From contig CAISDH010000003.1 in NCBI GenBank assembly GCA_903884115.1, positions 330 through 64,329 on the forward strand: a stretch of 64,000 bases of DNA. The letters run 5' to 3'. A program made the position numbers and the translations under genes. This document shows, piece by piece, positions 1-64,000 of this stretch; positions within the stretch are counted from its first letter, which is position 1; the number at the start of each line of letters is the position of its first letter. The notes under the pieces are model-generated. The model saw only the letters and a list, made by a program, of their open reading frames with translations. It did no database searches and was not told where the DNA came from. This DNA is from an uncultured Candidatus Micrarchaeota archaeon. Lineage in GTDB: Archaea > Micrarchaeota > Micrarchaeia > Micrarchaeales > Micrarchaeaceae.

Positions 1-1556
1 GGACTCCATCTGTAAGTAGCGGGCTGACTCTTGCAACCACGGCTCAGAATCAAGCAGAAGGTGTTTACACAATATATTCAATTGCCTATCCTGCGTATTC
101 TGAAATTTATGTCTCATCAGCTACTGGTGCTCCGAGCAATCCACAAATATCCGATTCTACTACTAATACAATAGTTAGCGGCGATTTAGACCCGGCTTAC
201 CGATATGATTTGTGTGTGATATGCGGGACTAGAAGATTTGCGTATCTATCACCAACCGATTCCTTTAACCAGCTTGCATCGACAGGTGCCTCATATACGA
301 ATGGAATTTGGCAGATATGGTGGGCTGCCACAGGCTCAGAGGGAGGCTCAATGAATTATGGAGCAACATATCCTCTTTCATCATCAGATTCATCATTATC
401 AATAGGGAAGTTCTGGCTAAGCTTCAATCTTTTTGAATCTTCCACTCCAACTGGCAGTATGACTGCGACATGGGCGCGGGCAAGGACCTACCTGCCCGGC
501 GGCTCGATGCCGGCAATGAGCACCGGAGCAGTAGCGGCAACAGCCGCACCGACAGTGCCGCCGCTCCCAAGCGGAATTCTGTACGAAGTCCCTATAACGC
601 TCACCAACACCCAGACATCAGCGTTCTCGGCAAACGCACAGATAATGATACCTGTCAATTCAGCAATATACTCGGCATACGAGGCAGGAAACCTGGGCAA
701 TGCCGAATTCTTCTATTATAACGGCACAATCATACCTTCCTGGCTTGAGGGTTCTATAAGTAATGTTGGGTTGAACACGGCAGGCAACACAGGGCTCTCG
801 GGCTCCACGAACACCATCTACTGGCTCCGCATCTATCCGAGCGGCAATTTCCTCTGCGCCTCGTGCTCGAATACGATTTACATGGGCTTCGCTTCCACTG
901 CAACGAACCTGTTTGGCGCCCTGACCGGCGAAGCGCCTGAGCTGTCAGGCTCCTATGCGACATACGACTACGGTGCGAATGTGTTCAGCTTCTATGACGA
1001 CTTCTCAAGTGGATCATTGACATCGAATGGAAAATGGACAATTGTGGGAAGTCCTACTTATACTACAGGAACAGGATTGAAAGAAACATCAGTTAGCAAT
1101 AATAATTTCGTTGCGTCAGCAGCGAGTTGGGATTCTACAGCGTACATCTCGGAAATGTATGGCTACCAAACGGATACGAATGGCAATGATAGGTTCTTTT
1201 CAGTTGTCACAGGGCAAACTGGTTCTAATCTGGGCGTATATTTTGAAGGTAATTCAGGAACACTTCAGTCCTATGTTCTGTATGGGGGTAGTAGTGGTCA
1301 AGGTTCATTTGCAGGAACAACATTAGGAACTACTGTAAACGCAATACTTTCTATTTATGCAGCACCAGGTGGAGGAACAACGTATGCGATGTATAACTAT
1401 GTCCTTTCATCTACAGGTGCTCCACCAACTCTAACTACTGCATATTATCAGCTTGGTGGCTCAAATTCTGCAACGAACTTTTATCAATGGGCGAGAAGAA
1501 GAGCTATCCCCCCCAACGGCATGATGCCGACAGCGACATTTGGCAGTGTCGCATAG
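1..1556 (+). CDS. Large secreted/surface protein, C-terminal part (5' end lies off-window); LamG/concanavalin-like (DUF2341-like) region
   Basis: The reading frame is open from base 3 to the stop at 1556, so the track ORF 210..1556 is only its tail. The protein is S/T/G/N/Y-rich, and the motif FYDDFSSGSL...KWT resembles archaeal LamG/DUF2341-type surface proteins. Confidence 0.45.
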   Translation, partial: TPSVSSGLTLATTAQNQAEGVYTIYSIAYPAYSEIYVSSATGAPSNPQISDSTTNTIVSGDLDPAYRYDLCVICGTRRFAYLSPTDSFNQLASTGASYTNGIWQIWWAATGSEGGSMNYGATYPLSSSDSSLSIGKFWLSFNLFESSTPTGSMTATWARARTYLPGGSMPAMSTGAVAATAAPTVPPLPSGILYEVPITLTNTQTSAFSANAQIMIPVNSAIYSAYEAGNLGNAEFFYYNGTIIPSWLEGSISNVGLNTAGNTGLSGSTNTIYWLRIYPSGNFLCASCSNTIYMGFASTATNLFGALTGEAPELSGSYATYDYGANVFSFYDDFSSGSLTSNGKWTIVGSPTYTTGTGLKETSVSNNNFVASAASWDSTAYISEMYGYQTDTNGNDRFFSVVTGQTGSNLGVYFEGNSGTLQSYVLYGGSSGQGSFAGTTLGTTVNAILSIYAAPGGGTTYAMYNYVLSSTGAPPTLTTAYYQLGGSNSATNFYQWARRRAIPPNGMMPTATFGSVA

Positions 1557-1612
1557 CTTTTATATCTGCTGGTCTGTAGGTGCGAGGATATTTCAAAATC
1601 TGCAGTGTTTTG

Positions 1613-2245
1613 CTACAGCCGCACCAGGTACGTGTTCCTGTACACGCTCTTGCCCTCCTTTATGCCGTAGAGCGTCCACGATTTCTTGGGCTTCATCTTT
1701 CTCTGCATGAAGTACTCGCTTATGAGGTTCTTGCTGCTGACGTACACGTCGTAGCCGCCCTCGATCCTGTCTGACTTCGTCACGAATGCATTCCTGTTCT
1801 GCAGCCACCTGTCTATGCTGCCAGCTTCCTTATCTACCTTTTTGGGATCTCCGCGCAGCTGCACTATCGCCTCGTAATAGCCGGAGCTCTTCTTGAAGCA
1901 TTCATCGCATGTCCTTCGCGTGATCTTCAGGTGCAATTTCTTCTCAAAGAAGACGCCCTTCTCGGCGCCGTAATAGAAGCGGACGAGCGCATCCCTGTTC
2001 GCGACGCTCAGGACCTCTGCTTTCCAGCCTGGCATCTTCATCGTGGACTCTATGCTCCTGCCTATAGAATCGTTGTCCATCTCAATGTACTTGCCCTTGA
2101 GCCACAAGCGCCCGCACCACCTGCACTGCTGCATTTCTGCGATCGACGGCGCCTGCCTCTTCGCAATGTCCGTGGCGCAGAACTCGCAGAATTCGCCTAT
2201 GAACCTGCATTCCTTGCTTGACCTGTTGCACGTTGGGCAGTTCAC
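1613..2245 (-). CDS. NMD3-family protein (archaeal homolog of the ribosomal large-subunit export adaptor)
   Basis: N-terminal Cys clusters (CPTC, CEFC, CRWCG) and the motif CDECFKKSSGYYEAIVQLRG, which is typical of NMD3. Confidence 0.6.
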   Translation of the reverse strand: MNCPTCNRSSKECRFIGEFCEFCATDIAKRQAPSIAEMQQCRWCGRLWLKGKYIEMDNDSIGRSIESTMKMPGWKAEVLSVANRDALVRFYYGAEKGVFFEKKLHLKITRRTCDECFKKSSGYYEAIVQLRGDPKKVDKEAGSIDRWLQNRNAFVTKSDRIEGGYDVYVSSKNLISEYFMQRKMKPKKSWTLYGIKEGKSVYRNTYLVRL

Positions 2246-3814
2246 TCATACACCGTAGTGCCTGCTCACTATCGCGCTGTATGCCGGCCTTGTTATGATC
2301 ACGCCGAGCAGTGCACCTATTATCGTCGACTCGGAGAAGCCGATGACCTCGACGAGCGACGTCGAGAAGAACAGAGGAAGCATGGCAATGACAAGGAGAA
2401 GCGCATCAGTCCATATTATGTAGAATGCATTCTCGAGCACGGTCTTCATCATAGCTTCGCCTTTCTTGGTGATTATCTCGTCAGTTATGATGATCTGGGC
2501 GTCGACTCCTGTGCCGACCACAGCTATCATGCCTGCGACAGCGGCAAGGTCTATCGTCCCCACAAGCCCTATTATCGAGAATATGATGAATAGCTCCATG
2601 AACGTGGTGAGCAGTATCGGCACCACAAGGAACGCCCGCCTGTACCTGATTGTCATCAGCGCCGAAATCGCCAGTACGGCGCCAAGCCCTATTATCGCGC
2701 TTATGTACAGGAAGTGGCCTCCAAGCGTTGCGGGTATCGTTGTGGGCGTGCCTGCGATTATCGAGACGGGAAGCGCGCCGCCGCTCAGTATGCTTGAGAT
2801 CTCCTTCCCTTGCGATTGCGCATACGTTATCTTGTCTGCCTGTGCGAGCGTTTGCGGCGCAGCGCCGGATATCTGGTATGACTGGCTCACGTTGCCGTTA
2901 GTGACGCCAGGGCTAAGTATTGGAGATGACAGCAGGCCGACCGCAGGCCACGTATCCACTATGCTGCCGTTATACGTCTTGCCGTACACAGGTGTCATGT
3001 TCGCGTTGCTCTCCAGCTTCACGCTATAGTTCTGGCCCTGCATGTAGGCCAGCAGCACGCTGCTTATCCCCCTGCTTGCTATCACCTTCTTGTATGATGC
3101 GTGGCTCTTGAGCATGTTCTCGGCATTGCTTATGCTGGAGTTGGTGCCGCTCACCGCTATCACAGGGATCGAAGCGTCGCCCAGGCTCAGCGCCTTCTGC
3201 ATCGCTGCGAGCGCCTGGCCCTGGCTAAGGCCCGATGACGCGTTGGCCAGAAGCGTCGAGTTTATCACGATGACAGTTGAGCTCGGCCTGTCCAGGAACA
3301 TGTAGAGTGGCTGGTTGCCCTGGCCAAGGACTACGTCTGCGAACCGCGCCGCAGCGCTCTGAGTGAGATAGAACGTGACTGCCCACTCCACACTGTTGTT
3401 CATGATCTGCGGAGGGATCGCTCCTATGCTTCCGGGGATTATTCCGGAGCCGTTTATCGCTTCCTTGCCGTTGACCACTCCTTCATAATTTCCCTGGCTC
3501 TGTATTATTGCAAGGGTCTGGTTGATGTCGCTGCCTGCCACTGTCGGTATTATCACATAGACGTGAGAATCTCCCACGCCCTCCACCGTGACCTGCTTAA
3601 GCCCGAAGGTCGAGACCCTCTGCTGCAGGTCGGAGATCAGGGCGCTCATCGTGGTAAGGTTCACCGAGTGCTCCAGCGTTATCGGTATCTGGGTGCCTCC
3701 CACGAACTCGATGCCAAGATGCACACCGGAATGCAAGTCAAGCGCTGCAAGGGCTATGACTATGATTATTGCAGTCAGGATCCTCCTGTCCTTGAAATAT
3801 TCTAATAGGCTCAT
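2246..3814 (-). CDS. secD: Protein-export membrane protein SecD
   Basis: 522 aa with an N-terminal TM, a large periplasmic-type domain and a C-terminal 5-TM bundle. The motif GTGVDAQIIITDEI matches the SecD GxxVDAxVLIFERI region. It overlaps secF by 4 nt. Confidence 0.8.
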   Translation of the reverse strand: MSLLEYFKDRRILTAIIIVIALAALDLHSGVHLGIEFVGGTQIPITLEHSVNLTTMSALISDLQQRVSTFGLKQVTVEGVGDSHVYVIIPTVAGSDINQTLAIIQSQGNYEGVVNGKEAINGSGIIPGSIGAIPPQIMNNSVEWAVTFYLTQSAAARFADVVLGQGNQPLYMFLDRPSSTVIVINSTLLANASSGLSQGQALAAMQKALSLGDASIPVIAVSGTNSSISNAENMLKSHASYKKVIASRGISSVLLAYMQGQNYSVKLESNANMTPVYGKTYNGSIVDTWPAVGLLSSPILSPGVTNGNVSQSYQISGAAPQTLAQADKITYAQSQGKEISSILSGGALPVSIIAGTPTTIPATLGGHFLYISAIIGLGAVLAISALMTIRYRRAFLVVPILLTTFMELFIIFSIIGLVGTIDLAAVAGMIAVVGTGVDAQIIITDEIITKKGEAMMKTVLENAFYIIWTDALLLVIAMLPLFFSTSLVEVIGFSESTIIGALLGVIITRPAYSAIVSRHYGV

Positions 3815-4971
3815 CTGCGCACCTCTCTATGTGCCTCTTTCCTGTGCTTGTACCAGAGCAGCAGAGGCATGCTGCCCAGCCATGTTGCTGCCAGGTCTGC
3901 TATGAGCCCGGCAAGCACGACGCTAGATATCTCGAAGTACGTCTGTACGAATGTGAAATACGATACTATGAACAGCACGGCAAATGAGACTATGGCAGCA
4001 AATGTCATCGTGGTGCCTGTCTTCATGGCCGATAGCGCCCTCTCTGGAGGTGTGCCGTCGGTCCTCTTCAGGACCCTTATCGCGGCGAGCATGTCAGTGT
4101 CTATGGCATAGCCTATCAGCATGAGCAGCCCGCCTATCGATGATATGCCCAGCGGTATGCCAAGCACTGCCATCACTCCCAGCGCCACCACTATGTCGTT
4201 TACTGCCCCAAAGACCACCGTGAAAGCTGGTATTGGGCTCTTGAATATCACAAGGACCGCGATCGCGACGAGCACGAATGCGGCTATGATGACGTCGAGC
4301 ATCTGGTTCAGGAAGAATGCGCCCAGCGTCGGTGTTACCTCGTTGTACGAGTATGTTGAGAACGGCAGGATCCCGTGGAACGTAGCAACGACATGCGACT
4401 CGTATTTTGCACTTGCGTTCGCGTATGCCTCCTTGGACTCGTTGAGCATCAATGCGACGCTGCTGCTGTTGTATGCTGTGCTGCCTATGAACTGTTTCAG
4501 GTATCCTAGCTCTTCTGCTAGCGTCATGTTGATGCTCCTGCGCGCACTCTGCTGAGCTGTCTGTGCGCTGGTCATCATGCCCTGCAGCGTTGCGTTGCCA
4601 GGCTGCGTCTTGATCTCGTCCTGCAGCATGGTGATGTTGACCGATGCCTTGGAATAATTGCCATATGCGTTGTAAATGCCAAGCAGCGCCGTCTCTGCGC
4701 TTGCTATGCTGGCATTTGTGGCCATGATGACTGAGATGCCTCCTGGTGCGATTGAAACGCTGGCCTGGGCTCCCGGAATCTTTGTGTTTATCTGTGTTGT
4801 GAGCTGCCTCACGTCAAGCGTCGCATTGGTCTGCAGCTGCAGGTTTATGCCTCCCTTTAGCGAAGAGTCGAGCTGCATGCTTGGTATGAAGTAGATTCCA
4901 AGCAGCATCAATGCTATTGGGATTGCGAGCAGTAGCTTGTATTGCCTTAGCTCGTAGATGTTTGTTGTCAT
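3811..4971 (-). CDS. secF: Protein-export membrane protein SecF
   Basis: The C-terminal motif IGYAIDTDMLAAIRV matches SecF GYSINDTIVVFDRI. I chose the ATG at 4971 (MTTNIYELRQYK) because a TATA box (CCTTTTTATATTC) lies about 25-30 nt upstream. The track ORF extends to 5034. Confidence 0.8.
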   Translation of the reverse strand: MTTNIYELRQYKLLLAIPIALMLLGIYFIPSMQLDSSLKGGINLQLQTNATLDVRQLTTQINTKIPGAQASVSIAPGGISVIMATNASIASAETALLGIYNAYGNYSKASVNITMLQDEIKTQPGNATLQGMMTSAQTAQQSARRSINMTLAEELGYLKQFIGSTAYNSSSVALMLNESKEAYANASAKYESHVVATFHGILPFSTYSYNEVTPTLGAFFLNQMLDVIIAAFVLVAIAVLVIFKSPIPAFTVVFGAVNDIVVALGVMAVLGIPLGISSIGGLLMLIGYAIDTDMLAAIRVLKRTDGTPPERALSAMKTGTTMTFAAIVSFAVLFIVSYFTFVQTYFEISSVVLAGLIADLAATWLGSMPLLLWYKHRKEAHREVRR

Positions 4972-5011
4972 TGGATCAGATTGTGCAGAAAGAATATAAA
5001 AAGGAATAGAA

Positions 5012-5028
5012 TGGGCCCACAGGGCCCA
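5012..5028 (-). terminator. GC-rich hairpin TGGGCCC-ACA-GGGCCCA between the small membrane gene and the secF promoter
   Basis: Perfect 7-bp stem with a 3-nt loop. On the minus strand it is followed by a T-rich tract. Confidence 0.3.
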
Positions 5029-5038
5029 AGTCAATCAG

Positions 5039-5314
5039 TCAACCATACCTCTTCATCAGCTTCAGGTGCAGGGTGACGCTTACGCCGAATATGATTGTGA
5101 ACAGGGCAAGCATCACAAGCGACCATCCTGAGAACATCACGACACTCATCCCCTCGGGGACGTATTTTATGAGCAGTATTGCCTCTGACAGCAGGTATAT
5201 GCTCCAGAACAGGGTCTGGTACATTACCCATATGCCTTGCTTCTCCTTGTAGCTCAGCATACGTTCAAACTCCATGCTAGGGTCTACCACCATCACGTCA
5301 TCTTTCTTTGCCAT
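5039..5314 (-). CDS. Small membrane protein (2 predicted TM helices), unknown function
   Basis: 91-aa ORF with two hydrophobic segments. A TATA-like box CTTTTTATATC lies upstream. Confidence 0.4.
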   Translation of the reverse strand: MAKKDDVMVVDPSMEFERMLSYKEKQGIWVMYQTLFWSIYLLSEAILLIKYVPEGMSVVMFSGWSLVMLALFTIIFGVSVTLHLKLMKRYG

Positions 5315-5375
5315 TCAATCACTCTTTTTATATCTAAACAAAAGCTTAAAAAGGTATGGCATATAGAGTGATTCC

Positions 5376-6152
5376 ATGGCAAGGAGGCTGGGAAGAAAGA
5401 AGCGCCCGTCGCGCGAAGCACACATGCTGAAGGAGCAGCTGAAGATAGACTCCGGGATATTCGACGACCAGACAATGGTCTATCTCAGCAAGTTCTTCAA
5501 CAAGGGGGTGATGAGCCGGCTGGGCTTCATAATCGCCCGCGGCAAGGAGGCCGAAGTCTATGTGGCAGAGGCCGGAGACGCTGAGGTCGCGAAAGGCGCC
5601 AAGTACGTCATAATGAAGTTCTACAGGGTGGAGACGTCGTCGTTCCTGAACATGACCGACTACATAATCGGCGATCCCCGGTTCTCAAAGGTGAGCAAGA
5701 GCAAGCACGCGATAATCAACACGTGGTGCAAGAAGGAATACGGCAATCTCGAGATCGCGAGGCTAGCAGGCGCGAACGCGCCAAAGCCGTACATGTTCAA
5801 CGGCACCATACTGGCCATGGAGTTCATAGGCAGCGACGAGGGCGTGCCTGCGCCGCATCTTAAGGACGCTGTGCTTGAAGATCCCGAGCATGTGATGAAC
5901 TCAATAATAGGGCAGATACGCCGCCTGTACCTGCGCGAACTCGTGCACGCCGACCTCAGCGAGTACAACGTTCTCATGAAGGGCAGCACTCCGTACATGA
6001 TAGACTTCGGCCAGGCTGTGGTGCTGAGGCATCCGAATGCCATGCGCTTCCTGCGCCGCGATGTCGAGAACATCGTGCGCTACTTCTCAAAGCACTACGG
6101 CATAGAGAGGAGCGCGGAAGACGTGCTGAAGTACGTCACTGGCCCAGCGTAA
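5376..6152 (+). CDS. rio1: RIO-type serine/threonine protein kinase (Rio1-like)
   Basis: RIO domain features: GKEAEVY, LVHADLSEYNVL, IDFGQAV. There is no N-terminal wHTH, which points to Rio1 rather than Rio2. TATA AAGCTTAAAAAGG and SD AGTGAT lie upstream. Confidence 0.8.
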   Translation: MARRLGRKKRPSREAHMLKEQLKIDSGIFDDQTMVYLSKFFNKGVMSRLGFIIARGKEAEVYVAEAGDAEVAKGAKYVIMKFYRVETSSFLNMTDYIIGDPRFSKVSKSKHAIINTWCKKEYGNLEIARLAGANAPKPYMFNGTILAMEFIGSDEGVPAPHLKDAVLEDPEHVMNSIIGQIRRLYLRELVHADLSEYNVLMKGSTPYMIDFGQAVVLRHPNAMRFLRRDVENIVRYFSKHYGIERSAEDVLKYVTGPA

Positions 6153-7284
6153 TCATCTTCGCTTTTTTCATGGTCATGCGCAGCGCCGTGTCCAGCTTTG
6201 CCGCCTTATAGACTGCGCGAAGCCCCTTGGCGTCGCTAACTAGAACAGTATTTCTCGAGTTTGTCTGGCATACGTCCTTGTACGTGCCGATCGAGAGCTC
6301 GAAGGTGCCGATCTTCTTCGCGACGTTTACGATCTCCTGTTTGTCAAAGCCTATCAGCGGCCTCATGATGAACGGGTCTATGTTATGGGTGGTCGCATTG
6401 AGGTTCGATGCGGTCTGCGATGCCACCTGGCCGAGACTCTCGCCCGTGACTATGCATGATGCCTTCTCCTTCTTTGCGATGCCTCCCGCAAGCCTGTAGA
6501 TGAACAGCTTGAATAGCAGGTTACCGTACTTTGAGGGCGTATTCATCACAAAGGACTGGTACACATAGCCTGGAATAATGTAAGTCTCTGCCTTGCCGTA
6601 ATATTTTGACAGCGCCCCGGTCAGCTTGTCTATCTTGGACAGCCTCTCATCGTCGTTGCTCTGGAAGGCGTGCACGTGAACGTATATCGGCTCGAGGCCG
6701 CGCTTCATTGCGTAGAACGAAGCGACGGGGGAGTCTATCCCGCCGGAAAGCAGTATCACTGCCTTGCCTGAGGTGCCTACAGGGAGTCCTCCAAGCCCCA
6801 TTATTTTCTTGACGTAAAGGAATGATCCGCGGTTTGTCACGTTCACATAGAGCCTCTTCCTGGCTTTCTTGTCCATGTCAAACTTCAGCTTCTTCGCCCT
6901 GTCCAGGAGCGTGTCCACGATGTCCTTTGAAGAGAAGTTCACGCTCTTCAGGCTTCTATGCGCCACGATCCTGACGGTGGAACCGGGCTCTATTATCTCG
7001 CGTGCACACTCTACGATATCCGCTATGCTGTTCTTCGTTACCGCTACTGGCGCGAACCAGCTTATGCCGAACACGTACCCCAGCTTGCCCAGTATGGAGT
7101 GCATGTCCGATTTCTCATTAAGGTGCAGCATGAACCTGTCGCGCATGTTCTCCAGCGAGTCGTATTTCTCTTCCAAGAGCGCGTCGCGCACGTTCCTGTA
7201 GAGCGCGTTAACAAAAAACCTCCTGTTCTCGCCCTTCAGCCAGATCTCCCCGAAGTGTATAACGACTTCCTTGTAGTTGAACAC
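6136..7284 (-). CDS. thiI: tRNA 4-thiouridine synthase ThiI (THUMP + PP-loop ATPase)
   Basis: PP-loop motif LLSGGIDSPVA, N-terminal ferredoxin-like/THUMP region, length 382 aa. Confidence 0.8.
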   Translation of the reverse strand: MFNYKEVVIHFGEIWLKGENRRFFVNALYRNVRDALLEEKYDSLENMRDRFMLHLNEKSDMHSILGKLGYVFGISWFAPVAVTKNSIADIVECAREIIEPGSTVRIVAHRSLKSVNFSSKDIVDTLLDRAKKLKFDMDKKARKRLYVNVTNRGSFLYVKKIMGLGGLPVGTSGKAVILLSGGIDSPVASFYAMKRGLEPIYVHVHAFQSNDDERLSKIDKLTGALSKYYGKAETYIIPGYVYQSFVMNTPSKYGNLLFKLFIYRLAGGIAKKEKASCIVTGESLGQVASQTASNLNATTHNIDPFIMRPLIGFDKQEIVNVAKKIGTFELSIGTYKDVCQTNSRNTVLVSDAKGLRAVYKAAKLDTALRMTMKKAKMITLGQ

Positions 7285-7338
7285 GCAGTCACCTGATTAT
7301 CTTATAAACATTAACGCCAATCATTAAAGAGGATTCGT

Positions 7339-7533
7339 ATGGGCATATTGGATAAGCTTCAGCGCTTTATGTCGGATTCCAGGCACGTCCTGAGCATGAG
7401 CTATAGGCCCAGTGCAGACGAGTTCAACAAGAGCGCAAAGGTCATAATAGTGGGCATCCTTCTTGTCGGAACCCTCGGGTTCGTCATATCCTTGATAATA
7501 TCGCTGATCATGTCGGGCACGCTGCCCATCTGA
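7339..7533 (+). CDS. secE: Preprotein translocase subunit SecE / Sec61gamma
   Basis: 64-aa tail-anchored protein. The pattern RPSADEFNKSAKVIIVGILLVGTLGFVISLI matches archaeal SecE. Confidence 0.6.
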   Translation: MGILDKLQRFMSDSRHVLSMSYRPSADEFNKSAKVIIVGILLVGTLGFVISLIISLIMSGTLPI

Positions 7534-7539
7534 GATTCT

Positions 7540-8364
7540 ATGGAAGTAAGGATCGACTTCACGAAATCTGCGCAGGATAACGCGGACGAGCTCTACAAGA
7601 AGGCAAAGAAGCTTCTTGCGAAGAAGGCCGGCGCAGTCGATGCGATCAAGGAACTGCAGAAGAGGCTTGAGGCTGCGGGCGCCAAGGGAGGCGTGCGGCA
7701 GGCTCCAAAAATCCTCAAGGTTACCAAGGCAGAATGGTATGAGAAGTTCCACTGGTTCTTCACGAGCAGCGGCATGCTCGCGATAGGCGGCCGTGACGCG
7801 CAGCAGAATGAGATGCTTAACTCAAAGTACTTCGGCGAAAGCGATCTCTTCTTCCATGCGGACATATTCGGCGCTCCTGTGGTTGTCCTCAAGGACGGCG
7901 CAGCTGCGGACAGCGGCACAAAGGAGGAGGCTGCGCAGTTTGCAGCATGCTATTCCAGCGCATGGAAGCAGATGCTGGGCGCCGTGGACGTGTACGCGAT
8001 GCGAAGGGAGCAGGTCAGCAAATCAAGCGAAAAGGGCTACCTGGGCGCAGGAAGCTTCCTGCTCAAGGGCGAGCGCGAATGGCATCGGAACATGAAGCTC
8101 GAGCTCGTGGCGTTCCTGGACAACGGCAAGCTCATGATGGTCCCATCGAAAGCATTCGAGAGGATGCGCTTCGAGAAGCTGCAATACGCAAGAATAACAA
8201 TTGGCGACTCCATCAAGCACGACGCCGCAAAGAAGCTGGCGCGCATACTGGGCCATGATGGACTGGATGCGATAATGGTGAGGCTGCCTACGGGCACTTT
8301 CTCCGTAGTTGCGAGTGCAATTGCTCCGGGTTCGGCTTCTGCGGGCGCCGCTGCAAAAAGCTGA
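7540..8364 (+). CDS. NFACT-family protein, C-terminal half only (coiled coil + NFACT-R/DUF814 + NFACT-C)
   Basis: Motifs WFFTSSGMLAIGGRDAQQNEML and LFFHADIFGAPVVVLK are typical of the DUF814/NFACT-R domain of RqcH/NEMF homologs. Confidence 0.6.
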   Translation: MEVRIDFTKSAQDNADELYKKAKKLLAKKAGAVDAIKELQKRLEAAGAKGGVRQAPKILKVTKAEWYEKFHWFFTSSGMLAIGGRDAQQNEMLNSKYFGESDLFFHADIFGAPVVVLKDGAAADSGTKEEAAQFAACYSSAWKQMLGAVDVYAMRREQVSKSSEKGYLGAGSFLLKGEREWHRNMKLELVAFLDNGKLMMVPSKAFERMRFEKLQYARITIGDSIKHDAAKKLARILGHDGLDAIMVRLPTGTFSVVASAIAPGSASAGAAAKS

Positions 8365-8365
8365 T

Positions 8366-9124
8366 TCAGATCTTCATCCTCTTCAGTGCCTGCGTTCCTA
8401 TGCCGACCATGGCCAATGCGAAGGCCACTATCACTATGAAGTCTATCCCGAGTCCTCCGAAGCCGCTCGGCGTGCGCAGTATCACCGTTCTGAGAGCGTC
8501 AACCGCGTAAGACACAGGGTTCACCGCTACGAAAGCGTACAGCCATGACGGAAGGTTCTTCACCGGGAAGAGCGCTCCGCTCAGGAAGAACAGCGGGAAT
8601 ATCACAAAGCTTGACATCAGTCCGAAGCCCTCGGGGCTGCTCATCAACGAGCCGAATGTGAGGCCCAGGCTTATTATTGCAACCATAAGCAAGGCTATGA
8701 CCACCAGGCTCACGAACAGCGAATAAAGTGTGAAATGTATTCCGAAGAAGAGTTGGCCGAGCACTAGCAGTATGCATATCTCTATGGCTCCGTCAGTCGC
8801 GCCGCCCAGCACCTTGCCGAAGAATATTGTTGTCCTGCTAAGCGGAGCCACGAGCACTTCCTTGAGGAAATCCACTCTCTTGTCCATTATTATGTAGAGT
8901 CCAAAGAAAAGCGACCCGAACAGCACGGTCATAACAAGTATGCCTGGGAATATGTACGCCTGGTAATTGGCTCCGCTGATCTCGACCACAGATCCGAGTC
9001 CGGTTCCGAATATCACCAACCACATCAGCGGTTGCACTAGCGAGCTCACTATCCTGGACCTTTCCCTTATGAACACCTTGAACTCCCTGTACCACAGCGC
9101 ATACAATCCGCTAAGCTCGCTCAT
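8366..9124 (-). CDS. ABC-2 type transporter permease
   Basis: 252 aa with 6 predicted TM helices. It lies immediately downstream of the ABC ATPase (4-nt gap). Confidence 0.75.
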   Translation of the reverse strand: MSELSGLYALWYREFKVFIRERSRIVSSLVQPLMWLVIFGTGLGSVVEISGANYQAYIFPGILVMTVLFGSLFFGLYIIMDKRVDFLKEVLVAPLSRTTIFFGKVLGGATDGAIEICILLVLGQLFFGIHFTLYSLFVSLVVIALLMVAIISLGLTFGSLMSSPEGFGLMSSFVIFPLFFLSGALFPVKNLPSWLYAFVAVNPVSYAVDALRTVILRTPSGFGGLGIDFIVIVAFALAMVGIGTQALKRMKI

Positions 9125-9128
9125 AGCA

Positions 9129-10103
9129 TCACTTGTTCCCTGAATGCATCATCCGTTCGCTCCAGCCGCCCTCAGCATCAGATTCATCAGATTCGCGTAT
9201 CTCGTTTCCTGTGAAGTGCAGGAAGACGTCGTTGAGCGTGGGCGACCTTGACTCCACGCTCTCCACATTGCCTGCCTTCTTAAGTATCTCCTGGAGGTGC
9301 ATGCCCGCATCGTTAACCGCGAGCGTCAGAATGCCGTTAGCATATTCCGTGCTCTTTATGTACTTCAGACTCTTTAGGCTCTTGATATTCGGCTTGTTCA
9401 CCGTAATCCTGACCACGTCGCCTCCGAGTTTCTTCTTGAGATTGATTGGGGTGTCGGTCACCACTATCTTGCCGTGGTCTATTATTGCAATCCTGTCGCA
9501 GAGCAGGTCCGCCTCTTCCATGTAGTGCGTCGTTATTATTATCGTGACCTTCCTTTCTGTCGATAGCTTCTTTATGTATTTCCAGAGGTGCTCCCTTGTC
9601 TGTGGATCCAGCCCCAGAGTGGGCTCGTCAAGGAAAAGCACCTTGGGTTCGTGGAGAAGCCCCCTTGCAAGTTCCAGCCTTCTCCTCATGCCTCCGGAAT
9701 ATGTTCTCATACGTTCGTGCTGCCTCTTTGTGAGGTCGACAAGCTCCAACACGTCATCCATCTTTTTGTTAATGTCCTTCATGTCAACTCCGTACATGAG
9801 CGCGTGCAGGTAGAGGTTCTCCCTGCCTGTGAGCAGGTCGTCGGAGCTCGGGTCCTGGAATACGAAGCCTATGCTTGCCCTCACCTTCGAAGGCTCTTTC
9901 CTGACGTCGAACCCGTTGACAGAAGCAGTGCCTGCGGTGGGCGGTATCAGCGTGGAGAGCATAGAGAGCGTGGTCGTCTTCCCTGCGCCGTTCGGGCCAA
10001 GCAATCCGAATATCTCGCCCTCCTTTATGCTGAGGTCGATGCCCCTGACCGCGGTGAACTTGTCAAACTTCTTGGTGAGGCCCCGTGCATTGATAATGTC
10101 CAT
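9129..10103 (-). CDS. ABC transporter ATP-binding protein (DrrA/ABC-2 subfamily)
   Basis: Walker A GPNGAGKTT, signature YSGGMRRRL, Walker B LFLDEPT. Confidence 0.9.
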   Translation of the reverse strand: MDIINARGLTKKFDKFTAVRGIDLSIKEGEIFGLLGPNGAGKTTTLSMLSTLIPPTAGTASVNGFDVRKEPSKVRASIGFVFQDPSSDDLLTGRENLYLHALMYGVDMKDINKKMDDVLELVDLTKRQHERMRTYSGGMRRRLELARGLLHEPKVLFLDEPTLGLDPQTREHLWKYIKKLSTERKVTIIITTHYMEEADLLCDRIAIIDHGKIVVTDTPINLKKKLGGDVVRITVNKPNIKSLKSLKYIKSTEYANGILTLAVNDAGMHLQEILKKAGNVESVESRSPTLNDVFLHFTGNEIRESDESDAEGGWSERMMHSGNK

Positions 10104-10172
10104 GCAGATCCTAATGTGTTGAAATTAGACTACAAGTCTTATATACTAAATACTTTCACTTCTTACTCTGCT

Positions 10173-10565
10173 ATGGTCGGTTGCATGGGATTGATCTACA
10201 CAAGCGTAAGGGTCAAGGACCTGAAAAAGTCGATAGCGTTCTACACAAAGCAGATGGGGATGCATATCACGGGCAGGCGGAGCTGGGTGCCGGGCGAGAA
10301 GGTGGTGATGCTCGCTGCGAAGGACAGCAAGCAGCGCCTGAATCTGATGTACTTTGCAAAGAACTGCGTGCACTACGAGCCGTACAAGAGCGGTTCTGAG
10401 CTTGATCATCTGATGTTCGAAGTAGACGACGCAAAGAAGCTGTACAACAAGCTAGTGGCGAACGGCGCGCCAGTGGCCATGAAACTATGGGAAGATGAAG
10501 GCTTCGCCATGGGTTTTGTGAAGGACCCGAACGGGATCTGGATAGGATTGCGTAGCGGCAAGTAA
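10173..10565 (+). CDS. VOC/glyoxalase-family protein
   Basis: 130-aa tail of track ORF 9588..10565. The motifs LIYTSVRVKDLKKSIAFYT and LDHLMFEVDD fit the glyoxalase fold. The upstream part of the track ORF is antisense to the ABC ATPase. Confidence 0.7.
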   Translation: MVGCMGLIYTSVRVKDLKKSIAFYTKQMGMHITGRRSWVPGEKVVMLAAKDSKQRLNLMYFAKNCVHYEPYKSGSELDHLMFEVDDAKKLYNKLVANGAPVAMKLWEDEGFAMGFVKDPNGIWIGLRSGK

Positions 10566-10592
10566 TTAGCTTAGGGCGTTAACACTCGAAGC

Positions 10593-10949
10593 TCATATGA
10601 TCAAGAGCTTCAGGCCATCGACTTCTTTGAAGTCTTTGTCCCTAGTCACTAACAGTTCATCATGAGCTATTGCTATAGCTGCTATCAGAATGTCAAGTTC
10701 GTTTATCATATGCCCTTTCTTCTTCAGCTCCTTGAATATGTGGGCAGACCTAGCAGGAGCTGGTTCATCAAAAGAATATAGGTCCAACGTGCCCAGCAGA
10801 TCATGGGTCCGACTGTCCTCAGGCGCTTTCAGAAGCTCGTACTTGCTTATTACTGTGGTTGCTGCCTTCTCTTTCAGTTGTTCTACACTTTTCCTTACGG
10901 AGTCGTTCCCATCCAGGATATCTATCAATATGTTCGTGTCCAGTATCAT
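10593..10949 (-). CDS. vapC: PIN-domain toxin VapC
   Basis: MILDTNILIDIL..., conserved acidic residues, TRDKDF motif. It overlaps the upstream antitoxin gene by 4 nt. Confidence 0.8.
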   Translation of the reverse strand: MILDTNILIDILDGNDSVRKSVEQLKEKAATTVISKYELLKAPEDSRTHDLLGTLDLYSFDEPAPARSAHIFKELKKKGHMINELDILIAAIAIAHDELLVTRDKDFKEVDGLKLLII

Positions 10950-11176
10950 CCAAAGGACCTCGGTACAGCACGCTTCCTGCTTCTAGCAATCTCCCTCTGG
11001 AATCTCTCGCCCTCGGCTTTGCTCCAACTTCCAAAATATTTCATCAATTCCTTTACATCCCCTTTTTTTGAAGAACTCTCTAGCAGTTCGTCTATCTCGC
11101 GCGAGAAGGACTTGTTCTTCTTGAGTCCCTTCAGCTTCATGTAGACTGCGTCCGTGAGGGATATTATTTTTGTCAT
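10946..11176 (-). CDS. vapB: VapB-type antitoxin (archaeal small antitoxin family)
   Basis: MTKIISLTDAVYMKLKGLKKNKSFSREIDELL matches the archaeal VapB pattern. I chose the ATG at 11176 because TATA GCTTTTTATATATAT lies about 25 nt upstream. The track ORF extends to 11221. Confidence 0.65.
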   Translation of the reverse strand: MTKIISLTDAVYMKLKGLKKNKSFSREIDELLESSSKKGDVKELMKYFGSWSKAEGERFQREIARSRKRAVPRSFG

Positions 11177-11253
11177 ATGCATATGTACATACATATATAT
11201 AAAAAGCTTACGCAAATCCACTTACCGTCGAACCATAAACGACTAACCAACGT

Positions 11254-11682
11254 TCATGGATATAGTTTAATTCTTGTCAGATCGGAATTGATTATTGTGG
11301 GCTTGACTGCCTCTATTTCAGACTTGTAATATTCTATGTCTGGTATCTGGTTCATCAGAAAGATTCTCTTGTTCAGGACGTGCGCAAACCCAATCTCCAT
11401 GAGCGTATTTCCGCCGATGTAATTCTCTATGCCCCTTCTCTTGTAGTTCAGGACAAGAATTGCATCGCTCTTTTTTATCGACTTCCAGAATTCCCTGATT
11501 GCATCCTTCTCTTTCTTGTGGAATGCTGTGAGCTTCTCTTTGTCCCTCTCACTCATCTTCGGATCTGTGTACTCATCAATGAACTTGGAGACAAAGACCT
11601 CGTGGCCCTTGGCTTCAAGCTCCTTCTTGATTTCGAGCATTTTATCTGAGAACACCATGCTGGAACAGATTGCTATCTTCAT
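11254..11682 (-). CDS. Nucleoside 2-deoxyribosyltransferase-like (NDT/Rossmann-like) protein
   Basis: MKIAICSS... (beta1) and DAILVLN...IGGNTLMEIGFA (G-x-N-T-x-x-E-x-G) resemble the NDT-like superfamily. Assignment from motifs only. Confidence 0.45.
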   Translation of the reverse strand: MKIAICSSMVFSDKMLEIKKELEAKGHEVFVSKFIDEYTDPKMSERDKEKLTAFHKKEKDAIREFWKSIKKSDAILVLNYKRRGIENYIGGNTLMEIGFAHVLNKRIFLMNQIPDIEYYKSEIEAVKPTIINSDLTRIKLYP

Positions 11683-11708
11683 GGAGTCACATCTGACGAA
11701 GGTAAAGG

Positions 11709-11793
11709 TGCAGGGAGAGAGATTTGAACTCTCGAACCCCTAAGGGAGCGGACTCTGAATCCGCCGCATTTGACCAAGCTTTGCGATCCCTGC
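11709..11793 (-). tRNA. tRNA-Leu (anticodon CAG), type II with long variable arm
   Basis: Manual fold: acceptor GCAGGGA/TCCCTGC, anticodon stem GCGGA/TCCGC, loop TTCAGAG, variable arm CCCT-TA-GGGG, T arm GAGAG-TTCAAAT-CTCTC. Confidence 0.85.
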
Positions 11794-11861
11794 ACGCTAC
11801 AGAAGATGTTTATAATCTTTAATGCATTTATTCCTTCGCATGGCCTGCGGGCAGTGATATA

Positions 11862-13034
11862 ATGCTTATCGGACTAGTGGGGGCGCCGAACAAGGGCAAG
11901 AGCACCATCTTCTCAGCGATGACGCTAAACGAGGTGGAGATCGCAGACTATCCCTTCACCACTATAAACCCCAACCTCGGCGTAGCGTACGTCACGAAGA
12001 AGTGCGTAGACATCGAGCTCAATGTCAAGTGCAACGCGAGGAACTCCACGTGCGTTGGTGGGATACGGCACATACCTGTGAACCTGATAGACGTCGCGGG
12101 CCTGGTCGAGGGCGCGCACCTTGGCAAGGGCATGGGCAACCAGTTCCTGAACGACCTTGCAAGCGCAGACGCCCTGATTGTTGTTGTTGATGCCAGCGGA
12201 AAGACCGACCCCGGAGGCAATCATTGCCTTGGATGCGATCCTTCAGGCGACATCGGAATGGTTACTGGCGAGATCGCAGAATGGCTGTGCTCGATAATAA
12301 AGAGGCACGAAAGCGCGATAGCAAAAAGCCATGACAGCGCGGACGCGCTCGCCAGCGTGCTCACCGGGCTCGGTGTAACAAAGGCCCAGGTCAGCGCCGC
12401 GATAGATGCGTGCTACCTGCCTGCAAGCAGCAAGGGCTGGAGCGAAGCCGAAGTGATGAAATTTGTACGGGAACTGATGAAGACCAGCAAGCCGATGCTC
12501 GTGGCCGCGAACAAGTCAGATACCCGGGAGGCCGAAGCGAACGTAACTAAGCTGAAATCAGAGTTCGGAGACGCCGAGGTCATTGACTGCTCTGGTGCAG
12601 TGGAGCTCGCATTGAGGCGCGCCGCAAAGCAGGGTCTGATAGATTACGTGCCGGGCGCAAGGGACTTCAAGATGCTGAAAGAAGGCATTCCGCAGGAGCA
12701 GTCTGCTGCGCTTGATTATCTGCGCGGTTTCCTGCGGCGCAAGTGCACCAACATACAGGAGCTGCTGAACAGGGCCGTTTTCGAGACGGCGAAGAACATA
12801 GTGGTGTATCCTGTTGAAGATGAGCGCAAGTACTCTGACCACGGCGGCTTTGTCTTGCCGGACGCCCTGCTTGTTAGGCGGGGCACCACTGCGATGGAGC
12901 TCGCAGGCAAGATTCACACCGATCTTGCAAAGAACATGCTCTATGCAATAGATGCGAGGACGAAGAAGCACCTGGACAGGGAGTACGTCCTGAAGGACAA
13001 CGACGTTATACGGATTGTAAGCGCAGCAAAGTGA
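11862..13034 (+). CDS. Obg-family P-loop GTPase/ATPase (YchF/DRG-like) with C-terminal TGS domain
   Basis: G1 motif GAPNKGKST, G3 motif DVAGLV, NKSD G4-like motif, C-terminal TGS-like DNDVIRIV. Confidence 0.75.
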   Translation: MLIGLVGAPNKGKSTIFSAMTLNEVEIADYPFTTINPNLGVAYVTKKCVDIELNVKCNARNSTCVGGIRHIPVNLIDVAGLVEGAHLGKGMGNQFLNDLASADALIVVVDASGKTDPGGNHCLGCDPSGDIGMVTGEIAEWLCSIIKRHESAIAKSHDSADALASVLTGLGVTKAQVSAAIDACYLPASSKGWSEAEVMKFVRELMKTSKPMLVAANKSDTREAEANVTKLKSEFGDAEVIDCSGAVELALRRAAKQGLIDYVPGARDFKMLKEGIPQEQSAALDYLRGFLRRKCTNIQELLNRAVFETAKNIVVYPVEDERKYSDHGGFVLPDALLVRRGTTAMELAGKIHTDLAKNMLYAIDARTKKHLDREYVLKDNDVIRIVSAAK

Positions 13035-13556
13035 TCATGCGCGCCTAATCGCCGAGAGCGTGGAGATCAAAGGCACGAGCACGATGGTTATTGCTGCAGG
13101 CGCCGCTATGAGATACTCAAGAAATGCGTTCAACGTTATCTTTGAGATTGAGGCGGGGTTGGCATACAGTACAACAAGGTAAATTACAGATATCGATATG
13201 ATGTAGATGATCAACGCGTAAAGCGCGTTTATGAGCCCTGCATAGAGTACGGTCTTCGGCTTCTTGCTCGCCCTGCTCACGCGAACTCCCATCCACAGAG
13301 CTGCCACGAGCGGCAGGACGATCCCGCCTGGCATGTAGATCATGTAGCTTGCCATCTTTGCCATGAAGCTGGATAGACCGAGATAGTACTGCGCAGTGTA
13401 CGCCGCTGCGATGTCAAGGATCATGCCAATGATAAGTAAGCCTATCCAGAACACTAGCGGACCTACGAGGCTTAGCTCTTCCTTGACCTCTTCTTCCTTT
13501 GCGACTTCCGGGCTTGCAGCCACTACCAATCCAGCACCACTCAAGCTTCCACGCAA
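13035..13556 (-). CDS. Integral membrane protein, unknown function
   Basis: 173 aa with about 5 hydrophobic helices. Confidence 0.4.
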   Translation of the reverse strand: MRGSLSGAGLVVAASPEVAKEEEVKEELSLVGPLVFWIGLLIIGMILDIAAAYTAQYYLGLSSFMAKMASYMIYMPGGIVLPLVAALWMGVRVSRASKKPKTVLYAGLINALYALIIYIISISVIYLVVLYANPASISKITLNAFLEYLIAAPAAITIVLVPLISTLSAIRRA

Positions 13557-13706
13557 CAGTATTTATATCTTCCAATATTTATGAAAAGAGAAAGTCCGTT
13601 TTGTCCCCCATAGCTATATCCCGGCACCTGACGGAGCCGCCCCGACTATGACGAAGAACAATAAACATATAAAGATCTTCTGCCATTTATATGGTATGGT
13701 GCTGTC

Positions 13707-15209
13707 ATGAAGATACTCTGCTTAAACCCTCCAATAAGCATTCCTGCGAGCTGGGGAAAACCGTTTTTAAAACAACCATTGGGGCTAGCATACATAGCGG
13801 GGGTCCTGCAAAAAAACAATGAAGTAACCTTTCTTGATGCTAATGCAGAAGGATTTGTGAAAGTTAAAACGGTGGGCGATCGCCATTATTATGGGCTTTC
13901 TAAAGAGGAAATAATCGGTAGAATATCTAAGATAAATCCTGAATTCATTTGCATGAGTATGATGTTCACTGTCAATTCAATAAATGCCTTGGATGTGCTT
14001 GGTGAGATAAAGAAGAACTTTCCGAAAGTGATAACGGTAGTCGGAGGCGCCCATGTCACAGTTAGGCCCGAAGAAACACTTAGAAATGCTGCTGTGGATT
14101 TCATTGTTTTGGGGGAGGGGGAAAAGACTGTGGAAGAGCTATTTGACTGCATATCGAAGAATGGTGACCTGAGTAAGATAAAGGGCGTTGGGTTCAAGAA
14201 TAACGGTGAGATTAAGATAAATGAGGCAAGGGAGCGCATACGAAACCTTGATGAGTTGCCTTTCCCTGCACTGGACTTGTTGCCGATGGGACTGTATTTC
14301 AAGGCTTCCGCTTCCAATCACTTGTTGCCGATGGGAATGTGGGGACAGAGAAAAGAGCGCGATACGTACAATGACAGGTGGACAAGCATAGTAACCAGCA
14401 GAGGGTGCCCCATGAACTGCATATTCTGCTCTATACATCTTTCAATGGGTAAATTATTCAGGTCCAGAAGTCCTGAGAATGTCATTTCTGAAATAGAAAG
14501 GGACTACGAGCAATTTGGCATACGCCACTTCTGTTTAGAAGACGACAACATGACCTGGGATACTGAGAAATTCGGAAGGATATGCGACATGATAGTAGAA
14601 AAAAATCTGAAAATAACATGGTCCGCACCAAACGGCATCAGAGCAGACAGGATAAATGAAGAACTGGCCAAAAAGATGAAACTGTCGGGATGCAAGATGG
14701 TGTACCTATCCCCCGAATCGGGTTCACAGAGAGTATTGGACGAGATAATAGACAAGAGGATGAAACTGCAAGACGTAGAGACTGCGGTGGAGCTGTTATC
14801 CAGAAACGGAATAGAAGTAAATCTGTACTTTGTTATAGGATTGCCAGGGGAGACAAAAGAGGAGACATGGAAATCTATAAATTTAGCCAAAAGACTGAGA
14901 AAGAAAGGGGCTAGTCGTGCAGGATTTAGTATAGCCACCCCATTATACGGAACGAGACTGTACAAAGAGGCTGTAGAAAAAGGGTATTTTGACCCAAACA
15001 CCGATCCTTCGAAGCTTTCTCCGCTTGAAGCGAACATGCAGATCCCCGAATGGACAAAAGAGGAGATCCAGTCGCTAGCAACCTTGGCATACTGGACCGT
15101 CAACTTGTCTTTATTACAGAAGATCACTATGCCTCTGAGATATCCGGCAAGAATACCTAGTTGTGTGGCCTCTCTCATAACAAATATAAGTAAAGTTGTC
15201 CAAAACTGA
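13707..15209 (+). CDS. B12-binding-domain radical SAM protein (class B rSAM), function unknown
   Basis: N-terminal cobalamin-binding-like domain (VVGGAHVT), CxxxCxxC cluster CPMNCIFC, GLPGET motif. Confidence 0.8.
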   Translation: MKILCLNPPISIPASWGKPFLKQPLGLAYIAGVLQKNNEVTFLDANAEGFVKVKTVGDRHYYGLSKEEIIGRISKINPEFICMSMMFTVNSINALDVLGEIKKNFPKVITVVGGAHVTVRPEETLRNAAVDFIVLGEGEKTVEELFDCISKNGDLSKIKGVGFKNNGEIKINEARERIRNLDELPFPALDLLPMGLYFKASASNHLLPMGMWGQRKERDTYNDRWTSIVTSRGCPMNCIFCSIHLSMGKLFRSRSPENVISEIERDYEQFGIRHFCLEDDNMTWDTEKFGRICDMIVEKNLKITWSAPNGIRADRINEELAKKMKLSGCKMVYLSPESGSQRVLDEIIDKRMKLQDVETAVELLSRNGIEVNLYFVIGLPGETKEETWKSINLAKRLRKKGASRAGFSIATPLYGTRLYKEAVEKGYFDPNTDPSKLSPLEANMQIPEWTKEEIQSLATLAYWTVNLSLLQKITMPLRYPARIPSCVASLITNISKVVQN

Positions 15210-15271
15210 TTTCAGGCGGAGATATCGTGTTCTTAAGAACGTTTTTATATTTTTGTTAATATTGTGTGTAT

Positions 15272-15424
15272 ATGCCAGGGTTGCAATCTCCGCGACAGTC
15301 TGCCGGAGTGATGAGTTTCTACGATGCGCCAACAAAAGGGCCTAAGATAGGACCAAAGCTCGTGCTTATCTCCGTCGTGGCGTTCGCGCTCGTGATAGTC
15401 GTCATAGACCATTTCTTAGCATAA
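15272..15424 (+). CDS. secG: Preprotein translocase Sec61beta (archaeal SecG)
   Basis: 50-aa ORF below the track cutoff: MPGLQSPRQSAGVMSFYDAPTKGPKIGPKLVLISVVAFALVIVVIDHFLA. It has the typical SAG..FYD..KI.PK plus C-terminal TM. TATA CGTTTTTATATTT lies upstream. Confidence 0.6.
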   Translation: MPGLQSPRQSAGVMSFYDAPTKGPKIGPKLVLISVVAFALVIVVIDHFLA

Positions 15425-15476
15425 GCCTTTCTGTCGACCTTAATGCAGGTGCTGCTTTCTTAACTTCGTAAAGCGT

Positions 15477-15950
15477 CTATTCTTGCGGCAATTCTATCAA
15501 TTGCCCTTTTATATTTAGACCGGATTTAAACATCATTTCTGCTTGCTTCTGGGCTAGCTTATCATCGAAGAATCTCCGAAATGCGTCCTCGAGGTATCCT
15601 TCCATGCTGTTTTTTGCCCTCTTTCCCAACGATATTCCTCTTATCAGTTTTGCTATATTGCCATTGGCCTTTAGACTGTTCTGCATCTCCTCCCATTCAT
15701 TATCGGAGTCTGTGCGCTTCTTGCTGGCTTCCTCCATTATATTCTTATTTGAATTCTTAATCATCAGAGCATTATTGCCTGAAACGGTCGCTTCCCTGCG
15801 AACGGCGTACCAGATTGCATCTTCGAGGTTCTTCTTATTCGTAGTTCTTTCCGGCAGGCCCCTCCGCAGTTCAAGCACCGGATCTTCATGAGCGTAGTTG
15901 CTATGCATTTCACTATCTTTTCCTCTTATTTCAACTTTCCTGCATTCCAT
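15477..15950 (-). CDS. Orphan charged helical protein (157 aa)
   Basis: Long ORF preceded by conserved upstream element copy U7. No recognisable domain. Confidence 0.45.
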   Translation of the reverse strand: MECRKVEIRGKDSEMHSNYAHEDPVLELRRGLPERTTNKKNLEDAIWYAVRREATVSGNNALMIKNSNKNIMEEASKKRTDSDNEWEEMQNSLKANGNIAKLIRGISLGKRAKNSMEGYLEDAFRRFFDDKLAQKQAEMMFKSGLNIKGQLIELPQE

Positions 15951-16040
15951 AGCATCATGCTCATATATGCTTCAAATTTCCTAATACTTATACTCTCCTT
16001 TTAGTTGCAGTTTGTTTGCGGAAGTCTGTGATTTGGTAAA
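15951..16040 (-). promoter_or_regulatory. Conserved upstream element, copy U7 (TTTACCAAATCACAGACTTCCGCAAACAAACTGCAAC ... ATAAGTAT ...)
   Basis: Gene-proximal about 90 nt. The distal 37 nt is near-identical to U6 and U3. Confidence 0.6.
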
Positions 16041-16249
16041 CGGGCATATCTCATTTTAGTCCAGGTGGTCTGTTGCAAAGGAATAGCGAAAACGACAACT
16101 GGCACTAGGGCGTTTTCGTGTTCAAATCTTAGTTGCACAGCAGGTGCCTGATCTGCGCTCAGGTGATGCGCAGAGATCCTGCTGTGCTGTGTTGCCGGTA
16201 GCGGGCGCGCTGCGCCCTGGGCGTCATCTGTATATTGGCTGCTTCACTT

Positions 16250-17371
16250 TTACTTTCTGTTGAGCCTCTTTACGGCTTCCGTTGCTTTGGCTATCTTCCT
16301 GAAGCTGTCCGCCTTGGCCTGATAAGTTGCTTCGTCTGCCGTTCCTGCCCCTGCAGCTGCAGCGGCTTCGTCACACTCCTCTGCCGCTTCACGATACCTT
16401 GCAATCTGGGATAGCTGCTCAGCGGCCTTCGCGTGCTCCTCTACTGGATTCTTTCCAACATACTCTATGAGCCACTGCGCACAGAGTTGAGGCTCCCAGC
16501 CCAATGCCTTGCCTATCATATCATAAGCGCGCTTGGCTGCGTCGCCTGCTTCCTCGAACCTTTTTAATACCTCAACGACCTTCCCTGGATCGCCAGAGCA
16601 CGCACTCAAGATAGACTTCATGTCTGTTATTGTCCCTGATTTCAGCAGCCACTCCGTTGCGGATGCTTCCCATGGTACCTCTGCATCCAGGAGCGCGTTT
16701 GCAGCTTTCCTCTGGCTTGTCTTTGTTTCTATCTTGGCGTACAGCTTAGATGCCTGGTCGCGCTTCTTCTCTGCCGCGGCCATGTCTCCGTATTTCTCGC
16801 ACAGCTTCTGACTTTCGCGCTGCGTAACTTTGCGCCCTTCCGCTTCTATTGCTTTCTCAGCGCACTCTTCCGCCTCAACGAACTTCTTTTTGCTTGCGTA
16901 CTTGGATTCTGCCCACGCCCACAACTGCGCCTCGTCTTCCCCTGCATTCTTGCCCATCTTCACTGCATCGTGGAAGTTCCCGTCCAACACATACTTTTCC
17001 TTCGCAGCAATCCACGCGTCAGCCGGATTGATTCCGGATAGCTTGTCTATACGCAGCGAAGCTGACTCCTCGTGCAGTCCGTTATAGTCGAGCAGCGTGG
17101 CCGCCTGATTTATATCGCTCTCGCTTCCTGCCTTCTCTAAGCATTCAACTGCTCCTCTCCAATCGCTTTCACTCAAACACGTCTCTGCTTTGTTTCTGAG
17201 CTTGTCGGGATCAGTGGCCTCTTCTATCAATGCATTATGCTTTGCTATCTGTGCCTCCAGCTTGTCCCTGTCCTCCTGGCTTAGCACCTCAAGCACATCA
17301 GGAGTTATCTCGCTGAACGCTTCCTTCGCCTTTTCAATTGTCTTATCGTCTTTTATGGTTGCTTTCGGCAT
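16250..17371 (-). CDS. Orphan alpha-helical repeat protein (373 aa, A/E/K-rich)
   Basis: Long ORF with recurring A-x-E-C-x-E-K-A-G-like helical motifs. Preceded by element copy U5. Confidence 0.5.
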   Translation of the reverse strand: MPKATIKDDKTIEKAKEAFSEITPDVLEVLSQEDRDKLEAQIAKHNALIEEATDPDKLRNKAETCLSESDWRGAVECLEKAGSESDINQAATLLDYNGLHEESASLRIDKLSGINPADAWIAAKEKYVLDGNFHDAVKMGKNAGEDEAQLWAWAESKYASKKKFVEAEECAEKAIEAEGRKVTQRESQKLCEKYGDMAAAEKKRDQASKLYAKIETKTSQRKAANALLDAEVPWEASATEWLLKSGTITDMKSILSACSGDPGKVVEVLKRFEEAGDAAKRAYDMIGKALGWEPQLCAQWLIEYVGKNPVEEHAKAAEQLSQIARYREAAEECDEAAAAAGAGTADEATYQAKADSFRKIAKATEAVKRLNRK

Positions 17372-17459
17372 ATACTCTCCCTTTTCTCTTCCTTTTATCC
17401 AGATATATATGCTTTTCTTTTCATTACAGCTTGCTTGGTGTTGTTTGCTATTTTGTAAA
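17372..17459 (-). promoter_or_regulatory. Conserved upstream element, copy U5 (TTTACAAAATAGCAAACAAC ... AAAAGCATATATAT ...)
   Basis: Same architecture and spacing to the ATG as U1 and U2. Confidence 0.6.
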
Positions 17460-17524
17460 GGCGAGTGTTTTTTCGAGTATGCTCTGCCTCAAAGAAACAG
17501 AGAACCCAAAAGGAAATAGGGCGT

Positions 17525-18085
17525 CTACAGCGCAGAGTCCTTCCTAAGCAATTTATTTATCGAATCGGCCAGGTCTGCCTTCTCAGGCGGCTTCTCCTTC
17601 GATTCCTTAGCCTCCTTCTTTTTCTTCTTTTCTTCTTCTTTTTTCTCCTTCTTTTCCGCCTCAGCTCTCTTCTTCTCTCTCTCGGATTCCTCCTTCTTCA
17701 TCTTTGCTTCGGCTTTCTTATTTATGCCCCTCTTGAGCAGCTTATCTATGGACTCTTCTATGCTCTTATCAGTAATCGGCTTCTCCTTCTTCGCCATCGC
17801 CATTTCCTTCTTTTCCTTCGCAGCTTCATCCCTTCGTCTCTTCATCTCATTATCCGCTTCCTTCCTTTTGATCTTCTTATCCGCCTCGTCTATTTTCCTC
17901 TTCTTCTCGGCTTCCTCCTTCTTCATCTCTGCCTCCGCTTTTTTATTTATGCCCTTCTCGAGTATCCTGTTTATGGAGTCTGCTATTGCCTTATCGCTGG
18001 CGCTGGTGTCTTTATCAGTTGTTCTTAGCAACTGCATTGTTCTCGTTTGTGCCGCTACTGTTTTTTCATCAGCCATCTCATTCAC
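17525..18085 (-). CDS. Lys/Glu-rich coiled-coil protein with internal tandem repeats
   Basis: Three copies of the [DE]SI[ND][KR][LI]L motif. Two are extended by GINKKAEA[KE]MKKEE. SD AGGTGA lies directly upstream of the ATG. Confidence 0.5.
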   Translation of the reverse strand: MNEMADEKTVAAQTRTMQLLRTTDKDTSASDKAIADSINRILEKGINKKAEAEMKKEEAEKKRKIDEADKKIKRKEADNEMKRRRDEAAKEKKEMAMAKKEKPITDKSIEESIDKLLKRGINKKAEAKMKKEESEREKKRAEAEKKEKKEEEKKKKKEAKESKEKPPEKADLADSINKLLRKDSAL

Positions 18086-18131
18086 CTGCCTGCGCGACTT
18101 AAACTGATTCCTTGTTCCGTACGGGTGGCAT

Positions 18132-18227
18132 TCACATCTCGCTGTTGTACTCGTCCAGTTCCTGCTTTTCTATGGCAACCCTAAGGATCTCCTTTATCTC
18201 CGACGCTGTTGCAACGCTTCCCCTCAC
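18132..18227 (-). CDS. Possible 31-aa leader ORF (GTG start) directly behind element U6
   Basis: GTG lies at the position where other copies carry the start codon (TTAGTGTGA). Sequence MRGSVATASEIKEILRVAIEKQELDEYNSEM. Speculative. Confidence 0.2.
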   Translation of the reverse strand: MRGSVATASEIKEILRVAIEKQELDEYNSEM

Positions 18228-18307
18228 ACTAACATTATATGACGCCGGAGATACTTATGCATTCGTATTTCTGGCAGTTTGTTTGCAGAAACTTGTGATT
18301 TTGTAAA
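18228..18307 (-). promoter_or_regulatory. Conserved upstream element, copy U6 (TTTACAAAATCACAAGTTTCTGCAAACAAACTGCCAGAAA ... ATAAGTATCT ... CATATAATGTTAGTGTGA)
   Basis: 33/40 identity to U3 over the distal 40 nt, with the same proximal boxes. Confidence 0.6.
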
Positions 18308-18368
18308 CTCTGAAGCATCTAGTCGAGTGCATTTCTGCTGTAAATTGATAAGGAAAAGAATGGGCCTG

Positions 18369-19271
18369 TCACGCTGCCCTGAAAACGTCCTTCCTGACCT
18401 CCGTGACCTCTCCGCTCTCTGCGAGTATGACCAGCACCGCCCTGGCGCCGTCCTCGTCGATTCCTGCCTCTTTTGCGATGTCCTCTATGCTGGTGCTCTT
18501 CTTCTCGATGATCTTCAGGAGCTTGGGCGTATTCCTGCTTATGAAATCGCGCAGCGCTATGTAGAACTTCTTGTCAAATCCGCGTGTGCCCAGCACCAGC
18601 CCCTGCCTAATGCTCAGCTCCATGGCTGCGGACACGCTTGACGCTTCCGCTTCACTCTTGAGCACAATGTACCCTTTCGATTCAAGCAGGTTGACATACT
18701 CGTTGCTGTTTCCAGGGTTGCGCTCCACTGCCCTCTGCATTGTTGCAGGAGCTGGCGCTTGCGGCGCCCTTGCAGGCGCTCCCTGCTTTCCGGTGTATGT
18801 GCGCTTCCCGTACAGGAACTTGTCGTATATGTCCTTCTCTATCCCGTACTTGTACTCGCTCTCGTTGCTCTTCCTGAACAGCGTGACGAATCCCTTCTTG
18901 AGGAGCCTCAGCAGCGTCTGCTTCTCATCAGGGTTAAGCATGCCTTCCACTGTTGCCTTCGTGCGCTCCCCGTAGCGTATCGTATCGAGTTTCTTGAGCA
19001 GCGCTAGCTCGCTTGGATCTAGCACAGTGTCCTTGCCTCTGACTTCCTGCTGCTGCGCCTGCGGTTGCGGACCCTGCCCCTTGAGTTTAACAAGCAGGTC
19101 AGCGACATCCGCTTTCTTCGCGACCAGGAAGCTCTTGCCAGAGTACTGGAAGAAGTCGACATCGTCGCCCTCCCGGATGCCGAGCGCTGTCGCAACATCG
19201 TACGGAATGTTTATCACAAGCTTGTTATTGAGCTTATACACTTTCGAGATCCAAACACCCACAGCAAGCAA
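18369..19271 (-). CDS. Putative DNA-binding protein: N-terminal AbrB/SpoVT-like swapped-hairpin domain + C-terminal winged-helix-like region
   Basis: KLVINIPYDVATALGIREGDDVDFF resembles AbrB/SpoVT. The C terminus STSIEDIAKEAGIDEDGARAVLVILAESGEV is wHTH-like. Confidence 0.45.
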   Translation of the reverse strand: MLAVGVWISKVYKLNNKLVINIPYDVATALGIREGDDVDFFQYSGKSFLVAKKADVADLLVKLKGQGPQPQAQQQEVRGKDTVLDPSELALLKKLDTIRYGERTKATVEGMLNPDEKQTLLRLLKKGFVTLFRKSNESEYKYGIEKDIYDKFLYGKRTYTGKQGAPARAPQAPAPATMQRAVERNPGNSNEYVNLLESKGYIVLKSEAEASSVSAAMELSIRQGLVLGTRGFDKKFYIALRDFISRNTPKLLKIIEKKSTSIEDIAKEAGIDEDGARAVLVILAESGEVTEVRKDVFRAA

Positions 19272-19342
19272 TTCGCTTTACATATATGCACTAGCATGCA
19301 AAGCTTAAAAGCCTTAAGACGCCACCAGTTTGTAAGGGTTTT

Positions 19343-20869
19343 ATGCGGATGATGCAGGGATTAAAAGAGTTTACAAAGTTCACCAAAGGCGCGCTCGACA
19401 TAAGGGACGTCTACGCCCTTAACGCAAATCTGCATGCCATTGGCATGAATGAGCGGCTTCTTATTGAGAATGCCGGATCTGGCGTCGCGCATGCGCTGCG
19501 CGGCAATGACGGAAAGAAGATACTTTTTGTGTGCGGCACGGGCGGAAAGGGCGCAATAGGAATGTGCGCGGCCAGGCACATGCTGGATCGTGCCGATGTC
19601 AGCGTCGCGCTCGTGCGCAACAGGGCCGCGATAACGAACGATGCTGCCGCATTCAATTATGGCTTGCTCAGTTCCATTCTGCAGGTGCAGGAAATCGATG
19701 AGAACGGCGTGGGCAAACTGGACCTGCTTGTTAAGTCTGCTGATGTTGTGGTCGAGGCGCTGGTGGGCATTGGCCTGAAGGGCCGGCTGTCGAAATTCAT
19801 GGCAGACGTAATAAAAGCGATCAACCAATCGGGCAAGCATGTCATATCCATAGAGGTGCCTGCAGGCATGCACGCAGACACAGGCCTGCCTAACATCGCA
19901 AGCATAAAGGCCGACGAGCTGTTCAGCATATACAAGAACAAGAAGACGGTTCAATGCAAGAAGCCTGGCTGCAAGTCCAGTATCATAGATATCGGTATGC
20001 CTGCCGCAATGGAGCTCATTGCGGGCCCTGGAGACGTCATGCTCGCCACAGAACCAAGATCTATAAATGCCAACAAGTACGACACTGGGGCTGTGCTTGT
20101 TGTGGGCGGCAGCGCGGAATATCACGGCGCTCCATTGCTTTCCGCGTTCGCGGCCTTGCGCACCGGATCAGGCTACGTTACCATTGCAGCACCGAAAAGC
20201 GCAGCGATAAAGCTCAAAGAGAAATCCCCTAACCTTGCTGTCAGGGTGCTGCCCAACAGCGCCATTACCTCTGATGATGTCGCGACCATATGCAGCATAC
20301 GGCACGACAGTGTTGCTGTGGGATCCGGCATGTCCGTAACCAAGGAAAGCCTTGATACAATCCTTGAATTTATAAAGCGCTGCAATACGCCGATGGTGCT
20401 TGATGCTGCCGCACTTAGAGCTGTTGCTCTGGATAAATCCGTCCTGAACGGGCGCATGGTCCTTACCCCGCATGAAGGTGAATTTGAGGCACTTACTGGG
20501 ATAAACCTGGACCACTCTGCGCTGCACGAACGCATACGCGCTGCAATAAGGTTTGCACGCTCCTACAAATGCACGCTGGTATTGAAAGGCAACGAGACTG
20601 TGGTTACCAACGGAAAGCTGCTGAAGATCAACATGGCAGCAAGCCCTGCGCTTGCAACTATGGGCACTGGCGATGCGCTTTCAGGTATGATCGCAAGCTA
20701 CCTTTCCAGGCACAAGGATGTGTTCGAATGCGCAGTTGCTGCCGTGCATGCGCACGCAAAAGCGGGCGACCTGCTGTCGATGCAGAAGGGTATGCACATA
20801 ACTGCCACTGACGTGGTCGAAGCAATCCCTGACGTATTGAGACTATTTGATATTGTCGAGAAGATGTGA
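19343..20869 (+). CDS. nnr: Bifunctional NAD(P)H-hydrate repair enzyme Nnr (epimerase + ADP-dependent dehydratase)
   Basis: YjeF-N domain (FVCGTGGKGAIG) fused to a carbohydrate-kinase-like C domain (GTGDALSG). Confidence 0.85.
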   Translation: MRMMQGLKEFTKFTKGALDIRDVYALNANLHAIGMNERLLIENAGSGVAHALRGNDGKKILFVCGTGGKGAIGMCAARHMLDRADVSVALVRNRAAITNDAAAFNYGLLSSILQVQEIDENGVGKLDLLVKSADVVVEALVGIGLKGRLSKFMADVIKAINQSGKHVISIEVPAGMHADTGLPNIASIKADELFSIYKNKKTVQCKKPGCKSSIIDIGMPAAMELIAGPGDVMLATEPRSINANKYDTGAVLVVGGSAEYHGAPLLSAFAALRTGSGYVTIAAPKSAAIKLKEKSPNLAVRVLPNSAITSDDVATICSIRHDSVAVGSGMSVTKESLDTILEFIKRCNTPMVLDAAALRAVALDKSVLNGRMVLTPHEGEFEALTGINLDHSALHERIRAAIRFARSYKCTLVLKGNETVVTNGKLLKINMAASPALATMGTGDALSGMIASYLSRHKDVFECAVAAVHAHAKAGDLLSMQKGMHITATDVVEAIPDVLRLFDIVEKM

Positions 20870-20870
20870 T

Positions 20871-21176
20871 ATGATGAAAAACAAGAGCAAGAAGAAACAG
20901 AAAAAGAAAACCAAGAATGCTGTCTGGGTCGCTAGCGCAATCGCGATGATCTTTGGTGCAGCGCTTACGGTCTACGGTCTCAGCCTGAACCGTATCGCGA
21001 TCTGCAACTGCCCAATGGAGCTTCCTGGCCAAGTTCCGTGCAAATGCATAAGTCCTGTCGGCAATGCCGTGGGATTACTTGTGGCAATAGGCATAATGTC
21101 AATACTCGTGGGCATCTGGTGGGCAGTCTTAAACTACTACAAGCACAGTATAGTACATCCCTCTCGCAGGGCATGA
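20871..21176 (+). CDS. Small membrane protein with Lys-rich N-terminus and Cys-rich loop
   Basis: Two TM segments. Its stop overlaps the argS start (ATGA). Confidence 0.35.
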   Translation: MMKNKSKKKQKKKTKNAVWVASAIAMIFGAALTVYGLSLNRIAICNCPMELPGQVPCKCISPVGNAVGLLVAIGIMSILVGIWWAVLNYYKHSIVHPSRRA

Positions 21177-23074
21177 CTTCCATGAAGCAGAACAACGACA
21201 TCGTGCAAGCACCGTATGAAGAAGCAGCAAAGGAGATATCGGAGGCGATAGCAAAGGCAATGGAGAAGTCGGGCTACCGCTACGACGCATCAGATGCCAC
21301 AATAGGCATGTCGAAGTCATTTGGCGACGTGTCCTCATCGATAGCGTTCTACCTTGCAAAGGCTTACAAGAAAACCCCCATGGACATAGCTGCGCAGGTG
21401 AAGGGTGCAATGAAGGTGCCTGAATGTGTCAGCGAAGTTACCACAGAGAATGCGTACCTCAATTTCCATCTTGACCGGGCGGGTTTCTCAAGAAAAGTGG
21501 TGAGCTCTGCGCTCTCCAGCAGCGATATCGTTTCAGTAATGGGCAACCATATCAAGGTGACTGTCGAAGCTCCAAGCATAAATCCGAACAAGCCGTGGCA
21601 TGTCGGCAGCCTGAGGAACGCGATACTTGGCGATGTCATCTCGAACTTATACCGTGCATGCGGCTATGATGTGGAGCGCGAGAACTACATAGACGACCTT
21701 GGGCTGCAGGTGGCCGAGAGCCTCTGGGGTTTCATGCATCTTGGCAACACGCCTGAAGGAAAATTCGATTACTGGCTCGGCGAGCAGTATGTGAAGGTTA
21801 ACAAGGCCATCGAGGATAATGCCAATGTCAAGGCAGAGGTGGCACAGGTGCTTGCTCTGATGGAACAGGACGGCACCTACGAGGCGAAGCTGTCCAGGGA
21901 GCTTGCTGCAAAATGCGTTGCTGCGCAGTACGAGACCTCTTTCAGCTATCATATTTACCACGACCTGCTTGTCTGGGAGGGCGACATCATACGCGAGCGG
22001 CTAATGGACAAGGCTCTTGCAGCTCTGGAGCGGCTGAATGTCATAGAAAAGCCCAAGGAGGGCAAGTATGCTGGCTGTGTTGTGATGAACCTCAACACCA
22101 TCAAGGACCTGCCCCCTGCGCTCGCAGGCCTGCGCGAGGACGTGCGCGTGCTCATGAGGAGCGACGGCACTCCCACCTATCTGGCGAAGGACATAGCGCA
22201 CCACATGTGGAAGCTCGGAATCCTGGCGAACACGTTCAAGTACTCTGAGTTCATGGTGAAGCGTCCTGACGGCAAGCCCATCTACACCACCTCTCCGGAA
22301 GGCGCACCGATGCCATTCGGCAATTCCCGGATCGCAATAAACATAATAGGTTCGGCGCAAGCCCTGCCTCAGATGATACTGGCGTATGCATTCAAGATGA
22401 TCGGCGCTGAGCGTGCCGAAAACAGCATAGTGCACATGAGTTATGGAGAGGTCGACGTGGAAGGCGGGCTCTCCGGAAGGAAGGGCACCTGGCTTGCCGG
22501 CTACACTGCAGACAATCTGCTTAAAGAGGCAATATCCAAGGCGCAGTCTGCGATGGGTTCCCGGTTCAAGCTCTCGACAGAAGAGGTGGAAAGGATAGCG
22601 AAGAGCGTGGCCGTCGCATCGATAAAGTTCGAGTACCTGAGATTCTCACCTGAAAAGCGTTTCCAGTTTACATGGGAACGCGCACTGAACTTCGAGGGCG
22701 CATCGGGCCCGTACTGCCAGTATATGCATGCACGAGCCGTGCGTATGCTAGAAGATGGTGGCTTTGACGAGAGGCTGGAGCCGAATGCCGACTTCTCCAC
22801 AGCGATCTCGGACTACGAGTTTGTACTGGTAAAGCAGATGTCTTTCATGAATTCGATCATAGAGAAGGCGTGTAGGGAGCTTCGGCCAAACGCAGTTGCA
22901 GAGTATGCCAGTGATCTGGCATCCACGTTCAGCAAATTCTACGAGAACGTTCCTGTCCTGAAAGCAAAAGATGAGAAGCAGCGCAACGCGAGGCTCGCAC
23001 TCACTTCTGCGTTTGCAAGGACGATGGCTCGTGCGCTCGGCATCCTGGGCATAGATGCGCTTCATAAGATGTAG
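21173..23074 (+). CDS. argS: Arginine--tRNA ligase
   Basis: Class I aaRS with the ArgRS anticodon-binding C terminus. I chose the start at 21173 (MTSMKQNND) because it is ATGA-coupled to the preceding gene. The track ORF starts at 21038. Confidence 0.9.
   Translation: MTSMKQNNDIVQAPYEEAAKEISEAIAKAMEKSGYRYDASDATIGMSKSFGDVSSSIAFYLAKAYKKTPMDIAAQVKGAMKVPECVSEVTTENAYLNFHLDRAGFSRKVVSSALSSSDIVSVMGNHIKVTVEAPSINPNKPWHVGSLRNAILGDVISNLYRACGYDVERENYIDDLGLQVAESLWGFMHLGNTPEGKFDYWLGEQYVKVNKAIEDNANVKAEVAQVLALMEQDGTYEAKLSRELAAKCVAAQYETSFSYHIYHDLLVWEGDIIRERLMDKALAALERLNVIEKPKEGKYAGCVVMNLNTIKDLPPALAGLREDVRVLMRSDGTPTYLAKDIAHHMWKLGILANTFKYSEFMVKRPDGKPIYTTSPEGAPMPFGNSRIAINIIGSAQALPQMILAYAFKMIGAERAENSIVHMSYGEVDVEGGLSGRKGTWLAGYTADNLLKEAISKAQSAMGSRFKLSTEEVERIAKSVAVASIKFEYLRFSPEKRFQFTWERALNFEGASGPYCQYMHARAVRMLEDGGFDERLEPNADFSTAISDYEFVLVKQMSFMNSIIEKACRELRPNAVAEYASDLASTFSKFYENVPVLKAKDEKQRNARLALTSAFARTMARALGILGIDALHKM
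23025..23070 (+). repeat. Direct repeat DR-L (last 46 nt of argS)
   Basis: TGGCTCGTGCGCTCGGCATCCTGGGCATAGATGCGCTTCATAAGAT. 43/46 nt identical to 23765..23810. Confidence 0.9.
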
Positions 23075-23111
23075 CAACTGTGCCTTGTAGGAAGACTGTT
23101 CTTTTCGAACA

Positions 23112-23519
23112 TCAAGTCTTTCCAATAAATATCGTTCTGAGCCCTATCTTTTCCAACTTTTCAAAATCCATGTCCTTTGTAAGTAGCTTCAACCCCCTGT
23201 TGTCGCACTGCGCCGCAATCAGCAGGTCTATCATGTTTATCCTCTTGCCTTTTAATCTCAGGAATTCGTAAAGCTTTACGGCTCTGCTTGAATCCTGCTT
23301 TGTCACAGGCAGCAACGGGAACTTTTCGAAGAAGATGTCTGCCTTATCTCTGGCTTTTTTATCCTGTATTCCTATGAGCGTCTCGTAATGACTTATGACG
23401 CTTATTGATATGTCCTCCTCCCCGTCGATGATCTCTACTGCCGAACGATTTCCCCTCATATATTCTATTATTGCCGAAGTATCAAGAAGGATGCCCATAA
23501 GATCTCGCCTTGATGTCAT
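23112..23519 (-). CDS. vapC: PIN-domain toxin VapC
   Basis: GILLDTSAIIEY..., LLTKDMDF. An alternative start lies at 23498. Confidence 0.8.
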   Translation of the reverse strand: MTSRRDLMGILLDTSAIIEYMRGNRSAVEIIDGEEDISISVISHYETLIGIQDKKARDKADIFFEKFPLLPVTKQDSSRAVKLYEFLRLKGKRINMIDLLIAAQCDNRGLKLLTKDMDFEKLEKIGLRTIFIGKT

Positions 23520-23715
23520 GCCTTGCCTCTCTCACCTTCCTCAGCGCCGCATCAGCTTCTTTATCAGAGAGTATCCCTTCCATTCTCTTCATAAGAGCCT
23601 TCTTCTCCTTCTGGGGAAGGGCGACCAGTTCTGCGAGGAGCTCGCTGAAGCTCTTACCGTCCTTCACCTTGAACAGGCTCGCATATACGCTATCTGTTAT
23701 CATTATTGTCTTCAT
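23482..23715 (-). CDS. vapB: VapB-type antitoxin (same family as 10946..11176)
   Basis: MKTIMITDSVYASLFKVKDGKSFSELLAELV parallels MTKIISLTDAVYMKLKGLKKNKSFSREIDELL. Confidence 0.65.
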   Translation of the reverse strand: MKTIMITDSVYASLFKVKDGKSFSELLAELVALPQKEKKALMKRMEGILSDKEADAALRKVREARHDIKARSYGHPS

Positions 23716-23764
23716 GCTATCTGTAGTATGTATACAGTATACAGATTATTAAGCTTTGCTACTC

Positions 23765-23810
23765 TGGCTCGCGTGCTCGGCATCCTGGGCCTAGATGCGC
23801 TTCATAAGAT
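23765..23810 (+). repeat. Direct repeat DR-R (orphan copy of the argS 3' end, followed by TAG)
   Basis: TGGCTCGCGTGCTCGGCATCCTGGGCCTAGATGCGCTTCATAAGAT. It would encode ...ARVLGILGLDALHKI*. Confidence 0.9.
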
Positions 23811-23830
23811 TAGCATGCTCTTTCTTTGAT

Positions 23831-24397
23831 CTATCTGCTGCGCAGCTTTCTCTTCTTGAGTGCCAGCCGCAATGCCTCAAGGCAGGTATCTTCCAGACTT
23901 CCAAGAATTATCTTGTCTGGGGCATCCAGGGACAGGTCGTAGCTGATCCTGTCCAACCCTTCAAAGCTGCCGTCGCTTCCTAAACAGAATCGTACGGATC
24001 TGTCATGTCTGTAATTGGTAATGCATTCTCCCAGTTCCAGCCTGGTATTTGCTCCGTATGCCTTTCGGCAGTCATGCGTCTTCGCTTTCGGCAGCCAAAA
24101 CAGGATTGCCCCTGTCCTTGACGCCACATCAAGATAATGCCTCTCCCACGCCCTTTGTATCGGGAAGAAGCCGTCCTCTCCGTCCAGAAGATGCTGTTTG
24201 GAGATCCTGCTCACTTTTTTGCGCGGGTCTGCAACAACCACCTCCTGGTCTTGAGATAGGATGAATTTTATTGCGACATCCCTCCAGTTCGGTGCGTTTT
24301 TTACCGGCCCTGCCAAGAAGATCAGCGGCGCCTGAACTTTCTTCACATAAGTGTTAGGCACTATGACTCTGCACATGGTGATACCTGTTGCCTGCAC
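23831..24397 (-). CDS. Nucleoside 2-deoxyribosyltransferase-like (Nuc_deoxyri_tr2-like) protein
   Basis: PLIFLAGPVKNAPNWRD and GAILFWLP...YGANTRLELGEC share the G-x-N-T-x-x-E-x-G pattern with 11254..11682. Confidence 0.4.
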   Translation of the reverse strand: MQATGITMCRVIVPNTYVKKVQAPLIFLAGPVKNAPNWRDVAIKFILSQDQEVVVADPRKKVSRISKQHLLDGEDGFFPIQRAWERHYLDVASRTGAILFWLPKAKTHDCRKAYGANTRLELGECITNYRHDRSVRFCLGSDGSFEGLDRISYDLSLDAPDKIILGSLEDTCLEALRLALKKRKLRSR

Positions 24398-24498
24398 GGT
24401 CTGATGCGTTGGAGAATATATATTTCTTCCTGATAGTGCCCTTTTTATTGCTGAGAACTCTACGTCGAATATTTGTTCGGGCAGGGCCCAAATCCTAA

Positions 24499-24512
24499 GG
24501 TATAAATAATCC
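24499..24512 (+). promoter_or_regulatory. TATA box (AGGTATAAATAATC) upstream of tRNA-Arg
   Basis: Its end lies about 19 nt upstream of the tRNA 5' end. Confidence 0.5.
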
Positions 24513-24530
24513 TTATTCCAATTAGGCGCA

Positions 24531-24643
24531 GGGCTCGTAGCTCAGCTTGGACAGAGCGGCATCCTCCTAAGGTGAAGGTCGCGGGTTCAAAATAAGCTTT
24601 AAATTATTGCATGTTAAGGTTTAAGAGAATCCCGCCGAGCCCG
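24531..24643 (+). tRNA. tRNA-Arg (anticodon CCT) interrupted by a ~38-nt intron in the T-loop (about 24591..24628)
   Basis: Acceptor GGGCTCG/CGAGCCC is 7/7. The D arm is GCTC/GAGC. The anticodon stem is 4 bp plus a G:A pair, with loop CTCCTAA. T-stem halves GCGGG (24581-85) and CCCGC (24631-35) are separated by TTCAA + 38 nt + AT. Confidence 0.75.
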
Positions 24644-24653
24644 TGATGATAAT

Positions 24654-25703
24654 ATGCCTGCAAAGAAAAAATCAGCGACAATTAAAGAGAAAGAGCCCGT
24701 GTTCATACTGAAGCCGGCGATCAAGAATCACGGGCTTGACTATCTTCATATAGAGTTAATGGCGATAGTCATCATACTCATAGCGCTGGCTTTCGCGCTG
24801 GCCGCCTTCAAGCCTGGCGTTGTCGTAAAGAGCTGCGCGTACGGGGCCGTGAACGGAACGTGCACAGAGCCTTTGCATAACAGCACGCAGGCGCTCGCCG
24901 CTGCATACAAGGTGATCGCATCGTACGCCACAGTAAACACTTCTTTCTCATTGCTGCCGTACTATGTGCTGGTGAACGAATCCAAGATTTCATATCTGCC
25001 AAACCAGAGTGCATGGTTCATAATCGTGCCCTATACTGATCCGTTCATAAGCAACGCAATATTCAATTTCTCCATGCTGCTCTCCGACTCAAACCTCTCG
25101 CTTGAGAATTCATTCTCTCCGATGATAAAACCGGTTCTGTACACAAACAACACGGTTGTTGCACCTGGCGTTGTCAGCATCTACGGAGGCGCGCTGTGCA
25201 CGACCTCGAAGCCGGTGCCTGTTTATATGGTGACCGACCCGTACTCAACTGGGGCAATACCTGCGCTCTACACTGCGCTCAACGCCAGCAAGCGCTTCGG
25301 CAGCGAGATAAACATGAGCTATTATTTCATATTCGCAGGCAGCGCAATAAGCTTCTACAACGGCTACGGCGCCGCGACTACTCAGCTCCTAGGCAGGTAC
25401 CTTTCATGCGCATCGAAGCAGGGCAGTTTCAGCAACTTCCTATCAAACCTCAGCATCGCATACAAGGGCGTGCCGCTCTCCAACAACACGCTCTACGATG
25501 TGGTGCAGGGTTCGCATCTCAACATCAGCTCCATGAACGCGTGCATGGCCAATTCCATAACGTCCCTAGACTATCAGGCGAAGGTTGCATCGCTTTACAA
25601 TGTCGTCACGACTCCAGAGCTTGTAGTGAACTGCAAGTACGCTACGATACCGCAGACTCTCAACCTGGCGATAAACTACTCCTTGGGCCAGACAAAGGGC
25701 TGA
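24654..25703 (+). CDS. Membrane-anchored extracellular protein rich in N-glycosylation sequons
   Basis: N-terminal TM (LMAIVIILIALAFALAAF) and more than 12 N-x-S/T sequons. No recognised domain. Confidence 0.5.
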   Translation: MPAKKKSATIKEKEPVFILKPAIKNHGLDYLHIELMAIVIILIALAFALAAFKPGVVVKSCAYGAVNGTCTEPLHNSTQALAAAYKVIASYATVNTSFSLLPYYVLVNESKISYLPNQSAWFIIVPYTDPFISNAIFNFSMLLSDSNLSLENSFSPMIKPVLYTNNTVVAPGVVSIYGGALCTTSKPVPVYMVTDPYSTGAIPALYTALNASKRFGSEINMSYYFIFAGSAISFYNGYGAATTQLLGRYLSCASKQGSFSNFLSNLSIAYKGVPLSNNTLYDVVQGSHLNISSMNACMANSITSLDYQAKVASLYNVVTTPELVVNCKYATIPQTLNLAINYSLGQTKG

Positions 25704-25704
25704 A

Positions 25705-26178
25705 ATGGACATACTCGTCGGGATAGATACTGGAAAGACTGTGGGCATTGCGTGCATAGACTTCAAAGGCAGGCTGCTGGCGCATCTCCATAAGCGATTC
25801 GCAGGTATGGAGAGCATAGTCTCTGATATCATGATGGTTGGCACCCCTGTGATAGTGGCCGCAGACAAGCCCGTGCCAAGCGAGCTGATAAAGAAGATAA
25901 ATGCCGCTTTCAATGCAAGGCTGTACGCTCCAGACTACGAATTCAGCGCAAGGGAAAAACGCGCTGCCTCTAAGAACGAGGACATAAGCGACATACACGA
26001 GCGCGACGCGTATTTCGCGGCAATGAAGGCGTATCATGCGTTCGAAAACAAGCTCAAGCAGGCAGAGCGCATCGCCATGAAGAGCGGGGTTACAAACGTT
26101 GACGACATAAAGGCCAAGGTCCTCCGGAAGTATTCCATAAGCGAGGCCATAGCGGGCCGGGAGGCAAACAGGAGATAG
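25705..26178 (+). CDS. DUF460-family (RNase H-like fold) protein, short form
   Basis: MDILVGIDTGKTVGIACIDFKGRLL...VIVAADK matches the DUF460/COG2433 N-terminal domain. Confidence 0.55.
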   Translation: MDILVGIDTGKTVGIACIDFKGRLLAHLHKRFAGMESIVSDIMMVGTPVIVAADKPVPSELIKKINAAFNARLYAPDYEFSAREKRAASKNEDISDIHERDAYFAAMKAYHAFENKLKQAERIAMKSGVTNVDDIKAKVLRKYSISEAIAGREANRR

Positions 26179-26291
26179 ATGTACTGGCTTAGCACAGCGC
26201 CTAAGAGCTCCCTGCCACGACCTGTCAGAGTATTTAAAAAGCTTTCCATTCAAATAACCTCTTCCTGCCTTTCATTGGCGGGGCGACATGA

Positions 26292-27083
26292 TTGGAGAGA
26301 ACCAAGCAGTTGCAGGTAAACCGGAGCAGTACTGCTGTCTTCAAGGAGATATGCTGCAGGGTCAACCTGATGCCTTTCCAGTCCATGATATATGCGATTT
26401 CGTACGCCAGACTGGGCGCAAAGACAAAGAGAGGGTCGCGCGCCAGTTCGTACAGGCATAAGCTTCTTGCACATCTCAACACCCTGAAGGTGCTTGCAAA
26501 GCTGCTCCAGTCCTCTGTAGAAGTCGATTCAACGCTCTCTTATATGAACACCAAGTCTGCAGTGAACAATTACGTTAATCTTTTCTATTCAATGACCGAC
26601 AACGAGCGCAGCAACTATCTGGGCACAGCATCGGCGCACGTACTCGGCAGAGTAAAGCCTGAGAACAACCTGCTGCTGGTTCCTGCAATGATGGCGAGCG
26701 CAGGCAGGCCGAAACGCACGGCGATATCCAACATAGAGATAGCGCTGTACAAGAAGCCATTCAAGCTGCTCTACGAGGCAAGCAGCTCCGCGCTCCAGGT
26801 GATGCACTTCCGGCAGCGTACTGCAATTGAGCACATACCGGAAGCTGCTACGGCCGAGTTCACAAAGAACCTTGCAAAGCTTGATTCCAGGATAAGGTCG
26901 ATAGAGCATGGCAGGATAAATCCGGAAAGCGATGAATCCTTGAAGCGTGCGTTCATACTCAGTGCCATAGACTTCTCTGTATCTCACTGCTCCAGCGCGC
27001 TCGACACTGTATCAGAGAAGCTTGAGACTCGCAGCGTAAAGTCGGCAAGGATGCGCAAACTCATAAGAAAGGCACAACGCTAA
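26292..27083 (+). CDS. Hypothetical protein (start uncertain)
   Basis: Longest ORF in the interval. No recognisable motif. The N-terminal roughly 60 codons compete with a minus-strand 82-aa ORF. Confidence 0.3.
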   Translation: MERTKQLQVNRSSTAVFKEICCRVNLMPFQSMIYAISYARLGAKTKRGSRASSYRHKLLAHLNTLKVLAKLLQSSVEVDSTLSYMNTKSAVNNYVNLFYSMTDNERSNYLGTASAHVLGRVKPENNLLLVPAMMASAGRPKRTAISNIEIALYKKPFKLLYEASSSALQVMHFRQRTAIEHIPEAATAEFTKNLAKLDSRIRSIEHGRINPESDESLKRAFILSAIDFSVSHCSSALDTVSEKLETRSVKSARMRKLIRKAQR

Positions 27084-27108
27084 TTATTTTTGCATGCTAT
27101 TACTTGTA

Positions 27109-27183
27109 GCTCCCATCGTCTAGCCCGGTCAAGGACGCGAGCCTCTCACGCTCGAAACACGGATCCAAATTCCGTTGGGAGCA
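27109..27183 (+). tRNA. tRNA-Glu (anticodon CTC)
   Basis: Acceptor GCTCCCA/TGGGAGC, anticodon stem CGAGC/GCTCG with loop CTCTCAC, T arm ACGGA-TCCAAAT-TCCGT. Confidence 0.8.
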
Positions 27184-27198
27184 TCTCATTTTTAGATA

Positions 27199-27939
27199 TC
27201 AGCCCCAGATGTCCGCCTTGATGTCTGTCGTGGGCACGCCCATCGCGATAAGCGCGTCCCTCATCGCCTTTGAAAAAGCCATAGGCCCGCATATGTATGG
27301 CGTGCGCTGAGCGTAGTCAGGGACTAGCCTCTTTATCTTGTCCGCGTCTATGTGTCCCGTTTCACCAGTCCAGCCGTCGCCTGGCTGCGGCCTTGTCACT
27401 GTCACGCTCAGCTTCATATTTGTCTGCCTTGAGAGCTCATCGAGTTCTGCCTTTCTTATTATTTCGTTGGGGCACCTGATGCTGTAAAGCATGCACACGT
27501 CAGTGTCGCTGCCAAGCAGCTTTATCTCTCTTAGCATCGACATGAACGGCGCAAGTCCTGTGCCGCCAGCAAGGAACAGCACTTTCTTGTTTACCTCCGG
27601 AGTGAACGCGAATTGGCCGTATGGCCCTGTGATGTAATATTTATCATCACCAACCTTTGCAGTGTCCAGATGTGAAGTGAACTGCCCGTGTGCCAAGCCT
27701 ATGAGAAATTCGAGAAAATTCTGCTGCGGCGCCGAAGCTATCGAATATGCCCGCGATAGCTTGGTGCATGTGCTGTCATCGCAATATTCAACCATCATGA
27801 ACATGCCAGGGCGGAAATCGACCTTGGTCGCATCGCGCGCCTCGAATCTGAACAGCGAGACGTCTGGCGTTTCCTTGTTGATGTAGCTGATAAAGTACTG
27901 CTTGTGCTGCAACTGCACAGGTACGGGATCCATGCACAC
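27199..27939 (-). CDS. Ferredoxin-NADP reductase-like FAD/NAD(P)-binding oxidoreductase
   Basis: RAYSIAS (FAD-binding RxYS motif) and LFLAGGTGLAPFMSM (NAD-binding). Confidence 0.75.
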   Translation of the reverse strand: MCMDPVPVQLQHKQYFISYINKETPDVSLFRFEARDATKVDFRPGMFMMVEYCDDSTCTKLSRAYSIASAPQQNFLEFLIGLAHGQFTSHLDTAKVGDDKYYITGPYGQFAFTPEVNKKVLFLAGGTGLAPFMSMLREIKLLGSDTDVCMLYSIRCPNEIIRKAELDELSRQTNMKLSVTVTRPQPGDGWTGETGHIDADKIKRLVPDYAQRTPYICGPMAFSKAMRDALIAMGVPTTDIKADIWG

Positions 27940-27974
27940 ATCTCTGATATCTTACCTGCTTACGTTTCTATATA

Positions 27975-29363
27975 TTACTTCTTCTGTGCTCCGTAGAAGA
28001 AATGCATCGGCCTGCCAAGGGCCGCTTCCGCGGCCTCCTGCAGAGATTCGCTGTATGTCGGATGCGGGTGTATGGTGTCTGCGATGTCTTCTAGTGTGGC
28101 TCCCATCTCTATCGCAAGCGCCGCCTCTGATATCATGGAGCTCGCGTCGTCCGATACTATCTCCACGCCTTTTATCACGTTATCGCTGTCGTATGCTATC
28201 TTTGCAAAGCCCTTTGTGGCATCAAGCGCTATCGCCCTGCCTATCGCTGTCATCGGGAATTTTGTAACCTTTATTCCGCTGACCTCTTCCACGCTGCCTG
28301 CCACCGCGACTTCAGGATCTGAAAATATCACTGCCGGCACCACCATGTTGTCGTAAGACGTGTTTGATCCCGATGCAACTTCTGCAGCCACAATGCCCTG
28401 GCGCATGGCTTTGTGCGCAAGCATTGGTTCGCCTATCACGTCGCCTACTGCAAGGATGTTTGGATCCGAGGTGCGCAGCGCGCTGTCAACCTTGATGAAG
28501 CCTTTCTCGTCGAGCTCGACCTTCGTATTCTTCAACTCAAGGCTGTTGGTGTATGGTGCGAGCCCTATCGCGACCACTATCGTGTCCGCATTGATCTTCT
28601 CTCCATTGCTGAGCGTTATAGAGCCGTTGTCGTGCGATATGGGTGTGGCCCCTGCATGCACAACTATGCCTAGCTCCTGCATGCGTTTTTTAACCACCGA
28701 GACTGCGTCTTGGTCAAACGTGCGCAGCACGTCGGATCGCGCGATCACGTGCACTTCTGTGCCGAACTTGGCGAAAAGAGTGCTTAGTTCAACTGCAACA
28801 TAGCCTGCACCCACTATCGCCATCGACTTTGGAATGTGGTCAAGCATGAGCGCCTGCTTGTAATCCAGCACCTCGCTGCCGAACTCGAACCCCTGCAGCG
28901 CGGTCGGCTCTGATCCCGTCGCGATTATCGCTTTCTTGAATTCGAGCTTCACACCGTTGGTGAGCTGGAGCGAATCAGAGGACATGAAAGTGGCTGTGGC
29001 GTCTATCACGTCCACGCCGTTGGACTTGCAGAGATAAGCAACTCCGTCTTCAAGTCTCTTTGACACGCCCATGCGCCACTCCAGCATCTTCTTTGCGTCG
29101 ATAGTGGCTGACGCGTTTATGCCGAATTCCTGTGAGTGCTGTGCAGCGTAGAATATGTCCGCTATGTGTATCAGCGTCTTAGAAGGTATGCACGCGTAGT
29201 TCGGGCAGTGCCCTCCCAGCTTGTCCTTTTCAACAATTGCCACGCTCATGCCCAGCTGCGCTGCGCGTATTGCCGCGAAATAGCCGCCTACGCCGCCTCC
29301 GACAACGGCAAGGTCCACCTGCTGCGGCATAAAACCCATCACCATGCAATCAACAAAATTCAT
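27975..29363 (-). CDS. lpdA: Dihydrolipoyl dehydrogenase (E3)
   Basis: GGGVGGY dinucleotide motif, redox-active GGHCPNYACIPSK, and the C-terminal HPHPT interface motif. The start is ATGA-coupled to the E2 stop. Confidence 0.9.
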   Translation of the reverse strand: MNFVDCMVMGFMPQQVDLAVVGGGVGGYFAAIRAAQLGMSVAIVEKDKLGGHCPNYACIPSKTLIHIADIFYAAQHSQEFGINASATIDAKKMLEWRMGVSKRLEDGVAYLCKSNGVDVIDATATFMSSDSLQLTNGVKLEFKKAIIATGSEPTALQGFEFGSEVLDYKQALMLDHIPKSMAIVGAGYVAVELSTLFAKFGTEVHVIARSDVLRTFDQDAVSVVKKRMQELGIVVHAGATPISHDNGSITLSNGEKINADTIVVAIGLAPYTNSLELKNTKVELDEKGFIKVDSALRTSDPNILAVGDVIGEPMLAHKAMRQGIVAAEVASGSNTSYDNMVVPAVIFSDPEVAVAGSVEEVSGIKVTKFPMTAIGRAIALDATKGFAKIAYDSDNVIKGVEIVSDDASSMISEAALAIEMGATLEDIADTIHPHPTYSESLQEAAEAALGRPMHFFYGAQKK

Positions 29364-30580
29364 TCAACCTTCAGGAAGCCGGCATCCTCGATGTGTTTTT
29401 TGATGTCGCCGCAGAACTTGACCGCCTCTGCTCCGTCAACGACCCTGTGGTCGAACACCAGCGATACAGGGAGCACCTTGCCCACTGCGACCTTGCCGTC
29501 CTTCACCACGGGCATGTCCTGTATGCGTTCAGTGCCCAGTATCGCGACGTCTGGGTGGTTTATGATCGGCACTGACAGGAAGCCGCTTCCAAGGCTTCCT
29601 GCATTCGTTATCGTGAACGAGCTGTCGCGCATCTCTTCAATGGTTATGGTCTGGTCATTGATCTTCTGGTGCAGTTGCTGTATTTCTTGTGCTATGGCTA
29701 TGATGCTCTTCTTGTCGGCGTCCTTTATGACAACGACCTTCAGCCCGTCTGGAGCTTCTGCCGCAAGCCCTATGTTGTAGTATTTCTTCCTTATTATCTC
29801 AAGCTTCTCATGGTCGTAGCTCGCGTTGAAGCTCGGGTTAGCCTTCAGCGCCTCCACCGTCGCCTTTATTATGAAAGGCAGGAATGTGAGCTTCACTCCG
29901 CGCTCGGTCTGGACGCGCGCCTTCTCCTTCTGCACCACATCGAACAACGCCTGCGCATCTATGAGATCCATGTGCGCAGCGCTTGGAACCGTCAATGACG
30001 CCTCCATGTTCTTCGCGATCGCCTTTCTTGTCTGTGAAAGCGGAATGCGCTCTATGTCGTCTTCATGCTGCTCCTCCAGCAACTCCGAGAATTTGGGTGC
30101 CGCCTTCTGCTGCGGCGCCTTGCCTACAAACATTCTCACATCATTCTCGAGTATTCGCCCGGCCGGGCCTGTGCCGCGCACTTGCGCCAGGTCGACGCCG
30201 AGATCATGAGCAAGCTTGCGCAGGGACGGCGTTGCAAGTATCTCTTTCTGTGCTGCCTTCTGCGCCTGTGCGGGCTTCTCCGCGGCAGCCTGTGCGCTCT
30301 TCGGAGCTGCCGCCTGCGCCTGCTGTGTGGGAATCGCGGCAAGCTCCTGCAAAGTGCCTATGTACGCAAGCGTGTCGCCCACATGTAGCACTGTGTCATC
30401 CTTTGCCACTATTTTGAGTATTCCGTCTATTGGTGCAGGCACGCTGACAATGGCCTTGTCAGTCTCGACCTGCACGATGCTCTGGTCCTCCTTTACCTGA
30501 TCGCCGTCCTTGACAAGCCACTTCTGCAGATGCCCTTCTGTAATGCCCTCGCCGACGTCAACAAATTTTATTTCTTTCAT
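29360..30580 (-). CDS. Dihydrolipoamide acyltransferase (E2) with lipoyl, E3-binding and catalytic domains
   Basis: Lipoyl motif VETDKA, PSLRKLA subunit-binding domain, catalytic DHRVVDG. Confidence 0.9.
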   Translation of the reverse strand: MKEIKFVDVGEGITEGHLQKWLVKDGDQVKEDQSIVQVETDKAIVSVPAPIDGILKIVAKDDTVLHVGDTLAYIGTLQELAAIPTQQAQAAAPKSAQAAAEKPAQAQKAAQKEILATPSLRKLAHDLGVDLAQVRGTGPAGRILENDVRMFVGKAPQQKAAPKFSELLEEQHEDDIERIPLSQTRKAIAKNMEASLTVPSAAHMDLIDAQALFDVVQKEKARVQTERGVKLTFLPFIIKATVEALKANPSFNASYDHEKLEIIRKKYYNIGLAAEAPDGLKVVVIKDADKKSIIAIAQEIQQLHQKINDQTITIEEMRDSSFTITNAGSLGSGFLSVPIINHPDVAILGTERIQDMPVVKDGKVAVGKVLPVSLVFDHRVVDGAEAVKFCGDIKKHIEDAGFLKVE

Positions 30581-30584
30581 AAGC

Positions 30585-31577
30585 TCACTCTGCCAGCAGT
30601 TTATCTATTGCCTTCGATATCTTCTCCTCGTTCGGAAGGTAGTACTGCTCATAGCCAGGGAATGGATATGGGATGCTGGGTGAGGCCACGCGCATTATAG
30701 GTGCATCCAATTCGAAAATGGCCTCTTCTGCTATTCTGGCTGAGATCTCTGCACCTACTCCGAAGCTTCTGGGCGCTTCGTGCACTATCAGCACCTTGCC
30801 AGTCTTCTTCGCGCTCTTTATTATCGCATCGTCATCTATCGGGTTTATTGTGCGCAGGTCCACTATGTCCGCAGAAAGGTTCTTCTTCTCCACTACTTTC
30901 TTCACCATGTTCACCATCGTGCCGTATGTGATGATGCTCAGGTCGTCGCCTTCCCTGATCTTGTTTGCCTTGCCTATCTCGACCTCATAGCTGCTTTCAG
31001 GGACTTCCTGCTTGAACAGCCTGTACAGCATGGTCGGCTCCAGAAACATCACTGTGTCGTGCATGTGCGACGCACGTATGAGCAGGCCTTTTGCATCGTA
31101 TGGCGATGAGGGCTCTACCACTATCAGTCCGCCAGGATGCGAATAGTATGCTTCAGGGCTTTCGGAATGGTGCTCAAGGGCCCTAACTCCGCCGCTGACG
31201 GGCATCCTCACTATCATAGGCACCGTGAACGTCGAGCGCGTCCTGCTCCTGTATCGCGCAGCGTGGCTTACGAGCTGGTCGAAGCCAAGGTACGAGAATC
31301 CTGCAAACTGTATCTCCGGAATCGGAAGCATGCCTGCGATCGCCATGCCTATCGATACGCCGATTATGCCTGACTCTGCAAGCGGCGTATCCATCACTCT
31401 GCCTGGGCCGTACTTGTCGAACAATCCATCTGTGACCCTAAAGACGCCGCCGTCCTTTCCAATGTCCTCTCCAAGCATGACTGACGTGGGGTTTTCAGTC
31501 AATATTGCATCAAGTGCGCTGTTTATCGCATTTGCCATGTTCATCTGCATTTTATCACGCTTGCCAGAACTTCTCAT
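30585..31577 (-). CDS. 2-oxoacid dehydrogenase E1 component beta subunit
   Basis: Transketolase-like pyrimidine-binding and C-terminal domains. The probable start is M at 31550 (MQMNMANAINSAL). Confidence 0.9.
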   Translation of the reverse strand: MRSSGKRDKMQMNMANAINSALDAILTENPTSVMLGEDIGKDGGVFRVTDGLFDKYGPGRVMDTPLAESGIIGVSIGMAIAGMLPIPEIQFAGFSYLGFDQLVSHAARYRSRTRSTFTVPMIVRMPVSGGVRALEHHSESPEAYYSHPGGLIVVEPSSPYDAKGLLIRASHMHDTVMFLEPTMLYRLFKQEVPESSYEVEIGKANKIREGDDLSIITYGTMVNMVKKVVEKKNLSADIVDLRTINPIDDDAIIKSAKKTGKVLIVHEAPRSFGVGAEISARIAEEAIFELDAPIMRVASPSIPYPFPGYEQYYLPNEEKISKAIDKLLAE

Positions 31578-32625
31578 TCACCGCATCGTCATACTCATCT
31601 TTAAGCGCTTTGGGCATGAAGCTGTACAGATGCTCGAACATGTCTTTCGGGTCTGGCTTGAATGCCTCTGCCTTCTCAACTGCTTCGTCTATCTTTTTCT
31701 TGAACTCGTCCTGCATGCTCGCTTCCATGGCGTCGCTCCAGAGTGCCTTGCCTGTAAGGTAATTCCTGACGCGCAGTATGGGGTCCCTCTTCGCCCAGGC
31801 CTGCACCTCTTCATCTTTCCTGTACTTCGTAGGATCGTCTGAAGTTGTGTGCATGCTCATCCTGTACGTGACGCATTCTATCAGCGTTGCGCCATTCTTT
31901 GAGTCTGCTATCGCATCGCTCACTGCCTTGTACACTGCAATCACATCGTTGCCATCCACTTGCAGGCACTTTATGCCTGCGGCAAAGGCTTTCTGCGCAA
32001 GCGTCTCCGTCGCGCTCTGCCTGCTTCTCGGCACGGATATTGCCCACTGGTTGTTCTCTATGATCATGACAAGAGGTACCTTGAAAACCCCCGCAAAGTT
32101 CATCGCCTCGTAGAAATCCCCTTCTGAAGTGCCTCCGTCTCCCACATAGCTTACGACTGCACTGTCCTTGTTTTCATACTTCTGAGCAAATGCTATGCCT
32201 GTTGCATGGAGGAGCTGGGTTGCCACTGGCACTATGTATGGTAAGCCTTTCACACTCTGTGGTATCATGTTTCCCTCTTCAAAGCCCCTCCAGTACAGGA
32301 AGAACTTGTCAAGTGGAAGGCCCCTTACGATAAAGACGCCATGCTGCCTGAAATTCGGCACGAATATGTCGTTCTGCCTCATGGCCATGGCGCTGCCGAT
32401 CTGCGTTGCCTCTTGGCCGATAGACGGAGCGTATGTGACAAGCCTGCCCTGCCTCTGGAGGCTTATGCACTTTGCATCGACTGCCCTTGTAAAGGAGAGG
32501 AACTTGTACATCTCGATTATCTTGCTGTCATCGAGACCTTTTGGGAAGAGCGCAGCGTCCACGCTGCCTTTCTCGTCTAGCACTTGCAGATAGTCCACAG
32601 AGCCCTCAAAGACTTTTTTAAGCAA
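31555..32625 (-). CDS. 2-oxoacid dehydrogenase E1 component alpha subunit (TPP-binding)
   Basis: TPP motif GDGGTSEGDF...N. I infer a TTG start at 32625 (LKKVFEGSVDYLQVLDEKG). The track ORF runs to 32733, but that extension covers TATA TTTATAAAT and element U1. Confidence 0.85.
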   Translation of the reverse strand: MLKKVFEGSVDYLQVLDEKGSVDAALFPKGLDDSKIIEMYKFLSFTRAVDAKCISLQRQGRLVTYAPSIGQEATQIGSAMAMRQNDIFVPNFRQHGVFIVRGLPLDKFFLYWRGFEEGNMIPQSVKGLPYIVPVATQLLHATGIAFAQKYENKDSAVVSYVGDGGTSEGDFYEAMNFAGVFKVPLVMIIENNQWAISVPRSRQSATETLAQKAFAAGIKCLQVDGNDVIAVYKAVSDAIADSKNGATLIECVTYRMSMHTTSDDPTKYRKDEEVQAWAKRDPILRVRNYLTGKALWSDAMEASMQDEFKKKIDEAVEKAEAFKPDPKDMFEHLYSFMPKALKDEYDDAVNEKFWQA

Positions 32626-32721
32626 ACAATCGTCCGCATATATCTGCAAAAATTTATAAATACATAAGCCGAAAACCCACGATACAGATTCAGATTTTAA
32701 TACATGCTTCCCTCGTATGCC

Positions 32722-32810
32722 TTTACAAAACAACTAACTTTTACACTTAAACTGTCGGAAAAAGTAATGCATATATATCTGAAAAGCGAAGAATATGTGT
32801 TAGTGATTGA
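32722..32810 (+). promoter_or_regulatory. Conserved upstream element, copy U1
   Basis: TTTACAAAACAACTAAC...AAAAAGTAATGCATATATATCT...TTAGTGATTGA-ATG. Gapless, about 78% identity to U2 with identical spacing to the start codon. Confidence 0.65.
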
Positions 32811-32963
32811 ATGTCCAAACAATATGTGCCTACATCAGCAACCGCTGTTGTTGAACGTCTGAAAGAGCAAGGCGCATCTGACAATCAGATAGCGCGCATC
32901 GTGCACCGCCACACAGGTACCGACACGGGTGCTGTCAGGAAGCTTCTCAGGAACTGGGAATAG
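32811..32963 (+). CDS. Small ORF A1 (50 aa), possible HTH-like protein
   Basis: MSKQYVPTSATAVVERLKEQGASDNQIARIVHRHTGTDTGAVRKLLRNWE. Below the track cutoff. The ATG lies at the conserved distance from U1. Confidence 0.45.
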   Translation: MSKQYVPTSATAVVERLKEQGASDNQIARIVHRHTGTDTGAVRKLLRNWE

Positions 32964-32995
32964 AAGTACTTCTGCCCACAGAACCTGCCATTCCC

Positions 32996-33032
32996 ATAAA
33001 GCGCTTCGGCGAACTCACCCCTCGCCGGAGCC
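32996..33032 (+). pseudogene. Remnant of small ORF B (copy B1), about 37 nt
   Basis: ATAAAGCGCTTCGGCGAACTCACCCCTCGCCGGAGC matches the IKRFGELTPPE core of B2/B3 with a 1-nt indel. There is no start codon and the rest is deleted. Confidence 0.6.
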
Positions 33033-33041
33033 TTCCTGGGT

Positions 33042-33176
33042 TTAGCTCCCATCCTTAAAAACTTCCAGGATGTCTTCTTCTCTTTTCTCCACGTACATAT
33101 TCAACTGCTTCTGGAAGCTTTCTCTATGCTCTGAGGGTCCTTGATGCCCGGCATAAGAATGGATTGCAATGCAGGC
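33042..33176 (-). pseudogene. 3'-terminal remnant of a paralog of the 382-aa gene (copy C1)
   Basis: Translates to ...GHQGPSEHRESFQKQLNMYVEKREEDILEVFKDGS*, compared with ...QHGEAPSADVLNEWIKELEERYARYLKDRREDFREVFKEWFSQ* in 34742..35890. An in-frame stop lies upstream. Confidence 0.55.
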
Positions 33177-33228
33177 CTAACAAGCTTCATAGCATCTATG
33201 TTTTAGTGTGCGTCTGCCCTCGCATGAC

Positions 33229-33317
33229 TTTACAAAACAACGAACTTCAACAAGTGAATTGTAATAAAAAGTAAAGTATATATATTTGGAAAAAGAATAA
33301 TATATGTTAGTGATTAT
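33229..33317 (+). promoter_or_regulatory. Conserved upstream element, copy U2
   Basis: TTTACAAAACAACGAAC...AAAAAGTAAAGTATATATATTT...TTAGTGATTAT-GTG. Confidence 0.65.
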
Positions 33318-33599
33318 GTGAAGCAGAACCTCGATAGTCAGAATGGCATAATGGCTCTCCGCAGAGCATCGCCGCTAGAAATTGCAGAGGCGAAGCTCAA
33401 TAAGACCGGCGATGTCATAGACTACAGTAATAATGTATGCGCTATTCTCGATCGCATTGCAGAAACCCTGGCTCCACTCGGGCATGATAATGACATCCCT
33501 ACCTCTTCTCGCACAGCAGAGGCATTGGCTGCGCTAGTGAAAAGCGGCGATGTCAACGCCTACGGTCTGTTCCTTCTTCTGAGAGGGGAGCAGCAATGA
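33318..33599 (+). CDS. Small ORF A2 (93 aa, GTG start), orphan
   Basis: The C-terminal LVKSGDVNAYGLFLLL is homologous to A3 LFAKTGNVDAYNAYLSEIDLL. The stop overlaps the B2 start (ATGA). Confidence 0.5.
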   Translation: MKQNLDSQNGIMALRRASPLEIAEAKLNKTGDVIDYSNNVCAILDRIAETLAPLGHDNDIPTSSRTAEALAALVKSGDVNAYGLFLLLRGEQQ

Positions 33600-33751
33600 C
33601 TGGCAACAATAGAGATGCAGAGCTCATTCTCATCAAGCGCTTCGGCGAACTCACCCCTCCGGAGCTTGTCGTGCTACAGAAGCAGTACGACAGATGCGAG
33701 ATGGATGCGCTCAACAAGGAATGGAGGTTCTACAAGTTCCAAAACGAATAG
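33596..33751 (+). CDS. Small conserved ORF B2 (51 aa)
   Basis: MTGNNRDAELILIKRFGELTPPELVVLQKQYDRCEMDALNKEWRFYKFQNE. About 60% identical to B3. Below the track cutoff. Confidence 0.6.
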   Translation: MTGNNRDAELILIKRFGELTPPELVVLQKQYDRCEMDALNKEWRFYKFQNE

Positions 33752-33790
33752 TTTTTATAATAGTGTGAATTGAAAGAGAGACGAGATTTG

Positions 33791-34189
33791 ATGCAGCAAG
33801 AAAAAACACAACTGAAGACTGACGCAGACAAACTTGTAGCTCTTCAGAGTTCAGGGCACATTAAAGAGGCGGTTGCATTTGCCATACGCAAGATGGATAG
33901 TGTAGAAAGCGCGATTCAGATCTTCAGGAAAGCAGGCATGACCGAGGCCGCCGATGGCGTAGCAAAAATTTCTCTATACGTGGATTTAAAGCACTTTGAT
34001 GGATATGCCAACCGTCTCGCTCATTCAAAAGGCATATCTGAGATAGCAGAGATATTGAGATCAAGGAAAGCTGCGCAGAAGCCTGCCGACCTGGTCCAGC
34101 TTGAAGGCGCCAAGAAGGACGAAGTGCTTGGCGTGTTGGCTTCAATATTTCCTGATGATGTTAAAAAGTTAGCTCCGCTGCTACGCTAA
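33791..34189 (+). CDS. Orphan helical protein (132 aa from ATG 33791; track ORF starts at TTG 33770)
   Basis: Preceded by a truncated core of the upstream element (TTTTTATAATAGTGTGA). No recognised domain. Confidence 0.45.
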   Translation: MQQEKTQLKTDADKLVALQSSGHIKEAVAFAIRKMDSVESAIQIFRKAGMTEAADGVAKISLYVDLKHFDGYANRLAHSKGISEIAEILRSRKAAQKPADLVQLEGAKKDEVLGVLASIFPDDVKKLAPLLR

Positions 34190-34204
34190 AGCATCTCAGA
34201 ATAC

Positions 34205-34270
34205 TCGGATCCAGTCCCTAAAAACCTCGCGGATGCTCCTTTTTTTTATCTTCCGCGTACCTTTCTCTCC
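34205..34270 (-). pseudogene. Short 3'-terminal remnant of a paralog of the 382-aa gene (copy C2)
   Basis: CCAGTCCCTAAAAACCTCGCGGATGCTCC...CGCGTACC aligns with the 3' end of 34742..35890 (CCATTCCTTAAAAACCTCCCTGAAATCTTCC...) and with C1. Confidence 0.45.
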
Positions 34271-34280
34271 CCTCGACTAC

Positions 34281-34367
34281 TTTGCAAAACAACAAAGTTC
34301 TGCAAATAAATTGCCAGAAAACCGAGCATATAAGTATCTTCTACGTTATATAATTTAGTGTGATGGA
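34281..34367 (+). promoter_or_regulatory. Conserved upstream element, copy U3
   Basis: TTTGCAAAACAACAAAGTTCTGCAAATAAATTGCCAGAAA...CATATAAGTATCTT...TTATATAATTTAGTGTGATGGA-ATG. Confidence 0.65.
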
Positions 34368-34550
34368 ATGTCTGCATCAAAAAACAACGTAACTGGACCT
34401 TCTGAACAAAAACTACGCGAATTCTTTGAAGCGATAAAACCTGTCCTTACAAACCATGCATCGTCTCTGTTCGCGAAGACCGGCAATGTCGATGCGTACA
34501 ATGCTTATTTATCGGAGATTGATCTCCTCACAAATCTTGAGAGGAGATGA
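34368..34550 (+). CDS. Small ORF A3 (60 aa), orphan, homolog of A2
   Basis: Track ORF. The stop overlaps the B3 start (ATGA). Confidence 0.5.
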   Translation: MSASKNNVTGPSEQKLREFFEAIKPVLTNHASSLFAKTGNVDAYNAYLSEIDLLTNLERR

Positions 34551-34705
34551 CCGGCAATAGCTGCGAAGAGCAGACCATTATAATCAAGCGCTTCGGCGAA
34601 CTCACCCCGCCGGAGCTAGTCCTGCTCCAGAGACAGTATGCTAAATGTGAACTGGACCGGCTCAACCAGGAATGGAGGTTCTACAACAAACTTCCAGCAA
34701 AATAA
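34547..34705 (+). CDS. Small conserved ORF B3 (52 aa)
   Basis: MTGNSCEEQTIIIKRFGELTPPELVLLQRQYAKCELDRLNQEWRFYNKLPAK. Confidence 0.6.
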   Translation: MTGNSCEEQTIIIKRFGELTPPELVLLQRQYAKCELDRLNQEWRFYNKLPAK

Positions 34706-34741
34706 ATACCGGTCTTCTTCTGCTTTCAGACAGATGTTCTG

Positions 34742-35890
34742 TTACTGGCTAAACCATTCCTTAAAAACCTCCCTGAAATCTTCCCGTCGGTCTTTTAAGT
34801 ATCTCGCATATCTTTCCTCGAGCTCTTTTATCCACTCATTCAGGACGTCCGCGCTGGGTGCTTCTCCGTGTTGTGCGTCTTTCATGCCTGAAAACTCCAG
34901 AAGCATTTCAGGTGTCGGGACAAGCTTGCCTCCCTCACCTATGTAGATATATCCATTGTATTCCGGACGTAGAGCGGCACCATAACTACAAATATTTCCG
35001 GACGATTCTATCAACATGTTAACTATTACCTGTTTAAGCTCTTCTCTAACTTCAGGAGATAATTCATCAAACTTTCTTTTCATATCCTCCAATTTTTCCT
35101 TGTAAGCAGGTCTGGCCCTTTCAAAAGATACATCCTCTTCCAACATCCCGTTCCTGATACCGTTGATACTAAATAGAAGCCCATCTACTTCCAGCATCTC
35201 TCTGACTCCGGACAGTGGCCTCATCTTGCGATACAGATGCGATTCTATGCCTCCGTCCGCCCATCTATACTCTCTGATGCTAACTTCCTCAAATCCAAAA
35301 CAATTCGGTGTAAACGCTTTGCTTAGTGAATCTGCCAGCCACTTCATACTCTGTCCACAAGATATGTAGTAATCTCCAATCCTGAGCTCTTCTATGACTT
35401 TTGCAAGCGGTTCGTATCTCTGGAGTGCACAATTAGAATACTTTGTGAAAATAACATCTATGCCTTTCATCTCTGCATAAAGTTGATTTAATGATTGTCC
35501 TTCTTTAGAAAGCCGGTTGACTGTTTCATTATTTATATCAAGTATGTAAAAAATCAGCTTCCTGCTCTTCCCGTTCCAATCAAAGTATGCTTCAGTCCTA
35601 TTTCCTGAGCTTGATTCCTTCGTAATATTTCCTCCGATTTGTTTTATGCTCTCCTTTATGGCATCCTTCTGATCTACCCAGTCGACAAGAATCATCTCTG
35701 TAGCTCCTGTTGCCGCAATGAGATGTGCCACATCCTTGCCAGATGCCAGGTAAATTGTCTTGAGCGGCTTATCGGAGGGATTCACTACTTCCTTCACAGC
35801 CGTAAGCGAATTCATGGTGACTTTGCCAAGCACGTTGCTGATTTTTTCAAAGGCATTCTGCTCTATTTTGACTTCTTTTGTTTTGTACAA
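34742..35890 (-). CDS. Orphan 382-aa protein (copy C3, the only intact copy); weak Rossmann/methyltransferase-like N-terminal half
   Basis: The TTG start is preceded by TTATAGTGATCGC (SD-like). The pattern IYLASGKDVAHLIAATGATEMILVD ... GIDVIFTKY is Rossmann-like but lacks a clear GxGxG. Confidence 0.55.
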   Translation of the reverse strand: MYKTKEVKIEQNAFEKISNVLGKVTMNSLTAVKEVVNPSDKPLKTIYLASGKDVAHLIAATGATEMILVDWVDQKDAIKESIKQIGGNITKESSSGNRTEAYFDWNGKSRKLIFYILDINNETVNRLSKEGQSLNQLYAEMKGIDVIFTKYSNCALQRYEPLAKVIEELRIGDYYISCGQSMKWLADSLSKAFTPNCFGFEEVSIREYRWADGGIESHLYRKMRPLSGVREMLEVDGLLFSINGIRNGMLEEDVSFERARPAYKEKLEDMKRKFDELSPEVREELKQVIVNMLIESSGNICSYGAALRPEYNGYIYIGEGGKLVPTPEMLLEFSGMKDAQHGEAPSADVLNEWIKELEERYARYLKDRREDFREVFKEWFSQ

Positions 35891-36037
35891 GCGATCACTA
35901 TAACTTCTTAAATCCGATCATCGAAAACTTCGTGCATCTCTTTTTCTGTCTTCTATATGTGCCTTCATCTGTTTCTGAAATATATATGCTTTGCTTTTTG
36001 TTGCAATTTATCTGTGAAAGGTTGTTATTTTGTTAAG
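35891..36037 (-). promoter_or_regulatory. Conserved upstream element, copy U4 (extended leader)
   Basis: CTTAACAAAATAACAACCTTTCACAGATAAATTGCAACAAAAAGCAAAGCATATATATTT, followed by an about 90-nt leader that contains a 16-codon uORF. Confidence 0.55.
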
Positions 36038-36127
36038 CCACTACTTTACAATAAATGTCAATTTCCAGACTGCAAAAGATCGTGTACCCTGCTCTTCGAA
36101 TGTCTTTTATAGTTCGCTTGTCCAACA

Positions 36128-37195
36128 ATGACCATGCACAACGCGACAGTGCTGCCACTGCATTACGGCAAGGCTCCGCGATGGCTTTACGGCCGGATGG
36201 TCAAGCTTGGCAAAGCGATATCTCTTGTCATCATGGACCAGTACGGCACTGACGAGTTGCTTACGCGGCTGAGCGACACGAACTGGTTTCAGGCATTCGC
36301 ATGCGCCATAGGCTACGACTGGCACAGCAGCGGAACCACTACTGTTACTGTTGCTGCCTTGAAAGAGGCGCTTAACGACAGCGGCGAGATATACATAGCA
36401 GGGGGCAAGGGCAAGACAGGGCTAAAGACTCCCGAGGAGATACGTGCAGGTACTGACGTCCTTTCAATAGCCGGCGAGGCAGAGGCGTTCGAGGAATACA
36501 GCCGGCTCGCCGCCAAGGTGGATTCATGCATGGTCTACGACAACATAGGCATTTACCAGCATTCGTTCCTGTTCACAAGGAGCAAGAGGTGGGCTGTGAT
36601 ACAGCAGGCGATGGACACAAAGCGCAGGGAAGCGATAAGGTTCCAGTGGCTCAGCGACCTCATAAACAAGCGGGACGTGGCTAACGAGCCCCACACAGGC
36701 ATCCAGACTACGTTGCACACTGAAAGCGCAGACCTGACATGCGGCAGCAATGAATGGGCAAGGCATTCGCTTACAGATGCACTTCAGGAATGCGACCATG
36801 TGCTCAAGAGCTCATATCCTGACCGGCACGAGATACTCAAAAGCGTTGACATCGGGGATGTGGCGCGCAAGGCGATAAGGAACGCCGCAGAACTTGATCC
36901 GAAGGACTACAAGGAACTGCTCCTGACCAGGGGCGTAGGCAGGAGCACAATAAGGTCGCTTGCGTTCGTGGCGTCGCTCATATTCGACAAGGAGCTAGCG
37001 TATAGGGATCCCGTGATGTTCTCGTACAACCTCGGAGGAAAAGATGGGATACCTTTCCCGGTGAACAGGACCACATACGACAGCGTGATAGAGAGCATGG
37101 ACGGCATCATAGATGCCGCGAACATCGAGAAAGAAGAGAAAATCAAGGCGATGAAGCGCCTGAGCTATGCCATTCGCGGCGACGCGCGCCTATGA
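36128..37195 (+). CDS. DUF763-family conserved archaeal protein
   Basis: N terminus LPLHYGKAPRWLYGRMVKLGKAISLVI and WFQAFACAIGYDWHSSGTTT match the DUF763 pattern as I recall it. Confidence 0.55.
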   Translation: MTMHNATVLPLHYGKAPRWLYGRMVKLGKAISLVIMDQYGTDELLTRLSDTNWFQAFACAIGYDWHSSGTTTVTVAALKEALNDSGEIYIAGGKGKTGLKTPEEIRAGTDVLSIAGEAEAFEEYSRLAAKVDSCMVYDNIGIYQHSFLFTRSKRWAVIQQAMDTKRREAIRFQWLSDLINKRDVANEPHTGIQTTLHTESADLTCGSNEWARHSLTDALQECDHVLKSSYPDRHEILKSVDIGDVARKAIRNAAELDPKDYKELLLTRGVGRSTIRSLAFVASLIFDKELAYRDPVMFSYNLGGKDGIPFPVNRTTYDSVIESMDGIIDAANIEKEEKIKAMKRLSYAIRGDARL

Positions 37196-37957
37196 CTTAC
37201 TACTCTCTATTATCTCTTTCAGAATCTTCTCAGTATCTTGCGGGCCCTTGACCTGTATGCATTCTACGCCTGTTCTTTTGACCGGATAGTCATTGCCGCC
37301 TTCGAACAGCGCGTCGCCTATGAACATCATCTCATCAAATGCATAGCCCAGAATCTCATTTATCTTCTTGATCCCATAAGCCTTATCTATGCCTTTCTTT
37401 GTGACGTCTATCGATGTTGCGCCCCCTACGCGTATCTCAAATTCAGGTATCAGTTTCTCAAGATATTTTATGATGTTAAGGCGCTTCTGCGCGTCGGGGT
37501 CCCACTCGTTCTTGAGCTCATGCGGTGCAAGCTGTCCGAAAGCAGAGAACGTCACCTGCGTTCCCCTGTCCTCTATCATTTCGCCGAAAAGCCTCTCGGG
37601 TCTCTTGAAGCCTGCTTCTACCAGTGCGGTATCAAATGCCTGCATTATCTTGGCGCGTTCATCTGCGCTGAGGTTCTCTGTGTATATCTGCTTCCACTGA
37701 CCGTCAACGAACCTGTAGAAGGTTGTTGCGCATGTGGGGAACAGGTAAAGGCGGGAGAACGCCGCGCTGTTTGAAGGAAGCCCTGCCACGAACTGGTTCT
37801 GGAACTGCGAATACCTGCCGCCGCCTATCACTGCAAAATCCTTGTAGTTGAGCAGTGTGGTTATGAGTTTGACCATGCTGGGTTCCACCATGCTCTTGCT
37901 AGGGGTGAGCGTTCCGTCCATGTCGGCTATCACTATCCTCTTTCTTGCGTAATCCAT
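37190..37957 (-). CDS. Phosphomannomutase-type HAD-IIB phosphatase/mutase
   Basis: DMDGTLT nucleophile motif and FIGDALFEGGNDYP (eukaryote-type PMM-like). I chose the ATG at 37957 because TATA GTATATAAG lies about 40 nt upstream. Confidence 0.65.
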   Translation of the reverse strand: MDYARKRIVIADMDGTLTPSKSMVEPSMVKLITTLLNYKDFAVIGGGRYSQFQNQFVAGLPSNSAAFSRLYLFPTCATTFYRFVDGQWKQIYTENLSADERAKIMQAFDTALVEAGFKRPERLFGEMIEDRGTQVTFSAFGQLAPHELKNEWDPDAQKRLNIIKYLEKLIPEFEIRVGGATSIDVTKKGIDKAYGIKKINEILGYAFDEMMFIGDALFEGGNDYPVKRTGVECIQVKGPQDTEKILKEIIESSKS

Positions 37958-38090
37958 CCAAAAACCTTGCACCTCTATGGAGGTGCCATTCTTATATACA
38001 TGCAAACTCTAAATGCGTTCCAATATCAACAAATAGGTTATTAAAGGCTGAATTAATAGATTATTAAAGGATGAATCCCCAATAGAGGAT

Positions 38091-38972
38091 GTGGTATACT
38101 TGGCAGAGCAGAGAAGCATAATAGAACGTCTTGTGTTTAGGTTTGTCAAGAAGCACATTGCAGGGCCGACAAGCGCGTCCGCGCTTGAAGCTGTCAGGGA
38201 AATAAACGCGAAGGGCCTGCGAACCACCTTGACTCTGCTTAACGACGGCGTATCGAACATCGCAAAGGCCAGGTACAATGCCAATGCCTATGTGCAGCTC
38301 ATAAGGCAGGTCTCAAGGCTTAATCTCGACTCCGACATATCTCTCAGACCGGTGCAGATAGGCTATTCCGTAGACCCTGATCTCATGCAGAGGCACCTGG
38401 AGGAGATAGCAAGAGAGGCATATGAAAGCAAGATAAAGCTCTGGATCGAGCATGACGGCACTTCAAGCATGCATGACCAACTGGCCTTGTACAGGAAGCT
38501 AAGGAGCCAGTACGGCAATGTCGGGGTTGAGATACAGCCCGCGCACGCAGGAGCCGCAAGCACACTTAATGGGGGCATAGAGCCCAAAGACCTTGTGAAA
38601 GTGCGATGCCATCCGGGCAGCGACGGCAAGCGCGAGCAGAAGAGTACGGTTGGCATGTACTCTGACTACATAGACCGGCTGCTCTCAAAGCGCGCCGAGG
38701 TCTCTGTGTGGGACCGTGACTTTGACATGATGAGGAAGCTTGCAGCGGCGAAGTCGAACTACAAGAAGAATGTCGCTTTCGAGATCCCGTTTGGATACAG
38801 CGTGCACGACATGAAGAAGCTGCAACAGTACAAGCTTGACGTTAGCGTTTATGTCCCGTTTGGCAAGGACTGGGTGCCGTACCTGATCGGCAGGCTCGCA
38901 GAGGGCAAGATCAGGCGCATAGCGGTCGCACTGCTTGACGGGAAGGGTGATGAGCATGCCATCGAAAACTAG
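38091..38972 (+). CDS. Proline dehydrogenase-family protein (PutA PRODH-like TIM barrel)
   Basis: FVKKHIAGPTSASALEAVREINAKGLRTTLTLL and the C-terminal YVPFGKDWVPYLIGRLAE are typical of PRODH. Confidence 0.65.
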   Translation: MVYLAEQRSIIERLVFRFVKKHIAGPTSASALEAVREINAKGLRTTLTLLNDGVSNIAKARYNANAYVQLIRQVSRLNLDSDISLRPVQIGYSVDPDLMQRHLEEIAREAYESKIKLWIEHDGTSSMHDQLALYRKLRSQYGNVGVEIQPAHAGAASTLNGGIEPKDLVKVRCHPGSDGKREQKSTVGMYSDYIDRLLSKRAEVSVWDRDFDMMRKLAAAKSNYKKNVAFEIPFGYSVHDMKKLQQYKLDVSVYVPFGKDWVPYLIGRLAEGKIRRIAVALLDGKGDEHAIEN

Positions 38973-39984
38973 CATATCACTTGTGACCGGAGCCACGTCG
39001 ATGCTCGGCAGGAAAGTAGCGGAGCGTCTTATAGACGAGGGCAACATTGTCAGGGTAATACTTAAGGAGGCCCCGAAGGCGAACGACGAATGGCACATGT
39101 TGCCTGCGGGTGTCGTGCCATATGTCGCAGACATTGCGTTGAAGAATCCAAAGCAGGAGGAAACGCTCAGGCAGGCGTGCGTTGGCGCAACCAACATATT
39201 TCACATAGCTGGCGCGTCGTACAACTACCTGAACACATACGACCAGCTGATAGACACCAACGTCGTAGGCACCGAGAACGTGATAAAGGCGTGGCTGGAT
39301 GCCAATCCTGTGCCAGCAAAGGGCAATCTCATATTCACAAGCAGCGTCTCAGTTTACGGCCATGCCCGTCCCGGAGAGGTGCTCACTGAGACTTCTCCGA
39401 TCAAGCCGGAAGGACCGTACGCAATGAGCAAGTATATGGCGACGCACGTCATAGAGTCGTGGTGCTCCGCAAACCCGAGGCTCAACTACACGATAGCAAG
39501 GCTGGGGAACTTCTACGGCGAAGGCTACGAATCCAGCTTCTTCAAGGTGTTCAAGCTTGTGAGCGAGGGCAAGATGCGCTATCTCGGGAAGGGCTCCAAC
39601 CACCTGACAATAGTGCACGTTGACGATGCGGTCGACGCGCTGCTCGAGATCTACAAGAACAGGGAGAAGAGCGCAAACAAGGCGTACAACATCACGGACG
39701 GCGTCGCACACACACAGAAGGAGTTTCTGGACAGCATGGTTAAGTTCCTGAACGCCCAGCCGATAAGAAATTCCACAAACCCCCTGTTCGCGAAGCTACT
39801 GGCAGGCAGGAATGACATAAAATTCGATGAATACGAGTTCCTCAACAGCGACAGGACGGTGAGCATAGACCTGGCAAAGAAGGAGCTTGGCTTTAAGCCT
39901 TCAAGAAGCATTGAGAAAGAGGGCAAGATGCTTGCCGAGCAATTCCTTTCCATGCCCGTGAGAGCTGCGGAAAATACTGCATAA
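38950..39984 (+). CDS. NAD-dependent epimerase/dehydratase (extended SDR)
   Basis: VTGATSMLGRKV Rossmann motif and YAMSK catalytic motif. Confidence 0.8.
   Translation: MSMPSKTSISLVTGATSMLGRKVAERLIDEGNIVRVILKEAPKANDEWHMLPAGVVPYVADIALKNPKQEETLRQACVGATNIFHIAGASYNYLNTYDQLIDTNVVGTENVIKAWLDANPVPAKGNLIFTSSVSVYGHARPGEVLTETSPIKPEGPYAMSKYMATHVIESWCSANPRLNYTIARLGNFYGEGYESSFFKVFKLVSEGKMRYLGKGSNHLTIVHVDDAVDALLEIYKNREKSANKAYNITDGVAHTQKEFLDSMVKFLNAQPIRNSTNPLFAKLLAGRNDIKFDEYEFLNSDRTVSIDLAKKELGFKPSRSIEKEGKMLAEQFLSMPVRAAENTA
39088..39117 (+). repeat. 30-nt segment duplicated at 61176..61205
   Basis: GAATGGCACATGTTGCCTGCGGGTGTCGTG. 29/30 nt identical to the second copy. Confidence 0.9.
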
Positions 39985-40785
39985 GTGACACACATGAAAC
40001 AAGGAAAAATCGAACGATACATATACGAGAAGCTTGAGCGCAGCGGAGCGATGCTGTTCTGCCTGATAGACCCGATAGACTACGAGAGCGAGGATGCCGC
40101 AATAGCTGCTGCCAAGCAGCTGGACAAGGGCGGTGCTGACATCATGCTCATCGGAGGCAGCACCGAGCTGCAGGGCGAGATCCTGGACAACGTCGTGAAG
40201 GGCGTAAAGGAAGCAGTGGATGTGCCAGTCATACTGTTCCCGTCCAACATCTCATCGGTTACAAAGCATGTCGACGCGATATACTTCATGTCCCTGCTCA
40301 ATGCAAGGAACCCCTACTGGATAACGCAGGCGCAGATGCTGTCCGCGCCGACTGTCAGGAAGTTCGGCCTCGAGCCAATACCAATCGGCTACATCGTGGT
40401 GTATCCTGGGGGCACTGTAGGCTGGGTGAGCGACGCGAATTTCATTCCTAGGGAGAAGCCGAAGCTGGCCGCATCGCTCGCGATGGCCGGAGAGTTCCTG
40501 GGCAACAGGTTCATACTTACAGACACCGGCTCCAACCCTAAACTGCAGAATTCAGGCCACGTGCCTGCCGACATGATACGTGCGGTCAAGTCCGCGATCA
40601 CCGTGCCCTACATAGTTGGCGGTGGAATATCCAACGCACAGGAGCTCAAGGAAGTCTATGCCAGCGGTGCCGACATCGTGCAGATCGGCACTGCCTTCGA
40701 CCAGAATCCCGAAAAGACATACCAGCTGGTGCAGTCCTTCGCAAAGGTCACAAAAGAGGAGGGCCTCAAGAAGCTAAGGGCTTAG
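39985..40785 (+). CDS. Geranylgeranylglyceryl phosphate synthase (PcrB/GGGPS family)
   Basis: TIM-barrel GGGPS motifs: IMLIGGS, ILFPSN, YIVGGGI. Confidence 0.8.
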   Translation: MTHMKQGKIERYIYEKLERSGAMLFCLIDPIDYESEDAAIAAAKQLDKGGADIMLIGGSTELQGEILDNVVKGVKEAVDVPVILFPSNISSVTKHVDAIYFMSLLNARNPYWITQAQMLSAPTVRKFGLEPIPIGYIVVYPGGTVGWVSDANFIPREKPKLAASLAMAGEFLGNRFILTDTGSNPKLQNSGHVPADMIRAVKSAITVPYIVGGGISNAQELKEVYASGADIVQIGTAFDQNPEKTYQLVQSFAKVTKEEGLKKLRA

Positions 40786-40786
40786 C

Positions 40787-41905
40787 ATGCGCGCTCTGTG
40801 TTCGCTTGAGCTTCCTGCTCTAATCAAGGAACTCAAGTCTCTGGAGGGCTTCCGCATCAACAGGTTCTACGATGCAGGGAACGGGCGCTTCTTTTTCAAG
40901 TTGAGGAAAGGCGAAGAAAGGGTGAACGTGCAGTGCCTTCTTCCTTACACGTTCAACATCACAGAATACCTGCCTCAGAGCTCCGAGCCAACTGGTTTCG
41001 CAACCGCTGCGAGGAAGCGCATCGAAGATGCGGTCATAGAAAGCATAGAGCAGCTTAACAACGACAGGATTGTGCTCATAAGCCTGCGGAAGGGCGATGC
41101 CAATGGCAAAGTGATAATAGAGCTCTTCGGCAGGGGCAACCTTATACTGGCGGATGATGCGATGCGGATAACGCTTGCGCACCTGTCTCACGATTTCAAG
41201 GACAGGTCTGTGAGAGTGGGCGCCGCATACAAGCCTCCAAGCGGAGTTCCCCTTGACGTGCTTGACCTTAGCAGAGTGCACGCAGAGATTAAAAAAGTGC
41301 AGCAGAACGGGGGGCGCGACGCAGAGGCGTTGTCTGTATTGGTGCGGGCAGTGGGCATAGGTAAGCTATATATCGAAGAAGCGCTTGCGAGGGCAGGAAT
41401 ATCCCCGGACACAAAGGTCAGTAATATTGACGCAAACGGATTCGACCTGATCATGCAGCATGTGGGTGGCATAATAAACGAATGCACCAATGCGCAGCAG
41501 CCGACACTGTACTCCAAGGATGATGTTTTGATGGACTTCTCTTTATGCGGCATGAAGAAATATGCAGAACTGTCTGCGCAGAAAGTGCAGTCATTCCAGG
41601 CTCTGCTGGATACGTTCTACAATCAGCAGATGCCTGCAGAAGTTCATGAAAGCCGCGAGGCCAAGGAGCTAGAGAAGAGCATCGAGAAACAGCGTTCGCT
41701 GCTTACCCAGTTAGACGTCGAGAATGCAGAGTGCAAGGCAGGCGCAGGACTGATAATGCGCAACCTGCACAGTATAAACGCGATCATAGACTTTTTAAGG
41801 CAGAACAGGCACGCCACCAAGGAAGACGCGCAAGCAATTGCGCAAGGAATAAGGATATTAGATGTCAACCTCAAAGATAAGAGCGTGCGCATAGAGCTTC
41901 AATGA
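40787..41905 (+). CDS. NFACT-family protein, N-terminal half only (NFACT-N + HhH + coiled coil)
   Basis: ELKSLEGFRINRFYD, VIIELFGRGNLIL and the HhH-like GIGKLYIEEALARAGI are typical of the FbpA/RqcH N-terminal region. Confidence 0.6.
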   Translation: MRALCSLELPALIKELKSLEGFRINRFYDAGNGRFFFKLRKGEERVNVQCLLPYTFNITEYLPQSSEPTGFATAARKRIEDAVIESIEQLNNDRIVLISLRKGDANGKVIIELFGRGNLILADDAMRITLAHLSHDFKDRSVRVGAAYKPPSGVPLDVLDLSRVHAEIKKVQQNGGRDAEALSVLVRAVGIGKLYIEEALARAGISPDTKVSNIDANGFDLIMQHVGGIINECTNAQQPTLYSKDDVLMDFSLCGMKKYAELSAQKVQSFQALLDTFYNQQMPAEVHESREAKELEKSIEKQRSLLTQLDVENAECKAGAGLIMRNLHSINAIIDFLRQNRHATKEDAQAIAQGIRILDVNLKDKSVRIELQ

Positions 41906-42804
41906 GTGCATTCATGATAAAAGTAACTTTTCTAGGCACGTCAGGGTCGACGCCCACAAAGAACAGGGCACTTCCTGCGCTTGTGATAGAGTACAAGGGG
42001 AAGCTGCTGCTGTTTGATTGCGGCGAGGGGACGCAGCGCCAGATGATGCGCTACGGCATCAGCGTGTCCAGAGTCGACGCGATATTCCTGTCGCACATAC
42101 ACGGTGACCACACCATAGGCGTAGCTGGGCTCATAAGGACCCTTGCGCTCAACAGGCGCGAATCTCCGTTGGACATCTATGTGCCTGCAGGCTACGAGAA
42201 AGCGATCAATGCACTCGTGAAGTTCGACGACGCCATGCTGGGATACAGGATAAACATACATCCCATAAAGAAAGGTGTCATCCACAAGGGTGCCGGATTC
42301 GTAGTAAGTGCTTTCAAGTTGAGGCACACCGTAAGCACATACGGCTTTGTATTCAAAGAGGATGACAAGTTGCATTTCATAAAGGACAAGCTCAAGGGTA
42401 CTGGCCTGAAAGGCACGATGTTCGCTGAGCTGCTGAGCAAGGGCAAGCTGAAAGTCGGAGGTGCGCTCATAGAGCTGAAAGACATAACGGTGCTGCAGCG
42501 CGGCGTCAAGATCGTATATGCCACGGATACGCGGCCTTCAAGAGATACTATAGCGGCGGCGCAGAACGCCGATCTGCTCGTGCACGAGGCCACATACGAG
42601 AGCACCGAGAGCAAGCTTGCGATCGAGAGGCTGCACTCCACTGCAAAAGAAAGCGCGCAGCTCGCGAAGAGCGCGAAGGCGAAGCGGCTTGTTCTGACCC
42701 ACATGAGCGCAAGATATAAGAGCTTAAAAACGCTTTTGAGTGAAGCAAGGGAGGTATTTCCCGACACGGAGGTCGCAAAGGACGGCATGTCAATAGAATT
42801 ATAG
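41902..42804 (+). CDS. rnz: Ribonuclease Z (tRNA 3' endonuclease)
   Basis: Metallo-beta-lactamase motif SHIHGDH, FLGTSGSTPT N terminus, length 300 aa. Confidence 0.85.
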   Translation: MSAFMIKVTFLGTSGSTPTKNRALPALVIEYKGKLLLFDCGEGTQRQMMRYGISVSRVDAIFLSHIHGDHTIGVAGLIRTLALNRRESPLDIYVPAGYEKAINALVKFDDAMLGYRINIHPIKKGVIHKGAGFVVSAFKLRHTVSTYGFVFKEDDKLHFIKDKLKGTGLKGTMFAELLSKGKLKVGGALIELKDITVLQRGVKIVYATDTRPSRDTIAAAQNADLLVHEATYESTESKLAIERLHSTAKESAQLAKSAKAKRLVLTHMSARYKSLKTLLSEAREVFPDTEVAKDGMSIEL

Positions 42805-42876
42805 GGGCTCGTAGTCGAATGGCAAGACGCTACCTTGACAAGGTAGAGATTCCGGGTTCGATTCCCAGCGGGCCCA
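42805..42876 (+). tRNA. tRNA-Val (anticodon GAC)
   Basis: Acceptor GGGCTCG/CGGGCCC, anticodon stem CTACC/GGTAG with loop TTGACAA, T arm CCGGG-TTCGATT-CCCAG (one C:A mismatch). It starts 1 nt after the rnz stop. Confidence 0.75.
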
Positions 42877-42911
42877 CCTTATGTTACTGCAAGCAGCAAA
42901 CGTGGTGGCTC

Positions 42912-43457
42912 ATGACCGAAGAACTGATAGACCTCTTTGATGAGAGCGACAACAAGACGGGCGAGCGTAAAACCCGGCAGTATGCCCATGCAAAAGGCTT
43001 ATGGCATCAGGCATCGCACGTCTGGATCTACAACTCCAAAGGAGAAATGCTGCTCCAAAAGCGTTCGATGCAGGTAGAAAGCAATCCTGGTTTATGGGAT
43101 ATTTCCGCAGCAGGACACATATCTGCCGGAGAAACGCCGGGACAAGCGGCTCTAAGAGAGATGTATGAGGAAATAGGGATCAAAGCAAGTCCAAAAGATA
43201 TCAAGCAAGTCATGGTAAAAAAAGAGAGCAGCATTCCAAAACCTGATTATTATGACAACGAGTTCGACTACATCTATATATTCAAACATGATGGGCTGCC
43301 TGAAAAACTGCAGAAAGGAGAAGTCGACGCTGTAAAGTTCATACCAATCTCTGAATTGGAAAAAGATCTAAAAGATCCCAAGACTGCAAAAGACTTCGTG
43401 CCGCGCGACTATATCTTCGAATTGATAAAGATAATAAGAAAAGCGATTGCTGATTAA
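42912..43457 (+). CDS. Nudix hydrolase (IDI/ADP-ribose pyrophosphatase-like)
   Basis: Nudix box GHISAGETPGQAALREMYEEIGI. The track ORF's N-terminal extension overlaps tRNA-Val. Confidence 0.75.
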   Translation: MTEELIDLFDESDNKTGERKTRQYAHAKGLWHQASHVWIYNSKGEMLLQKRSMQVESNPGLWDISAAGHISAGETPGQAALREMYEEIGIKASPKDIKQVMVKKESSIPKPDYYDNEFDYIYIFKHDGLPEKLQKGEVDAVKFIPISELEKDLKDPKTAKDFVPRDYIFELIKIIRKAIAD

Positions 43458-43531
43458 GGAAAAGACCTTGCAGATCATATCTTCCAACAAAGTTATAAGT
43501 ATCTATCCGACTGCAAGATATGTGTGTTGAC

Positions 43532-43771
43532 ATGGCAATTGCTAAGACCATGAGTGATTCCAATGACGCGAACAAGGCGGCTGTGGACGTGAAAGTTGCC
43601 GATTCAAAACAGGATATGCACAAATCCCTCGAAAGCACGACTGAGAAATTCATAAAGAATGGACTAAAGGAACTCGACAAGATCTTTCAAGACATACACA
43701 ACATGACCTATAAAGACTTAAAAACAGTTCTTGAAGGTTTCATGCATCGAAAGCGGGATCAGGAGACGTAG
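43532..43771 (+). CDS. Small orphan protein (79 aa)
   Basis: Preceded by TTATAAGTATCT...GTGTGTTGAC-ATG, a truncated variant of the U element core. Confidence 0.4.
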   Translation: MAIAKTMSDSNDANKAAVDVKVADSKQDMHKSLESTTEKFIKNGLKELDKIFQDIHNMTYKDLKTVLEGFMHRKRDQET

Positions 43772-43914
43772 CCAAAACCAATAAACTACTGGAGTTCTGG
43801 CATTCTTTATTGCCTCAGCTAGTTCTAAGGAAACAGAAGAATGGTTTGGTGAAATGTTTTTAAACCTTTCTACGAAGGTATAAATATCTTCAAAAAAACC
43901 TTATATGATGCAAT

Positions 43915-44097
43915 ATGTCCGACAAAAATAAACAACCAGAGAGAATGGACACGGCAAAGGCATTCGAGAAGATGAAGGAGGACCTTGATAAATTTGCGAA
44001 TGCATGGATAGCTAATGCTGCGAGACGCTTTGACTATGAATTAGCTCAGGCGATAACAAATAGAAATTCCATCTTACGCAAAGATGATGGTAAGTAA
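43915..44097 (+). CDS. Small orphan protein (60 aa)
   Basis: Preceded by GTATAAATATCTT...TTATATGATGCAAT-ATG. The same 21-nt motif follows its stop as follows the preceding small ORF. Confidence 0.4.
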   Translation: MSDKNKQPERMDTAKAFEKMKEDLDKFANAWIANAARRFDYELAQAITNRNSILRKDDGK

Positions 44098-44208
44098 CGG
44101 GTTACCAAAACCAGTAAAATACTGGGCTCAGACTATTACGTGCAACGCTGCAGAATTCGTGCAGCACTCACATCAAAATATGTGGTTCGGAATTGTGCTG
44201 TGCTTGGC

Positions 44209-45333
44209 TCACTTCAACTCATCAAACAGCTCAGAATAGAAATGATTGACGTTTGAGATGTAGAACTCCTTCAGGTTTTCCTTGTTCCTGATGTACTTGC
44301 TCTTATCATTGCTGTTAAGGATTTTTGCTGCGACGCCTGCTATGCTGCTCTCGTCTGCTACTATGCACATGTCCTTGACCTCTTTCGGTATTGGGGAATA
44401 GCTGGGCACCAACACCGGCGTGCCGAGCGCGATGCTCTCAAGCACTATCAGGCTGAGGCCCTCCCTCTCTGACATCTGCAACAAAAGTCCTGCCTCTTTT
44501 ACGGCTTTGAACAGCTCTCTCCGTTGCTCGTTTCTATATGAGTGCTTTAGCTCAACAACTCTCTCGAGCCCATGCTCTCGTATTGACTTCTCCAGGTTCT
44601 TCCTTTCCGGGCCATCCCCTATTATCACTGCGTGCAAGTCTTTGATCTTTCGGCTTATCTGGCTCACTGCCATAAGCCATTTGTCGACCCGCTTCTCTTT
44701 TATGAGCCTTCCCCAGAATATTATGCTCTTGTGCTTCTTGCCAGCGTTTATTCCTGACATGAACCTGTCATCGATAACAGGGGAAAACACCCTGATGTGC
44801 TGTCTTTTCACCCCTAATGCAATCAGATTGTTCATTGTGGTGCTTGAGATCGTTACGTATGCGTCTGCAACTTTGAGGGCAGCAGATGCGTAGGCGTTCG
44901 CAAGCAGACCTGGCAACAGGCCGAGATACTGCGTCCAGTACTCCTTGTCCCACACTTCGTACACGTTCACTATGAGCTTACAATGCCTCAGCATGCAGTA
45001 CAGTTTCAATATCGGCAGATGAAGCACTGGGAATTCGTTCGCTATGATCACGTCGAATTTGTACCTGAATATGCCGAATGTGCTCATCGAGAATGCCAAT
45101 GCTTCTCTTATTGACCTGCGTCCGTGCCTGTAGAACTTGCTCTGCGTTACTTCATGGAACGTATGGTATGTCATTCTCTCTTGCTGGAAAGTCCTCTTCA
45201 TGCCCGGCCATCGCATTGAGAATATGTGCACATCGTGAGTCTTGGCAAGCTCGCTTGCTTCCGTGTGCTGGAGCACCTCCAATCCGCCGAAATGCCATGG
45301 GTATACTGCATCTGAGACAAACGCTACGCGCAC
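44209..45333 (-). CDS. Glycosyltransferase family 4 (GT-B)
   Basis: VRVAFVSDAVYPWHFGG N terminus (GTG start at 45333) and the E-x7-E region EREGLSLIVLESIALGTPV. Confidence 0.8.
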   Translation of the reverse strand: MRVAFVSDAVYPWHFGGLEVLQHTEASELAKTHDVHIFSMRWPGMKRTFQQERMTYHTFHEVTQSKFYRHGRRSIREALAFSMSTFGIFRYKFDVIIANEFPVLHLPILKLYCMLRHCKLIVNVYEVWDKEYWTQYLGLLPGLLANAYASAALKVADAYVTISSTTMNNLIALGVKRQHIRVFSPVIDDRFMSGINAGKKHKSIIFWGRLIKEKRVDKWLMAVSQISRKIKDLHAVIIGDGPERKNLEKSIREHGLERVVELKHSYRNEQRRELFKAVKEAGLLLQMSEREGLSLIVLESIALGTPVLVPSYSPIPKEVKDMCIVADESSIAGVAAKILNSNDKSKYIRNKENLKEFYISNVNHFYSELFDELK

Positions 45334-45400
45334 GCTAACACAAGTAGCATAGCGAAAGGAAACTATAAAAATCCGCACAGGCAAGCCTCTTTTGACTTCT

Positions 45401-46792
45401 ATGCACATTGATGAATCCATAGCTGATTATGTGCTTTCTGTGGCAGAGAAGTCAGGCGCAGAGTATGCAGAAGCGTACCTTGAGAACTCTGTCTCGTCAG
45501 GCTGTGCGATAGAGCAGGGCATATTCAACGGCGCATACTATTCAGAGGGTACAGGTTTGCGTGTAAGGCTCGTCAAGAACAGGCGCATGTTCGCCTTCTC
45601 AACTAACAAGCTGAACAAGGAAGGCATAGCGCGCGCAATAAGGAGCTTCCACGGTTTCAAAGGCATCGACACGGCGCTATCGAATGAGAAGGCCTTGAAT
45701 GTACGCTGCGCGGTGAACGAGCGCAAGAAGATAGAGGATGCAAGCATGCTTGACGACCTATCCGACATGGACAAGGCGCTTGCAGGAATCAAGTGCCTGG
45801 AGTACAAGAGCCTCTATGGCGGGGTGGGCCGGTCTGTCACGTATTTTTCTAACTCGGAAGGCAGCGCTGTGAGGTGCAGCGTGCCGTACATCTCCGCTGT
45901 CATGAGCCTCATAGTCAAGAACGGCAGAGAGACCCGGCAGAGCGTGATGCAGTTCGGAAACACTGGCGGTTATGAGCTCTTCAATGCGCAGGCTGTAACG
46001 GAAACGCTCGTTGAGAAGGCAACGAGCATGAACCGTGTGCTGGAGAAGGGCGTGACCCTGAGCAGGGATTCGTTGCACAGGATCAAGAACGTGGTGCTCG
46101 CCCCTGAGATAACGGGCATAGCTGCGCATGAAAGCATCGGCCACCCGTGCGAGGCTGACAGGGTATTCGGCAGGGAATCTGCGCAGGCAGGCTCAAGCTA
46201 CTTGACAAAAGACAATCTTGGGATGGCGATAGGCAGCAGCAAGGTCAACATCATAGACGACCCAACGATCGTGAATTCGAACGGATTCTTCCTGTATGAC
46301 GATGAAGGCATAAGGGCGCGGCCAAAAACGCTCATAAAGAACGGCGTTCAGACCGAGCTGCTTGCGAACAGGTCTTATGCACAGACTCTGGGCATGCACA
46401 GCAACGGCTCTTCAAGGAGCGACTCCTACTCCAACGAGCCGCTCATACGCATGTCTAACACATACCTGCAGGCGGGAGATGCCGATTTCGACGAGCTGCT
46501 TGAAGAGGCTGGCAACGGCATATACCTGAAAAGCTTCATGGAGTGGAACATCGACGATACACGGAGCTTCTCCAGGTACCAGGGCAACGAGGCGTACCTG
46601 ATAAGAAACGGCAGCATATGCGAGCCGGTAAAGAATTTTGTACTGGAAAAGAGCACGCTGGATTTCTGGCACGCCGTGAGGCTGGTCGGCAAAGAGCGTG
46701 AGTTCTATGTGGGTACATGCGGAAAGGGAGAACCACAGCAGGGTGTGCCTGTCACAATGGGAGGTGCATCTGCGCTGTTGACTTTCAGGTGA
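45401..46792 (+). CDS. tldD: TldD-family metalloprotease
   Basis: HESIGHPCEADR metal-binding motif and the C-terminal GxC...G family pattern. Confidence 0.8.
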   Translation: MHIDESIADYVLSVAEKSGAEYAEAYLENSVSSGCAIEQGIFNGAYYSEGTGLRVRLVKNRRMFAFSTNKLNKEGIARAIRSFHGFKGIDTALSNEKALNVRCAVNERKKIEDASMLDDLSDMDKALAGIKCLEYKSLYGGVGRSVTYFSNSEGSAVRCSVPYISAVMSLIVKNGRETRQSVMQFGNTGGYELFNAQAVTETLVEKATSMNRVLEKGVTLSRDSLHRIKNVVLAPEITGIAAHESIGHPCEADRVFGRESAQAGSSYLTKDNLGMAIGSSKVNIIDDPTIVNSNGFFLYDDEGIRARPKTLIKNGVQTELLANRSYAQTLGMHSNGSSRSDSYSNEPLIRMSNTYLQAGDADFDELLEEAGNGIYLKSFMEWNIDDTRSFSRYQGNEAYLIRNGSICEPVKNFVLEKSTLDFWHAVRLVGKEREFYVGTCGKGEPQQGVPVTMGGASALLTFR

Positions 46793-46820
46793 TTGCATTC
46801 GGGAAGACGCAAATAGCATA

Positions 46821-48152
46821 GTGCGCGCCTGCAAGAGGGCGCAGCTTGACGACATTGTGGCAAGCGTAAGCACGTACAGGGTCGTATACCTGAAGATCAC
46901 CAATTCAAGCGTTGACTCTATTGTCGAGAAACAGGGACAGTCTGGGGAGCTCTTTGTTTCAAAGGACAAGAAGGTGTTCTTCACAGAGCTCAAGACGCTG
47001 AACAGGGACGGCGTGGCAACGTCTATAAGAAAGACTCTGCAGATGATGCCCAAGCTGCAGCTAAAAGAGGACTATTACGGCATTGCAGACAAGCCATTCA
47101 AGCACGGAGGCGCCCATTCGTATGACCGCAAACTGGAGCAGATCAGCTGCGATGCGCTTTCAGACCTTGCGAATGAAGCAATAAACAGCGCTATCTCTAA
47201 TGGCGCTACGAACGTAGCTGGCACCATTGTCGTAGGCGTATCAAACCATGAGCTTGCAACAAGCAACGGGTTCTCATCCAGTGCAAAGGGATCATCGATA
47301 ACCGCATCGCTCCGCCTCTTCAAAGGCAGCATCTCATTCCAGGATGCATACGCGTCAAGAGTGCTCAAGGGCATCAACCTAGATACGATGGCAAAGCGTT
47401 CGGCAGAAACTGTGAGCATGACTAACAGGACAGGCAGGATAGACAGAGGCGCTTATGATGTCATATACCTGCCGTCGCCAGCAGGATCGCTCATGCTCAA
47501 TGTCACGCACGCAGCGTGCATGGGCGACGTTGAGACTGGCAGCATGCTGACCGGGAAGCTAGGCAAGGCCGTTGCAAGCAAGGACCTGTCCATCTATGAT
47601 GATGGCAGGATAAGCTCAGGCGTGGCCTCTGCGCCATTTGACGAAGAAGGAACGAAGACGCAGCGCACATCTGTGATAGAGTGCGGTGTGCTGAAGAACT
47701 ACCTGCACAATTTCTCCACAGCGACAAAGTACAAGACAAAAAGCACAGGCAATGCGGGCCTTGTACGGCCCAGGCCGTGGACACTCGTATTCAATCACAG
47801 GAAAAGCTCGCAAAGCATCGACGCACTGATAAGAAGCATAGACAGGGGCATATTGATAACTAACACATGGTACACCAGGTTCAGCAACTACCTTACAGGG
47901 GACTTCTCAACAGTGCCCAGGGATCTTGCCCTGTATATAGAGAACGGAGAGCCTAAGTACGCGGTGAAGCGCGGCATGCACGGCCTTGAGCACGAGATGG
48001 TCGGAATAAGGATAAGCGACAACATCATGAGGATGCTGCGGAGCACGGAGCGCGCCGCAAACGATGCAAGGCAGACCTTCTCATGGGATACCGACGGCTA
48101 TTTCTTCATGCCAAGCATACTGGTTCGGGGCGCACACGTGACTGTGGCGTAG
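46821..48152 (+). CDS. pmbA: PmbA/TldE-family protein (TldD partner)
   Basis: Paralogous to the preceding gene but lacks HExxH. Typical tldD-pmbA pairing. Confidence 0.75.
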   Translation: MRACKRAQLDDIVASVSTYRVVYLKITNSSVDSIVEKQGQSGELFVSKDKKVFFTELKTLNRDGVATSIRKTLQMMPKLQLKEDYYGIADKPFKHGGAHSYDRKLEQISCDALSDLANEAINSAISNGATNVAGTIVVGVSNHELATSNGFSSSAKGSSITASLRLFKGSISFQDAYASRVLKGINLDTMAKRSAETVSMTNRTGRIDRGAYDVIYLPSPAGSLMLNVTHAACMGDVETGSMLTGKLGKAVASKDLSIYDDGRISSGVASAPFDEEGTKTQRTSVIECGVLKNYLHNFSTATKYKTKSTGNAGLVRPRPWTLVFNHRKSSQSIDALIRSIDRGILITNTWYTRFSNYLTGDFSTVPRDLALYIENGEPKYAVKRGMHGLEHEMVGIRISDNIMRMLRSTERAANDARQTFSWDTDGYFFMPSILVRGAHVTVA

Positions 48153-48187
48153 AAGTGGCGATGAGAAACCGACAACGGCTCTATTCA

Positions 48188-49222
48188 CTACACGCTGTCC
48201 GATGTCCATTTTATTGTGCTGTACTCCTTCCTCGTGTCAACGCTGCGCAACGGCAATCTGCCCAGCAGCACCTTGTCTATCTCTCCGGACACGACCTGTA
48301 TGCCCTGCTTCTTGAATAGCTTCTTGTGGTACTCGACATCTCTGCTTTGTGCCGTCTCTGTGTCGTCGAATGCCCCTATAGTGAAGAAGTCGTAGCTGCC
48401 TATCAGCGGTGCGCAGAGTACGTACCTGCTTATGAGCGGATTCTCGTCATCGCTCATGAATGCCTGTCTGGCCTGCGCTGACGCATCCTCATAACCCTCT
48501 CTTGGCTTGTATTTTGCAAAGAAAGACATGAGCGATACGTCCTCTGGCTTTTTCATCGTTATCGTGAAGTGTTTTATGTAGCCCATCTCAACGAGCTTGT
48601 TCTGGTTGTACACGAGCGTGTTGGGGTGCATTCCAATCTGCTTGGATAGCGCATGGAATGAAGTCCTGCTGTTCGTGTTCAGTGCCTTGAGTATGTCCTT
48701 GTGCTTCTGCGCAATCTGGAGCCTGTCCAGCAGTTCGTTGCGCAGAGGGAAAAATCCCAGCTGCCTGTGAATCACTTCTGAAGAGCGCCAGTCTACCCCA
48801 AACTCAGAAAGGGCTATCTGCATGCTCTTGTCCCAATGCGCATACTCCCTGCTCGATGTAGCTATGGCGCATATCACCATGCTGTAATCTCCCTTAACGG
48901 ACACTGCGAGCTGGGGTATGTAGGAGTGTTCCAATATGCTGGTTATCTTCTCGAAATCAGGCTTCGAGTCGAACTTCACAGCTATCAGGTGCGGATCGGC
49001 AAGATTCAGTGCAGTTCCATCGATCTCTATCGTGTAGTTTATGCCGAACTCGTTCTCCATCTTCTTAAGCTTATTTCTTGTAGTTTCCCTGGACAAACCT
49101 ATCTCTTTTGATATCTTCGATATCGAAACTCCCGCATCCTGTGAGAGCATCCGAAGTAACTTTCTGGTTACGATGTTGTACTTGTTGTTGAAACCGCTGT
49201 TAAATGCATATTCTGCCTCCAT
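48188..49222 (-). CDS. Lrp/AsnC-family transcriptional regulator, duplicated (two HTH + two RAM-like modules)
   Basis: Two HTH_AsnC-like segments: RKLLRMLSQDAGVSISKISKEIGLSRETTRNKLKKM and DILKALNTNSRTSFHALSKQIGMHPNTLVYNQNKL. Confidence 0.7.
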   Translation of the reverse strand: MEAEYAFNSGFNNKYNIVTRKLLRMLSQDAGVSISKISKEIGLSRETTRNKLKKMENEFGINYTIEIDGTALNLADPHLIAVKFDSKPDFEKITSILEHSYIPQLAVSVKGDYSMVICAIATSSREYAHWDKSMQIALSEFGVDWRSSEVIHRQLGFFPLRNELLDRLQIAQKHKDILKALNTNSRTSFHALSKQIGMHPNTLVYNQNKLVEMGYIKHFTITMKKPEDVSLMSFFAKYKPREGYEDASAQARQAFMSDDENPLISRYVLCAPLIGSYDFFTIGAFDDTETAQSRDVEYHKKLFKKQGIQVVSGEIDKVLLGRLPLRSVDTRKEYSTIKWTSDSV

Positions 49223-49309
49223 TGTCCCACCTTGCCATAATCACAAAACTCTACCGCTATTCTGTCATTTTTCCTTATGTTTAAATATGCTTCCTTCTAA
49301 TCTTATATT

Positions 49310-50566
49310 ATGAATATAAAAGCCTTGGCTAACAGCTACCTGCTGCTGGCCCTTGTGCTAGGCGCGCTGCTTCCGGTAATGCTGGCACTCGCAGGCGGTA
49401 TGAACATATACGAATACCTGTTTCTGACGTACCTGGTGGCAGTGCCTACGTCATTTTTGTTTGTGCTGGTGTCTGGGAAGAAAGAGAAGCTCTTCAGCTA
49501 TGTAAGGAACAAGAAAGATTTCGCTATAATAGCTGCCATAGGCCTTCTCAACTATGCGTTCCTGGAGTTCGGGATGGACTATGCTGAGCATTTTGTCAGC
49601 GCCTCGTTGGCCACTGTGATTTACAGGACATATCCCATATTGATGCTCGTGTTCCTGCCCTTAATACTCAAGGAGCGAGTGACCAAATATCAGGGCGCTG
49701 CGCTGTCCTTGGGGTTCATAGGCCTCTACATCGCAATAAGTATGAGTGGAGGTGCAGCAGGGTCATCTGGAAGCATCAACGCGCCGATAATACTCCTCCT
49801 GTCAATCATTGCCGTGGCTGGCGCCCTGGCTACAGTGTTGGTCAAAAAATACGCATACGACATGGAGAGCTCAATGTTCATATTCAATCTTGCCAATTTT
49901 GTCTTCTTCTCTTTTCTTTTCCTGTTGAACCATCCGCAGTTCGGAGGTCTCACAATGGCATCGGTTATGGCCATTCTGTATGTCGGAGTGGTCTACAATG
50001 TTTTTGTGGGCTTCATGTATTACGGTGCGCTGCGCATGCTGAAGACCACTTTCGTTACCAACATCTACTTCCTGTCGCCGTTCATAACCCTCCTCTTTGC
50101 CTATCTGGTACTTGGAGAAGCGATACTGCCCTATTATTTGATAGTTGCAGGGCTTGTTGCTGTTGGCATACTCATACAGAAGTTTGACAAGAAAGGCGGC
50201 TCTTATGTGCCTAACAAATCGCATAGCATGCACAGGATCACGCTGTTCGATGTCACCGGCGCATTTCTGAATACGAGCGAGGCCGCGATAAGCGACACGA
50301 TAAAAGGCGGCGGAAGGGTCCTGGCCGTCAAGGTGCCTCACAAACACAAGGAAAAGGTTGACTCAATGCTCAAATTAAGTGAATACTCCAATGTGTTTAC
50401 GCACGAGCATCCCACAATAACCGACGAGAGTCTGTTTGTCAAAGACGTGCTTGGCGCAGGAAACGATGACATTGTCGTGATGAAGGCCGGATCTTTAAAA
50501 GACAGCGAGACTTTCTTCGGCAAACTTGACGAAGCGATTGATGCTGAAGAGAAGATGCTTAGATAA
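49310..50566 (+). CDS. EamA/DMT-family transporter with C-terminal soluble extension
   Basis: About 10 TM helices in two EamA-like halves, then an about 120-aa hydrophilic tail. Confidence 0.7.
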   Translation: MNIKALANSYLLLALVLGALLPVMLALAGGMNIYEYLFLTYLVAVPTSFLFVLVSGKKEKLFSYVRNKKDFAIIAAIGLLNYAFLEFGMDYAEHFVSASLATVIYRTYPILMLVFLPLILKERVTKYQGAALSLGFIGLYIAISMSGGAAGSSGSINAPIILLLSIIAVAGALATVLVKKYAYDMESSMFIFNLANFVFFSFLFLLNHPQFGGLTMASVMAILYVGVVYNVFVGFMYYGALRMLKTTFVTNIYFLSPFITLLFAYLVLGEAILPYYLIVAGLVAVGILIQKFDKKGGSYVPNKSHSMHRITLFDVTGAFLNTSEAAISDTIKGGGRVLAVKVPHKHKEKVDSMLKLSEYSNVFTHEHPTITDESLFVKDVLGAGNDDIVVMKAGSLKDSETFFGKLDEAIDAEEKMLR

Positions 50567-50599
50567 CGAAACCTTTAGAAGCGTTTAAAGAGAACGCGA

Positions 50600-51013
50600 A
50601 TGGGCATTATGCGAGAAAAGCTTGTTGGCATCCTGCTATCAAAAAATAACAAAATACTCGTCGAAATAAGGAGGAATACTGATGATTTCGGTCCGGATGC
50701 AGTCTGGATTCCAGGAGGACACGTAGAAAAGGATGAAACGCTCGAAGAAGCGCTGCTCCGAGAATCGGAAGAAGAGTTCGGTATAAAGCTGATCACATAC
50801 AGAAAAGTCTGCATTTCATTATGGCGGCACAAAAACAAAAATTATGAAATACACTATTTTACTTCTGAAAAATGGAAAGGGAAAATAAAAAACAGGGAAG
50901 CGGATGAATTAATCTGGATTGGCAAAGAAGAAATGGACAAACTTGATGAAAACGTTGACAAGAAAGTCTTCAGGCGATATTTGAATCAGAATTCTAAACC
51001 TAGAACAAGTTGA
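50600..51013 (+). CDS. Nudix hydrolase (MutT-like)
   Basis: Nudix box GGHVEKDETLEEALLRESEEEFGI. Confidence 0.8.
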   Translation: MGIMREKLVGILLSKNNKILVEIRRNTDDFGPDAVWIPGGHVEKDETLEEALLRESEEEFGIKLITYRKVCISLWRHKNKNYEIHYFTSEKWKGKIKNREADELIWIGKEEMDKLDENVDKKVFRRYLNQNSKPRTS

Positions 51014-51098
51014 AAAGACGACAGTGCTCTTAGTAACATATCGATAATGGAAACCTTATATGCGTTCCCGTGCAAAATACTAATGAACTGTGCTTTTT

Positions 51099-52532
51099 AT
51101 GAAGAAGATTAACGATTTCCTGTGGGAGATAGATGCAGACGAACGGCCTGGAATGAACGTCCCGGTGCGCATATATGCGAATGAGAAACTCGTCACGTTG
51201 ATCAAGAGGGATAGAACTCTGCAGCAGGCAGCAAACGCCGCGATGCTGCCCGGAATGGTCAGAAACATGCTCATCATGCCTGACGGTCACGAAGGTTACG
51301 GGTTTCCAGTCGGAGGCGTAGCTGCATTCGACGCAGACAGCGGCATAGTGTCTCCCGGAGTTGTGGGGTTCGACATTAACTGTGGTGTGAGGTTGATAAA
51401 GACCAACCTGACTGTAAGCGATGTCAAGCCCAAGCTTCCACAGCTGATGGACCGGCTGTTCAAGAATGTTCCTAGCGGAGTCGGCAGTGAGATAAAGCTG
51501 GGTCTCTCGCAGGGCGATCTCAAGAATATCGCACTGGAGGGCGTAAGATATATCATAGACAAAGGCTATGGGTTCAAGGAAGACCTTGAAAGGATAGAGG
51601 AGCACGGCTGCATGGCCGGAGCTGATCCCGACAAGGTAAGCGCTCTTGCAAACAAGCGCGGAGTGAAGCAGATAGGTACATTGGGCGCAGGAAACCACTT
51701 TCTTGAGGTGCAGAAAGTGGAGCAGGTGTTCGACGAAAAGATCGCTAAGGCGTATGGTCTTGAAGCAGACAATGTTGTCATAATGGTGCACAGCGGTTCC
51801 CGCGGTTACGGCCACCAGATATGCAGCGACTATCTGAGAGTGCTTGCCGATTACCAACGGAAGAAGAACATACGGCTTCCGGATCCTGAGCTCGCGTACG
51901 CGCGCATAGGTGACAAGGAGGGCGACGACTACCTGGCGTGTATGCGCTGTGCTGTCAACTTCGCATTCACCAACAGGCAGGTCATGACCCACCTGATAAG
52001 GAAGAGCTTTGAAGAAGTGTTTGGTAAGGGTGCCGACGCGCTCGGAATGGAGCTAGTGTATGATGTTGCTCACAACATCGCAAAGCTCGAGGAGCACACT
52101 GTTGACGGGCAGAGACGAAAGCTCTACGTGCACAGAAAGGGTGCAACAAGGGCATTCGGCCCTGGCAATGCGGAGGTGCCGCAGATATACCGAAGCGTCG
52201 GCCAGCCTGTGATCATACCCGGCAGCATGGGCACGGCAAGCTATGTGCTCGCCGGCAGGGAAGAAGCGATGCTTGAGACTTTCGGATCATCATGCCATGG
52301 CTCCGGCCGGCTCATGTCAAGGCATCAGGCTGTCAGGGATATTCCCGTGTCAAAGACGATAGGCGACCTGAGGAGCAAAGGCGTCGAGTTCAGGGTCAGG
52401 GACAAGCAGCTAATGAGCGAGGAAGCTGAATGGGCATACAAGAGCGTCGACGACGTGGTCGCGAGCATAGCAGGGGCGAAGATATCCAATATAGTTGCAA
52501 GGCTAGTGCCTTTGGGAGTCGCGAAGGGCTAG
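51099..52532 (+). CDS. rtcB: RNA-splicing ligase RtcB
   Basis: MPDGHEGYGFPVGG, GFDINCGVR, GSRGYGHQ, SSCHGSGR. The track ORF starts at GTG 51090. Confidence 0.9.
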   Translation: MKKINDFLWEIDADERPGMNVPVRIYANEKLVTLIKRDRTLQQAANAAMLPGMVRNMLIMPDGHEGYGFPVGGVAAFDADSGIVSPGVVGFDINCGVRLIKTNLTVSDVKPKLPQLMDRLFKNVPSGVGSEIKLGLSQGDLKNIALEGVRYIIDKGYGFKEDLERIEEHGCMAGADPDKVSALANKRGVKQIGTLGAGNHFLEVQKVEQVFDEKIAKAYGLEADNVVIMVHSGSRGYGHQICSDYLRVLADYQRKKNIRLPDPELAYARIGDKEGDDYLACMRCAVNFAFTNRQVMTHLIRKSFEEVFGKGADALGMELVYDVAHNIAKLEEHTVDGQRRKLYVHRKGATRAFGPGNAEVPQIYRSVGQPVIIPGSMGTASYVLAGREEAMLETFGSSCHGSGRLMSRHQAVRDIPVSKTIGDLRSKGVEFRVRDKQLMSEEAEWAYKSVDDVVASIAGAKISNIVARLVPLGVAKG

Positions 52533-52550
52533 AAATTACCGACTTGATGT

Positions 52551-52961
52551 CTACTTGTTATCTATGGTGTGAATATCCCGTATTTTTCTGAATTCTCTGT
52601 CAAAAGTAGCGATTTCTCCTATGCTGTAACGTTTAGCCAGTGAAATAATACAGCAATCTATAAAGCTAAACTTGGGAGCATTCTGATCTTTAAACAATTT
52701 CCATGCAGCCTCAAAATCAAACTCATCTGTCTCTAAAATTGTTGTTGAATCCTTAATGTATTCTCCAACTTCTGCAGCCATGTTTACTGATTTAGTCTTG
52801 AATAGGGTTACCGTAACTGTCTCTGCAAAGATATAGTTGGATGTGCATGCTTCCCCAAAGTCGCCATTTACTATGCTGTTAATAATCCTAACCGCTTTCT
52901 CATGGTTTGTATCTTGCGCCAACGCATATGCAACAAGCACACTTGAATCTATGAGAATCAA
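52551..52961 (-). CDS. vapC: PIN-domain toxin VapC
   Basis: MILIDSSVLVAY..., conserved acidic positions, TFDREF. Confidence 0.8.
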   Translation of the reverse strand: MILIDSSVLVAYALAQDTNHEKAVRIINSIVNGDFGEACTSNYIFAETVTVTLFKTKSVNMAAEVGEYIKDSTTILETDEFDFEAAWKLFKDQNAPKFSFIDCCIISLAKRYSIGEIATFDREFRKIRDIHTIDNK

Positions 52962-52965
52962 TGCA

Positions 52966-53211
52966 TCATCTATACATTATCTTATCGATCTCTTGACTCC
53001 ATTTCACAGCATGCTTTGTTTTTATGATTCCATTCAATTTCAATAATGTCTTTATGTTGTGCTTCCCTGCTTTTTCCTTCTCCCTCATCCAGAACTCCAT
53101 GGCTTCAGTTATGGCTCTACCTACATTCATGCTCTCCTCCAATGCGCGTTGTCTGAACTTACGGTAGATTCGCGGATCTACCTTTCGCACAACCAACATC
53201 TCTCTCTGCAT
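52966..53211 (-). CDS. vapB: Antitoxin (RHH/CopG-like) partner of VapC
   Basis: 81-aa ORF 4 nt upstream of the PIN gene. VVRKVDPRIYRKFRQRALEESMNVGRAITEAMEFW is RHH-like. Confidence 0.6.
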   Translation of the reverse strand: MQREMLVVRKVDPRIYRKFRQRALEESMNVGRAITEAMEFWMREKEKAGKHNIKTLLKLNGIIKTKHAVKWSQEIDKIMYR

Positions 53212-53256
53212 GTGTATAACATGTATGACTAATTATAAAAATATGTGTGTTATTTG

Positions 53257-55539
53257 CTAAATAACATCTATAGACTCTGCGCGGATATGCAGGTTTATTG
53301 CCGGGCATGCTTTTATTTTGAATTCTCCAATTATGTGCTCTTTTCTGTCTAGAAGTTGGAGTGTGTACTTAGAACCCTCTATGAGTTCTTGCATTATCGT
53401 GCCTGAACCGCTTATGGCGTGCGTGGAAATGTCTTCACCAAGATATCTGAACCTTATATAATGGGTATTCTGCTGCAGCTTGCTTGCTTCGCCGACAATG
53501 TCTAGAAATATGCTAAATCTTGTGTTGATGACTGCTGGCAAGCATAGGCCTCTCTTATGGATATAGGCGTCCAATGCATTCATGTAACTGTCTGTTTTGT
53601 CAGCATATTCCGCAGTCCTTATGAATACGGTGTCTTGAGCCAGTTTCTCGTCATCATTTTTCAGAACGTAGCTGAAAGCGCATATCCGAGAGTCCAGAAG
53701 CTTAAGCTTAAGCACGATGTCCTCCTCACAGGCGTATGTGAACACAAGATCCTTTGCTGCAACCGCAGCAACGTCCGGTGCCTGCTTCAGATACAGCTTT
53801 ATCTGGCACAGTCTGCGCACTCCTTGCTCTATGTCGCTGATGGTGTGCGCCAGAAGCATGAGCCCGATGCCCTGTTTCCTGAAATCCTGGATGCGTTGCC
53901 TAAGGTCCTGTATCGCCGCTGATTCTTTGTTGCCAAATACGGTCTGCGCTTCCTCTAGGCATATGAGAAGCCTTAGTTCATCATCGCCGTCAGTGTCAAA
54001 CCCTGCCGCAAGCGCGTATGCCTGATTCAGCAACAGCGCGTAGAGATACGGCCTCTTCTCACTGCTTACGCCCGATACATCGAATACTGCCCCTCTCCCT
54101 GCAAGTTCCTCTATCCTTATGCCTTCACTCATAGAATATTCTGGCTTGTTGAGTATTGCACGCAGGTTCTCCAATGCCGACCTTATGTTTTCGCCATGCT
54201 TGGTATATTTTACACCTGCGTTTGTCTTCTTTGCATGGAACCTTATTATCGATTCTTCTATTGCATCGTATGTGCTGATTGGATCGGGTGTATCTGTTTC
54301 AGAATAGACTCTCCTGAACGCGTTCAGCAAGCAGTGTTCCAAAGGATTCTGATATGGCCCTGCATTAGATGCGCTCGCAAGCACAAGGGCAAGGCTCTCG
54401 TAGAATTTTTCCTTCTGAATTGTTGTTGGGCACCTGAAGAGGTTAATTGGGACCTTGTCCACGTAAGGCCTTATCAGATGCATTCCATGGGCAATGGCAA
54501 AGCGGTTCCACTCGTCAGTAGGTGCAATTACAATAATGCGCACGCCATACGCACCTGCCTTAACTGCGTCAATTATTGCCATTGCCTCTTTGGTCTTGCC
54601 GCTGCCTGGCAAGCCAGTTATGATGAAACCAAGATTCATTGTAGATGGATCTATCCTTACGGCATGGTCTGTTTCTGCAACTCCGTTTTTCATGAACGTG
54701 CCTATTGTTATGCCTTTTTTTGTGCTTTGGGAGATGGTGGGCAGAACATAGTTGAGTTTGTAAGATCCGTAAAAATTCATAAAGTCCTTTAGATAATCTG
54801 TGCCGAGAGGGAATGCCCTCTCGTTATGGAGCTCGACCAGTTGCTCTGCAAGGCTGGACCTGCATTTAGACTCATTAAGCAACATAAATCTTGTTGCAAT
54901 GTACTCCTGTAAACGGGCACCTGCATTTGGTATGATGAAAAACTGCTTGTAGGTGAGGTTGTTACTCAGTATTGCGTTGTTTATCGAAGCCAGCACGCTG
55001 TTAAATAGGGCAGTCTCCTCGGATTCCATGAATAACTCTCGCTGTGTAGATGAGCTTGCCTTCTTGCTGAATACCTCAGTTATTGCAGAGCGCGTCTCCC
55101 TGATGTCTTTCCTACTGAGTGCTCTTTCCACATAAGATTTTGAATGTTCCAGATCTGTCTCGCTTGCTGGAATGAATGCCACTGCAACAAACCCTGTACC
55201 AAGTGCTAGATCGAAAATGTCGTGCATGTGGTGCGGGCGATGCACTTCTGGATTATCCGCTCTTTCGGGTCTCTTGTAACATGAGAGTACCTTCATGTCG
55301 ATGGCTGCGTTCAGTGCCGTGCATTCTGCGGCCTCGAATCCAATTCCAGGTATTGCCTGCATTATGCCTTCTATCTTCCCTTCTGCGATGCTAGTATCCA
55401 TACACAAGAAGGTGGTTTTCTGATCAAGATCGTATACAAGTAGAAACTCGTTTCTTCCCATGATCTCGAAGAATGCGACAGCGTCCAACTCCTTATTTGG
55501 CAACTCTGTTGTTCTAAACGAGCCAAACTTCACATTCAT
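53257..55539 (-). CDS. FtsK/HerA-superfamily P-loop ATPase (HerA/TraG-like, DUF87-type), 760 aa
   Basis: Walker A GLPGSGKT and Walker B LLICLEEAQ, with no TM segments. It is the last gene of the 9-gene operon, ATGA-coupled to the preceding gene. Confidence 0.7.
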   Translation of the reverse strand: MNVKFGSFRTTELPNKELDAVAFFEIMGRNEFLLVYDLDQKTTFLCMDTSIAEGKIEGIMQAIPGIGFEAAECTALNAAIDMKVLSCYKRPERADNPEVHRPHHMHDIFDLALGTGFVAVAFIPASETDLEHSKSYVERALSRKDIRETRSAITEVFSKKASSSTQRELFMESEETALFNSVLASINNAILSNNLTYKQFFIIPNAGARLQEYIATRFMLLNESKCRSSLAEQLVELHNERAFPLGTDYLKDFMNFYGSYKLNYVLPTISQSTKKGITIGTFMKNGVAETDHAVRIDPSTMNLGFIITGLPGSGKTKEAMAIIDAVKAGAYGVRIIVIAPTDEWNRFAIAHGMHLIRPYVDKVPINLFRCPTTIQKEKFYESLALVLASASNAGPYQNPLEHCLLNAFRRVYSETDTPDPISTYDAIEESIIRFHAKKTNAGVKYTKHGENIRSALENLRAILNKPEYSMSEGIRIEELAGRGAVFDVSGVSSEKRPYLYALLLNQAYALAAGFDTDGDDELRLLICLEEAQTVFGNKESAAIQDLRQRIQDFRKQGIGLMLLAHTISDIEQGVRRLCQIKLYLKQAPDVAAVAAKDLVFTYACEEDIVLKLKLLDSRICAFSYVLKNDDEKLAQDTVFIRTAEYADKTDSYMNALDAYIHKRGLCLPAVINTRFSIFLDIVGEASKLQQNTHYIRFRYLGEDISTHAISGSGTIMQELIEGSKYTLQLLDRKEHIIGEFKIKACPAINLHIRAESIDVI

Positions 55540-55844
55540 ATAATCACGTGTATCAGTGCAAGAGACAGAAGCATGCTGGAAAGTAACTTCAGCATGAGCG
55601 TTCTAGGTACGCTGGCTCTGTGCTTGACAACATATGCAAGGACCATGCAGAAGCCGGCAGGCAATGCCAGGTAAAGCACTCCTAGTTGCAAGGTGTATAG
55701 CGGCGCGGCCATTTCTTCGATGCCAAGGAGTGTGGCAAATATTGCAAACGCTCCTGCAAGGGAGGCAAAAAATACCTCAAATGCGTTGGATTTGCGATAG
55801 AACGTTCTTATGTTTTCAAGCGTATACTCACCTGAAATACACAA
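55536..55844 (-). CDS. Small membrane protein (3 TM), operon member
   Basis: 102 aa, hydrophobic, overlaps both neighbours. Confidence 0.45.
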   Translation of the reverse strand: MCISGEYTLENIRTFYRKSNAFEVFFASLAGAFAIFATLLGIEEMAAPLYTLQLGVLYLALPAGFCMVLAYVVKHRASVPRTLMLKLLSSMLLSLALIHVII

Positions 55845-56013
55845 TGGCCGAAACGAAAGCCAGGAGCAATGCGCCTATCACGGCGTCTTTTCCAACTGTG
55901 CGCATGCCGTAATTCTCTCCGCTGCTGCCCAACAATATGAGAAGCATGCCAGTGTTCAATACAGCAAGGCACACTGCAAGCCCAATTCGTGCAAAGTATC
56001 TTTCAATCAACAT
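55828..56013 (-). CDS. Small membrane protein (2 TM), operon member
   Basis: I chose the start at 56013 (MLIERYF...), which overlaps the upstream stop as ATGTTGA. The track ORF extends to 56064. Confidence 0.4.
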   Translation of the reverse strand: MLIERYFARIGLAVCLAVLNTGMLLILLGSSGENYGMRTVGKDAVIGALLLAFVSAIVYFR

Positions 56014-57023
56014 CCAATCACACTCAATAACCCACTGAGCTCGTTGAAGAGCAAAAACGCGCACGAACTGGAGCTCCTTTCCAGAAGGGCTCGGATGGCT
56101 CTTTCCTCACCGCGTGCAGATACTGCTATGCTTACGCGATTCGAGCCATAAATCCCGCGCGCCGGGCCAGAATACATCTCAACGAAGTGAGCAATGCCAT
56201 TGGATTTTAAGAACGAGGATATGGACATACCGTCCTTCAGCGCATAGGATCCGGTGTTCATCGCAGTCTCGTAGAGTCTCTTTGCAGCTATTTCATGATA
56301 CGGCATTGCGCCTCTACAAAGCACACCATAATATGCGTCTGTGCAAACAGAGTTGACTGATTCCTTAATGCTGGCTGGGTTCCGATGGCTTGAAAGCTCA
56401 TACAAAGCAGCGGATACCTCCTCCACACTTACGGGCATTGTCTTCACCATGCGCATGCGAGCGTTTCGCCTGTGCAGTTGTGCTGCGGTATCGAGCACCA
56501 GTTTCTTGTCTAGTGTAGTGCAGTTGTCTTTCAGTTCGCTGTCAAATATGACTGTAATCTCTTTGTTTGAGGTGCTGCGCTCTGAGAGCATCCTGATGGA
56601 AACATAGAATGCCGCTCCAACCGGCAGAAGTGCAAGACTGAGATAGTTGCCGAAATAGTAGAGCAAATAATCTGCCATGCTACCTTCATATTTCATTGAT
56701 ATTGTATTCTTGCCTAAGGAGAACGGTGCGTACATGTTCAGTGCGCCGGTATAGTTAGTTGAGATGTTTGCGACGTATTCATTGTTCAGCACAATATCGA
56801 CAATCCTATTGCGTAGAGCTGAACCGTTGTAGTACAGGTACGCCACAATGTGGTTTCCATTGGATTCAATGGCATGCAGGCAAAGACCTTTGCACGTCTC
56901 AGCAGCGGAAATGTGCAATAGCGGCATGGAGAAAATCATAGCCAGAATCGTGCTGGTCAAGAGCAGGGTAGGTGTGCCTATCAATACATCACTTCTTTTC
57001 GGCCAGCAATGACGCAACTGCAT
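56007..57023 (-). CDS. Bitopic membrane protein: signal/anchor + extracellular domain + TM + cytoplasmic domain, operon member
   Basis: N-terminal KR-rich region then a hydrophobic region (VLIGTPTLLLTSTILAMIFSMPLL). Second TM YLSLALLPVGAAFYVSIRML. Confidence 0.5.
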   Translation of the reverse strand: MQLRHCWPKRSDVLIGTPTLLLTSTILAMIFSMPLLHISAAETCKGLCLHAIESNGNHIVAYLYYNGSALRNRIVDIVLNNEYVANISTNYTGALNMYAPFSLGKNTISMKYEGSMADYLLYYFGNYLSLALLPVGAAFYVSIRMLSERSTSNKEITVIFDSELKDNCTTLDKKLVLDTAAQLHRRNARMRMVKTMPVSVEEVSAALYELSSHRNPASIKESVNSVCTDAYYGVLCRGAMPYHEIAAKRLYETAMNTGSYALKDGMSISSFLKSNGIAHFVEMYSGPARGIYGSNRVSIAVSARGEERAIRALLERSSSSCAFLLFNELSGLLSVIGC

Positions 57024-57633
57024 TTATCTCCGCATTGTCAACGCCAAGGGAATGCAGTACTGCATGCCGTCCTGCCTCGCCCGTTCCGTTCATAAGAGCC
57101 GCCTTGTCCAGAATTTCAGCGCAGAACCCTCCGTATGCCTGCACTTTCTTCTCCAGCTCTTTATTTTCTCTTGAGAGCAAGACGAACTCGTGTGATATCG
57201 CTGCATTGGCGTTACTCAACGCATATATGCGCTGGTTCAACACATCATCGTATGGCCTGTCTTCAATTACGGAGAATGACCAGCTGTTGCGCAGCGCCTC
57301 TATGACATAACCGTAGACTCCTGTAAAGTCGATTGAATAGGACGCATCGAGATATGTAAGAATTGAAAGAAATCTGAGCAGATTGGTCGTGTATTCCCTG
57401 CGGTCAGGCTTCAAAAAGAAGAACCTAAGCGATATCGAATCTCTGTACAGCTCCAAAAGAGGATCGTTGCCCTTATTTGACGCATCAACAATAGCATATA
57501 CCAGCCTAGTTCCTGAAGAGTGCAGTCTTAGGCATTTGAAAGAGCTTAACGAACATCTCACTGCGGCCATATTGGCTTTTAGCCGCGTGTGCACGTGAAA
57601 ACATGAACTCAGCAATTGTTTATTGTACTGCAC
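56989..57633 (-). CDS. Soluble orphan protein (214 aa), operon member
   Basis: ORF overlapping both neighbours. No recognisable motif. Confidence 0.45.
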   Translation of the reverse strand: MQYNKQLLSSCFHVHTRLKANMAAVRCSLSSFKCLRLHSSGTRLVYAIVDASNKGNDPLLELYRDSISLRFFFLKPDRREYTTNLLRFLSILTYLDASYSIDFTGVYGYVIEALRNSWSFSVIEDRPYDDVLNQRIYALSNANAAISHEFVLLSRENKELEKKVQAYGGFCAEILDKAALMNGTGEAGRHAVLHSLGVDNAEINAVASLLAEKK

Positions 57634-58717
57634 GCTCGTACACCTCAGCTATTGTGACATCGCTTGTGCCAAGCGCTCTTAGATACGGCACTATGTCTTG
57701 TCTATGCAATCCAATTCCTAACAGGAACCTTACAAAGGCAGTCGCTTCAAGCTCCCTATCCTTGCTGCCTGCGTAGTTCTCTATCTTCTGCCATACGTCC
57801 GAGCCGGCAAAATGCCTCTCTGTGATTTTTTGGAAATCAACTCCAGCTATTTTCAGATGCATTGCATCACATCGTATACCGTAAACCCTAGTGTCAATGC
57901 CCTCTATGCGCTCTATAAAAAATCTCATGTGTTCCCTTGTTTCCCTTGTTGCCATAGAGAGCATGCATGAGCCCTGATGCAGTTGCAAGATGCTACGCTT
58001 CTCGCATTCTCCGATCATCCCAATATCCAGCAGAAATGCATAATCTGCGCTGTTCTGTAACCTGAAAAGCACAGTGCACGCGGCATTTGAGAGCACCTCC
58101 TTGTTCACATCGCTTGTCAGCTGCGTGGCCGTGACGATTCCGATCCCGTACTTTCTGCCTTCCCTGAACAATGCCCCGATATCGCCCGCGCTTTCGATGA
58201 AGCGCCACGCCTCATCGAGCACCACAATACGCCCAAGGTCCTTTTCTAGGCGCATCCTGTGCATATCGTCGATCAGCATGTCCAGCAAGCGTGCAGCAGT
58301 GCGTTTCCTTTCAGTATCGCTTTTAAGTGCCGACAGGTCTATGCTTGAGACCGAATCTGAAGCAATGGCTTCGAAGGACGTTTCCGCTGCAGTGGAATCC
58401 GCGACCGCCCCGCCAAGGAAGGATACAACATTGCCATACTCTCCGTTCCAATCGAGTACCAATACCTTAGTGTTGCAGCACAGCACATTTCTTGCTATCA
58501 GACTCTTCAGGAAGTAGGTCTTGCCCGCGCCTGACATGCCAAGCACTGCAATATGTGGGTTCAGTAGCTTGTGTACATTCAAGAAGAACGGTGTGCGATA
58601 TACTTTTGTCCTGCCTAGATAGACTCCAGAGCCATCTTCGAGCGAAGGCTCTGACATGCCATCCATGCACATCATCGTGCTCGCGTACTTTGCATTGGAG
58701 TTGATTCCTGTCAGCAT
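57620..58717 (-). CDS. VirB4/TrbE/CedB-like ATPase domain protein (365 aa)
   Basis: Walker A LGMSGAGKT, Walker B IVVLDEAW (the DEAW signature of VirB4-type ATPases) and GIGIVTATQ. Confidence 0.7.
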   Translation of the reverse strand: MLTGINSNAKYASTMMCMDGMSEPSLEDGSGVYLGRTKVYRTPFFLNVHKLLNPHIAVLGMSGAGKTYFLKSLIARNVLCCNTKVLVLDWNGEYGNVVSFLGGAVADSTAAETSFEAIASDSVSSIDLSALKSDTERKRTAARLLDMLIDDMHRMRLEKDLGRIVVLDEAWRFIESAGDIGALFREGRKYGIGIVTATQLTSDVNKEVLSNAACTVLFRLQNSADYAFLLDIGMIGECEKRSILQLHQGSCMLSMATRETREHMRFFIERIEGIDTRVYGIRCDAMHLKIAGVDFQKITERHFAGSDVWQKIENYAGSKDRELEATAFVRFLLGIGLHRQDIVPYLRALGTSDVTIAEVYERAVQ

Positions 58718-59445
58718 TCTATCAGCGTTGAGTCGAGTTCTAAGACGGTAGTAAGTTCATTGCCGGAAAGAGGCACGGGTTCTGCGCCAAGAAGTGCACC
58801 GAACCTGCCGGAAAGCTCCTTGATCTGTGATAGTGCGCGCTCAGAAGCGGTGAACTTGTTCTCCGACAGCGCGCTTGTCATGATATACTGGCGAAGTCTC
58901 ATTGGCGCGCTCGCGCTCAGTGCCGAAATCTCCTTCTCAAGTTCCGCAGTCTCCCTTTTCAGCGCATCGATCTTTGCGGTGTTCTTCTTCTCCGATGACG
59001 TGCTAAGTTTTGAAATTTCCAGGCGCTTCATGCTCATCTTGGTTTGCATCGCGTCGAGAAGCTTCTTTGCGCTCAGCCGTTCTACCTGAAGCACAAATTT
59101 GAAGGGAGCCCTGGTCTGCTGTATGATGCTTTCAAGCCGCTCAAGGTCCATGCCTTGCTTTGCGCTGGTTGTCAGCAATGCCGCTGCAGTCGCACTGAAC
59201 GTGCCATTTATCTTTCTTACTGCTGCTTCCCTTGCACTGCTCAGTTCGTACCCGTTGAATAGCTCAACTAAGCGTGTATGCTTGAATATAGCGGCTTCTA
59301 TGACATACCAGAGCCTGTAAAGCAGCGCAGTCACGAGTATTGTGCCGATGCTTGCGGCTATGAGTAGCATATTCATTGTGGCTATGCTTGCAAATGTGAT
59401 TATAGTTGCGAGCGCAAGCAGTGTTATGAACTTCCAGTCCTCCAT
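58711..59445 (-). CDS. Membrane protein with 2 N-terminal TM helices + coiled coil (possible VirB3/VirB4-N-like part of a split VirB4)
   Basis: TM helices ITLLALATIITFASIATMNMLLIAASIGTILVTALL, then a long helical region. It overlaps the ATPase gene by 7 nt. Confidence 0.45.
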   Translation of the reverse strand: MEDWKFITLLALATIITFASIATMNMLLIAASIGTILVTALLYRLWYVIEAAIFKHTRLVELFNGYELSSAREAAVRKINGTFSATAAALLTTSAKQGMDLERLESIIQQTRAPFKFVLQVERLSAKKLLDAMQTKMSMKRLEISKLSTSSEKKNTAKIDALKRETAELEKEISALSASAPMRLRQYIMTSALSENKFTASERALSQIKELSGRFGALLGAEPVPLSGNELTTVLELDSTLIEC

Positions 59446-59449
59446 ACAC

Positions 59450-60487
59450 TCACATTATATAGAGCCTTCCGAAGCTAATCTCCGAGCCCAGAACCCTTGC
59501 AAGCTCCCTTATTGAGATTGCAGTAAGTATCAGTCCCAATGCCGGTAGAAAGAATACCTGTATGACTATCTGTGCAATGAGATTCAGAAGTTGCTTGGCT
59601 GTGCCCTCAAGCGAATTCACCACATTGCCGAGAATGGCTGCAACTCCTGTACTGTTAGTGGTATTGAGATTCGACGCGCTGCTAACCAACCCATCTGCAA
59701 TGCTGCTAGTACTGAGTTCAAATGTGCTTATTGTCGTGCTGTTCAAGGCGCTGGTATATCCTGAAACAAGCTCCGCGTTGAGCACATATGTCAATGGCAG
59801 CACTGCGAAGAGCCCGATGGCGATCGCCATTATTGCGCCGCCCAGCCTTCTTGTGATATAGGTGATGCGAAGTATTATCCCAACGGGAAGGAGTATCTGC
59901 ACTGCAGTGAGGGCGACGAACTTGAGCAGAATCCCCTGAGCCTCAATGCTGACTATCGATGCTCCAAGAGCACCCATCACGTATCCAAGCTGGCTCAACA
60001 CAGGGTCGATCATACCTCCGAGACTGACACCGATAAGTCCGCTGCCTAGCTTAACTGCTCCTATGAGGCCCAAACCAACATACACTGAAACGATGCCTGC
60101 AAGCGTGCCGAAAGCGGTTTCTATAAGAGGCAGGTATGCAACGCCATTTATGCTCACTTGGCTGGTCCCTGCTAGATAGTTGTATGCAAAGCACAGAGCA
60201 TAATTACTGCTCATGAAGCCTTGGCATGTCGCAGACAACTGAACGCTTGATGTGATGCTGTTGATGATCATTGTAATGAAGCCATTACTGCTAAACGCGA
60301 AGATCAGGAGCCCAACAATCGCACCGTTAATCAATGCCTGCTGCAGCTCGGATCTTCCGAACTCTTTCAACCTCTTGTCCTCTGTGGCGAAGCCTATGCC
60401 TAAGACGATGCCCGATACGGAGAGCATCATTGCGACAAGGTCGATTGCAATATTATAGGTGCCGATATATGCAGACACCAAATTCAC
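59450..60487 (-). CDS. Polytopic membrane protein (6-7 TM), VirB6/TrbL/CedA-like
   Basis: 345 aa with G/A/I/L-rich helices and an S/T/N-rich extracellular loop near the C terminus. Confidence 0.5.
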   Translation of the reverse strand: MNLVSAYIGTYNIAIDLVAMMLSVSGIVLGIGFATEDKRLKEFGRSELQQALINGAIVGLLIFAFSSNGFITMIINSITSSVQLSATCQGFMSSNYALCFAYNYLAGTSQVSINGVAYLPLIETAFGTLAGIVSVYVGLGLIGAVKLGSGLIGVSLGGMIDPVLSQLGYVMGALGASIVSIEAQGILLKFVALTAVQILLPVGIILRITYITRRLGGAIMAIAIGLFAVLPLTYVLNAELVSGYTSALNSTTISTFELSTSSIADGLVSSASNLNTTNSTGVAAILGNVVNSLEGTAKQLLNLIAQIVIQVFFLPALGLILTAISIRELARVLGSEISFGRLYIM

Positions 60488-60488
60488 C

Positions 60489-60860
60489 TCAAATAGTGTT
60501 AACGGCTGTGAAGTTGCTCAAAAGCTGAGTTGATGCTACTGCTAGTGAAGTAGACGCCACGCTAAGAGCGCCGACCACGATGGCTCCTATTATTATATTT
60601 ATTGCGGCAGTGTGAAAGTTAGCCTTCTTGTCAGGAGGCAGCATCTGGCCCACAGCATAGAATATGCCTGCAAGTACGAACAGCACCGCGCTGAGTGCGG
60701 GTCCTATCTGCATGAGCACGAGCTTTATGCTGTCGAGCTCTGTAACAAGCTGTGACGCCGCATACATGCTTCTTGAGAACATCAGAAGCACGAAGAGCGG
60801 TACGGTTATGTATTTTGCAAACCTCAACAACCTCTGCGCTTCGAGAATTGGGCTATCCAT
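60489..60860 (-). CDS. VirB2/TrbC/CedA1-like pilin candidate (123 aa)
   Basis: Signal-anchor ending SMYAAS, then hydrophobic helix IGPALSAVLFVLAGIFYAVGQ, basic loop PPDKKANFH and second helix AAINIIIGAIVVGALSVA. Confidence 0.5.
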   Translation of the reverse strand: MDSPILEAQRLLRFAKYITVPLFVLLMFSRSMYAASQLVTELDSIKLVLMQIGPALSAVLFVLAGIFYAVGQMLPPDKKANFHTAAINIIIGAIVVGALSVASTSLAVASTQLLSNFTAVNTI

Positions 60861-61159
60861 TCAACTACCTATACTTTTACTCAAGTATATGAATGTATAG
60901 TTATTTAAGTATTTGTATACCTATCATAGTGATGTAAATTTGTGTTGGAAATGACGTATCTCTAACTCGTCTACGATAAATCTACGACAATGCGAAATAG
61001 GTCATCTTGCCCTTACGAAATCTGAATCTTCTCGATATTCTTGTCTGATTGTGCCATTACGTAGCTGTATCTGTAATAGATGGACTAAGTACTGAGCTGT
61101 CGAGAGAAGGTTGAAGAAAAAGCATAAATATTAAGAACGACGCCATACTGTACGGATGG

Positions 61160-62695
61160 ATGGCATTGGTGCACGGAATGGCACATGTTGCCTGTGGGTG
61201 TCGTGATTATATCCTAGCAGCAAAAACACAGCTTAGAGAGGGGCAGGAGCGCCATCTGGTGCGCCCACTATCATCGGACAAGTTTGATTTTGTAGCTATT
61301 AATGTGCCTTCCACTTTCCAGTTGGGGATAATCCCAGAGGACGAAGCCCCGCCTTGGGGGCTATTGCGCGTTGTGGCATGCGCCAGAGAGAAATTTGGTT
61401 TTAATGCAGGAATATTGGATGCGCACAAACTGAAGCTTAGCCTGAATGAGATTATAGAACAGATAGAGATAAGCGGTGCAAAGCTGATCGGAATCAACCC
61501 GACATCCGTAAATGTATCGGAAGGCAGGCGTATTGCCGACGCTTGTGATGAACGGAAGATACCTTACATTCTTGGCGGAGTGCATGCAACATTGTCTCCA
61601 CAGATTGCCCGTGGGGATTTCCCAAACGCATTCGCCATGGTGCGCGGAGACGGCGAACTTGCAATAGTGGAGATCATTCGCGCTGCTCTTGAGAGCGGAC
61701 CAAAATCCGAAGGAGCGGGAATATACTACAATGGGCACGAGATAGGCAGCAGAACGGACTACGCAAAAAGGATCAATCCTGCAGATGTTCCACTGATACG
61801 GCAAGATGAGTATGTTGAAGAGCCCATATACACGCACGTTATTTCCTTGGATGAAGAGCAACGAACAATACACGAAGCGACATTGTATGTAACGACAGGG
61901 TGCCCGTTTGAGTGCACGTTCTGCGCAGCTCCTGTCATGAACAACAAAGGTAATGGCCTGGCTTATCTCAGGCCGCGTATGTCAAGAATTGTGGATGAAG
62001 TGGAATACACAGTCAATAATCTGAAGGCTGACGCGATTCACTTCCTGGACGATATGGCATTCATAAGCGGAAGCAGCATCAAGGAATTTTACGTCGAATT
62101 GCAGGAACGCCACATGACCGGCACATTCATCTGGAGAGGACTTACCCGGGTGCCTGTTGTGCTGAGGGCTGATTTTAGCGATAACGTGACTGAACTTGCA
62201 AAAGAGACTGGACTCTGGAAACTGGCGTTGGGAATAGAGAGTGGCAACGACAAGATGCTTAGACAGATCAAAAAAGAGATAACCAAAGAGCAGGCAGTCC
62301 AGGCCATTGAGAAGTTGTCGCGTCATCAAGTGCAAACGAAGGGGTTCTTCATCATGGGCTTTCCAGGCGAAACCGAGGACCAAATAAAAGAGACACGCGA
62401 GTTTATCCTGCTCTTGAAAGACAAAGGAATGACAGATGTGTCTGTTTATCAGTTCAAGCCATACCCCGGAACGTTGGAGCGGCAACGGCTTGTAGAATTG
62501 AGGCCTGAACTTGCAAATAAGCTCGATTATTTCGAACCTCCTGAAGGAGGGAAAAGCGACCCGAGATACGGCTTTGGCAAAGGTGCATGGTTGCCTGACG
62601 ACCAGCTGATAGCCGAAATACCTAGCTGGAAAGTAAAAGAGTATATATTAGGAACCATGAAAGAGTTCTACGGTTCTTATCTGAGAGTTGATTGA
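61160..62695 (+). CDS. B12-binding-domain radical SAM protein (paralog class of 13707..15209); start uncertain
   Basis: ILGGVHATLSP (B12-like domain), CPFECTFC cluster, GFPGETED. A GTG near 61258 is a plausible true start. Confidence 0.75.
   Translation: MALVHGMAHVACGCRDYILAAKTQLREGQERHLVRPLSSDKFDFVAINVPSTFQLGIIPEDEAPPWGLLRVVACAREKFGFNAGILDAHKLKLSLNEIIEQIEISGAKLIGINPTSVNVSEGRRIADACDERKIPYILGGVHATLSPQIARGDFPNAFAMVRGDGELAIVEIIRAALESGPKSEGAGIYYNGHEIGSRTDYAKRINPADVPLIRQDEYVEEPIYTHVISLDEEQRTIHEATLYVTTGCPFECTFCAAPVMNNKGNGLAYLRPRMSRIVDEVEYTVNNLKADAIHFLDDMAFISGSSIKEFYVELQERHMTGTFIWRGLTRVPVVLRADFSDNVTELAKETGLWKLALGIESGNDKMLRQIKKEITKEQAVQAIEKLSRHQVQTKGFFIMGFPGETEDQIKETREFILLLKDKGMTDVSVYQFKPYPGTLERQRLVELRPELANKLDYFEPPEGGKSDPRYGFGKGAWLPDDQLIAEIPSWKVKEYILGTMKEFYGSYLRVD
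61176..61205 (+). repeat. Second copy of the 30-nt segment from the SDR gene
   Basis: GAATGGCACATGTTGCCTGTGGGTGTCGTG. It lies in the 5' region of the rSAM ORF, in a different frame from the SDR copy. Confidence 0.9.
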
Positions 62696-63311
62696 CGTGC
62701 CGGCCAAGATAATACTTGCATCAGGTTCACAGAATCGTCGTGACATTCTGGAATCTCTTGGAGTAAATTTTGAAGTAATGCCTAGCAACGTTGACGAAAG
62801 GGCAGTCAAGGAATCAGATCCAGTGAAGAAGGCGGAGATGATAGCGCAGCTAAAAGCGCGCGCGGTGGCGTCAAAGTGCGAAGGGATAGTGATCGCTGCA
62901 GACACCTTTGGTATGCTAGGCAAAGAAGAATTGCAAAAGCCCAAAGACCTGGATGACGCACGCCAGATGCTCAGGAAGGAATCCGGAAAAAAGATAAAGA
63001 TGGTCACCGGAATGTGCATCATCGACACACTAAGTAGAAAAGAAACAATCACGTCCAGGACCGCTTTCATAAAATGCAAGGAGTTGACGGACACGGAAAT
63101 CGAGCATTATATAAAAACCAGGCCGGTGACCGAATGGGCGGGATCATACAATCCACAGGACAAAGTTTCGTCCACCATCTTCGCACCAGCTTCTGATTAC
63201 ATCTACGGCATGGAGCGATTCAGCTTGCCGATTGATGCGCTTGCCAGCACTCTGGCTCAGACAGGAATAAAGATCGACGTGTTGAAGCTCAATGCCTTGC
63301 CTGATGTATAA
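62688..63311 (+). CDS. maf: Maf-like nucleoside triphosphate pyrophosphatase
   Basis: KIILASGSQNRRDILESLGVNFEVMPSNVDE. An alternative GTG start lies at 62697. Confidence 0.8.
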   Translation: MIDVPAKIILASGSQNRRDILESLGVNFEVMPSNVDERAVKESDPVKKAEMIAQLKARAVASKCEGIVIAADTFGMLGKEELQKPKDLDDARQMLRKESGKKIKMVTGMCIIDTLSRKETITSRTAFIKCKELTDTEIEHYIKTRPVTEWAGSYNPQDKVSSTIFAPASDYIYGMERFSLPIDALASTLAQTGIKIDVLKLNALPDV

Positions 63312-63313
63312 GA

Positions 63314-63991
63314 CTATTGGTATCGCATGGTGGGCATCAAGCCCTCAGGACCTATCCAGAACTCCCTTCTAAGCACCTTGCCTACCGAATAATCTCTGAG
63401 ATGCTCCAGGAGCAGGTCCATCATCATTCTTTCTGCAAGGGCTCCCCGCTCCCTTGGCGTGCCAAAATCAAAATGCCGCAAAGTCACAATTAGCAGTGAG
63501 AAGTACTGCGGTTTAACTGTTGATCCCAGCGTTATCTGGTCGTTATTGGCCCATTTCGTGCCCGCTCCTGCCTCTTCAAGCGCTTTACTGTCTGAAACGG
63601 CCAATTGCATTGCATATGTGTTTGGTTTCTGGCGTGCGTGCATGTAGTGGAAGAAAGAGGTATCCATTTCCTGATCCCAGGTGACTGGCAACTTGTATGA
63701 ATTTATAAACAGCTTCAGTCCTGTGGTCCAGAAGCTTACATTGCCGCCCTCCGGAGTTATCGGCTCGATTCCATTGTTCAGTATCGGACTTATGGCATCG
63801 CCGCGCTTGATGCCATGATAGACTGTTTCTATCTTTTCCGAAAGCTTCAGGATCTCGAATACTTTTGCAGGCTCAGCATTGCAGATTCTACCTATCTCAG
63901 TTGCATATAAATAGTAATTTTCGTCAGATATGCGGGCAGACATCCTCTTATCATGTGTCGACGTTGTGGTAGACGTCCTGAGCACAGGCAC
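63314..63991 (-). CDS. Hypothetical protein (225 aa)
   Basis: Long ORF with no recognisable motif. Its upstream region runs off-window. Confidence 0.4.
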   Translation of the reverse strand: MPVLRTSTTTSTHDKRMSARISDENYYLYATEIGRICNAEPAKVFEILKLSEKIETVYHGIKRGDAISPILNNGIEPITPEGGNVSFWTTGLKLFINSYKLPVTWDQEMDTSFFHYMHARQKPNTYAMQLAVSDSKALEEAGAGTKWANNDQITLGSTVKPQYFSLLIVTLRHFDFGTPRERGALAERMMMDLLLEHLRDYSVGKVLRREFWIGPEGLMPTMRYQ

Positions 63992-64000
63992 CCCCTATTC

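Follow-up and report, generated by a model that had tools for sequence, protein, structure and literature searches.

The interval between the 2-oxoacid dehydrogenase operon and the DUF763 gene of an uncultivated archaeon with a small genome (32660-36089, ~3.4 kb, in the 64-kb stretch of DNA analysed here, hereafter the window) is hypervariable. We regard it, with a probability of about 0.6, as a lineage-specific, chromosomally fixed island made of repeated expression units. The comparison with related genomes, which the first-pass annotation had proposed, was carried out and revealed the island at the same site in 3 genomes (the present one, L004 and L007), with differing content. The flanks are collinear up to 32659 and from 36089 (DNA identity ~83% to L004 and 77–80% to L007), and only patches align in between. 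The GC content of the island (41–47%) is 8–10 points below that of the flanks (52–55%), and in L007 an IS has been inserted at the island site. An assembly artefact is ruled out, as positions 32704-34230 of the window are 100% identical in 4 independent assemblies. The island illustrates the turnover of lineage-specific orphan genes; it demonstrates no new mechanism.

The expression units and their putative promoter

The island comprises three plus-strand units, each consisting of an upstream element (U), a small variable ORF (A) and a conserved gene for a protein of ~50 aa (B). C-type 3' ends on the minus strand separate the units; one belongs to a full-length C of 382 aa, and three are remnants:

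32704..32814, plus strand: U1 (nhmmer with the U profile, E 4.6e-28)
32811..32963, plus strand: A1, ORF of 50 aa (ORF list; gene call in independent assemblies)
32975..33040, plus strand: B', pseudogene remnant of B (BLASTN and translation)
33045..33176, minus strand: r1, C-type 3'-end remnant, …SFQKQLNMYVEKREEDILEVFKDGS and stop (tail profile E 7.7e-8; full C profile E 0.032)
33210..33320, plus strand: U2, 5' of A2 (nhmmer E 1.7e-25)
33318..33599, plus strand: A2, ORF of 93 aa with a GTG start (ORF list)
33596..33751, plus strand: B2, conserved protein of 51 aa (70% aa identity to B3)
33770..34189, plus strand: D2, singleton orphan of 139 aa (TTG) or 132 aa (ATG) (gene call in other assemblies)
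34199..34276, minus strand: r2, short C-type 3'-end remnant, …IREVFRDW… and stop (tail profile E 0.015; DNA repeat family D7)
34264..34371, plus strand: U3, 5' of A3 (nhmmer E 7.5e-21)
34368..34550, plus strand: A3, ORF of 60 aa (ORF list)
34547..34705, plus strand: B3, conserved protein of 52 aa, paralogue of B2 (protein match to B2)
34742..35890, minus strand: C3, protein of 382 aa with a TTG start (AF2 model, Foldseek, family search)
35908..36007, minus strand: r4, frameshifted C-tail remnant, MKAHIEDRKRDAR/EVFDDRI and stop (tail profile E 0.006 for 35921-36007)
35966..36041, minus strand: U4, upstream box and TATA, heading C3 (nhmmer E 3.5e-15; inverted-repeat pairs I1-I3)

U is conserved over ~110 nt, including the leader, the Shine-Dalgarno (SD) sequence and the start codon. 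The upstream box contains two half-sites (ACAAA…AAACT) ~20 nt apart. It is followed by a BRE-like, purine-rich stretch, the TATATATA box and a ~35-nt leader with an AGTGAT Shine-Dalgarno, which ends in the start codon. An A/T-rich TATA element preceded by a purine-rich BRE at a short fixed distance from the gene is the arrangement of archaeal BRE/TATA promoters. We aligned 11 copies of U, all of which lie directly 5' of an ORF. Most of them have AAAAAG-N4-G(C/T)ATATATAT ~35 nt 5' of the start codon, and in most an (A)GTGAT-like SD is discernible; U4, Uw373 and Uw186 deviate from the common spacing or SD. The window contains 6 occurrences of the core pattern (0.00 expected). U1 joins the upstream box, BRE/TATA and short leader with AGTGAT to the ATG of A1, and U3 is the most diverged copy. 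A role as structured non-coding RNA was rejected: RNAalifold predicted 0 pairs from the 11 copies, and the only Rfam matches in the window are tRNAs.

The first-pass annotation had treated U as a part of a local module. This view had to be abandoned, since L001 (with two), L004 and L007 have copies too, and further ones lie elsewhere in the window:

15948..16045, minus strand: U, 5' of a 157-aa orphan at 15477-15950 (nhmmer E 6.7e-12)
17398..17464, minus strand: U, 5' of a 373-aa orphan at 16250-17371 (nhmmer E 2.1e-7)
18224..18310, minus strand: U, 5' of a small ORF of ~31 codons and a 186-aa orphan (nhmmer E 9.5e-14)

The 186-aa orphan (17525-18085) is K/E-rich. Judging by the sequence position of its copies, we regard U as a lineage-wide putative archaeal promoter cassette. 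As it heads other orphans both here and in the relatives, the U-linked genes probably form one regulon, with a putative factor that would bind the upstream box. U would drive transcription of A, and A would be translationally coupled to B, the start of which overlaps the stop of A (ATGA in A2/B2; A3 and B3 overlap as well). C3 would likewise be driven by U4.

The A ORFs differ from unit to unit. A1 is unrelated in sequence to A2 and A3; its residues 11–33 form a helix-hairpin-helix-like segment (E 0.004 to the Topoisomerase V HhH, and a weak match to HTH_38, E 0.0055). A2 contains the hairpin motif K-x-G-D-V-x-x-Y twice and is weakly similar to the A of L004 (E 0.002), and A3 has one K-T-G-N-V-D-A-Y motif. 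D2 is preceded by a U-type 3' promoter/SD portion (TTTTATAAT-AGTGTGAA-TTG, from a comparison of upstream regions) and has no relatives besides itself among 5.8 billion proteins. The B family is limited to 7 clusters in the same number of proteins. Searches with A, B, D2 and the remaining proteins linked to U detected no relative of known function.

Origin and decay of the array

The units are direct, collinear and statistically significant repeats, as the first-pass annotation had proposed. In a BLASTN self-comparison, U1 matches U2 with 79% identity over 102 nt (E 6.5e-19), U2 matches the inverted U4 with 77% over 73 nt (E 5e-9), and U3 matches U1 and U2 with 64–68% over ~115 nt (E 3.7e-5). 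The similarity claimed beyond the promoter elements is also real. B2, with the features KRFGELTPPELV…CE…EWRFY, is 78% identical to B3 over 140 nt of DNA (E 1.2e-26) and 70% over 46 aa of protein (E 4e-21), and B' matches B2 with 91% identity over 43 nt (positions 32989-33031, E 2.6e-7). The postulated differential decay is evident as well: B' reads …PIKRFGELTP up to a 2-nt insertion, lacks a start codon and has lost its 3' half, and both r1 and r4 are frameshifted or truncated.

For the C tails, a plain tBLASTN search with C3 yielded no significant match to the remnants (r1 E 1.4, r2 E 5.6). We then searched the six-frame translation of the 64 kb with a C-tail profile built solely from sequences outside the window, and the top four matches were r1, the tail of C3 itself (E 6.4e-5), r4 and r2. 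Thus the remnants do align to C at the protein level, as had been claimed, with the profile and not with C3 as a single query. Their extent had been overestimated: of the 44 open codons of r1 (annotated as ~45 C-type codons) ~28 can be aligned to C, and of the ~65 nt of C 3' end ascribed to the second unit, 8–14 codons. The first-pass inventory correctly listed the full-length C3 and missed r4, which now forms the leader that connects the U4 TATA to the start of C3; r4 is also supported by a BLASTN match between 33042-33130 and 35908-35995 (E 3.7e-5).

The first-pass annotation explained these repeats by in situ triplication of a complete module (U-A-B plus a full-length C), followed by the decay of two C copies and one B. 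All three units do keep the collinear order U, A, B, C tail, the disabling indels in B' and r1 are clear, and B' has marginally more in common with B2 (33/35 nt identical) than with other B genes. Nevertheless, we find this scenario unlikely. The dS between B2 and B3 is 0.81 (omega 0.2), not below that of interspecies pairs (0.63–0.96), and U1 and U2 are 79% identical to each other, compared with 76–78% to the U copies of L001 and L007; the copies in the window are no closer to each other than to the orthologues from other species. The C tails of L004 and L007, and a short gene of L004 (miniC), resemble r1 more than the tail of C3 does: the nucleotide identity of r1 is 68% to miniC and 54% to C3, and another alignment gave 75% to miniC. 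This miniC is intact, encodes 59 aa comprising the head and the tail of C, and lies at the position of r1, which indicates that tail-only genes predate the decay. In neither of the intervals r1–U2 and r2–U3 did a profile search find remnants of the central or N-terminal parts of C, and a partial duplication with a breakpoint in the 3' end of C would fit equally well without two large deletions. Finally, A-B and C are separable: L001, the P0004 contig and L009 have A-B but no C, and L007, L008, L012 and L013 have C but no A-B.

In the reading that we favour, the array of expression units would have arisen by an old segmental duplication or by unequal recombination between direct repeats, for which the U copies on the plus strand and the C tails on the minus strand are candidates. 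Decay by indels would then have affected B', r1, r2 and r4, and D2 would have been gained or retained. The recombination history has no unique reconstruction, and a simple unequal-crossover model does not predict the position of r4 5' of C3.

The C protein and what it suggests about function

C3 is convergent with B3 (gap of 36 nt) and belongs to a family with 18 representatives among 1.84 billion. The first-pass annotation could not name a family for A, B or C, and as far as sequence searches are concerned this is also our result: for C, Pfam yielded no significant methyltransferase model (at best Methyltransf_31, E 0.14, in 1 of 14 members), NCBIfam no match, and sequence searches of the PDB no methyltransferase. 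The structure prediction for C led further. An AF2 model from a 14-sequence alignment (pLDDT 81, pTM 0.79) comprises an N-terminal region of ~225 aa with the class I SAM-methyltransferase fold and, beyond it, a helical C-terminal domain. The hallmark of class I SAM methyltransferases is a seven-stranded alpha/beta/alpha Rossmann-like fold, and in the Foldseek comparison the listed top PDB matches of C (residues ~40–225, E 4e-5 to 5e-4, probability 1.00) are all methyltransferases, as are nearly all listed BFVD matches. The target-normalised TM score with MnmM is 0.56. The listed structural neighbours include tRNA, small-molecule, histone and cap methyltransferases, and no restriction-modification DNA methylase is annotated among the listed top matches.

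In class I enzymes an acidic residue at the C-terminal end of beta-2 binds the ribose of SAM. In C, this position is occupied by D70, the only fully invariant column of the family alignment, at the end of the predicted strand 65–70 (beta-2), and the motifs DVxF…LKxGG are conserved too. Motif I, the glycine-rich sequence (E/DxGxGxG) after beta-1, is atypical: the consensus is Y-x-x-S-G-x-D-V, in which S-G-x-D replaces G-x-G-x-G, one Gly/Ser pair is conserved and Asp53 is nearly invariant. According to the model, C is a divergent protein with the class I SAM-methyltransferase fold, which would probably methylate a substrate, a putative activity that we infer from the fold and the conserved residues. 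Because motif I is atypical and no Pfam methyltransferase model matches significantly, C could also be an inactive or repurposed version of the fold.

The fast evolution postulated in the first-pass annotation is confirmed: C is only 42% and 40% identical in protein sequence to its counterparts in L004 and L007, respectively, against ~83% DNA identity in the flanks and a dN of 0.034 (dS 0.69) for the flanking DUF763 gene between related genomes. C evolves >10x faster than the flanks and is still full length in three species. A conflict system in which C acts together with A/B (toxin-antitoxin-like, modification-based defence, or symbiont-host) would account for such extreme divergence; the site is a hotspot and harbours an IS in L007, another C homologue adjoins Fic and TnpB genes, and the convergent layout with a two-gene operon for small proteins is also compatible with it. 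Yet we consider this interpretation unlikely, as no component matches PADLOC, PHROGs, Pfam or NCBIfam (the only PADLOC match, D2 to MTase_II, E 0.031, is insignificant), the linkage of A-B with C is not obligate, no effector domain, such as a nuclease, can be recognised, and the structural neighbours of C listed above count against it.

An origin of the island as an integrated and since degenerated provirus, plasmid or transposon, bounded by U1 and U4 as terminal repeats, is very improbable. The two do form an inverted repeat (68 nt, 74% complementary) within ~45–60 nt of the island edges, the GC content is low, the genes are all orphans and L007 has an IS at the equivalent site. But the island contains no integrase, transposase, other known mobile-element gene or tRNA gene and no ORF with a Pfam or PHROGs match, and U, B and C have no relatives in 2.9 million viral contigs, phage records and plasmid records. 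The L004 island edges lack U, each of the remaining U copies is single, faces an ORF and has a start codon at its end, the U1/U4 pair is accounted for by divergent putative promoters, and the presence at one site in 3 species with flanks diverged to ~83% indicates that the island is old and vertically inherited.

Comparison with known systems

C shares its predicted fold with class I SAM methyltransferases such as MnmM (8h27), thiopurine S-methyltransferase (2bzg), RsmG (3g8b) and Dot1L, and with it the invariant Asp at the predicted end of beta-2, the DVxF strand and the LKxGG motif. It differs from them in the missing profile matches and the atypical motif I, and has a three-strand beta-meander after beta-2 and a ~150-aa helical C-terminal domain with the conserved end F-R-E-V-F-K-D-W.

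With tandem segmental duplications that undergo pseudogenisation, the array has in common direct collinear units, genes truncated at the borders and frameshifts in redundant copies. Unlike in a fresh tandem duplication, the copies have diverged as much as interspecies orthologues, and the two intact B genes are both under purifying selection; the array is old and partly maintained, not a fresh amplification.

Prokaryotic hypervariable islands and integration hotspots lie between conserved core genes. The island resembles them in its fixed site, its conserved collinear flanks, a content that varies among close relatives, the low GC, the IS in one relative and the pseudogene debris. What it contains are not known defence or mobile genes brought in from elsewhere but lineage-private variants of U, A, B, C and E, which have apparently been reshuffled in place.

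For U, the closest parallels are promoter elements shared by accessory genes: the HrpL 'hrp box' promoters, which are of the regulon type and mark accessory gene sets (PMC4149516), and the promoter elements of MITE origin at effector genes of Fusarium (PMC3599309). Like these, U is an extended conserved element that precedes many unrelated lineage-specific genes. Unlike them, it is of the archaeal TATA/BRE type, is conserved over its whole ~110 nt, and has no transposon features that we could find. As with these elements, U could be used to predict further member genes.

Repeated pieces and tail remnants within the island

The island at 32660-36089, which separates the OADH (2-oxoacid dehydrogenase) operon from the DUF763 gene, holds four copies (U1-U4) of a ~110-nt predicted promoter cassette, the small variable ORFs A1-A3, two conserved ORFs of ~50 aa (B2, B3), a pseudogene remnant of B, the gene C3 for a 382-aa protein (34742..35890, minus strand) and the orphan ORF D2 (33770..34189, plus strand). 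The first-pass annotation had described a three-gene A-B-C module triplicated in tandem and then decaying. Sensitive self-BLASTN of the 32.5-36.3 kb region against the whole window confirmed that the repeats are real, and the structural description of the locus holds. U1 (32707-32808) and U2 (33214-33315) are 79% identical over 102 nt (E 6.5e-19); both of them match the inverted U4 (35964-36040) at 73-77% (E 2.6e-7 to 5e-9) and U3 at 64-68% over ~115 nt (E 3.7e-5). B2 (33596-33735) and B3 (34547-34686) share 78% of nucleotides (E 1.2e-26) and, as proteins, 70% identity over 46 aa (E 4e-21). A 43-nt fragment of B (32989-33031), 91% identical to B2 (E 2.6e-7), has no start codon and reads …PIKRFGELTP up to a 2-nt insertion. 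Four other samples yielded short contigs that match 32704-34230 with 100% identity, which rules out an assembly artefact as the source of this arrangement; no copy-number variation is visible in these fragments.

The C-type remnants proposed earlier were not significant in a plain tBLASTN search of the window with C3 (E 1.4 and 5.6), and therefore we built profiles from C-family sequences outside the window, excluding all window sequences, and searched them against the 64-kb window translated in all six frames. With these the remnants stand: the full-length profile ranks r1 (33045-33176) as the second-best match in the 64 kb (E 0.032), and the four best window matches of the C-terminal tail profile are r1 (E 7.7e-8), the tail of C3 itself (6.4e-5), r4 (35921-36007, E 0.006) and r2 (34199-34276, E 0.015), all on the minus strand and all inside the locus. 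The remnant r4, which had been overlooked, lies between U4 and the C3 start (TTG, 35890), and it now makes up the stretch from the predicted TATA box of U4 to this start.

The same site in related genomes

Comparison with two related loci, L004 and L007 (the latter on a 1.2-Mb contig), delimits the island sharply: the window aligns at ~83% of nucleotides to L004 and at 77-80% to L007 in the flanks, the left one ending at 32659 and the right one beginning at 36089, and the interior aligns only in patches. In L004 the order is OADH, E (an orphan family), C (375 aa, minus strand), U-A-B, a 59-aa "miniC" and DUF763. In L007, in window orientation, it is OADH, an IS-interrupted U-driven ORF, U-53 aa-E (448-594 aa), C (374 aa, converging on E) and DUF763. 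The E family (374-594 aa overall, 374-381 aa in L004; 7215-8360, plus strand, in L004 and 9258-11042, minus strand, in L007) shows 45% identity between L004 and L007, where its genes converge on full-length C; the window lacks it, and Pfam, PHROGs and PADLOC returned no significant match for it. At L007 11663-12595 and 12711-13070, the IS, of the DDE_Tnp_1 type, is inserted at the same OADH/DUF763 hotspot and apparently truncates a U-driven 92-aa ORF. On the OADH side of the window, the mechanical ORF of E1-alpha (31555-32733, minus strand, 392 aa, TTG start) runs into U1; gene calls for the L004 and L007 orthologues give 356 aa (MLKK/RxF…), and the start therefore probably lies near 32625, without overlap with the island.

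These comparisons require the history of a "module" to be revised. All B orthologues and paralogues show dS of 0.63-0.96 with omega ~0.2, and DUF763 shows dN 0.034 and dS 0.69; the B paralogues thus date from the species split. The L004 miniC is an intact ORF (10196-10375, minus strand) that adjoins DUF763 and converges on A-B, and it consists of the first ~8 residues of C fused to the last ~45; it may encode a tail-only peptide with a function of its own. The remnant r1 is nearer to this miniC (68% of nucleotides, 16/24 aa) than to the C3 tail (54% of nucleotides), which, together with an intact tail-only gene in a relative, speaks against triplication of a fixed module. Nor do A-B and C form a fixed unit, since the two are separable in other genomes: L001 and the P0004 contig have A-B without C, adjoining Nre, a MAG labelled Candidatus Micrarchaeota (L009) has a diverged form of A-B, C homologues without A-B are found at three further loci (L008, L012, L013), once beside Fic and TnpB, and U appears to be a general cassette.

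The predicted promoter cassette and the proteins it precedes

In an alignment of 11 copies, U begins with an upstream box, TTTACAAAAYMAC-AAACTTY-ACAAA-AAAYTGC, formed by two direct half-sites ACAAA…AAACT spaced ~20 nt apart, and continues with AAAAAG, G(C/T)ATATATATCTGGAAA, ~20 nt, AGTGAT and, after 3-5 nt, the start codon. AGTGAT complements the 3' end of archaeal 16S rRNA, and the layout as a whole is, by its motifs, that of a predicted archaeal BRE/TATA promoter with a short leader. A structured RNA was rejected as the identity of U, as RNAalifold found no conserved pairing and Rfam no match. A sigma-70 promoter and terminator scan was uninformative, the organism being an archaeon, and a literature search on Micrarchaeota promoters and on DUF763 found nothing relevant. 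The U profile detects two copies in L001, two in L007 and three additional copies in the window:

Additional U copies detected in the window by the U profile
16045-15948, minus strand: U upstream of an orphan gene of 157 aa (15477-15950)
17464-17398, minus strand: U upstream of an orphan gene of 373 aa (16250-17371)
18310-18224, minus strand: U followed directly by a small ORF of ~31 codons, then a 186-aa orphan (17525-18085)

The region 15400-18320 (minus strand) is thus a second cluster of U-driven orphans, none of which has a significant Pfam or NCBIfam match; the 186-aa protein is K/E-rich and internally repeated. Residues ~17-40 of the 373-aa protein (FSEITPDVLEVLSQEDRDKLEA) weakly resemble the B core (FGELTPPELVVLQKQYDRCEMDA), and its N-terminus matches four different B proteins with BLASTP E-values of 0.1-0.8, which may reflect remote homology or chance. 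By its distribution, U is a putative general promoter cassette common to many orphans, and we infer that the genes linked to it would form one regulon under a putative common factor.

The A and B ORFs overlap by ATGA in copies 2 and 3 and in L001, and are 2 nt apart in L004. A2, A3 and the L004 A share a hairpin motif, K-x-G-D/N-V-x-x-Y, whose three occurrences in the window all fall in A2 and A3 (0.125 expected), a count that is partly circular since the pattern was derived from these sequences. A1 is unlike A2 and A3; it has a weak helix-hairpin-helix-like segment and weak helical-repeat matches in PDB sequence searches, which returned no significant match for B, C or D2. At the A3/B3 junction, a hairpin TCTCCTC…GAGAGGAGA (34512-34555; -15.9 kcal/mol, z -2.0) is predicted to sequester the B3 Shine-Dalgarno sequence, and a weaker analogue is seen at the A2/B2 junction; it was rejected as a conserved element, being present in copy 3 and not conserved in L004 or L001. 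B is confined to seven clusters among 5.8 billion proteins; a genome-collection scan with its alignment returned a single true relative, which is labelled Micrarchaeota, besides one spurious match in a bacterium, and a metagenome scan one weak locus. D2 is preceded by sequence that resembles the 3' portion of U. Our searches returned no relative of D2, and it shows no similarity to the other U-linked orphans or to either E protein (L004, L007).

The earlier statement that A, B and C belong to no nameable family is borne out by the sequence libraries: neither for A, B, C and D2 nor for the remaining U-linked proteins was there a significant match in Pfam, PHROGs, PADLOC or NCBIfam. For C it no longer applies at the level of the fold. 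Exact-sequence look-ups of C3 and DUF763 returned no record, a word-indexed homology search found only C itself and a genome-collection scan with C3 alone found no match, while exhaustive HMMER searching yielded 18 family representatives among 1.84 billion proteins. An AlphaFold model of C with a 14-member alignment reached pLDDT 81 and pTM 0.79 (single-sequence AF2: pLDDT 44), and its Foldseek matches in PDB and BFVD are almost exclusively class I SAM-dependent methyltransferases (E 1e-5 to 1e-3), including MnmM, TPMT, Dot1L, NNMT, RsmG, KsgA and cap N7-MTases. Enzymes of this class bind the SAM ribose at the end of beta-2, and the sole invariant residue of the C family, D70, stands at the end of predicted beta-2. 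The motifs DVxF and LKxGG are conserved; motif I is atypical, so that catalytic competence is presumptive. On the strength of the model we infer that C is a methyltransferase. The last ~150 aa of C form a helical region that closes with the conserved tail F-R-E-V-F-K-D-W, the part that recurs as remnants. Matches to the N-terminal ~60 residues (helices, beta-1 and beta-2) lie inside three very large uncharacterised metagenomic proteins that carry no confident Pfam domains, P0021 (2443 aa), P0023 (940 aa) and P0024 (1921 aa), with E 8e-8 to 1.5e-4. The window also encodes two B12-binding radical SAM proteins (13707-15209 and 61160-62695, both plus strand) in an ordinary chromosomal context.

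Origin and possible role of the island

In our view the locus is most economically read as a hypervariable island inherited vertically. Old segmental duplications and rearrangements would have been mediated by direct repeats (U on the plus strand, C tails on the minus strand), after which redundant pieces would have decayed, while both intact B copies and C would have been kept by selection. At the protein level C3 is 42% identical to the L004 C and 40% to the L007 C; the family evolves >10x faster than the adjacent genes and, on that account, host-symbiont or self/non-self functions are candidate roles for it. This rate and the hotspot character of the site also suit a defence, toxin-antitoxin or conflict system, a possible reading to which PADLOC, PHROGs and Pfam lend no positive support. 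On a bolder reading, which we regard as improbable, a set of small, fast-evolving proteins in a DPANN-type symbiont would form a private regulon controlled by U, within which C, the separate tails and A-B would make up a previously undescribed methyltransferase-based interaction or conflict system. The separately encoded C-terminal helix would then be miniC in L004 and r1, r2 and r4 in the window, the tail-only peptides would, for instance, regulate the methyltransferase or serve as its decoys, and U would be controlled by A1 or by B, the latter possibly a DNA binder of ribbon-helix-helix-like type; the C tails kept beside every A-B unit would accordingly be functional rather than debris. A mobile element, suggested by the low GC of the island and by the inverted U1/U4 pair that brackets it, is contradicted by the lack of a mobility gene, by a position kept in three species, by island edges without U in L004 and by the failure to find a viral, phage or plasmid relative (the U pattern, which works in the window, gave no viral match).

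If the reading as a vertically inherited hypervariable island is correct, the locus would be a compact, well-delimited case of birth, duplication, reshuffling and loss of lineage-specific orphan genes in an archaeon with a reduced genome; on its own it does not establish a new mechanism. The ~110-nt U could then serve as a search profile to list the whole co-regulated orphan set in these uncultivated archaea, and C would represent a small branch of the SAM-methyltransferase fold that had not been classified before. Events of this kind, in which tandem duplicates decay within a variable island, are known. The components seen here have not been described before: a predicted ~110-nt promoter cassette common to many orphans, the tiny 50-aa protein family B, and a very fast-evolving family with a predicted methyltransferase fold and separately encoded tail peptides.

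Follow-up and report, generated by a model that had tools for sequence, protein, structure and literature searches.

Nine co-directional genes on the minus strand of a Micrarchaeota (DPANN) chromosome, at positions 53257-60860 of the window (the whole stretch of 64,000 nucleotides that was analysed), raise the question of what kind of machine they encode, and whether it moves a mobile element or serves the cell that carries it. We consider it probable that the nine genes encode a minimal T4SS-type machine that has been domesticated in the chromosome, a Ced/Ted-like variant broadly similar in kind to the Ced and Ted systems of Crenarchaeota, and that it forms a family of its own across Micrarchaeota. 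We found no published description of this system. If this reading is true, it would provide a route by which tiny symbiotic archaea swap material, DNA or otherwise, with other cells, and the presence of its engine genes across the phylum makes it a testable candidate for such exchange.

The operon and its genes

A preliminary description, made from the letters of the sequence, reported nine minus-strand genes here, and re-reading the open reading frames (ORFs) found all of them; in the order of transcription (g1 to g9) they encode proteins of 123, 345, 244, 365, 214, 338, 78, 102 and 760 aa. The tight packing it reported also holds, with spacing that runs from a 4-nt gap down to a 35-nt overlap; the exception, slightly beyond that range, is g6/g7, where the overlap is 58 nt with the ORF starts as listed and varies with the start codon chosen. 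A hydropathy scan gives three hydrophobic segments for g1, seven for g2, two for g3, none for g4 and g5, two each for g6 and g7, three for g8 Upstream of g1 lies an AT-rich intergenic region of 299 bp (60861..61159, minus strand), bordered by a divergent radical SAM gene and presumed to contain the operon promoter.

Relatives whose g4 is 84% and 80% identical carry all nine genes with their order unchanged, and comparison with these relatives yields dN/dS values of 0.10-0.36 for each of the nine. Purifying selection acts on all of them, and the nine ORFs are real genes. The search found at least 366 loci, and synteny was counted in 84 of them, which come from different species of Micrarchaeota.

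A pilin-like protein and a candidate channel

The first gene (g1, 60489..60860, minus strand) encodes a putative VirB2/TrbC-type pilin precursor, as the preliminary description had proposed, with a signal peptide, an A-x-A-like cleavage site and two TM helices linked by the basic loop PPDKKANFH. The single sequence matches Pfam T4SS_pilin with E 1.2e-5 and 25.8 bits, 0.8 bits short of the cut-off of 26.6; across the family, T4SS_pilin is matched by 14 of 24 members and TrbC/VirB2 by 11 of 24. When the family profile was searched against the PDB, TrwL, the VirB2 of R388, was the sole match below E=1 (E 0.0034), and the profile scores 23.3 bits when compared with the complete TrwL precursor. Membership in the VirB2/TrbC family is thus indicated by borderline but repeated significance. 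The gene has a dN/dS of 0.10, and an N-x-S/T sequon at the C-terminus of its product is kept in all 16 clade-A sequences.

The second gene (g2, 59450..60487, minus strand) encodes an all-helical polytopic membrane protein with about seven TM helices, whose AF2 model (pLDDT 85.4) consists of long helices throughout and a small beta insertion. It stands straight after the pilin and ahead of g3 in 37-49 loci, the position of VirB6, CedA and TedA in known systems. The preliminary description had called this protein VirB6/TrbL/CedA-like, and topology and position agree with that; homology to VirB6 is not demonstrated. Comparisons with VirB6, TrbL and PrgH by sequence, profile and fold detected no homology, Pfam and PDB sequence searches with 34 family members returned no matches, and a Foldseek search of the model against the PDB gave nothing significant, with TrwI/VirB6 (7o3v_J) at rank 5 (E 0.57, prob 0.51). 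Position and topology make g2 a candidate for the translocation channel.

A putative split VirB4

The third and fourth genes, which overlap by 7 nt and are syntenic in 81 of 84 loci, had been likened to a split VirB3/VirB4, and our analysis lends weight to this proposal. In its AF2 model (pLDDT 75.5, resting on 20 fairly close sequences) the g3 product (58711..59445, minus strand) is predicted to form a TM hairpin (helices 3-23 and 26-57) followed by a cytoplasmic alpha/beta domain with a helical hairpin, which resembles the N-terminal domain of VirB4. Foldseek, run on this model against the PDB, places R388 TrwK/VirB4 chains in all of the first 13 ranks (best E 0.022, range 0.02-0.3; prob up to 0.99), and we therefore read g3 and g4 as what looks like a split VirB4/CedB, with g3 as the proposed N-terminal half and g4 as the other. 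Sequence and profile comparisons of g3 with VirB4 N-terminal domains were not significant. Homologues of g3 among 1.84 billion proteins amount to only 165 representatives, none of them fused to an ATPase domain, and the full-length ones are nearly all of 224-283 aa, with one of 317 aa.

The fourth gene (g4, 57620..58717, minus strand) encodes a predicted VirB4/CedB-class ATPase domain of the HerA-FtsK superfamily, with neither a TM segment nor an N-terminal domain; the Walker A and B motifs reported earlier (GMSGAGKT and VVLDEAW) are both present, and Pfam matches are to DUF87 (1.9e-15) and AAA_10 (5.7e-13). The best NCBIfam E values of its family are 4e-32 for CedB, 1.6e-26 for CD1110 VirB4 and 1e-23 for CedD, against only 1e-13 to 1e-15 for HerA repair helicases. 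Profile alignment with hhalign indicates that g4 is homologous to the VirB4 family encoded by conjugative plasmids of archaea, pNOB8 and pT33-3 among them (prob 99.6, E 9e-24), and the VirB4-like gene of pT33-3 is needed for conjugation (PMC12857230). The VirB4 assignment of the preliminary description agrees with both sets of scores. In its run of genes, from the pilin through a polytopic and a TM protein to the ATPase, the operon also follows the order of PrgH (VirB6), PrgI (VirB3) and PrgJ (VirB4) in pCF10.

A second ATPase and a possible adaptor

The ninth gene (g9, 53257..55539, minus strand) encodes a protein whose g4-like P-loop domain carries the motifs GLPGSGKT and LLICLEEAQ (both as first reported) and contains some 100 inserted residues; ahead of this domain are about 240 aa with no assigned family, and roughly 120-160 aa follow it. 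The protein appears to be a paralogue of g4 (hhalign of the two families: prob 97.9, E 4e-13, 336 columns) and most like CedD, which is matched in NCBIfam by 8 of 17 family members (best 3.3e-10); VirB4_plasma, CD1110 and CedB are matched as well, HerA_C and DUF87 of Pfam are found in 9 of 17 members, and hhalign against archaeal plasmid VirB4 gives prob 96.3 and E 2e-9. A second ATPase of the same superfamily had been correctly recognised, but its label of TraG/HerA-like should give way: the protein looks CedD-like rather than like a TraG/VirD4 coupling protein. The g4 and g9 pair would mirror the CedB/CedD ATPase pair described for the Ced system (PMC11868833).

The fifth gene (g5, 56989..57633, minus strand) encodes a soluble protein without TM segments, and directly follows g4 in 80 of 84 loci. 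Its family is predicted to have a coiled coil and then a C-terminal winged helix: the family profile matches coiled coils and, among winged-helix proteins, 2xvc (E 2e-4) and HTH regulators of archaea, and Pfam matches include EAP30 in 7 of 23 members, as well as TrmB, PCI, HTH_IclR and MarR. It may be an adaptor for a substrate (DNA) or a partner, and its winged helix is the only feature that bears on cargo.

Distribution and alternative explanations

Of the 84 Micrarchaeota loci, about 80 show synteny of the g3-g4-g5 core, 37-49 of g1-g2 and 17 of g9 (downstream of g5, all in the clade of the source window); across the phylum, hundreds of species have the core, with a distribution that tracks clades. 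In the source-window clade a VirB2/TrbC-type pilin and a 7-TM protein come before the triad in every case. One large triad clade has no adjoining pilin or g2, with the triad right after purB in several loci, so the engine may also work without a pilus. Genes like g1 or g2 are nevertheless present in L042, L051 and L077, early-branching loci of an NJ clade otherwise without adjacent pilin or g2, suggesting that g1 and g2 are ancestral.

One alternative is an integrated conjugative plasmid or ICE, of which the block would be a leftover or part of the cargo, and which it would mobilise now or have mobilised once. This is brought to mind by the homology of g4 and g9 to the VirB4-like ATPases that conjugative plasmids of Sulfolobales and Thermococcus encode, by toxin-antitoxin modules, frequent where mobile DNA ends, that lie next to the operon in this genome and in its relatives, and by an upstream flank that differs among close relatives. 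The neighbouring genes, however, are RtcB, NUDIX, EamA, PIN toxin, radical SAM/B12-binding and Maf genes, and the flanks (about 7 kb) hold no integrase, relaxase or replication gene, as had been noted earlier, and no partition gene. Composition is native (GC 0.482 vs 0.50 for the window; tetranucleotide distance +1.35 SD, with 7 of 57 windows equally deviant), the downstream flank PIN-RtcB-PmbA/TldD is common to the relative with g4 84% identical, and the closest matches among 72,556 plasmids reach just 25-38% identity along part of the protein, those in IMG/VR 21-36%. Together with the purifying selection and the clade-following, phylum-wide spread, these results bear out the earlier view of a chromosomally fixed block and make an integrated element most improbable. 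A HerA-type machine unrelated to secretion, either for HerA-NurA-like end resection and repair or for anti-phage defence, we regard as very unlikely. By sequence alone the operon ATPases lie between the HerA and VirB4 clades: the top PDB matches of the g4 profile are defence-system and Sulfolobus HerA (7e-23 to 5e-20), ahead of VirB4 4ag5 (4.6e-15), HerA_antiphage ranks first in NCBIfam for the window's own g4, and PADLOC HerA models match g4 up to 1.7e-20, with mad8 matching both g4 and g9. These matches, however, span only the shared P-loop domain and fall far under all family cut-offs, the roughly 50 residues before the g4 Walker A leave no room for a HAS-barrel N-domain, and CedB and VirB4 profiles beat HerA repair helicases family-wide. 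The block has no NurA, Sir2, DUF4297 or other nuclease or effector partner; for the other eight genes PADLOC gives only generic P-loop hits of g9 and, for g3, one weak match to JetC of the coiled-coil type (E 0.006); most products, a T4SS pilin included, are membrane proteins; and near-universal syntenic conservation is unlike patchy defence islands.

The triad might instead be a membrane-anchored FtsK-like translocase for the cell's own chromosome, acting in division or segregation, with the pilin-like and polytopic proteins as accessories; the clade without pilin or g2, the purB-linked loci, the weak resemblance of the g5-family winged helix to ESCRT-type proteins (2xvc, EAP30) and the near-universality of the triad in a phylum of very small genomes are in keeping with this. 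Yet FtsK-family profiles score far below CedB and VirB4, the pilin and 7-TM protein never fail to precede the triad in the source-window clade and have early-branching counterparts in the three loci named above, and the conserved N-glycosylation sequons at the pilin C-terminus are as expected of a surface-exposed filament subunit, so that we judge such a translocase unlikely.

Proposed working of the machine

For the favoured reading, a minimal T4SS-type machine in which no VirB8, VirB1 or VirD4 equivalent was recognised, we infer a working from homologous systems. The g1 product would be exported and its signal peptide cut by signal peptidase I, leaving a two-helix hairpin in the membrane; g3 would tether a ring of g4 ATPase to the membrane, the pair doing the job of VirB3-VirB4 or CedB. 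ATP hydrolysis would then pull pilin from the membrane and polymerise it into a conjugative-type pilus on or through the putative g2 channel, and the same ATPase-channel assembly may afterwards carry a macromolecule across the membrane, with g9 and g5 recruiting or feeding the substrate. Because it has no relaxase or mobile-element genes and is vertically inherited, the block probably does not move a plasmid; the cargo is more likely chromosomal DNA or another macromolecule, passing between the micrarchaeon and a host or its own kind. DNA is our leading guess, and a tentative one.

Lineage-specific genes and the operon end

Wide conservation is confined to g1-g5, and g6-g8 are found only in near relatives and may be lineage-specific membrane accessories. 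The preliminary description had taken genes 5-8 as one soluble and three membrane orphans; the hydropathy scan agrees with the topologies, and g5 is assignable as a coiled-coil/winged-helix protein. The g6 product (56007..57023, minus strand) is a bitopic or 2-TM protein (segments 13-31 and 128-146) with no match in Pfam, NCBIfam, PHROG or the PDB; its homologues occur in 10 of 84 loci, in every case after g5, and its dN/dS is 0.17-0.25. The small 2-TM protein g7 (55828..56064, minus strand; a shorter start is possible) is kept in five loci (L001, L002, L010, L016 and L088; dN/dS 0.22-0.26), and the small 3-TM protein g8 (55536..55844, minus strand) is conserved only in the nearest relatives (dN/dS 0.28-0.36). 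An oligo-T stretch lies 3' of the g9 stop codon.

The operon and its surroundings

The operon at 53257-60860 on the minus strand consists of nine co-directional genes, called g1 to g9 here in the order of transcription. Reading of the open reading frames recovered all nine with the lengths and motifs given in the preliminary description, and a hydropathy scan reproduced the topologies proposed there: a signal peptide and two transmembrane (TM) helices in g1, about seven TM helices in g2, a TM hairpin in g3, two TM helices each in g6 and g7, and three in g8, with g4 and g5 soluble and g9 essentially so. Membrane proteins therefore account for six of the nine products, one of them a pilin. The spacing, described as -35 to +4 nt, does run from a 4-nt gap to a 35-nt overlap, except that g6 and g7 overlap by 58 nt with the listed starts. 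An identical set and order of nine genes is found in two close relative loci, L088 and L001 (g4 84% and 80% identical, respectively), and dN/dS against these two is 0.10-0.36 for each of the nine genes, the small g7 and g8 included; all nine open reading frames are genuine genes.

The operon is flanked by ordinary genes (RtcB, NUDIX, EamA, PmbA/TldD, radical SAM with B12-binding domain, and Maf), and a VapBC-like toxin-antitoxin pair lies directly 3' of g9 (52551-53211, minus strand). Toxin-antitoxin modules border the operon in every close relative, with VapBC plus PIN_2/RHH at L001 (7116-7759 and 15531-16162) and an AbiEii gene (unannotated open reading frame upstream) plus PIN at L088 (6397-7706 and 15769-16158). 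Their type thus varies between relatives, which suggests that the operon borders are insertion hot spots.

A VirB2/TrbC-type pilin

The g1 protein of the window itself scores 0.8 bits under the cut-off of the Pfam T4SS_pilin model; across its family, 14 of 24 members match that model (PF18895) and 11 of 24 match TrbC/VirB2 (PF04956), the best at 1e-6. When the family profile was searched against PDB sequences, the only one below E=1 was TrwL, the VirB2 pilin of plasmid R388, whose precursor is matched over residues 17-90 of 101 with 23.3 bits. All 16 g1 sequences of the window's clade carry a C-terminal N-x-S/T sequon, as would be expected for an exposed, glycosylated filament subunit. On these sequence comparisons g1 is identified as the VirB2/TrbC-type pilin of a type IV secretion system (T4SS). 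An N-terminal relationship has been reported between CedA1 and CedA; a similar kinship between g1 and g2 was considered and rejected, the hhalign match (E 0.032, probability 1.6%) being not significant and its aligned segment comprising the analogous TM1 plus basic loop.

A probable split VirB4-like motor

The ATPase g4 consists of a P-loop domain of the HerA/VirB4 class and little else. Across its family the best NCBIfam models are CedB, CD1110-type VirB4 and CedD, and VirB4-type NCBIfam models match 27-29 of the 29 members. To represent plasmid VirB4, eight VirB4/TrbE-like proteins of archaeal conjugative plasmids, pT33-3 included, were taken from PLSDB records and aligned; against this alignment the g4 family gave an hhalign probability of 99.6% and an E-value of 9e-24, and the g4 profile matches the PDB VirB4 structure 4ag5 at E 4.6e-15, HerA-type defence proteins scoring somewhat better. 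Such sequence matches place g4 in the HerA-VirB4 continuum, to which CedB and CedD have likewise been assigned (PMC11868833). Because HerA-type proteins score similarly, g4 qualifies as a VirB4-family ATPase at the level of the superfamily or class, and not as an orthologue.

The preliminary description had likened g3 and g4 together to a split VirB3/VirB4; the predicted fold of g3 points that way, whereas its sequence and profile tests do not. In the AlphaFold model of g3 (pLDDT 75.5, from 20 sequences) a TM hairpin leads into an alpha/beta domain that contains a helical hairpin, and the best 13 Foldseek matches of the model among 350,542 PDB chains are all TrwK, the VirB4 of R388, with E-values of 0.02-0.3 (best 0.022) and probabilities of up to 0.99, none of them individually significant. 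Nothing significant was returned by Pfam comparison with VirB4 N-domains, by hmmsearch against TrwK, PrgJ, PrgI and TrwM, or by hhalign against TrwK, pNOB8 VirB4 and the eight-member archaeal plasmid alignment, so that only the fold search, and not the sequence, points g3 to VirB4. The position of the TM hairpin, directly upstream of the overlapping ATPase gene, fits that of VirB3. As one protein alone tops the fold list and the g3 gene overlaps g4, the structural model is best read as a split VirB4, with the anchor and N-domain probably encoded by one gene and the ATPase by the next, and this supports the identification of g3; the same logic has been described for the N-domains of CedB and CedD (PMC11868833). 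The g3 family is small and tight, with 165 representatives among 1.84 billion proteins, and its full-length members are nearly all of 224-283 aa (one is of 317 aa), with none fused to an ATPase domain.

Other components

The g2 protein gives a confident all-helical model with seven TM helices (pLDDT 85.4). Its proposed VirB6-like nature agrees with its topology and gene position, from which we infer that role, and not with any sequence, profile or fold match: nothing significant came from Pfam on 34 family members, from two PDB profile searches, from Foldseek against the PDB and BFVD (R388 VirB6, 7o3v_J, stands at rank 5 in the PDB search with E 0.57), or from hhalign against TrwI, the VirB6 of R388, and PrgH. 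The g5 family combines a coiled coil with a C-terminal winged helix.

In the second ATPase, g9, the central domain is homologous to g4 along the latter's entire length (hhalign 97.9%, E 4e-13), and the g9 family is most like CedD among NCBIfam models. It had been described as TraG/HerA-like, which is right as far as the P-loop superfamily goes, whereas matches to TraD/TrwB-type models are marginal (TrwB_AAD_bind at E 0.043; SXT_TraD in 2 of 17 members), and an N-terminal TM anchor is lacking. It is a paralogue of g4 and does not look like a VirD4/TraG coupling protein, and the block and its flanks, as had been noted, contain no relaxase domain.

Distribution and conservation

Metagenome-assembled genomes of Micrarchaeota (DPANN) are the source of nearly all homologues of g4, g2 and g3. 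A scan of one genome per GTDB species revealed at least 366 loci that encode a g4 relative; 80 loci were kept, nearly all labelled as Micrarchaeota or subgroups, with a few labelled just 'archaeon' or 'Candidatus ainarchaeum'. One remote member of the g3 family, P0403 (MEM4368413.1), is assigned by its label to Candidatus Aenigmatarchaeota, as are two g2 homologues to Marsarchaeota; either these are mis-binned or the family reaches other archaeal lineages.

Gene content was counted by calling open reading frames in 84 loci and searching them with iterated HMMs for each of the nine proteins. The ATPase g4 was detected in 84 of the 84, g3 in 81, g5 in 80, g2 in 49, g1 in 37, g9 in 17, g6 in 10, g7 in 4 and g8 in 2. 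The order g3-g4-g5 is kept nearly always; g1 and g2, where detected, usually stand directly upstream of g3, and g9 and g6 downstream. Genes g1-g5 are thus widely conserved as a unit, in line with the expectation that the block should recur in relatives, while g9 is an addition in the window's clade and g6-g8 are lineage-specific.

A neighbour-joining tree of the Micrarchaeota g4 family, built from that family alone, has at least three clades. A short g4 and a pilin with a signal peptide, as reported for TedC, mark the window's clade, in which g6 and g9 may be present or absent, and the pilin and g2 occur at every one of its loci. In the second clade the pilins are of about 80 aa and without signal peptide, as reported for CedA1; examples are L032, L062, L065 and L084 (g1 at L065 3054-3296). 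Cleavable-signal and signal-less styles of pilin export therefore both occur within one phylum. The third clade has a long g4 and no adjoining pilin or g2, and in several loci its g3-g4-g5 triad directly follows adenylosuccinate lyase (purB; PDB match E 4e-101). Such purB-adjoining triads are found at L043 7686-8996, with equivalents in L056, L057, L068, L072 and L076. The second and third clades occur together in single genomes, and a genome with a pilin-less triad can hold a second, pilin-bearing copy (L036 and L058, both on OY970229.1).

Several loci depart from the common arrangement. At L041, L047, L053 and L067, g3 and g4 are split by 2.5-5 kb of other genes, and the pairs g2-g3 and g4-g5 are still adjacent. 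Five to six tandem 7-TM paralogues of g2 stand in each genome at L042 1136-9885 and L051 1032-9885, one of them 374 aa long and picked up by the iterated HMM search for the pilin g1, and two tandem copies of g3 precede the ATPase.

Alternative explanations

Were the block an integrated conjugative element, mobility genes, a foreign composition or mobile relatives might betray it, and such an origin is unlikely: besides the missing relaxase, the block and flanks have no integrase or replication gene; GC and tetranucleotide composition is unremarkable (+1.35 SD, with 7 of 57 windows as deviant); and the downstream neighbourhood of PIN toxin, RtcB and PmbA/TldD is common to the closest relative, the upstream side differing. 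No close relative was found among 72,556 plasmids or 2.9 million viral contigs, and on the evidence at hand we reject an origin from a plasmid or virus. The block belongs to its host and is passed on vertically, and the chromosomal fixation claimed for it holds on native composition, common downstream flank and lack of mobility genes.

The class of the two ATPases raises the further question of HerA systems. A HerA-NurA repair complex was rejected on gene context, there being no nuclease partner (no match to NurA, Mre11 or Rad50 in any of the nine proteins or the flanks); moreover, g4 starts about 50 residues before Walker A, which leaves no room for a HAS-barrel N-domain, and HerA repair helicases are its weakest matches in the superfamily. 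HerA-based anti-phage defence was likewise rejected for want of an effector partner, since PADLOC matched its ATPase models to g4 and g9 only and none of its effector models (Sir2, DUF4297, nuclease class) to the other seven proteins. Six membrane products, a pilin among them, speak against repair and defence alike. With low probability, the g3-g4-g5 engine might instead be a cell-autonomous DNA translocase, as the clade without an adjoining pilin would allow; this fits the window's clade poorly, where pilin and g2 are always there.

Comparison with known systems

A T4SS-derived apparatus remains the preferred reading, and one of its closest counterparts is Ced, which comprises CedA, CedA1, CedB and CedD in Sulfolobales/Desulfurococcales (PMC9905601, PMC11868833). 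Both are chromosomal and without relaxase, and both combine a two-helix VirB2-like pilin, a membrane protein with 6-7 TM helices, a HerA/VirB4-class ATPase together with a membrane anchor and a region that resembles the VirB4 NTD (in the block, as proposed for g3), and a second paralogous ATPase (CedD in Ced, g9 here); no NCBIfam model matches the g4 and g9 families better than CedB and CedD. However, g4 scores 64.4 bits against the CedB equivalog (cut-off 700) and 61 bits against CedD (cut-off 600), and g9 scores 21.6 bits against CedD; because these scores are far below the equivalog cut-offs, the block is a relative of Ced rather than a member, and its ATPases are not CedB/CedD orthologues. 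In the block, g3 would supply the anchor plus N-terminal domain and g4 the ATPase, as two polypeptides; pilins in the window's clade are made with a cleavable signal peptide, whereas CedA1 has none; g5-g8 are without Ced counterparts; and the block belongs to DPANN, Ced to Thermoproteota. DNA import has been demonstrated for Ced, where it is induced by DNA damage and concerns chromosomal DNA, and would be conjecture for the block.

Ted (TedA/TedB/TedC in Thermoproteales; PMC9905601) was compared by published description. It too is a domesticated T4SS with a signal-peptide-bearing VirB2-like pilin (TedC) and components recognisable only with sensitive or structural methods, and its VirB6-like TedA and VirB4-like TedB can be likened, by description, to the positions of g2 and of g3 with g4. 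TedB, however, is a single-chain VirB4, whereas its putative counterpart in the block would be split between two genes, and Ted loci contain ParA/VirC1-like, Rad50 and HerA genes, of which the block has none.

The chromosomal T4SS of Patescibacteria/CPR (PMC12102498; PMC12857230), reported to be essential for epibiotic growth of a saccharibacterium (PMC12857230), may be regarded by analogy as a functional parallel: it is likewise phylum-wide in ultra-small episymbionts and mostly without relaxase, and its pilins belong to the same Pfam family, PF18895. The bacterial system has a fuller MPF-FATA set (VirB1, B3, B4, B6, B8 and a VirD4-like protein), whereas the recognisable components of the archaeal block are limited to the pilin, a VirB4-like pair split over two genes and the second ATPase, and its ATPases are nearer to CedB/CedD. 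Archaeal conjugative plasmids (the pNOB8 family, pT33-3) also combine two DUF87 ATPases with membrane proteins, and the ATPase domains of g4 and g9 show clear homology to the VirB4/TrbE-like proteins of these plasmids. Unlike the proposed split g3/g4, those proteins are single chains of 620-670 aa; the other block genes had no match among the 13 pNOB8 proteins compared; and the block is chromosomal, without integrase or ParAB genes.

Full-text searches turned up no account of a comparable system from Micrarchaeota or any other DPANN; what comes nearest is the VirB4/TraG-like domain described for the giant SPEARE-type proteins that nanohaloarchaea encode. A 2025 review of T4SS nomenclature names neither DPANN nor Ced, and treats under Archaea conjugative plasmids, pNOB8 and pT33-3 among them (PMC12857230). 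The block appears Ced/Ted-like in its working, has an architecture of its own, and fails the CedB/CedD thresholds by an order of magnitude.

Possible mechanism and significance

As a Ced/Ted-like machine, the block would store g1 in the membrane after signal peptidase processing, and a g4 ring anchored by g3 would drive pilin extraction and growth of the pilus on a g2 channel as well as substrate translocation; the substrate would be handled by g9 and the winged-helix g5, with g6-g8 serving as envelope accessories. Of the components, g1, g4 and g9 are identified and g3 is supported, whereas we infer what g2 does, that a pilus exists, and which cargo moves in which direction. Whether the operon is the symbiont-side apparatus for cytoplasmic exchange of DNA, proteins, lipids or metabolites with host archaea, an archaeal counterpart of the essential Patescibacteria T4SS, is doubtful on our own estimate, and we put it forward as a rather long shot. 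If true, ultra-small episymbionts among Bacteria and Archaea alike would have retained, independently of each other, a T4SS with a pilin and without a relaxase as an organelle of their lifestyle.

It is an open question by what means DPANN acquire whatever their reduced genomes do not let them make, and exchange genes with their hosts, and no molecular machine has yet been assigned to host exchange in Micrarchaeota. The operon offers a concrete candidate conserved across the phylum, in which a VirB2-type pilin is joined by a VirB4-like motor, probably split, and by a second ATPase resembling CedD; it would extend the theme of domesticated T4SS (Ced, Ted) from hyperthermophilic Thermoproteota to DPANN, in parallel with the chromosomal T4SS of bacterial CPR. 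For T4SS evolution the value of the family lies in a VirB4 whose anchor/N-domain and ATPase would be separate genes, in pilins with and without signal peptides in one phylum, and in a motor clade without an adjoining pilin. Micrarchaeota can now be cultivated with hosts, and the prediction is therefore testable.

In a co-culture of Microcaldus ARM-1 and Metallosphaera, cryo-ET has revealed thin filaments on ARM-1, a 21-nm docking barrel and intercellular nanotubes, the protein components of which the authors state to be unknown (PMC11329633). The operon might contribute to the filaments or the docking barrel. ARM-1 has two tandem g3 paralogues (L090 9992-11682; read set DRR248898; protein BCS91020.1 = ARM1_0477), with no recognisable g4 or g5 within 10 kb, so that an ATPase partner, if there is one, must lie elsewhere; because the ATPase was not found next to them the link is speculative, and we claim for ARM-1 these two paralogues and not the full module.

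Other features of the window

At 16250-18085, where GC and AT skews are strongest within the window (AT skew -0.40), the minus strand encodes two proteins of low complexity that are rich in lysine and glutamate and measure 373 and 186 aa. At 11707-11793, also on the minus strand, ARAGORN identifies an 87-nt tRNA-Leu (CAG) that is absent from the Rfam tRNA calls at gathering threshold.
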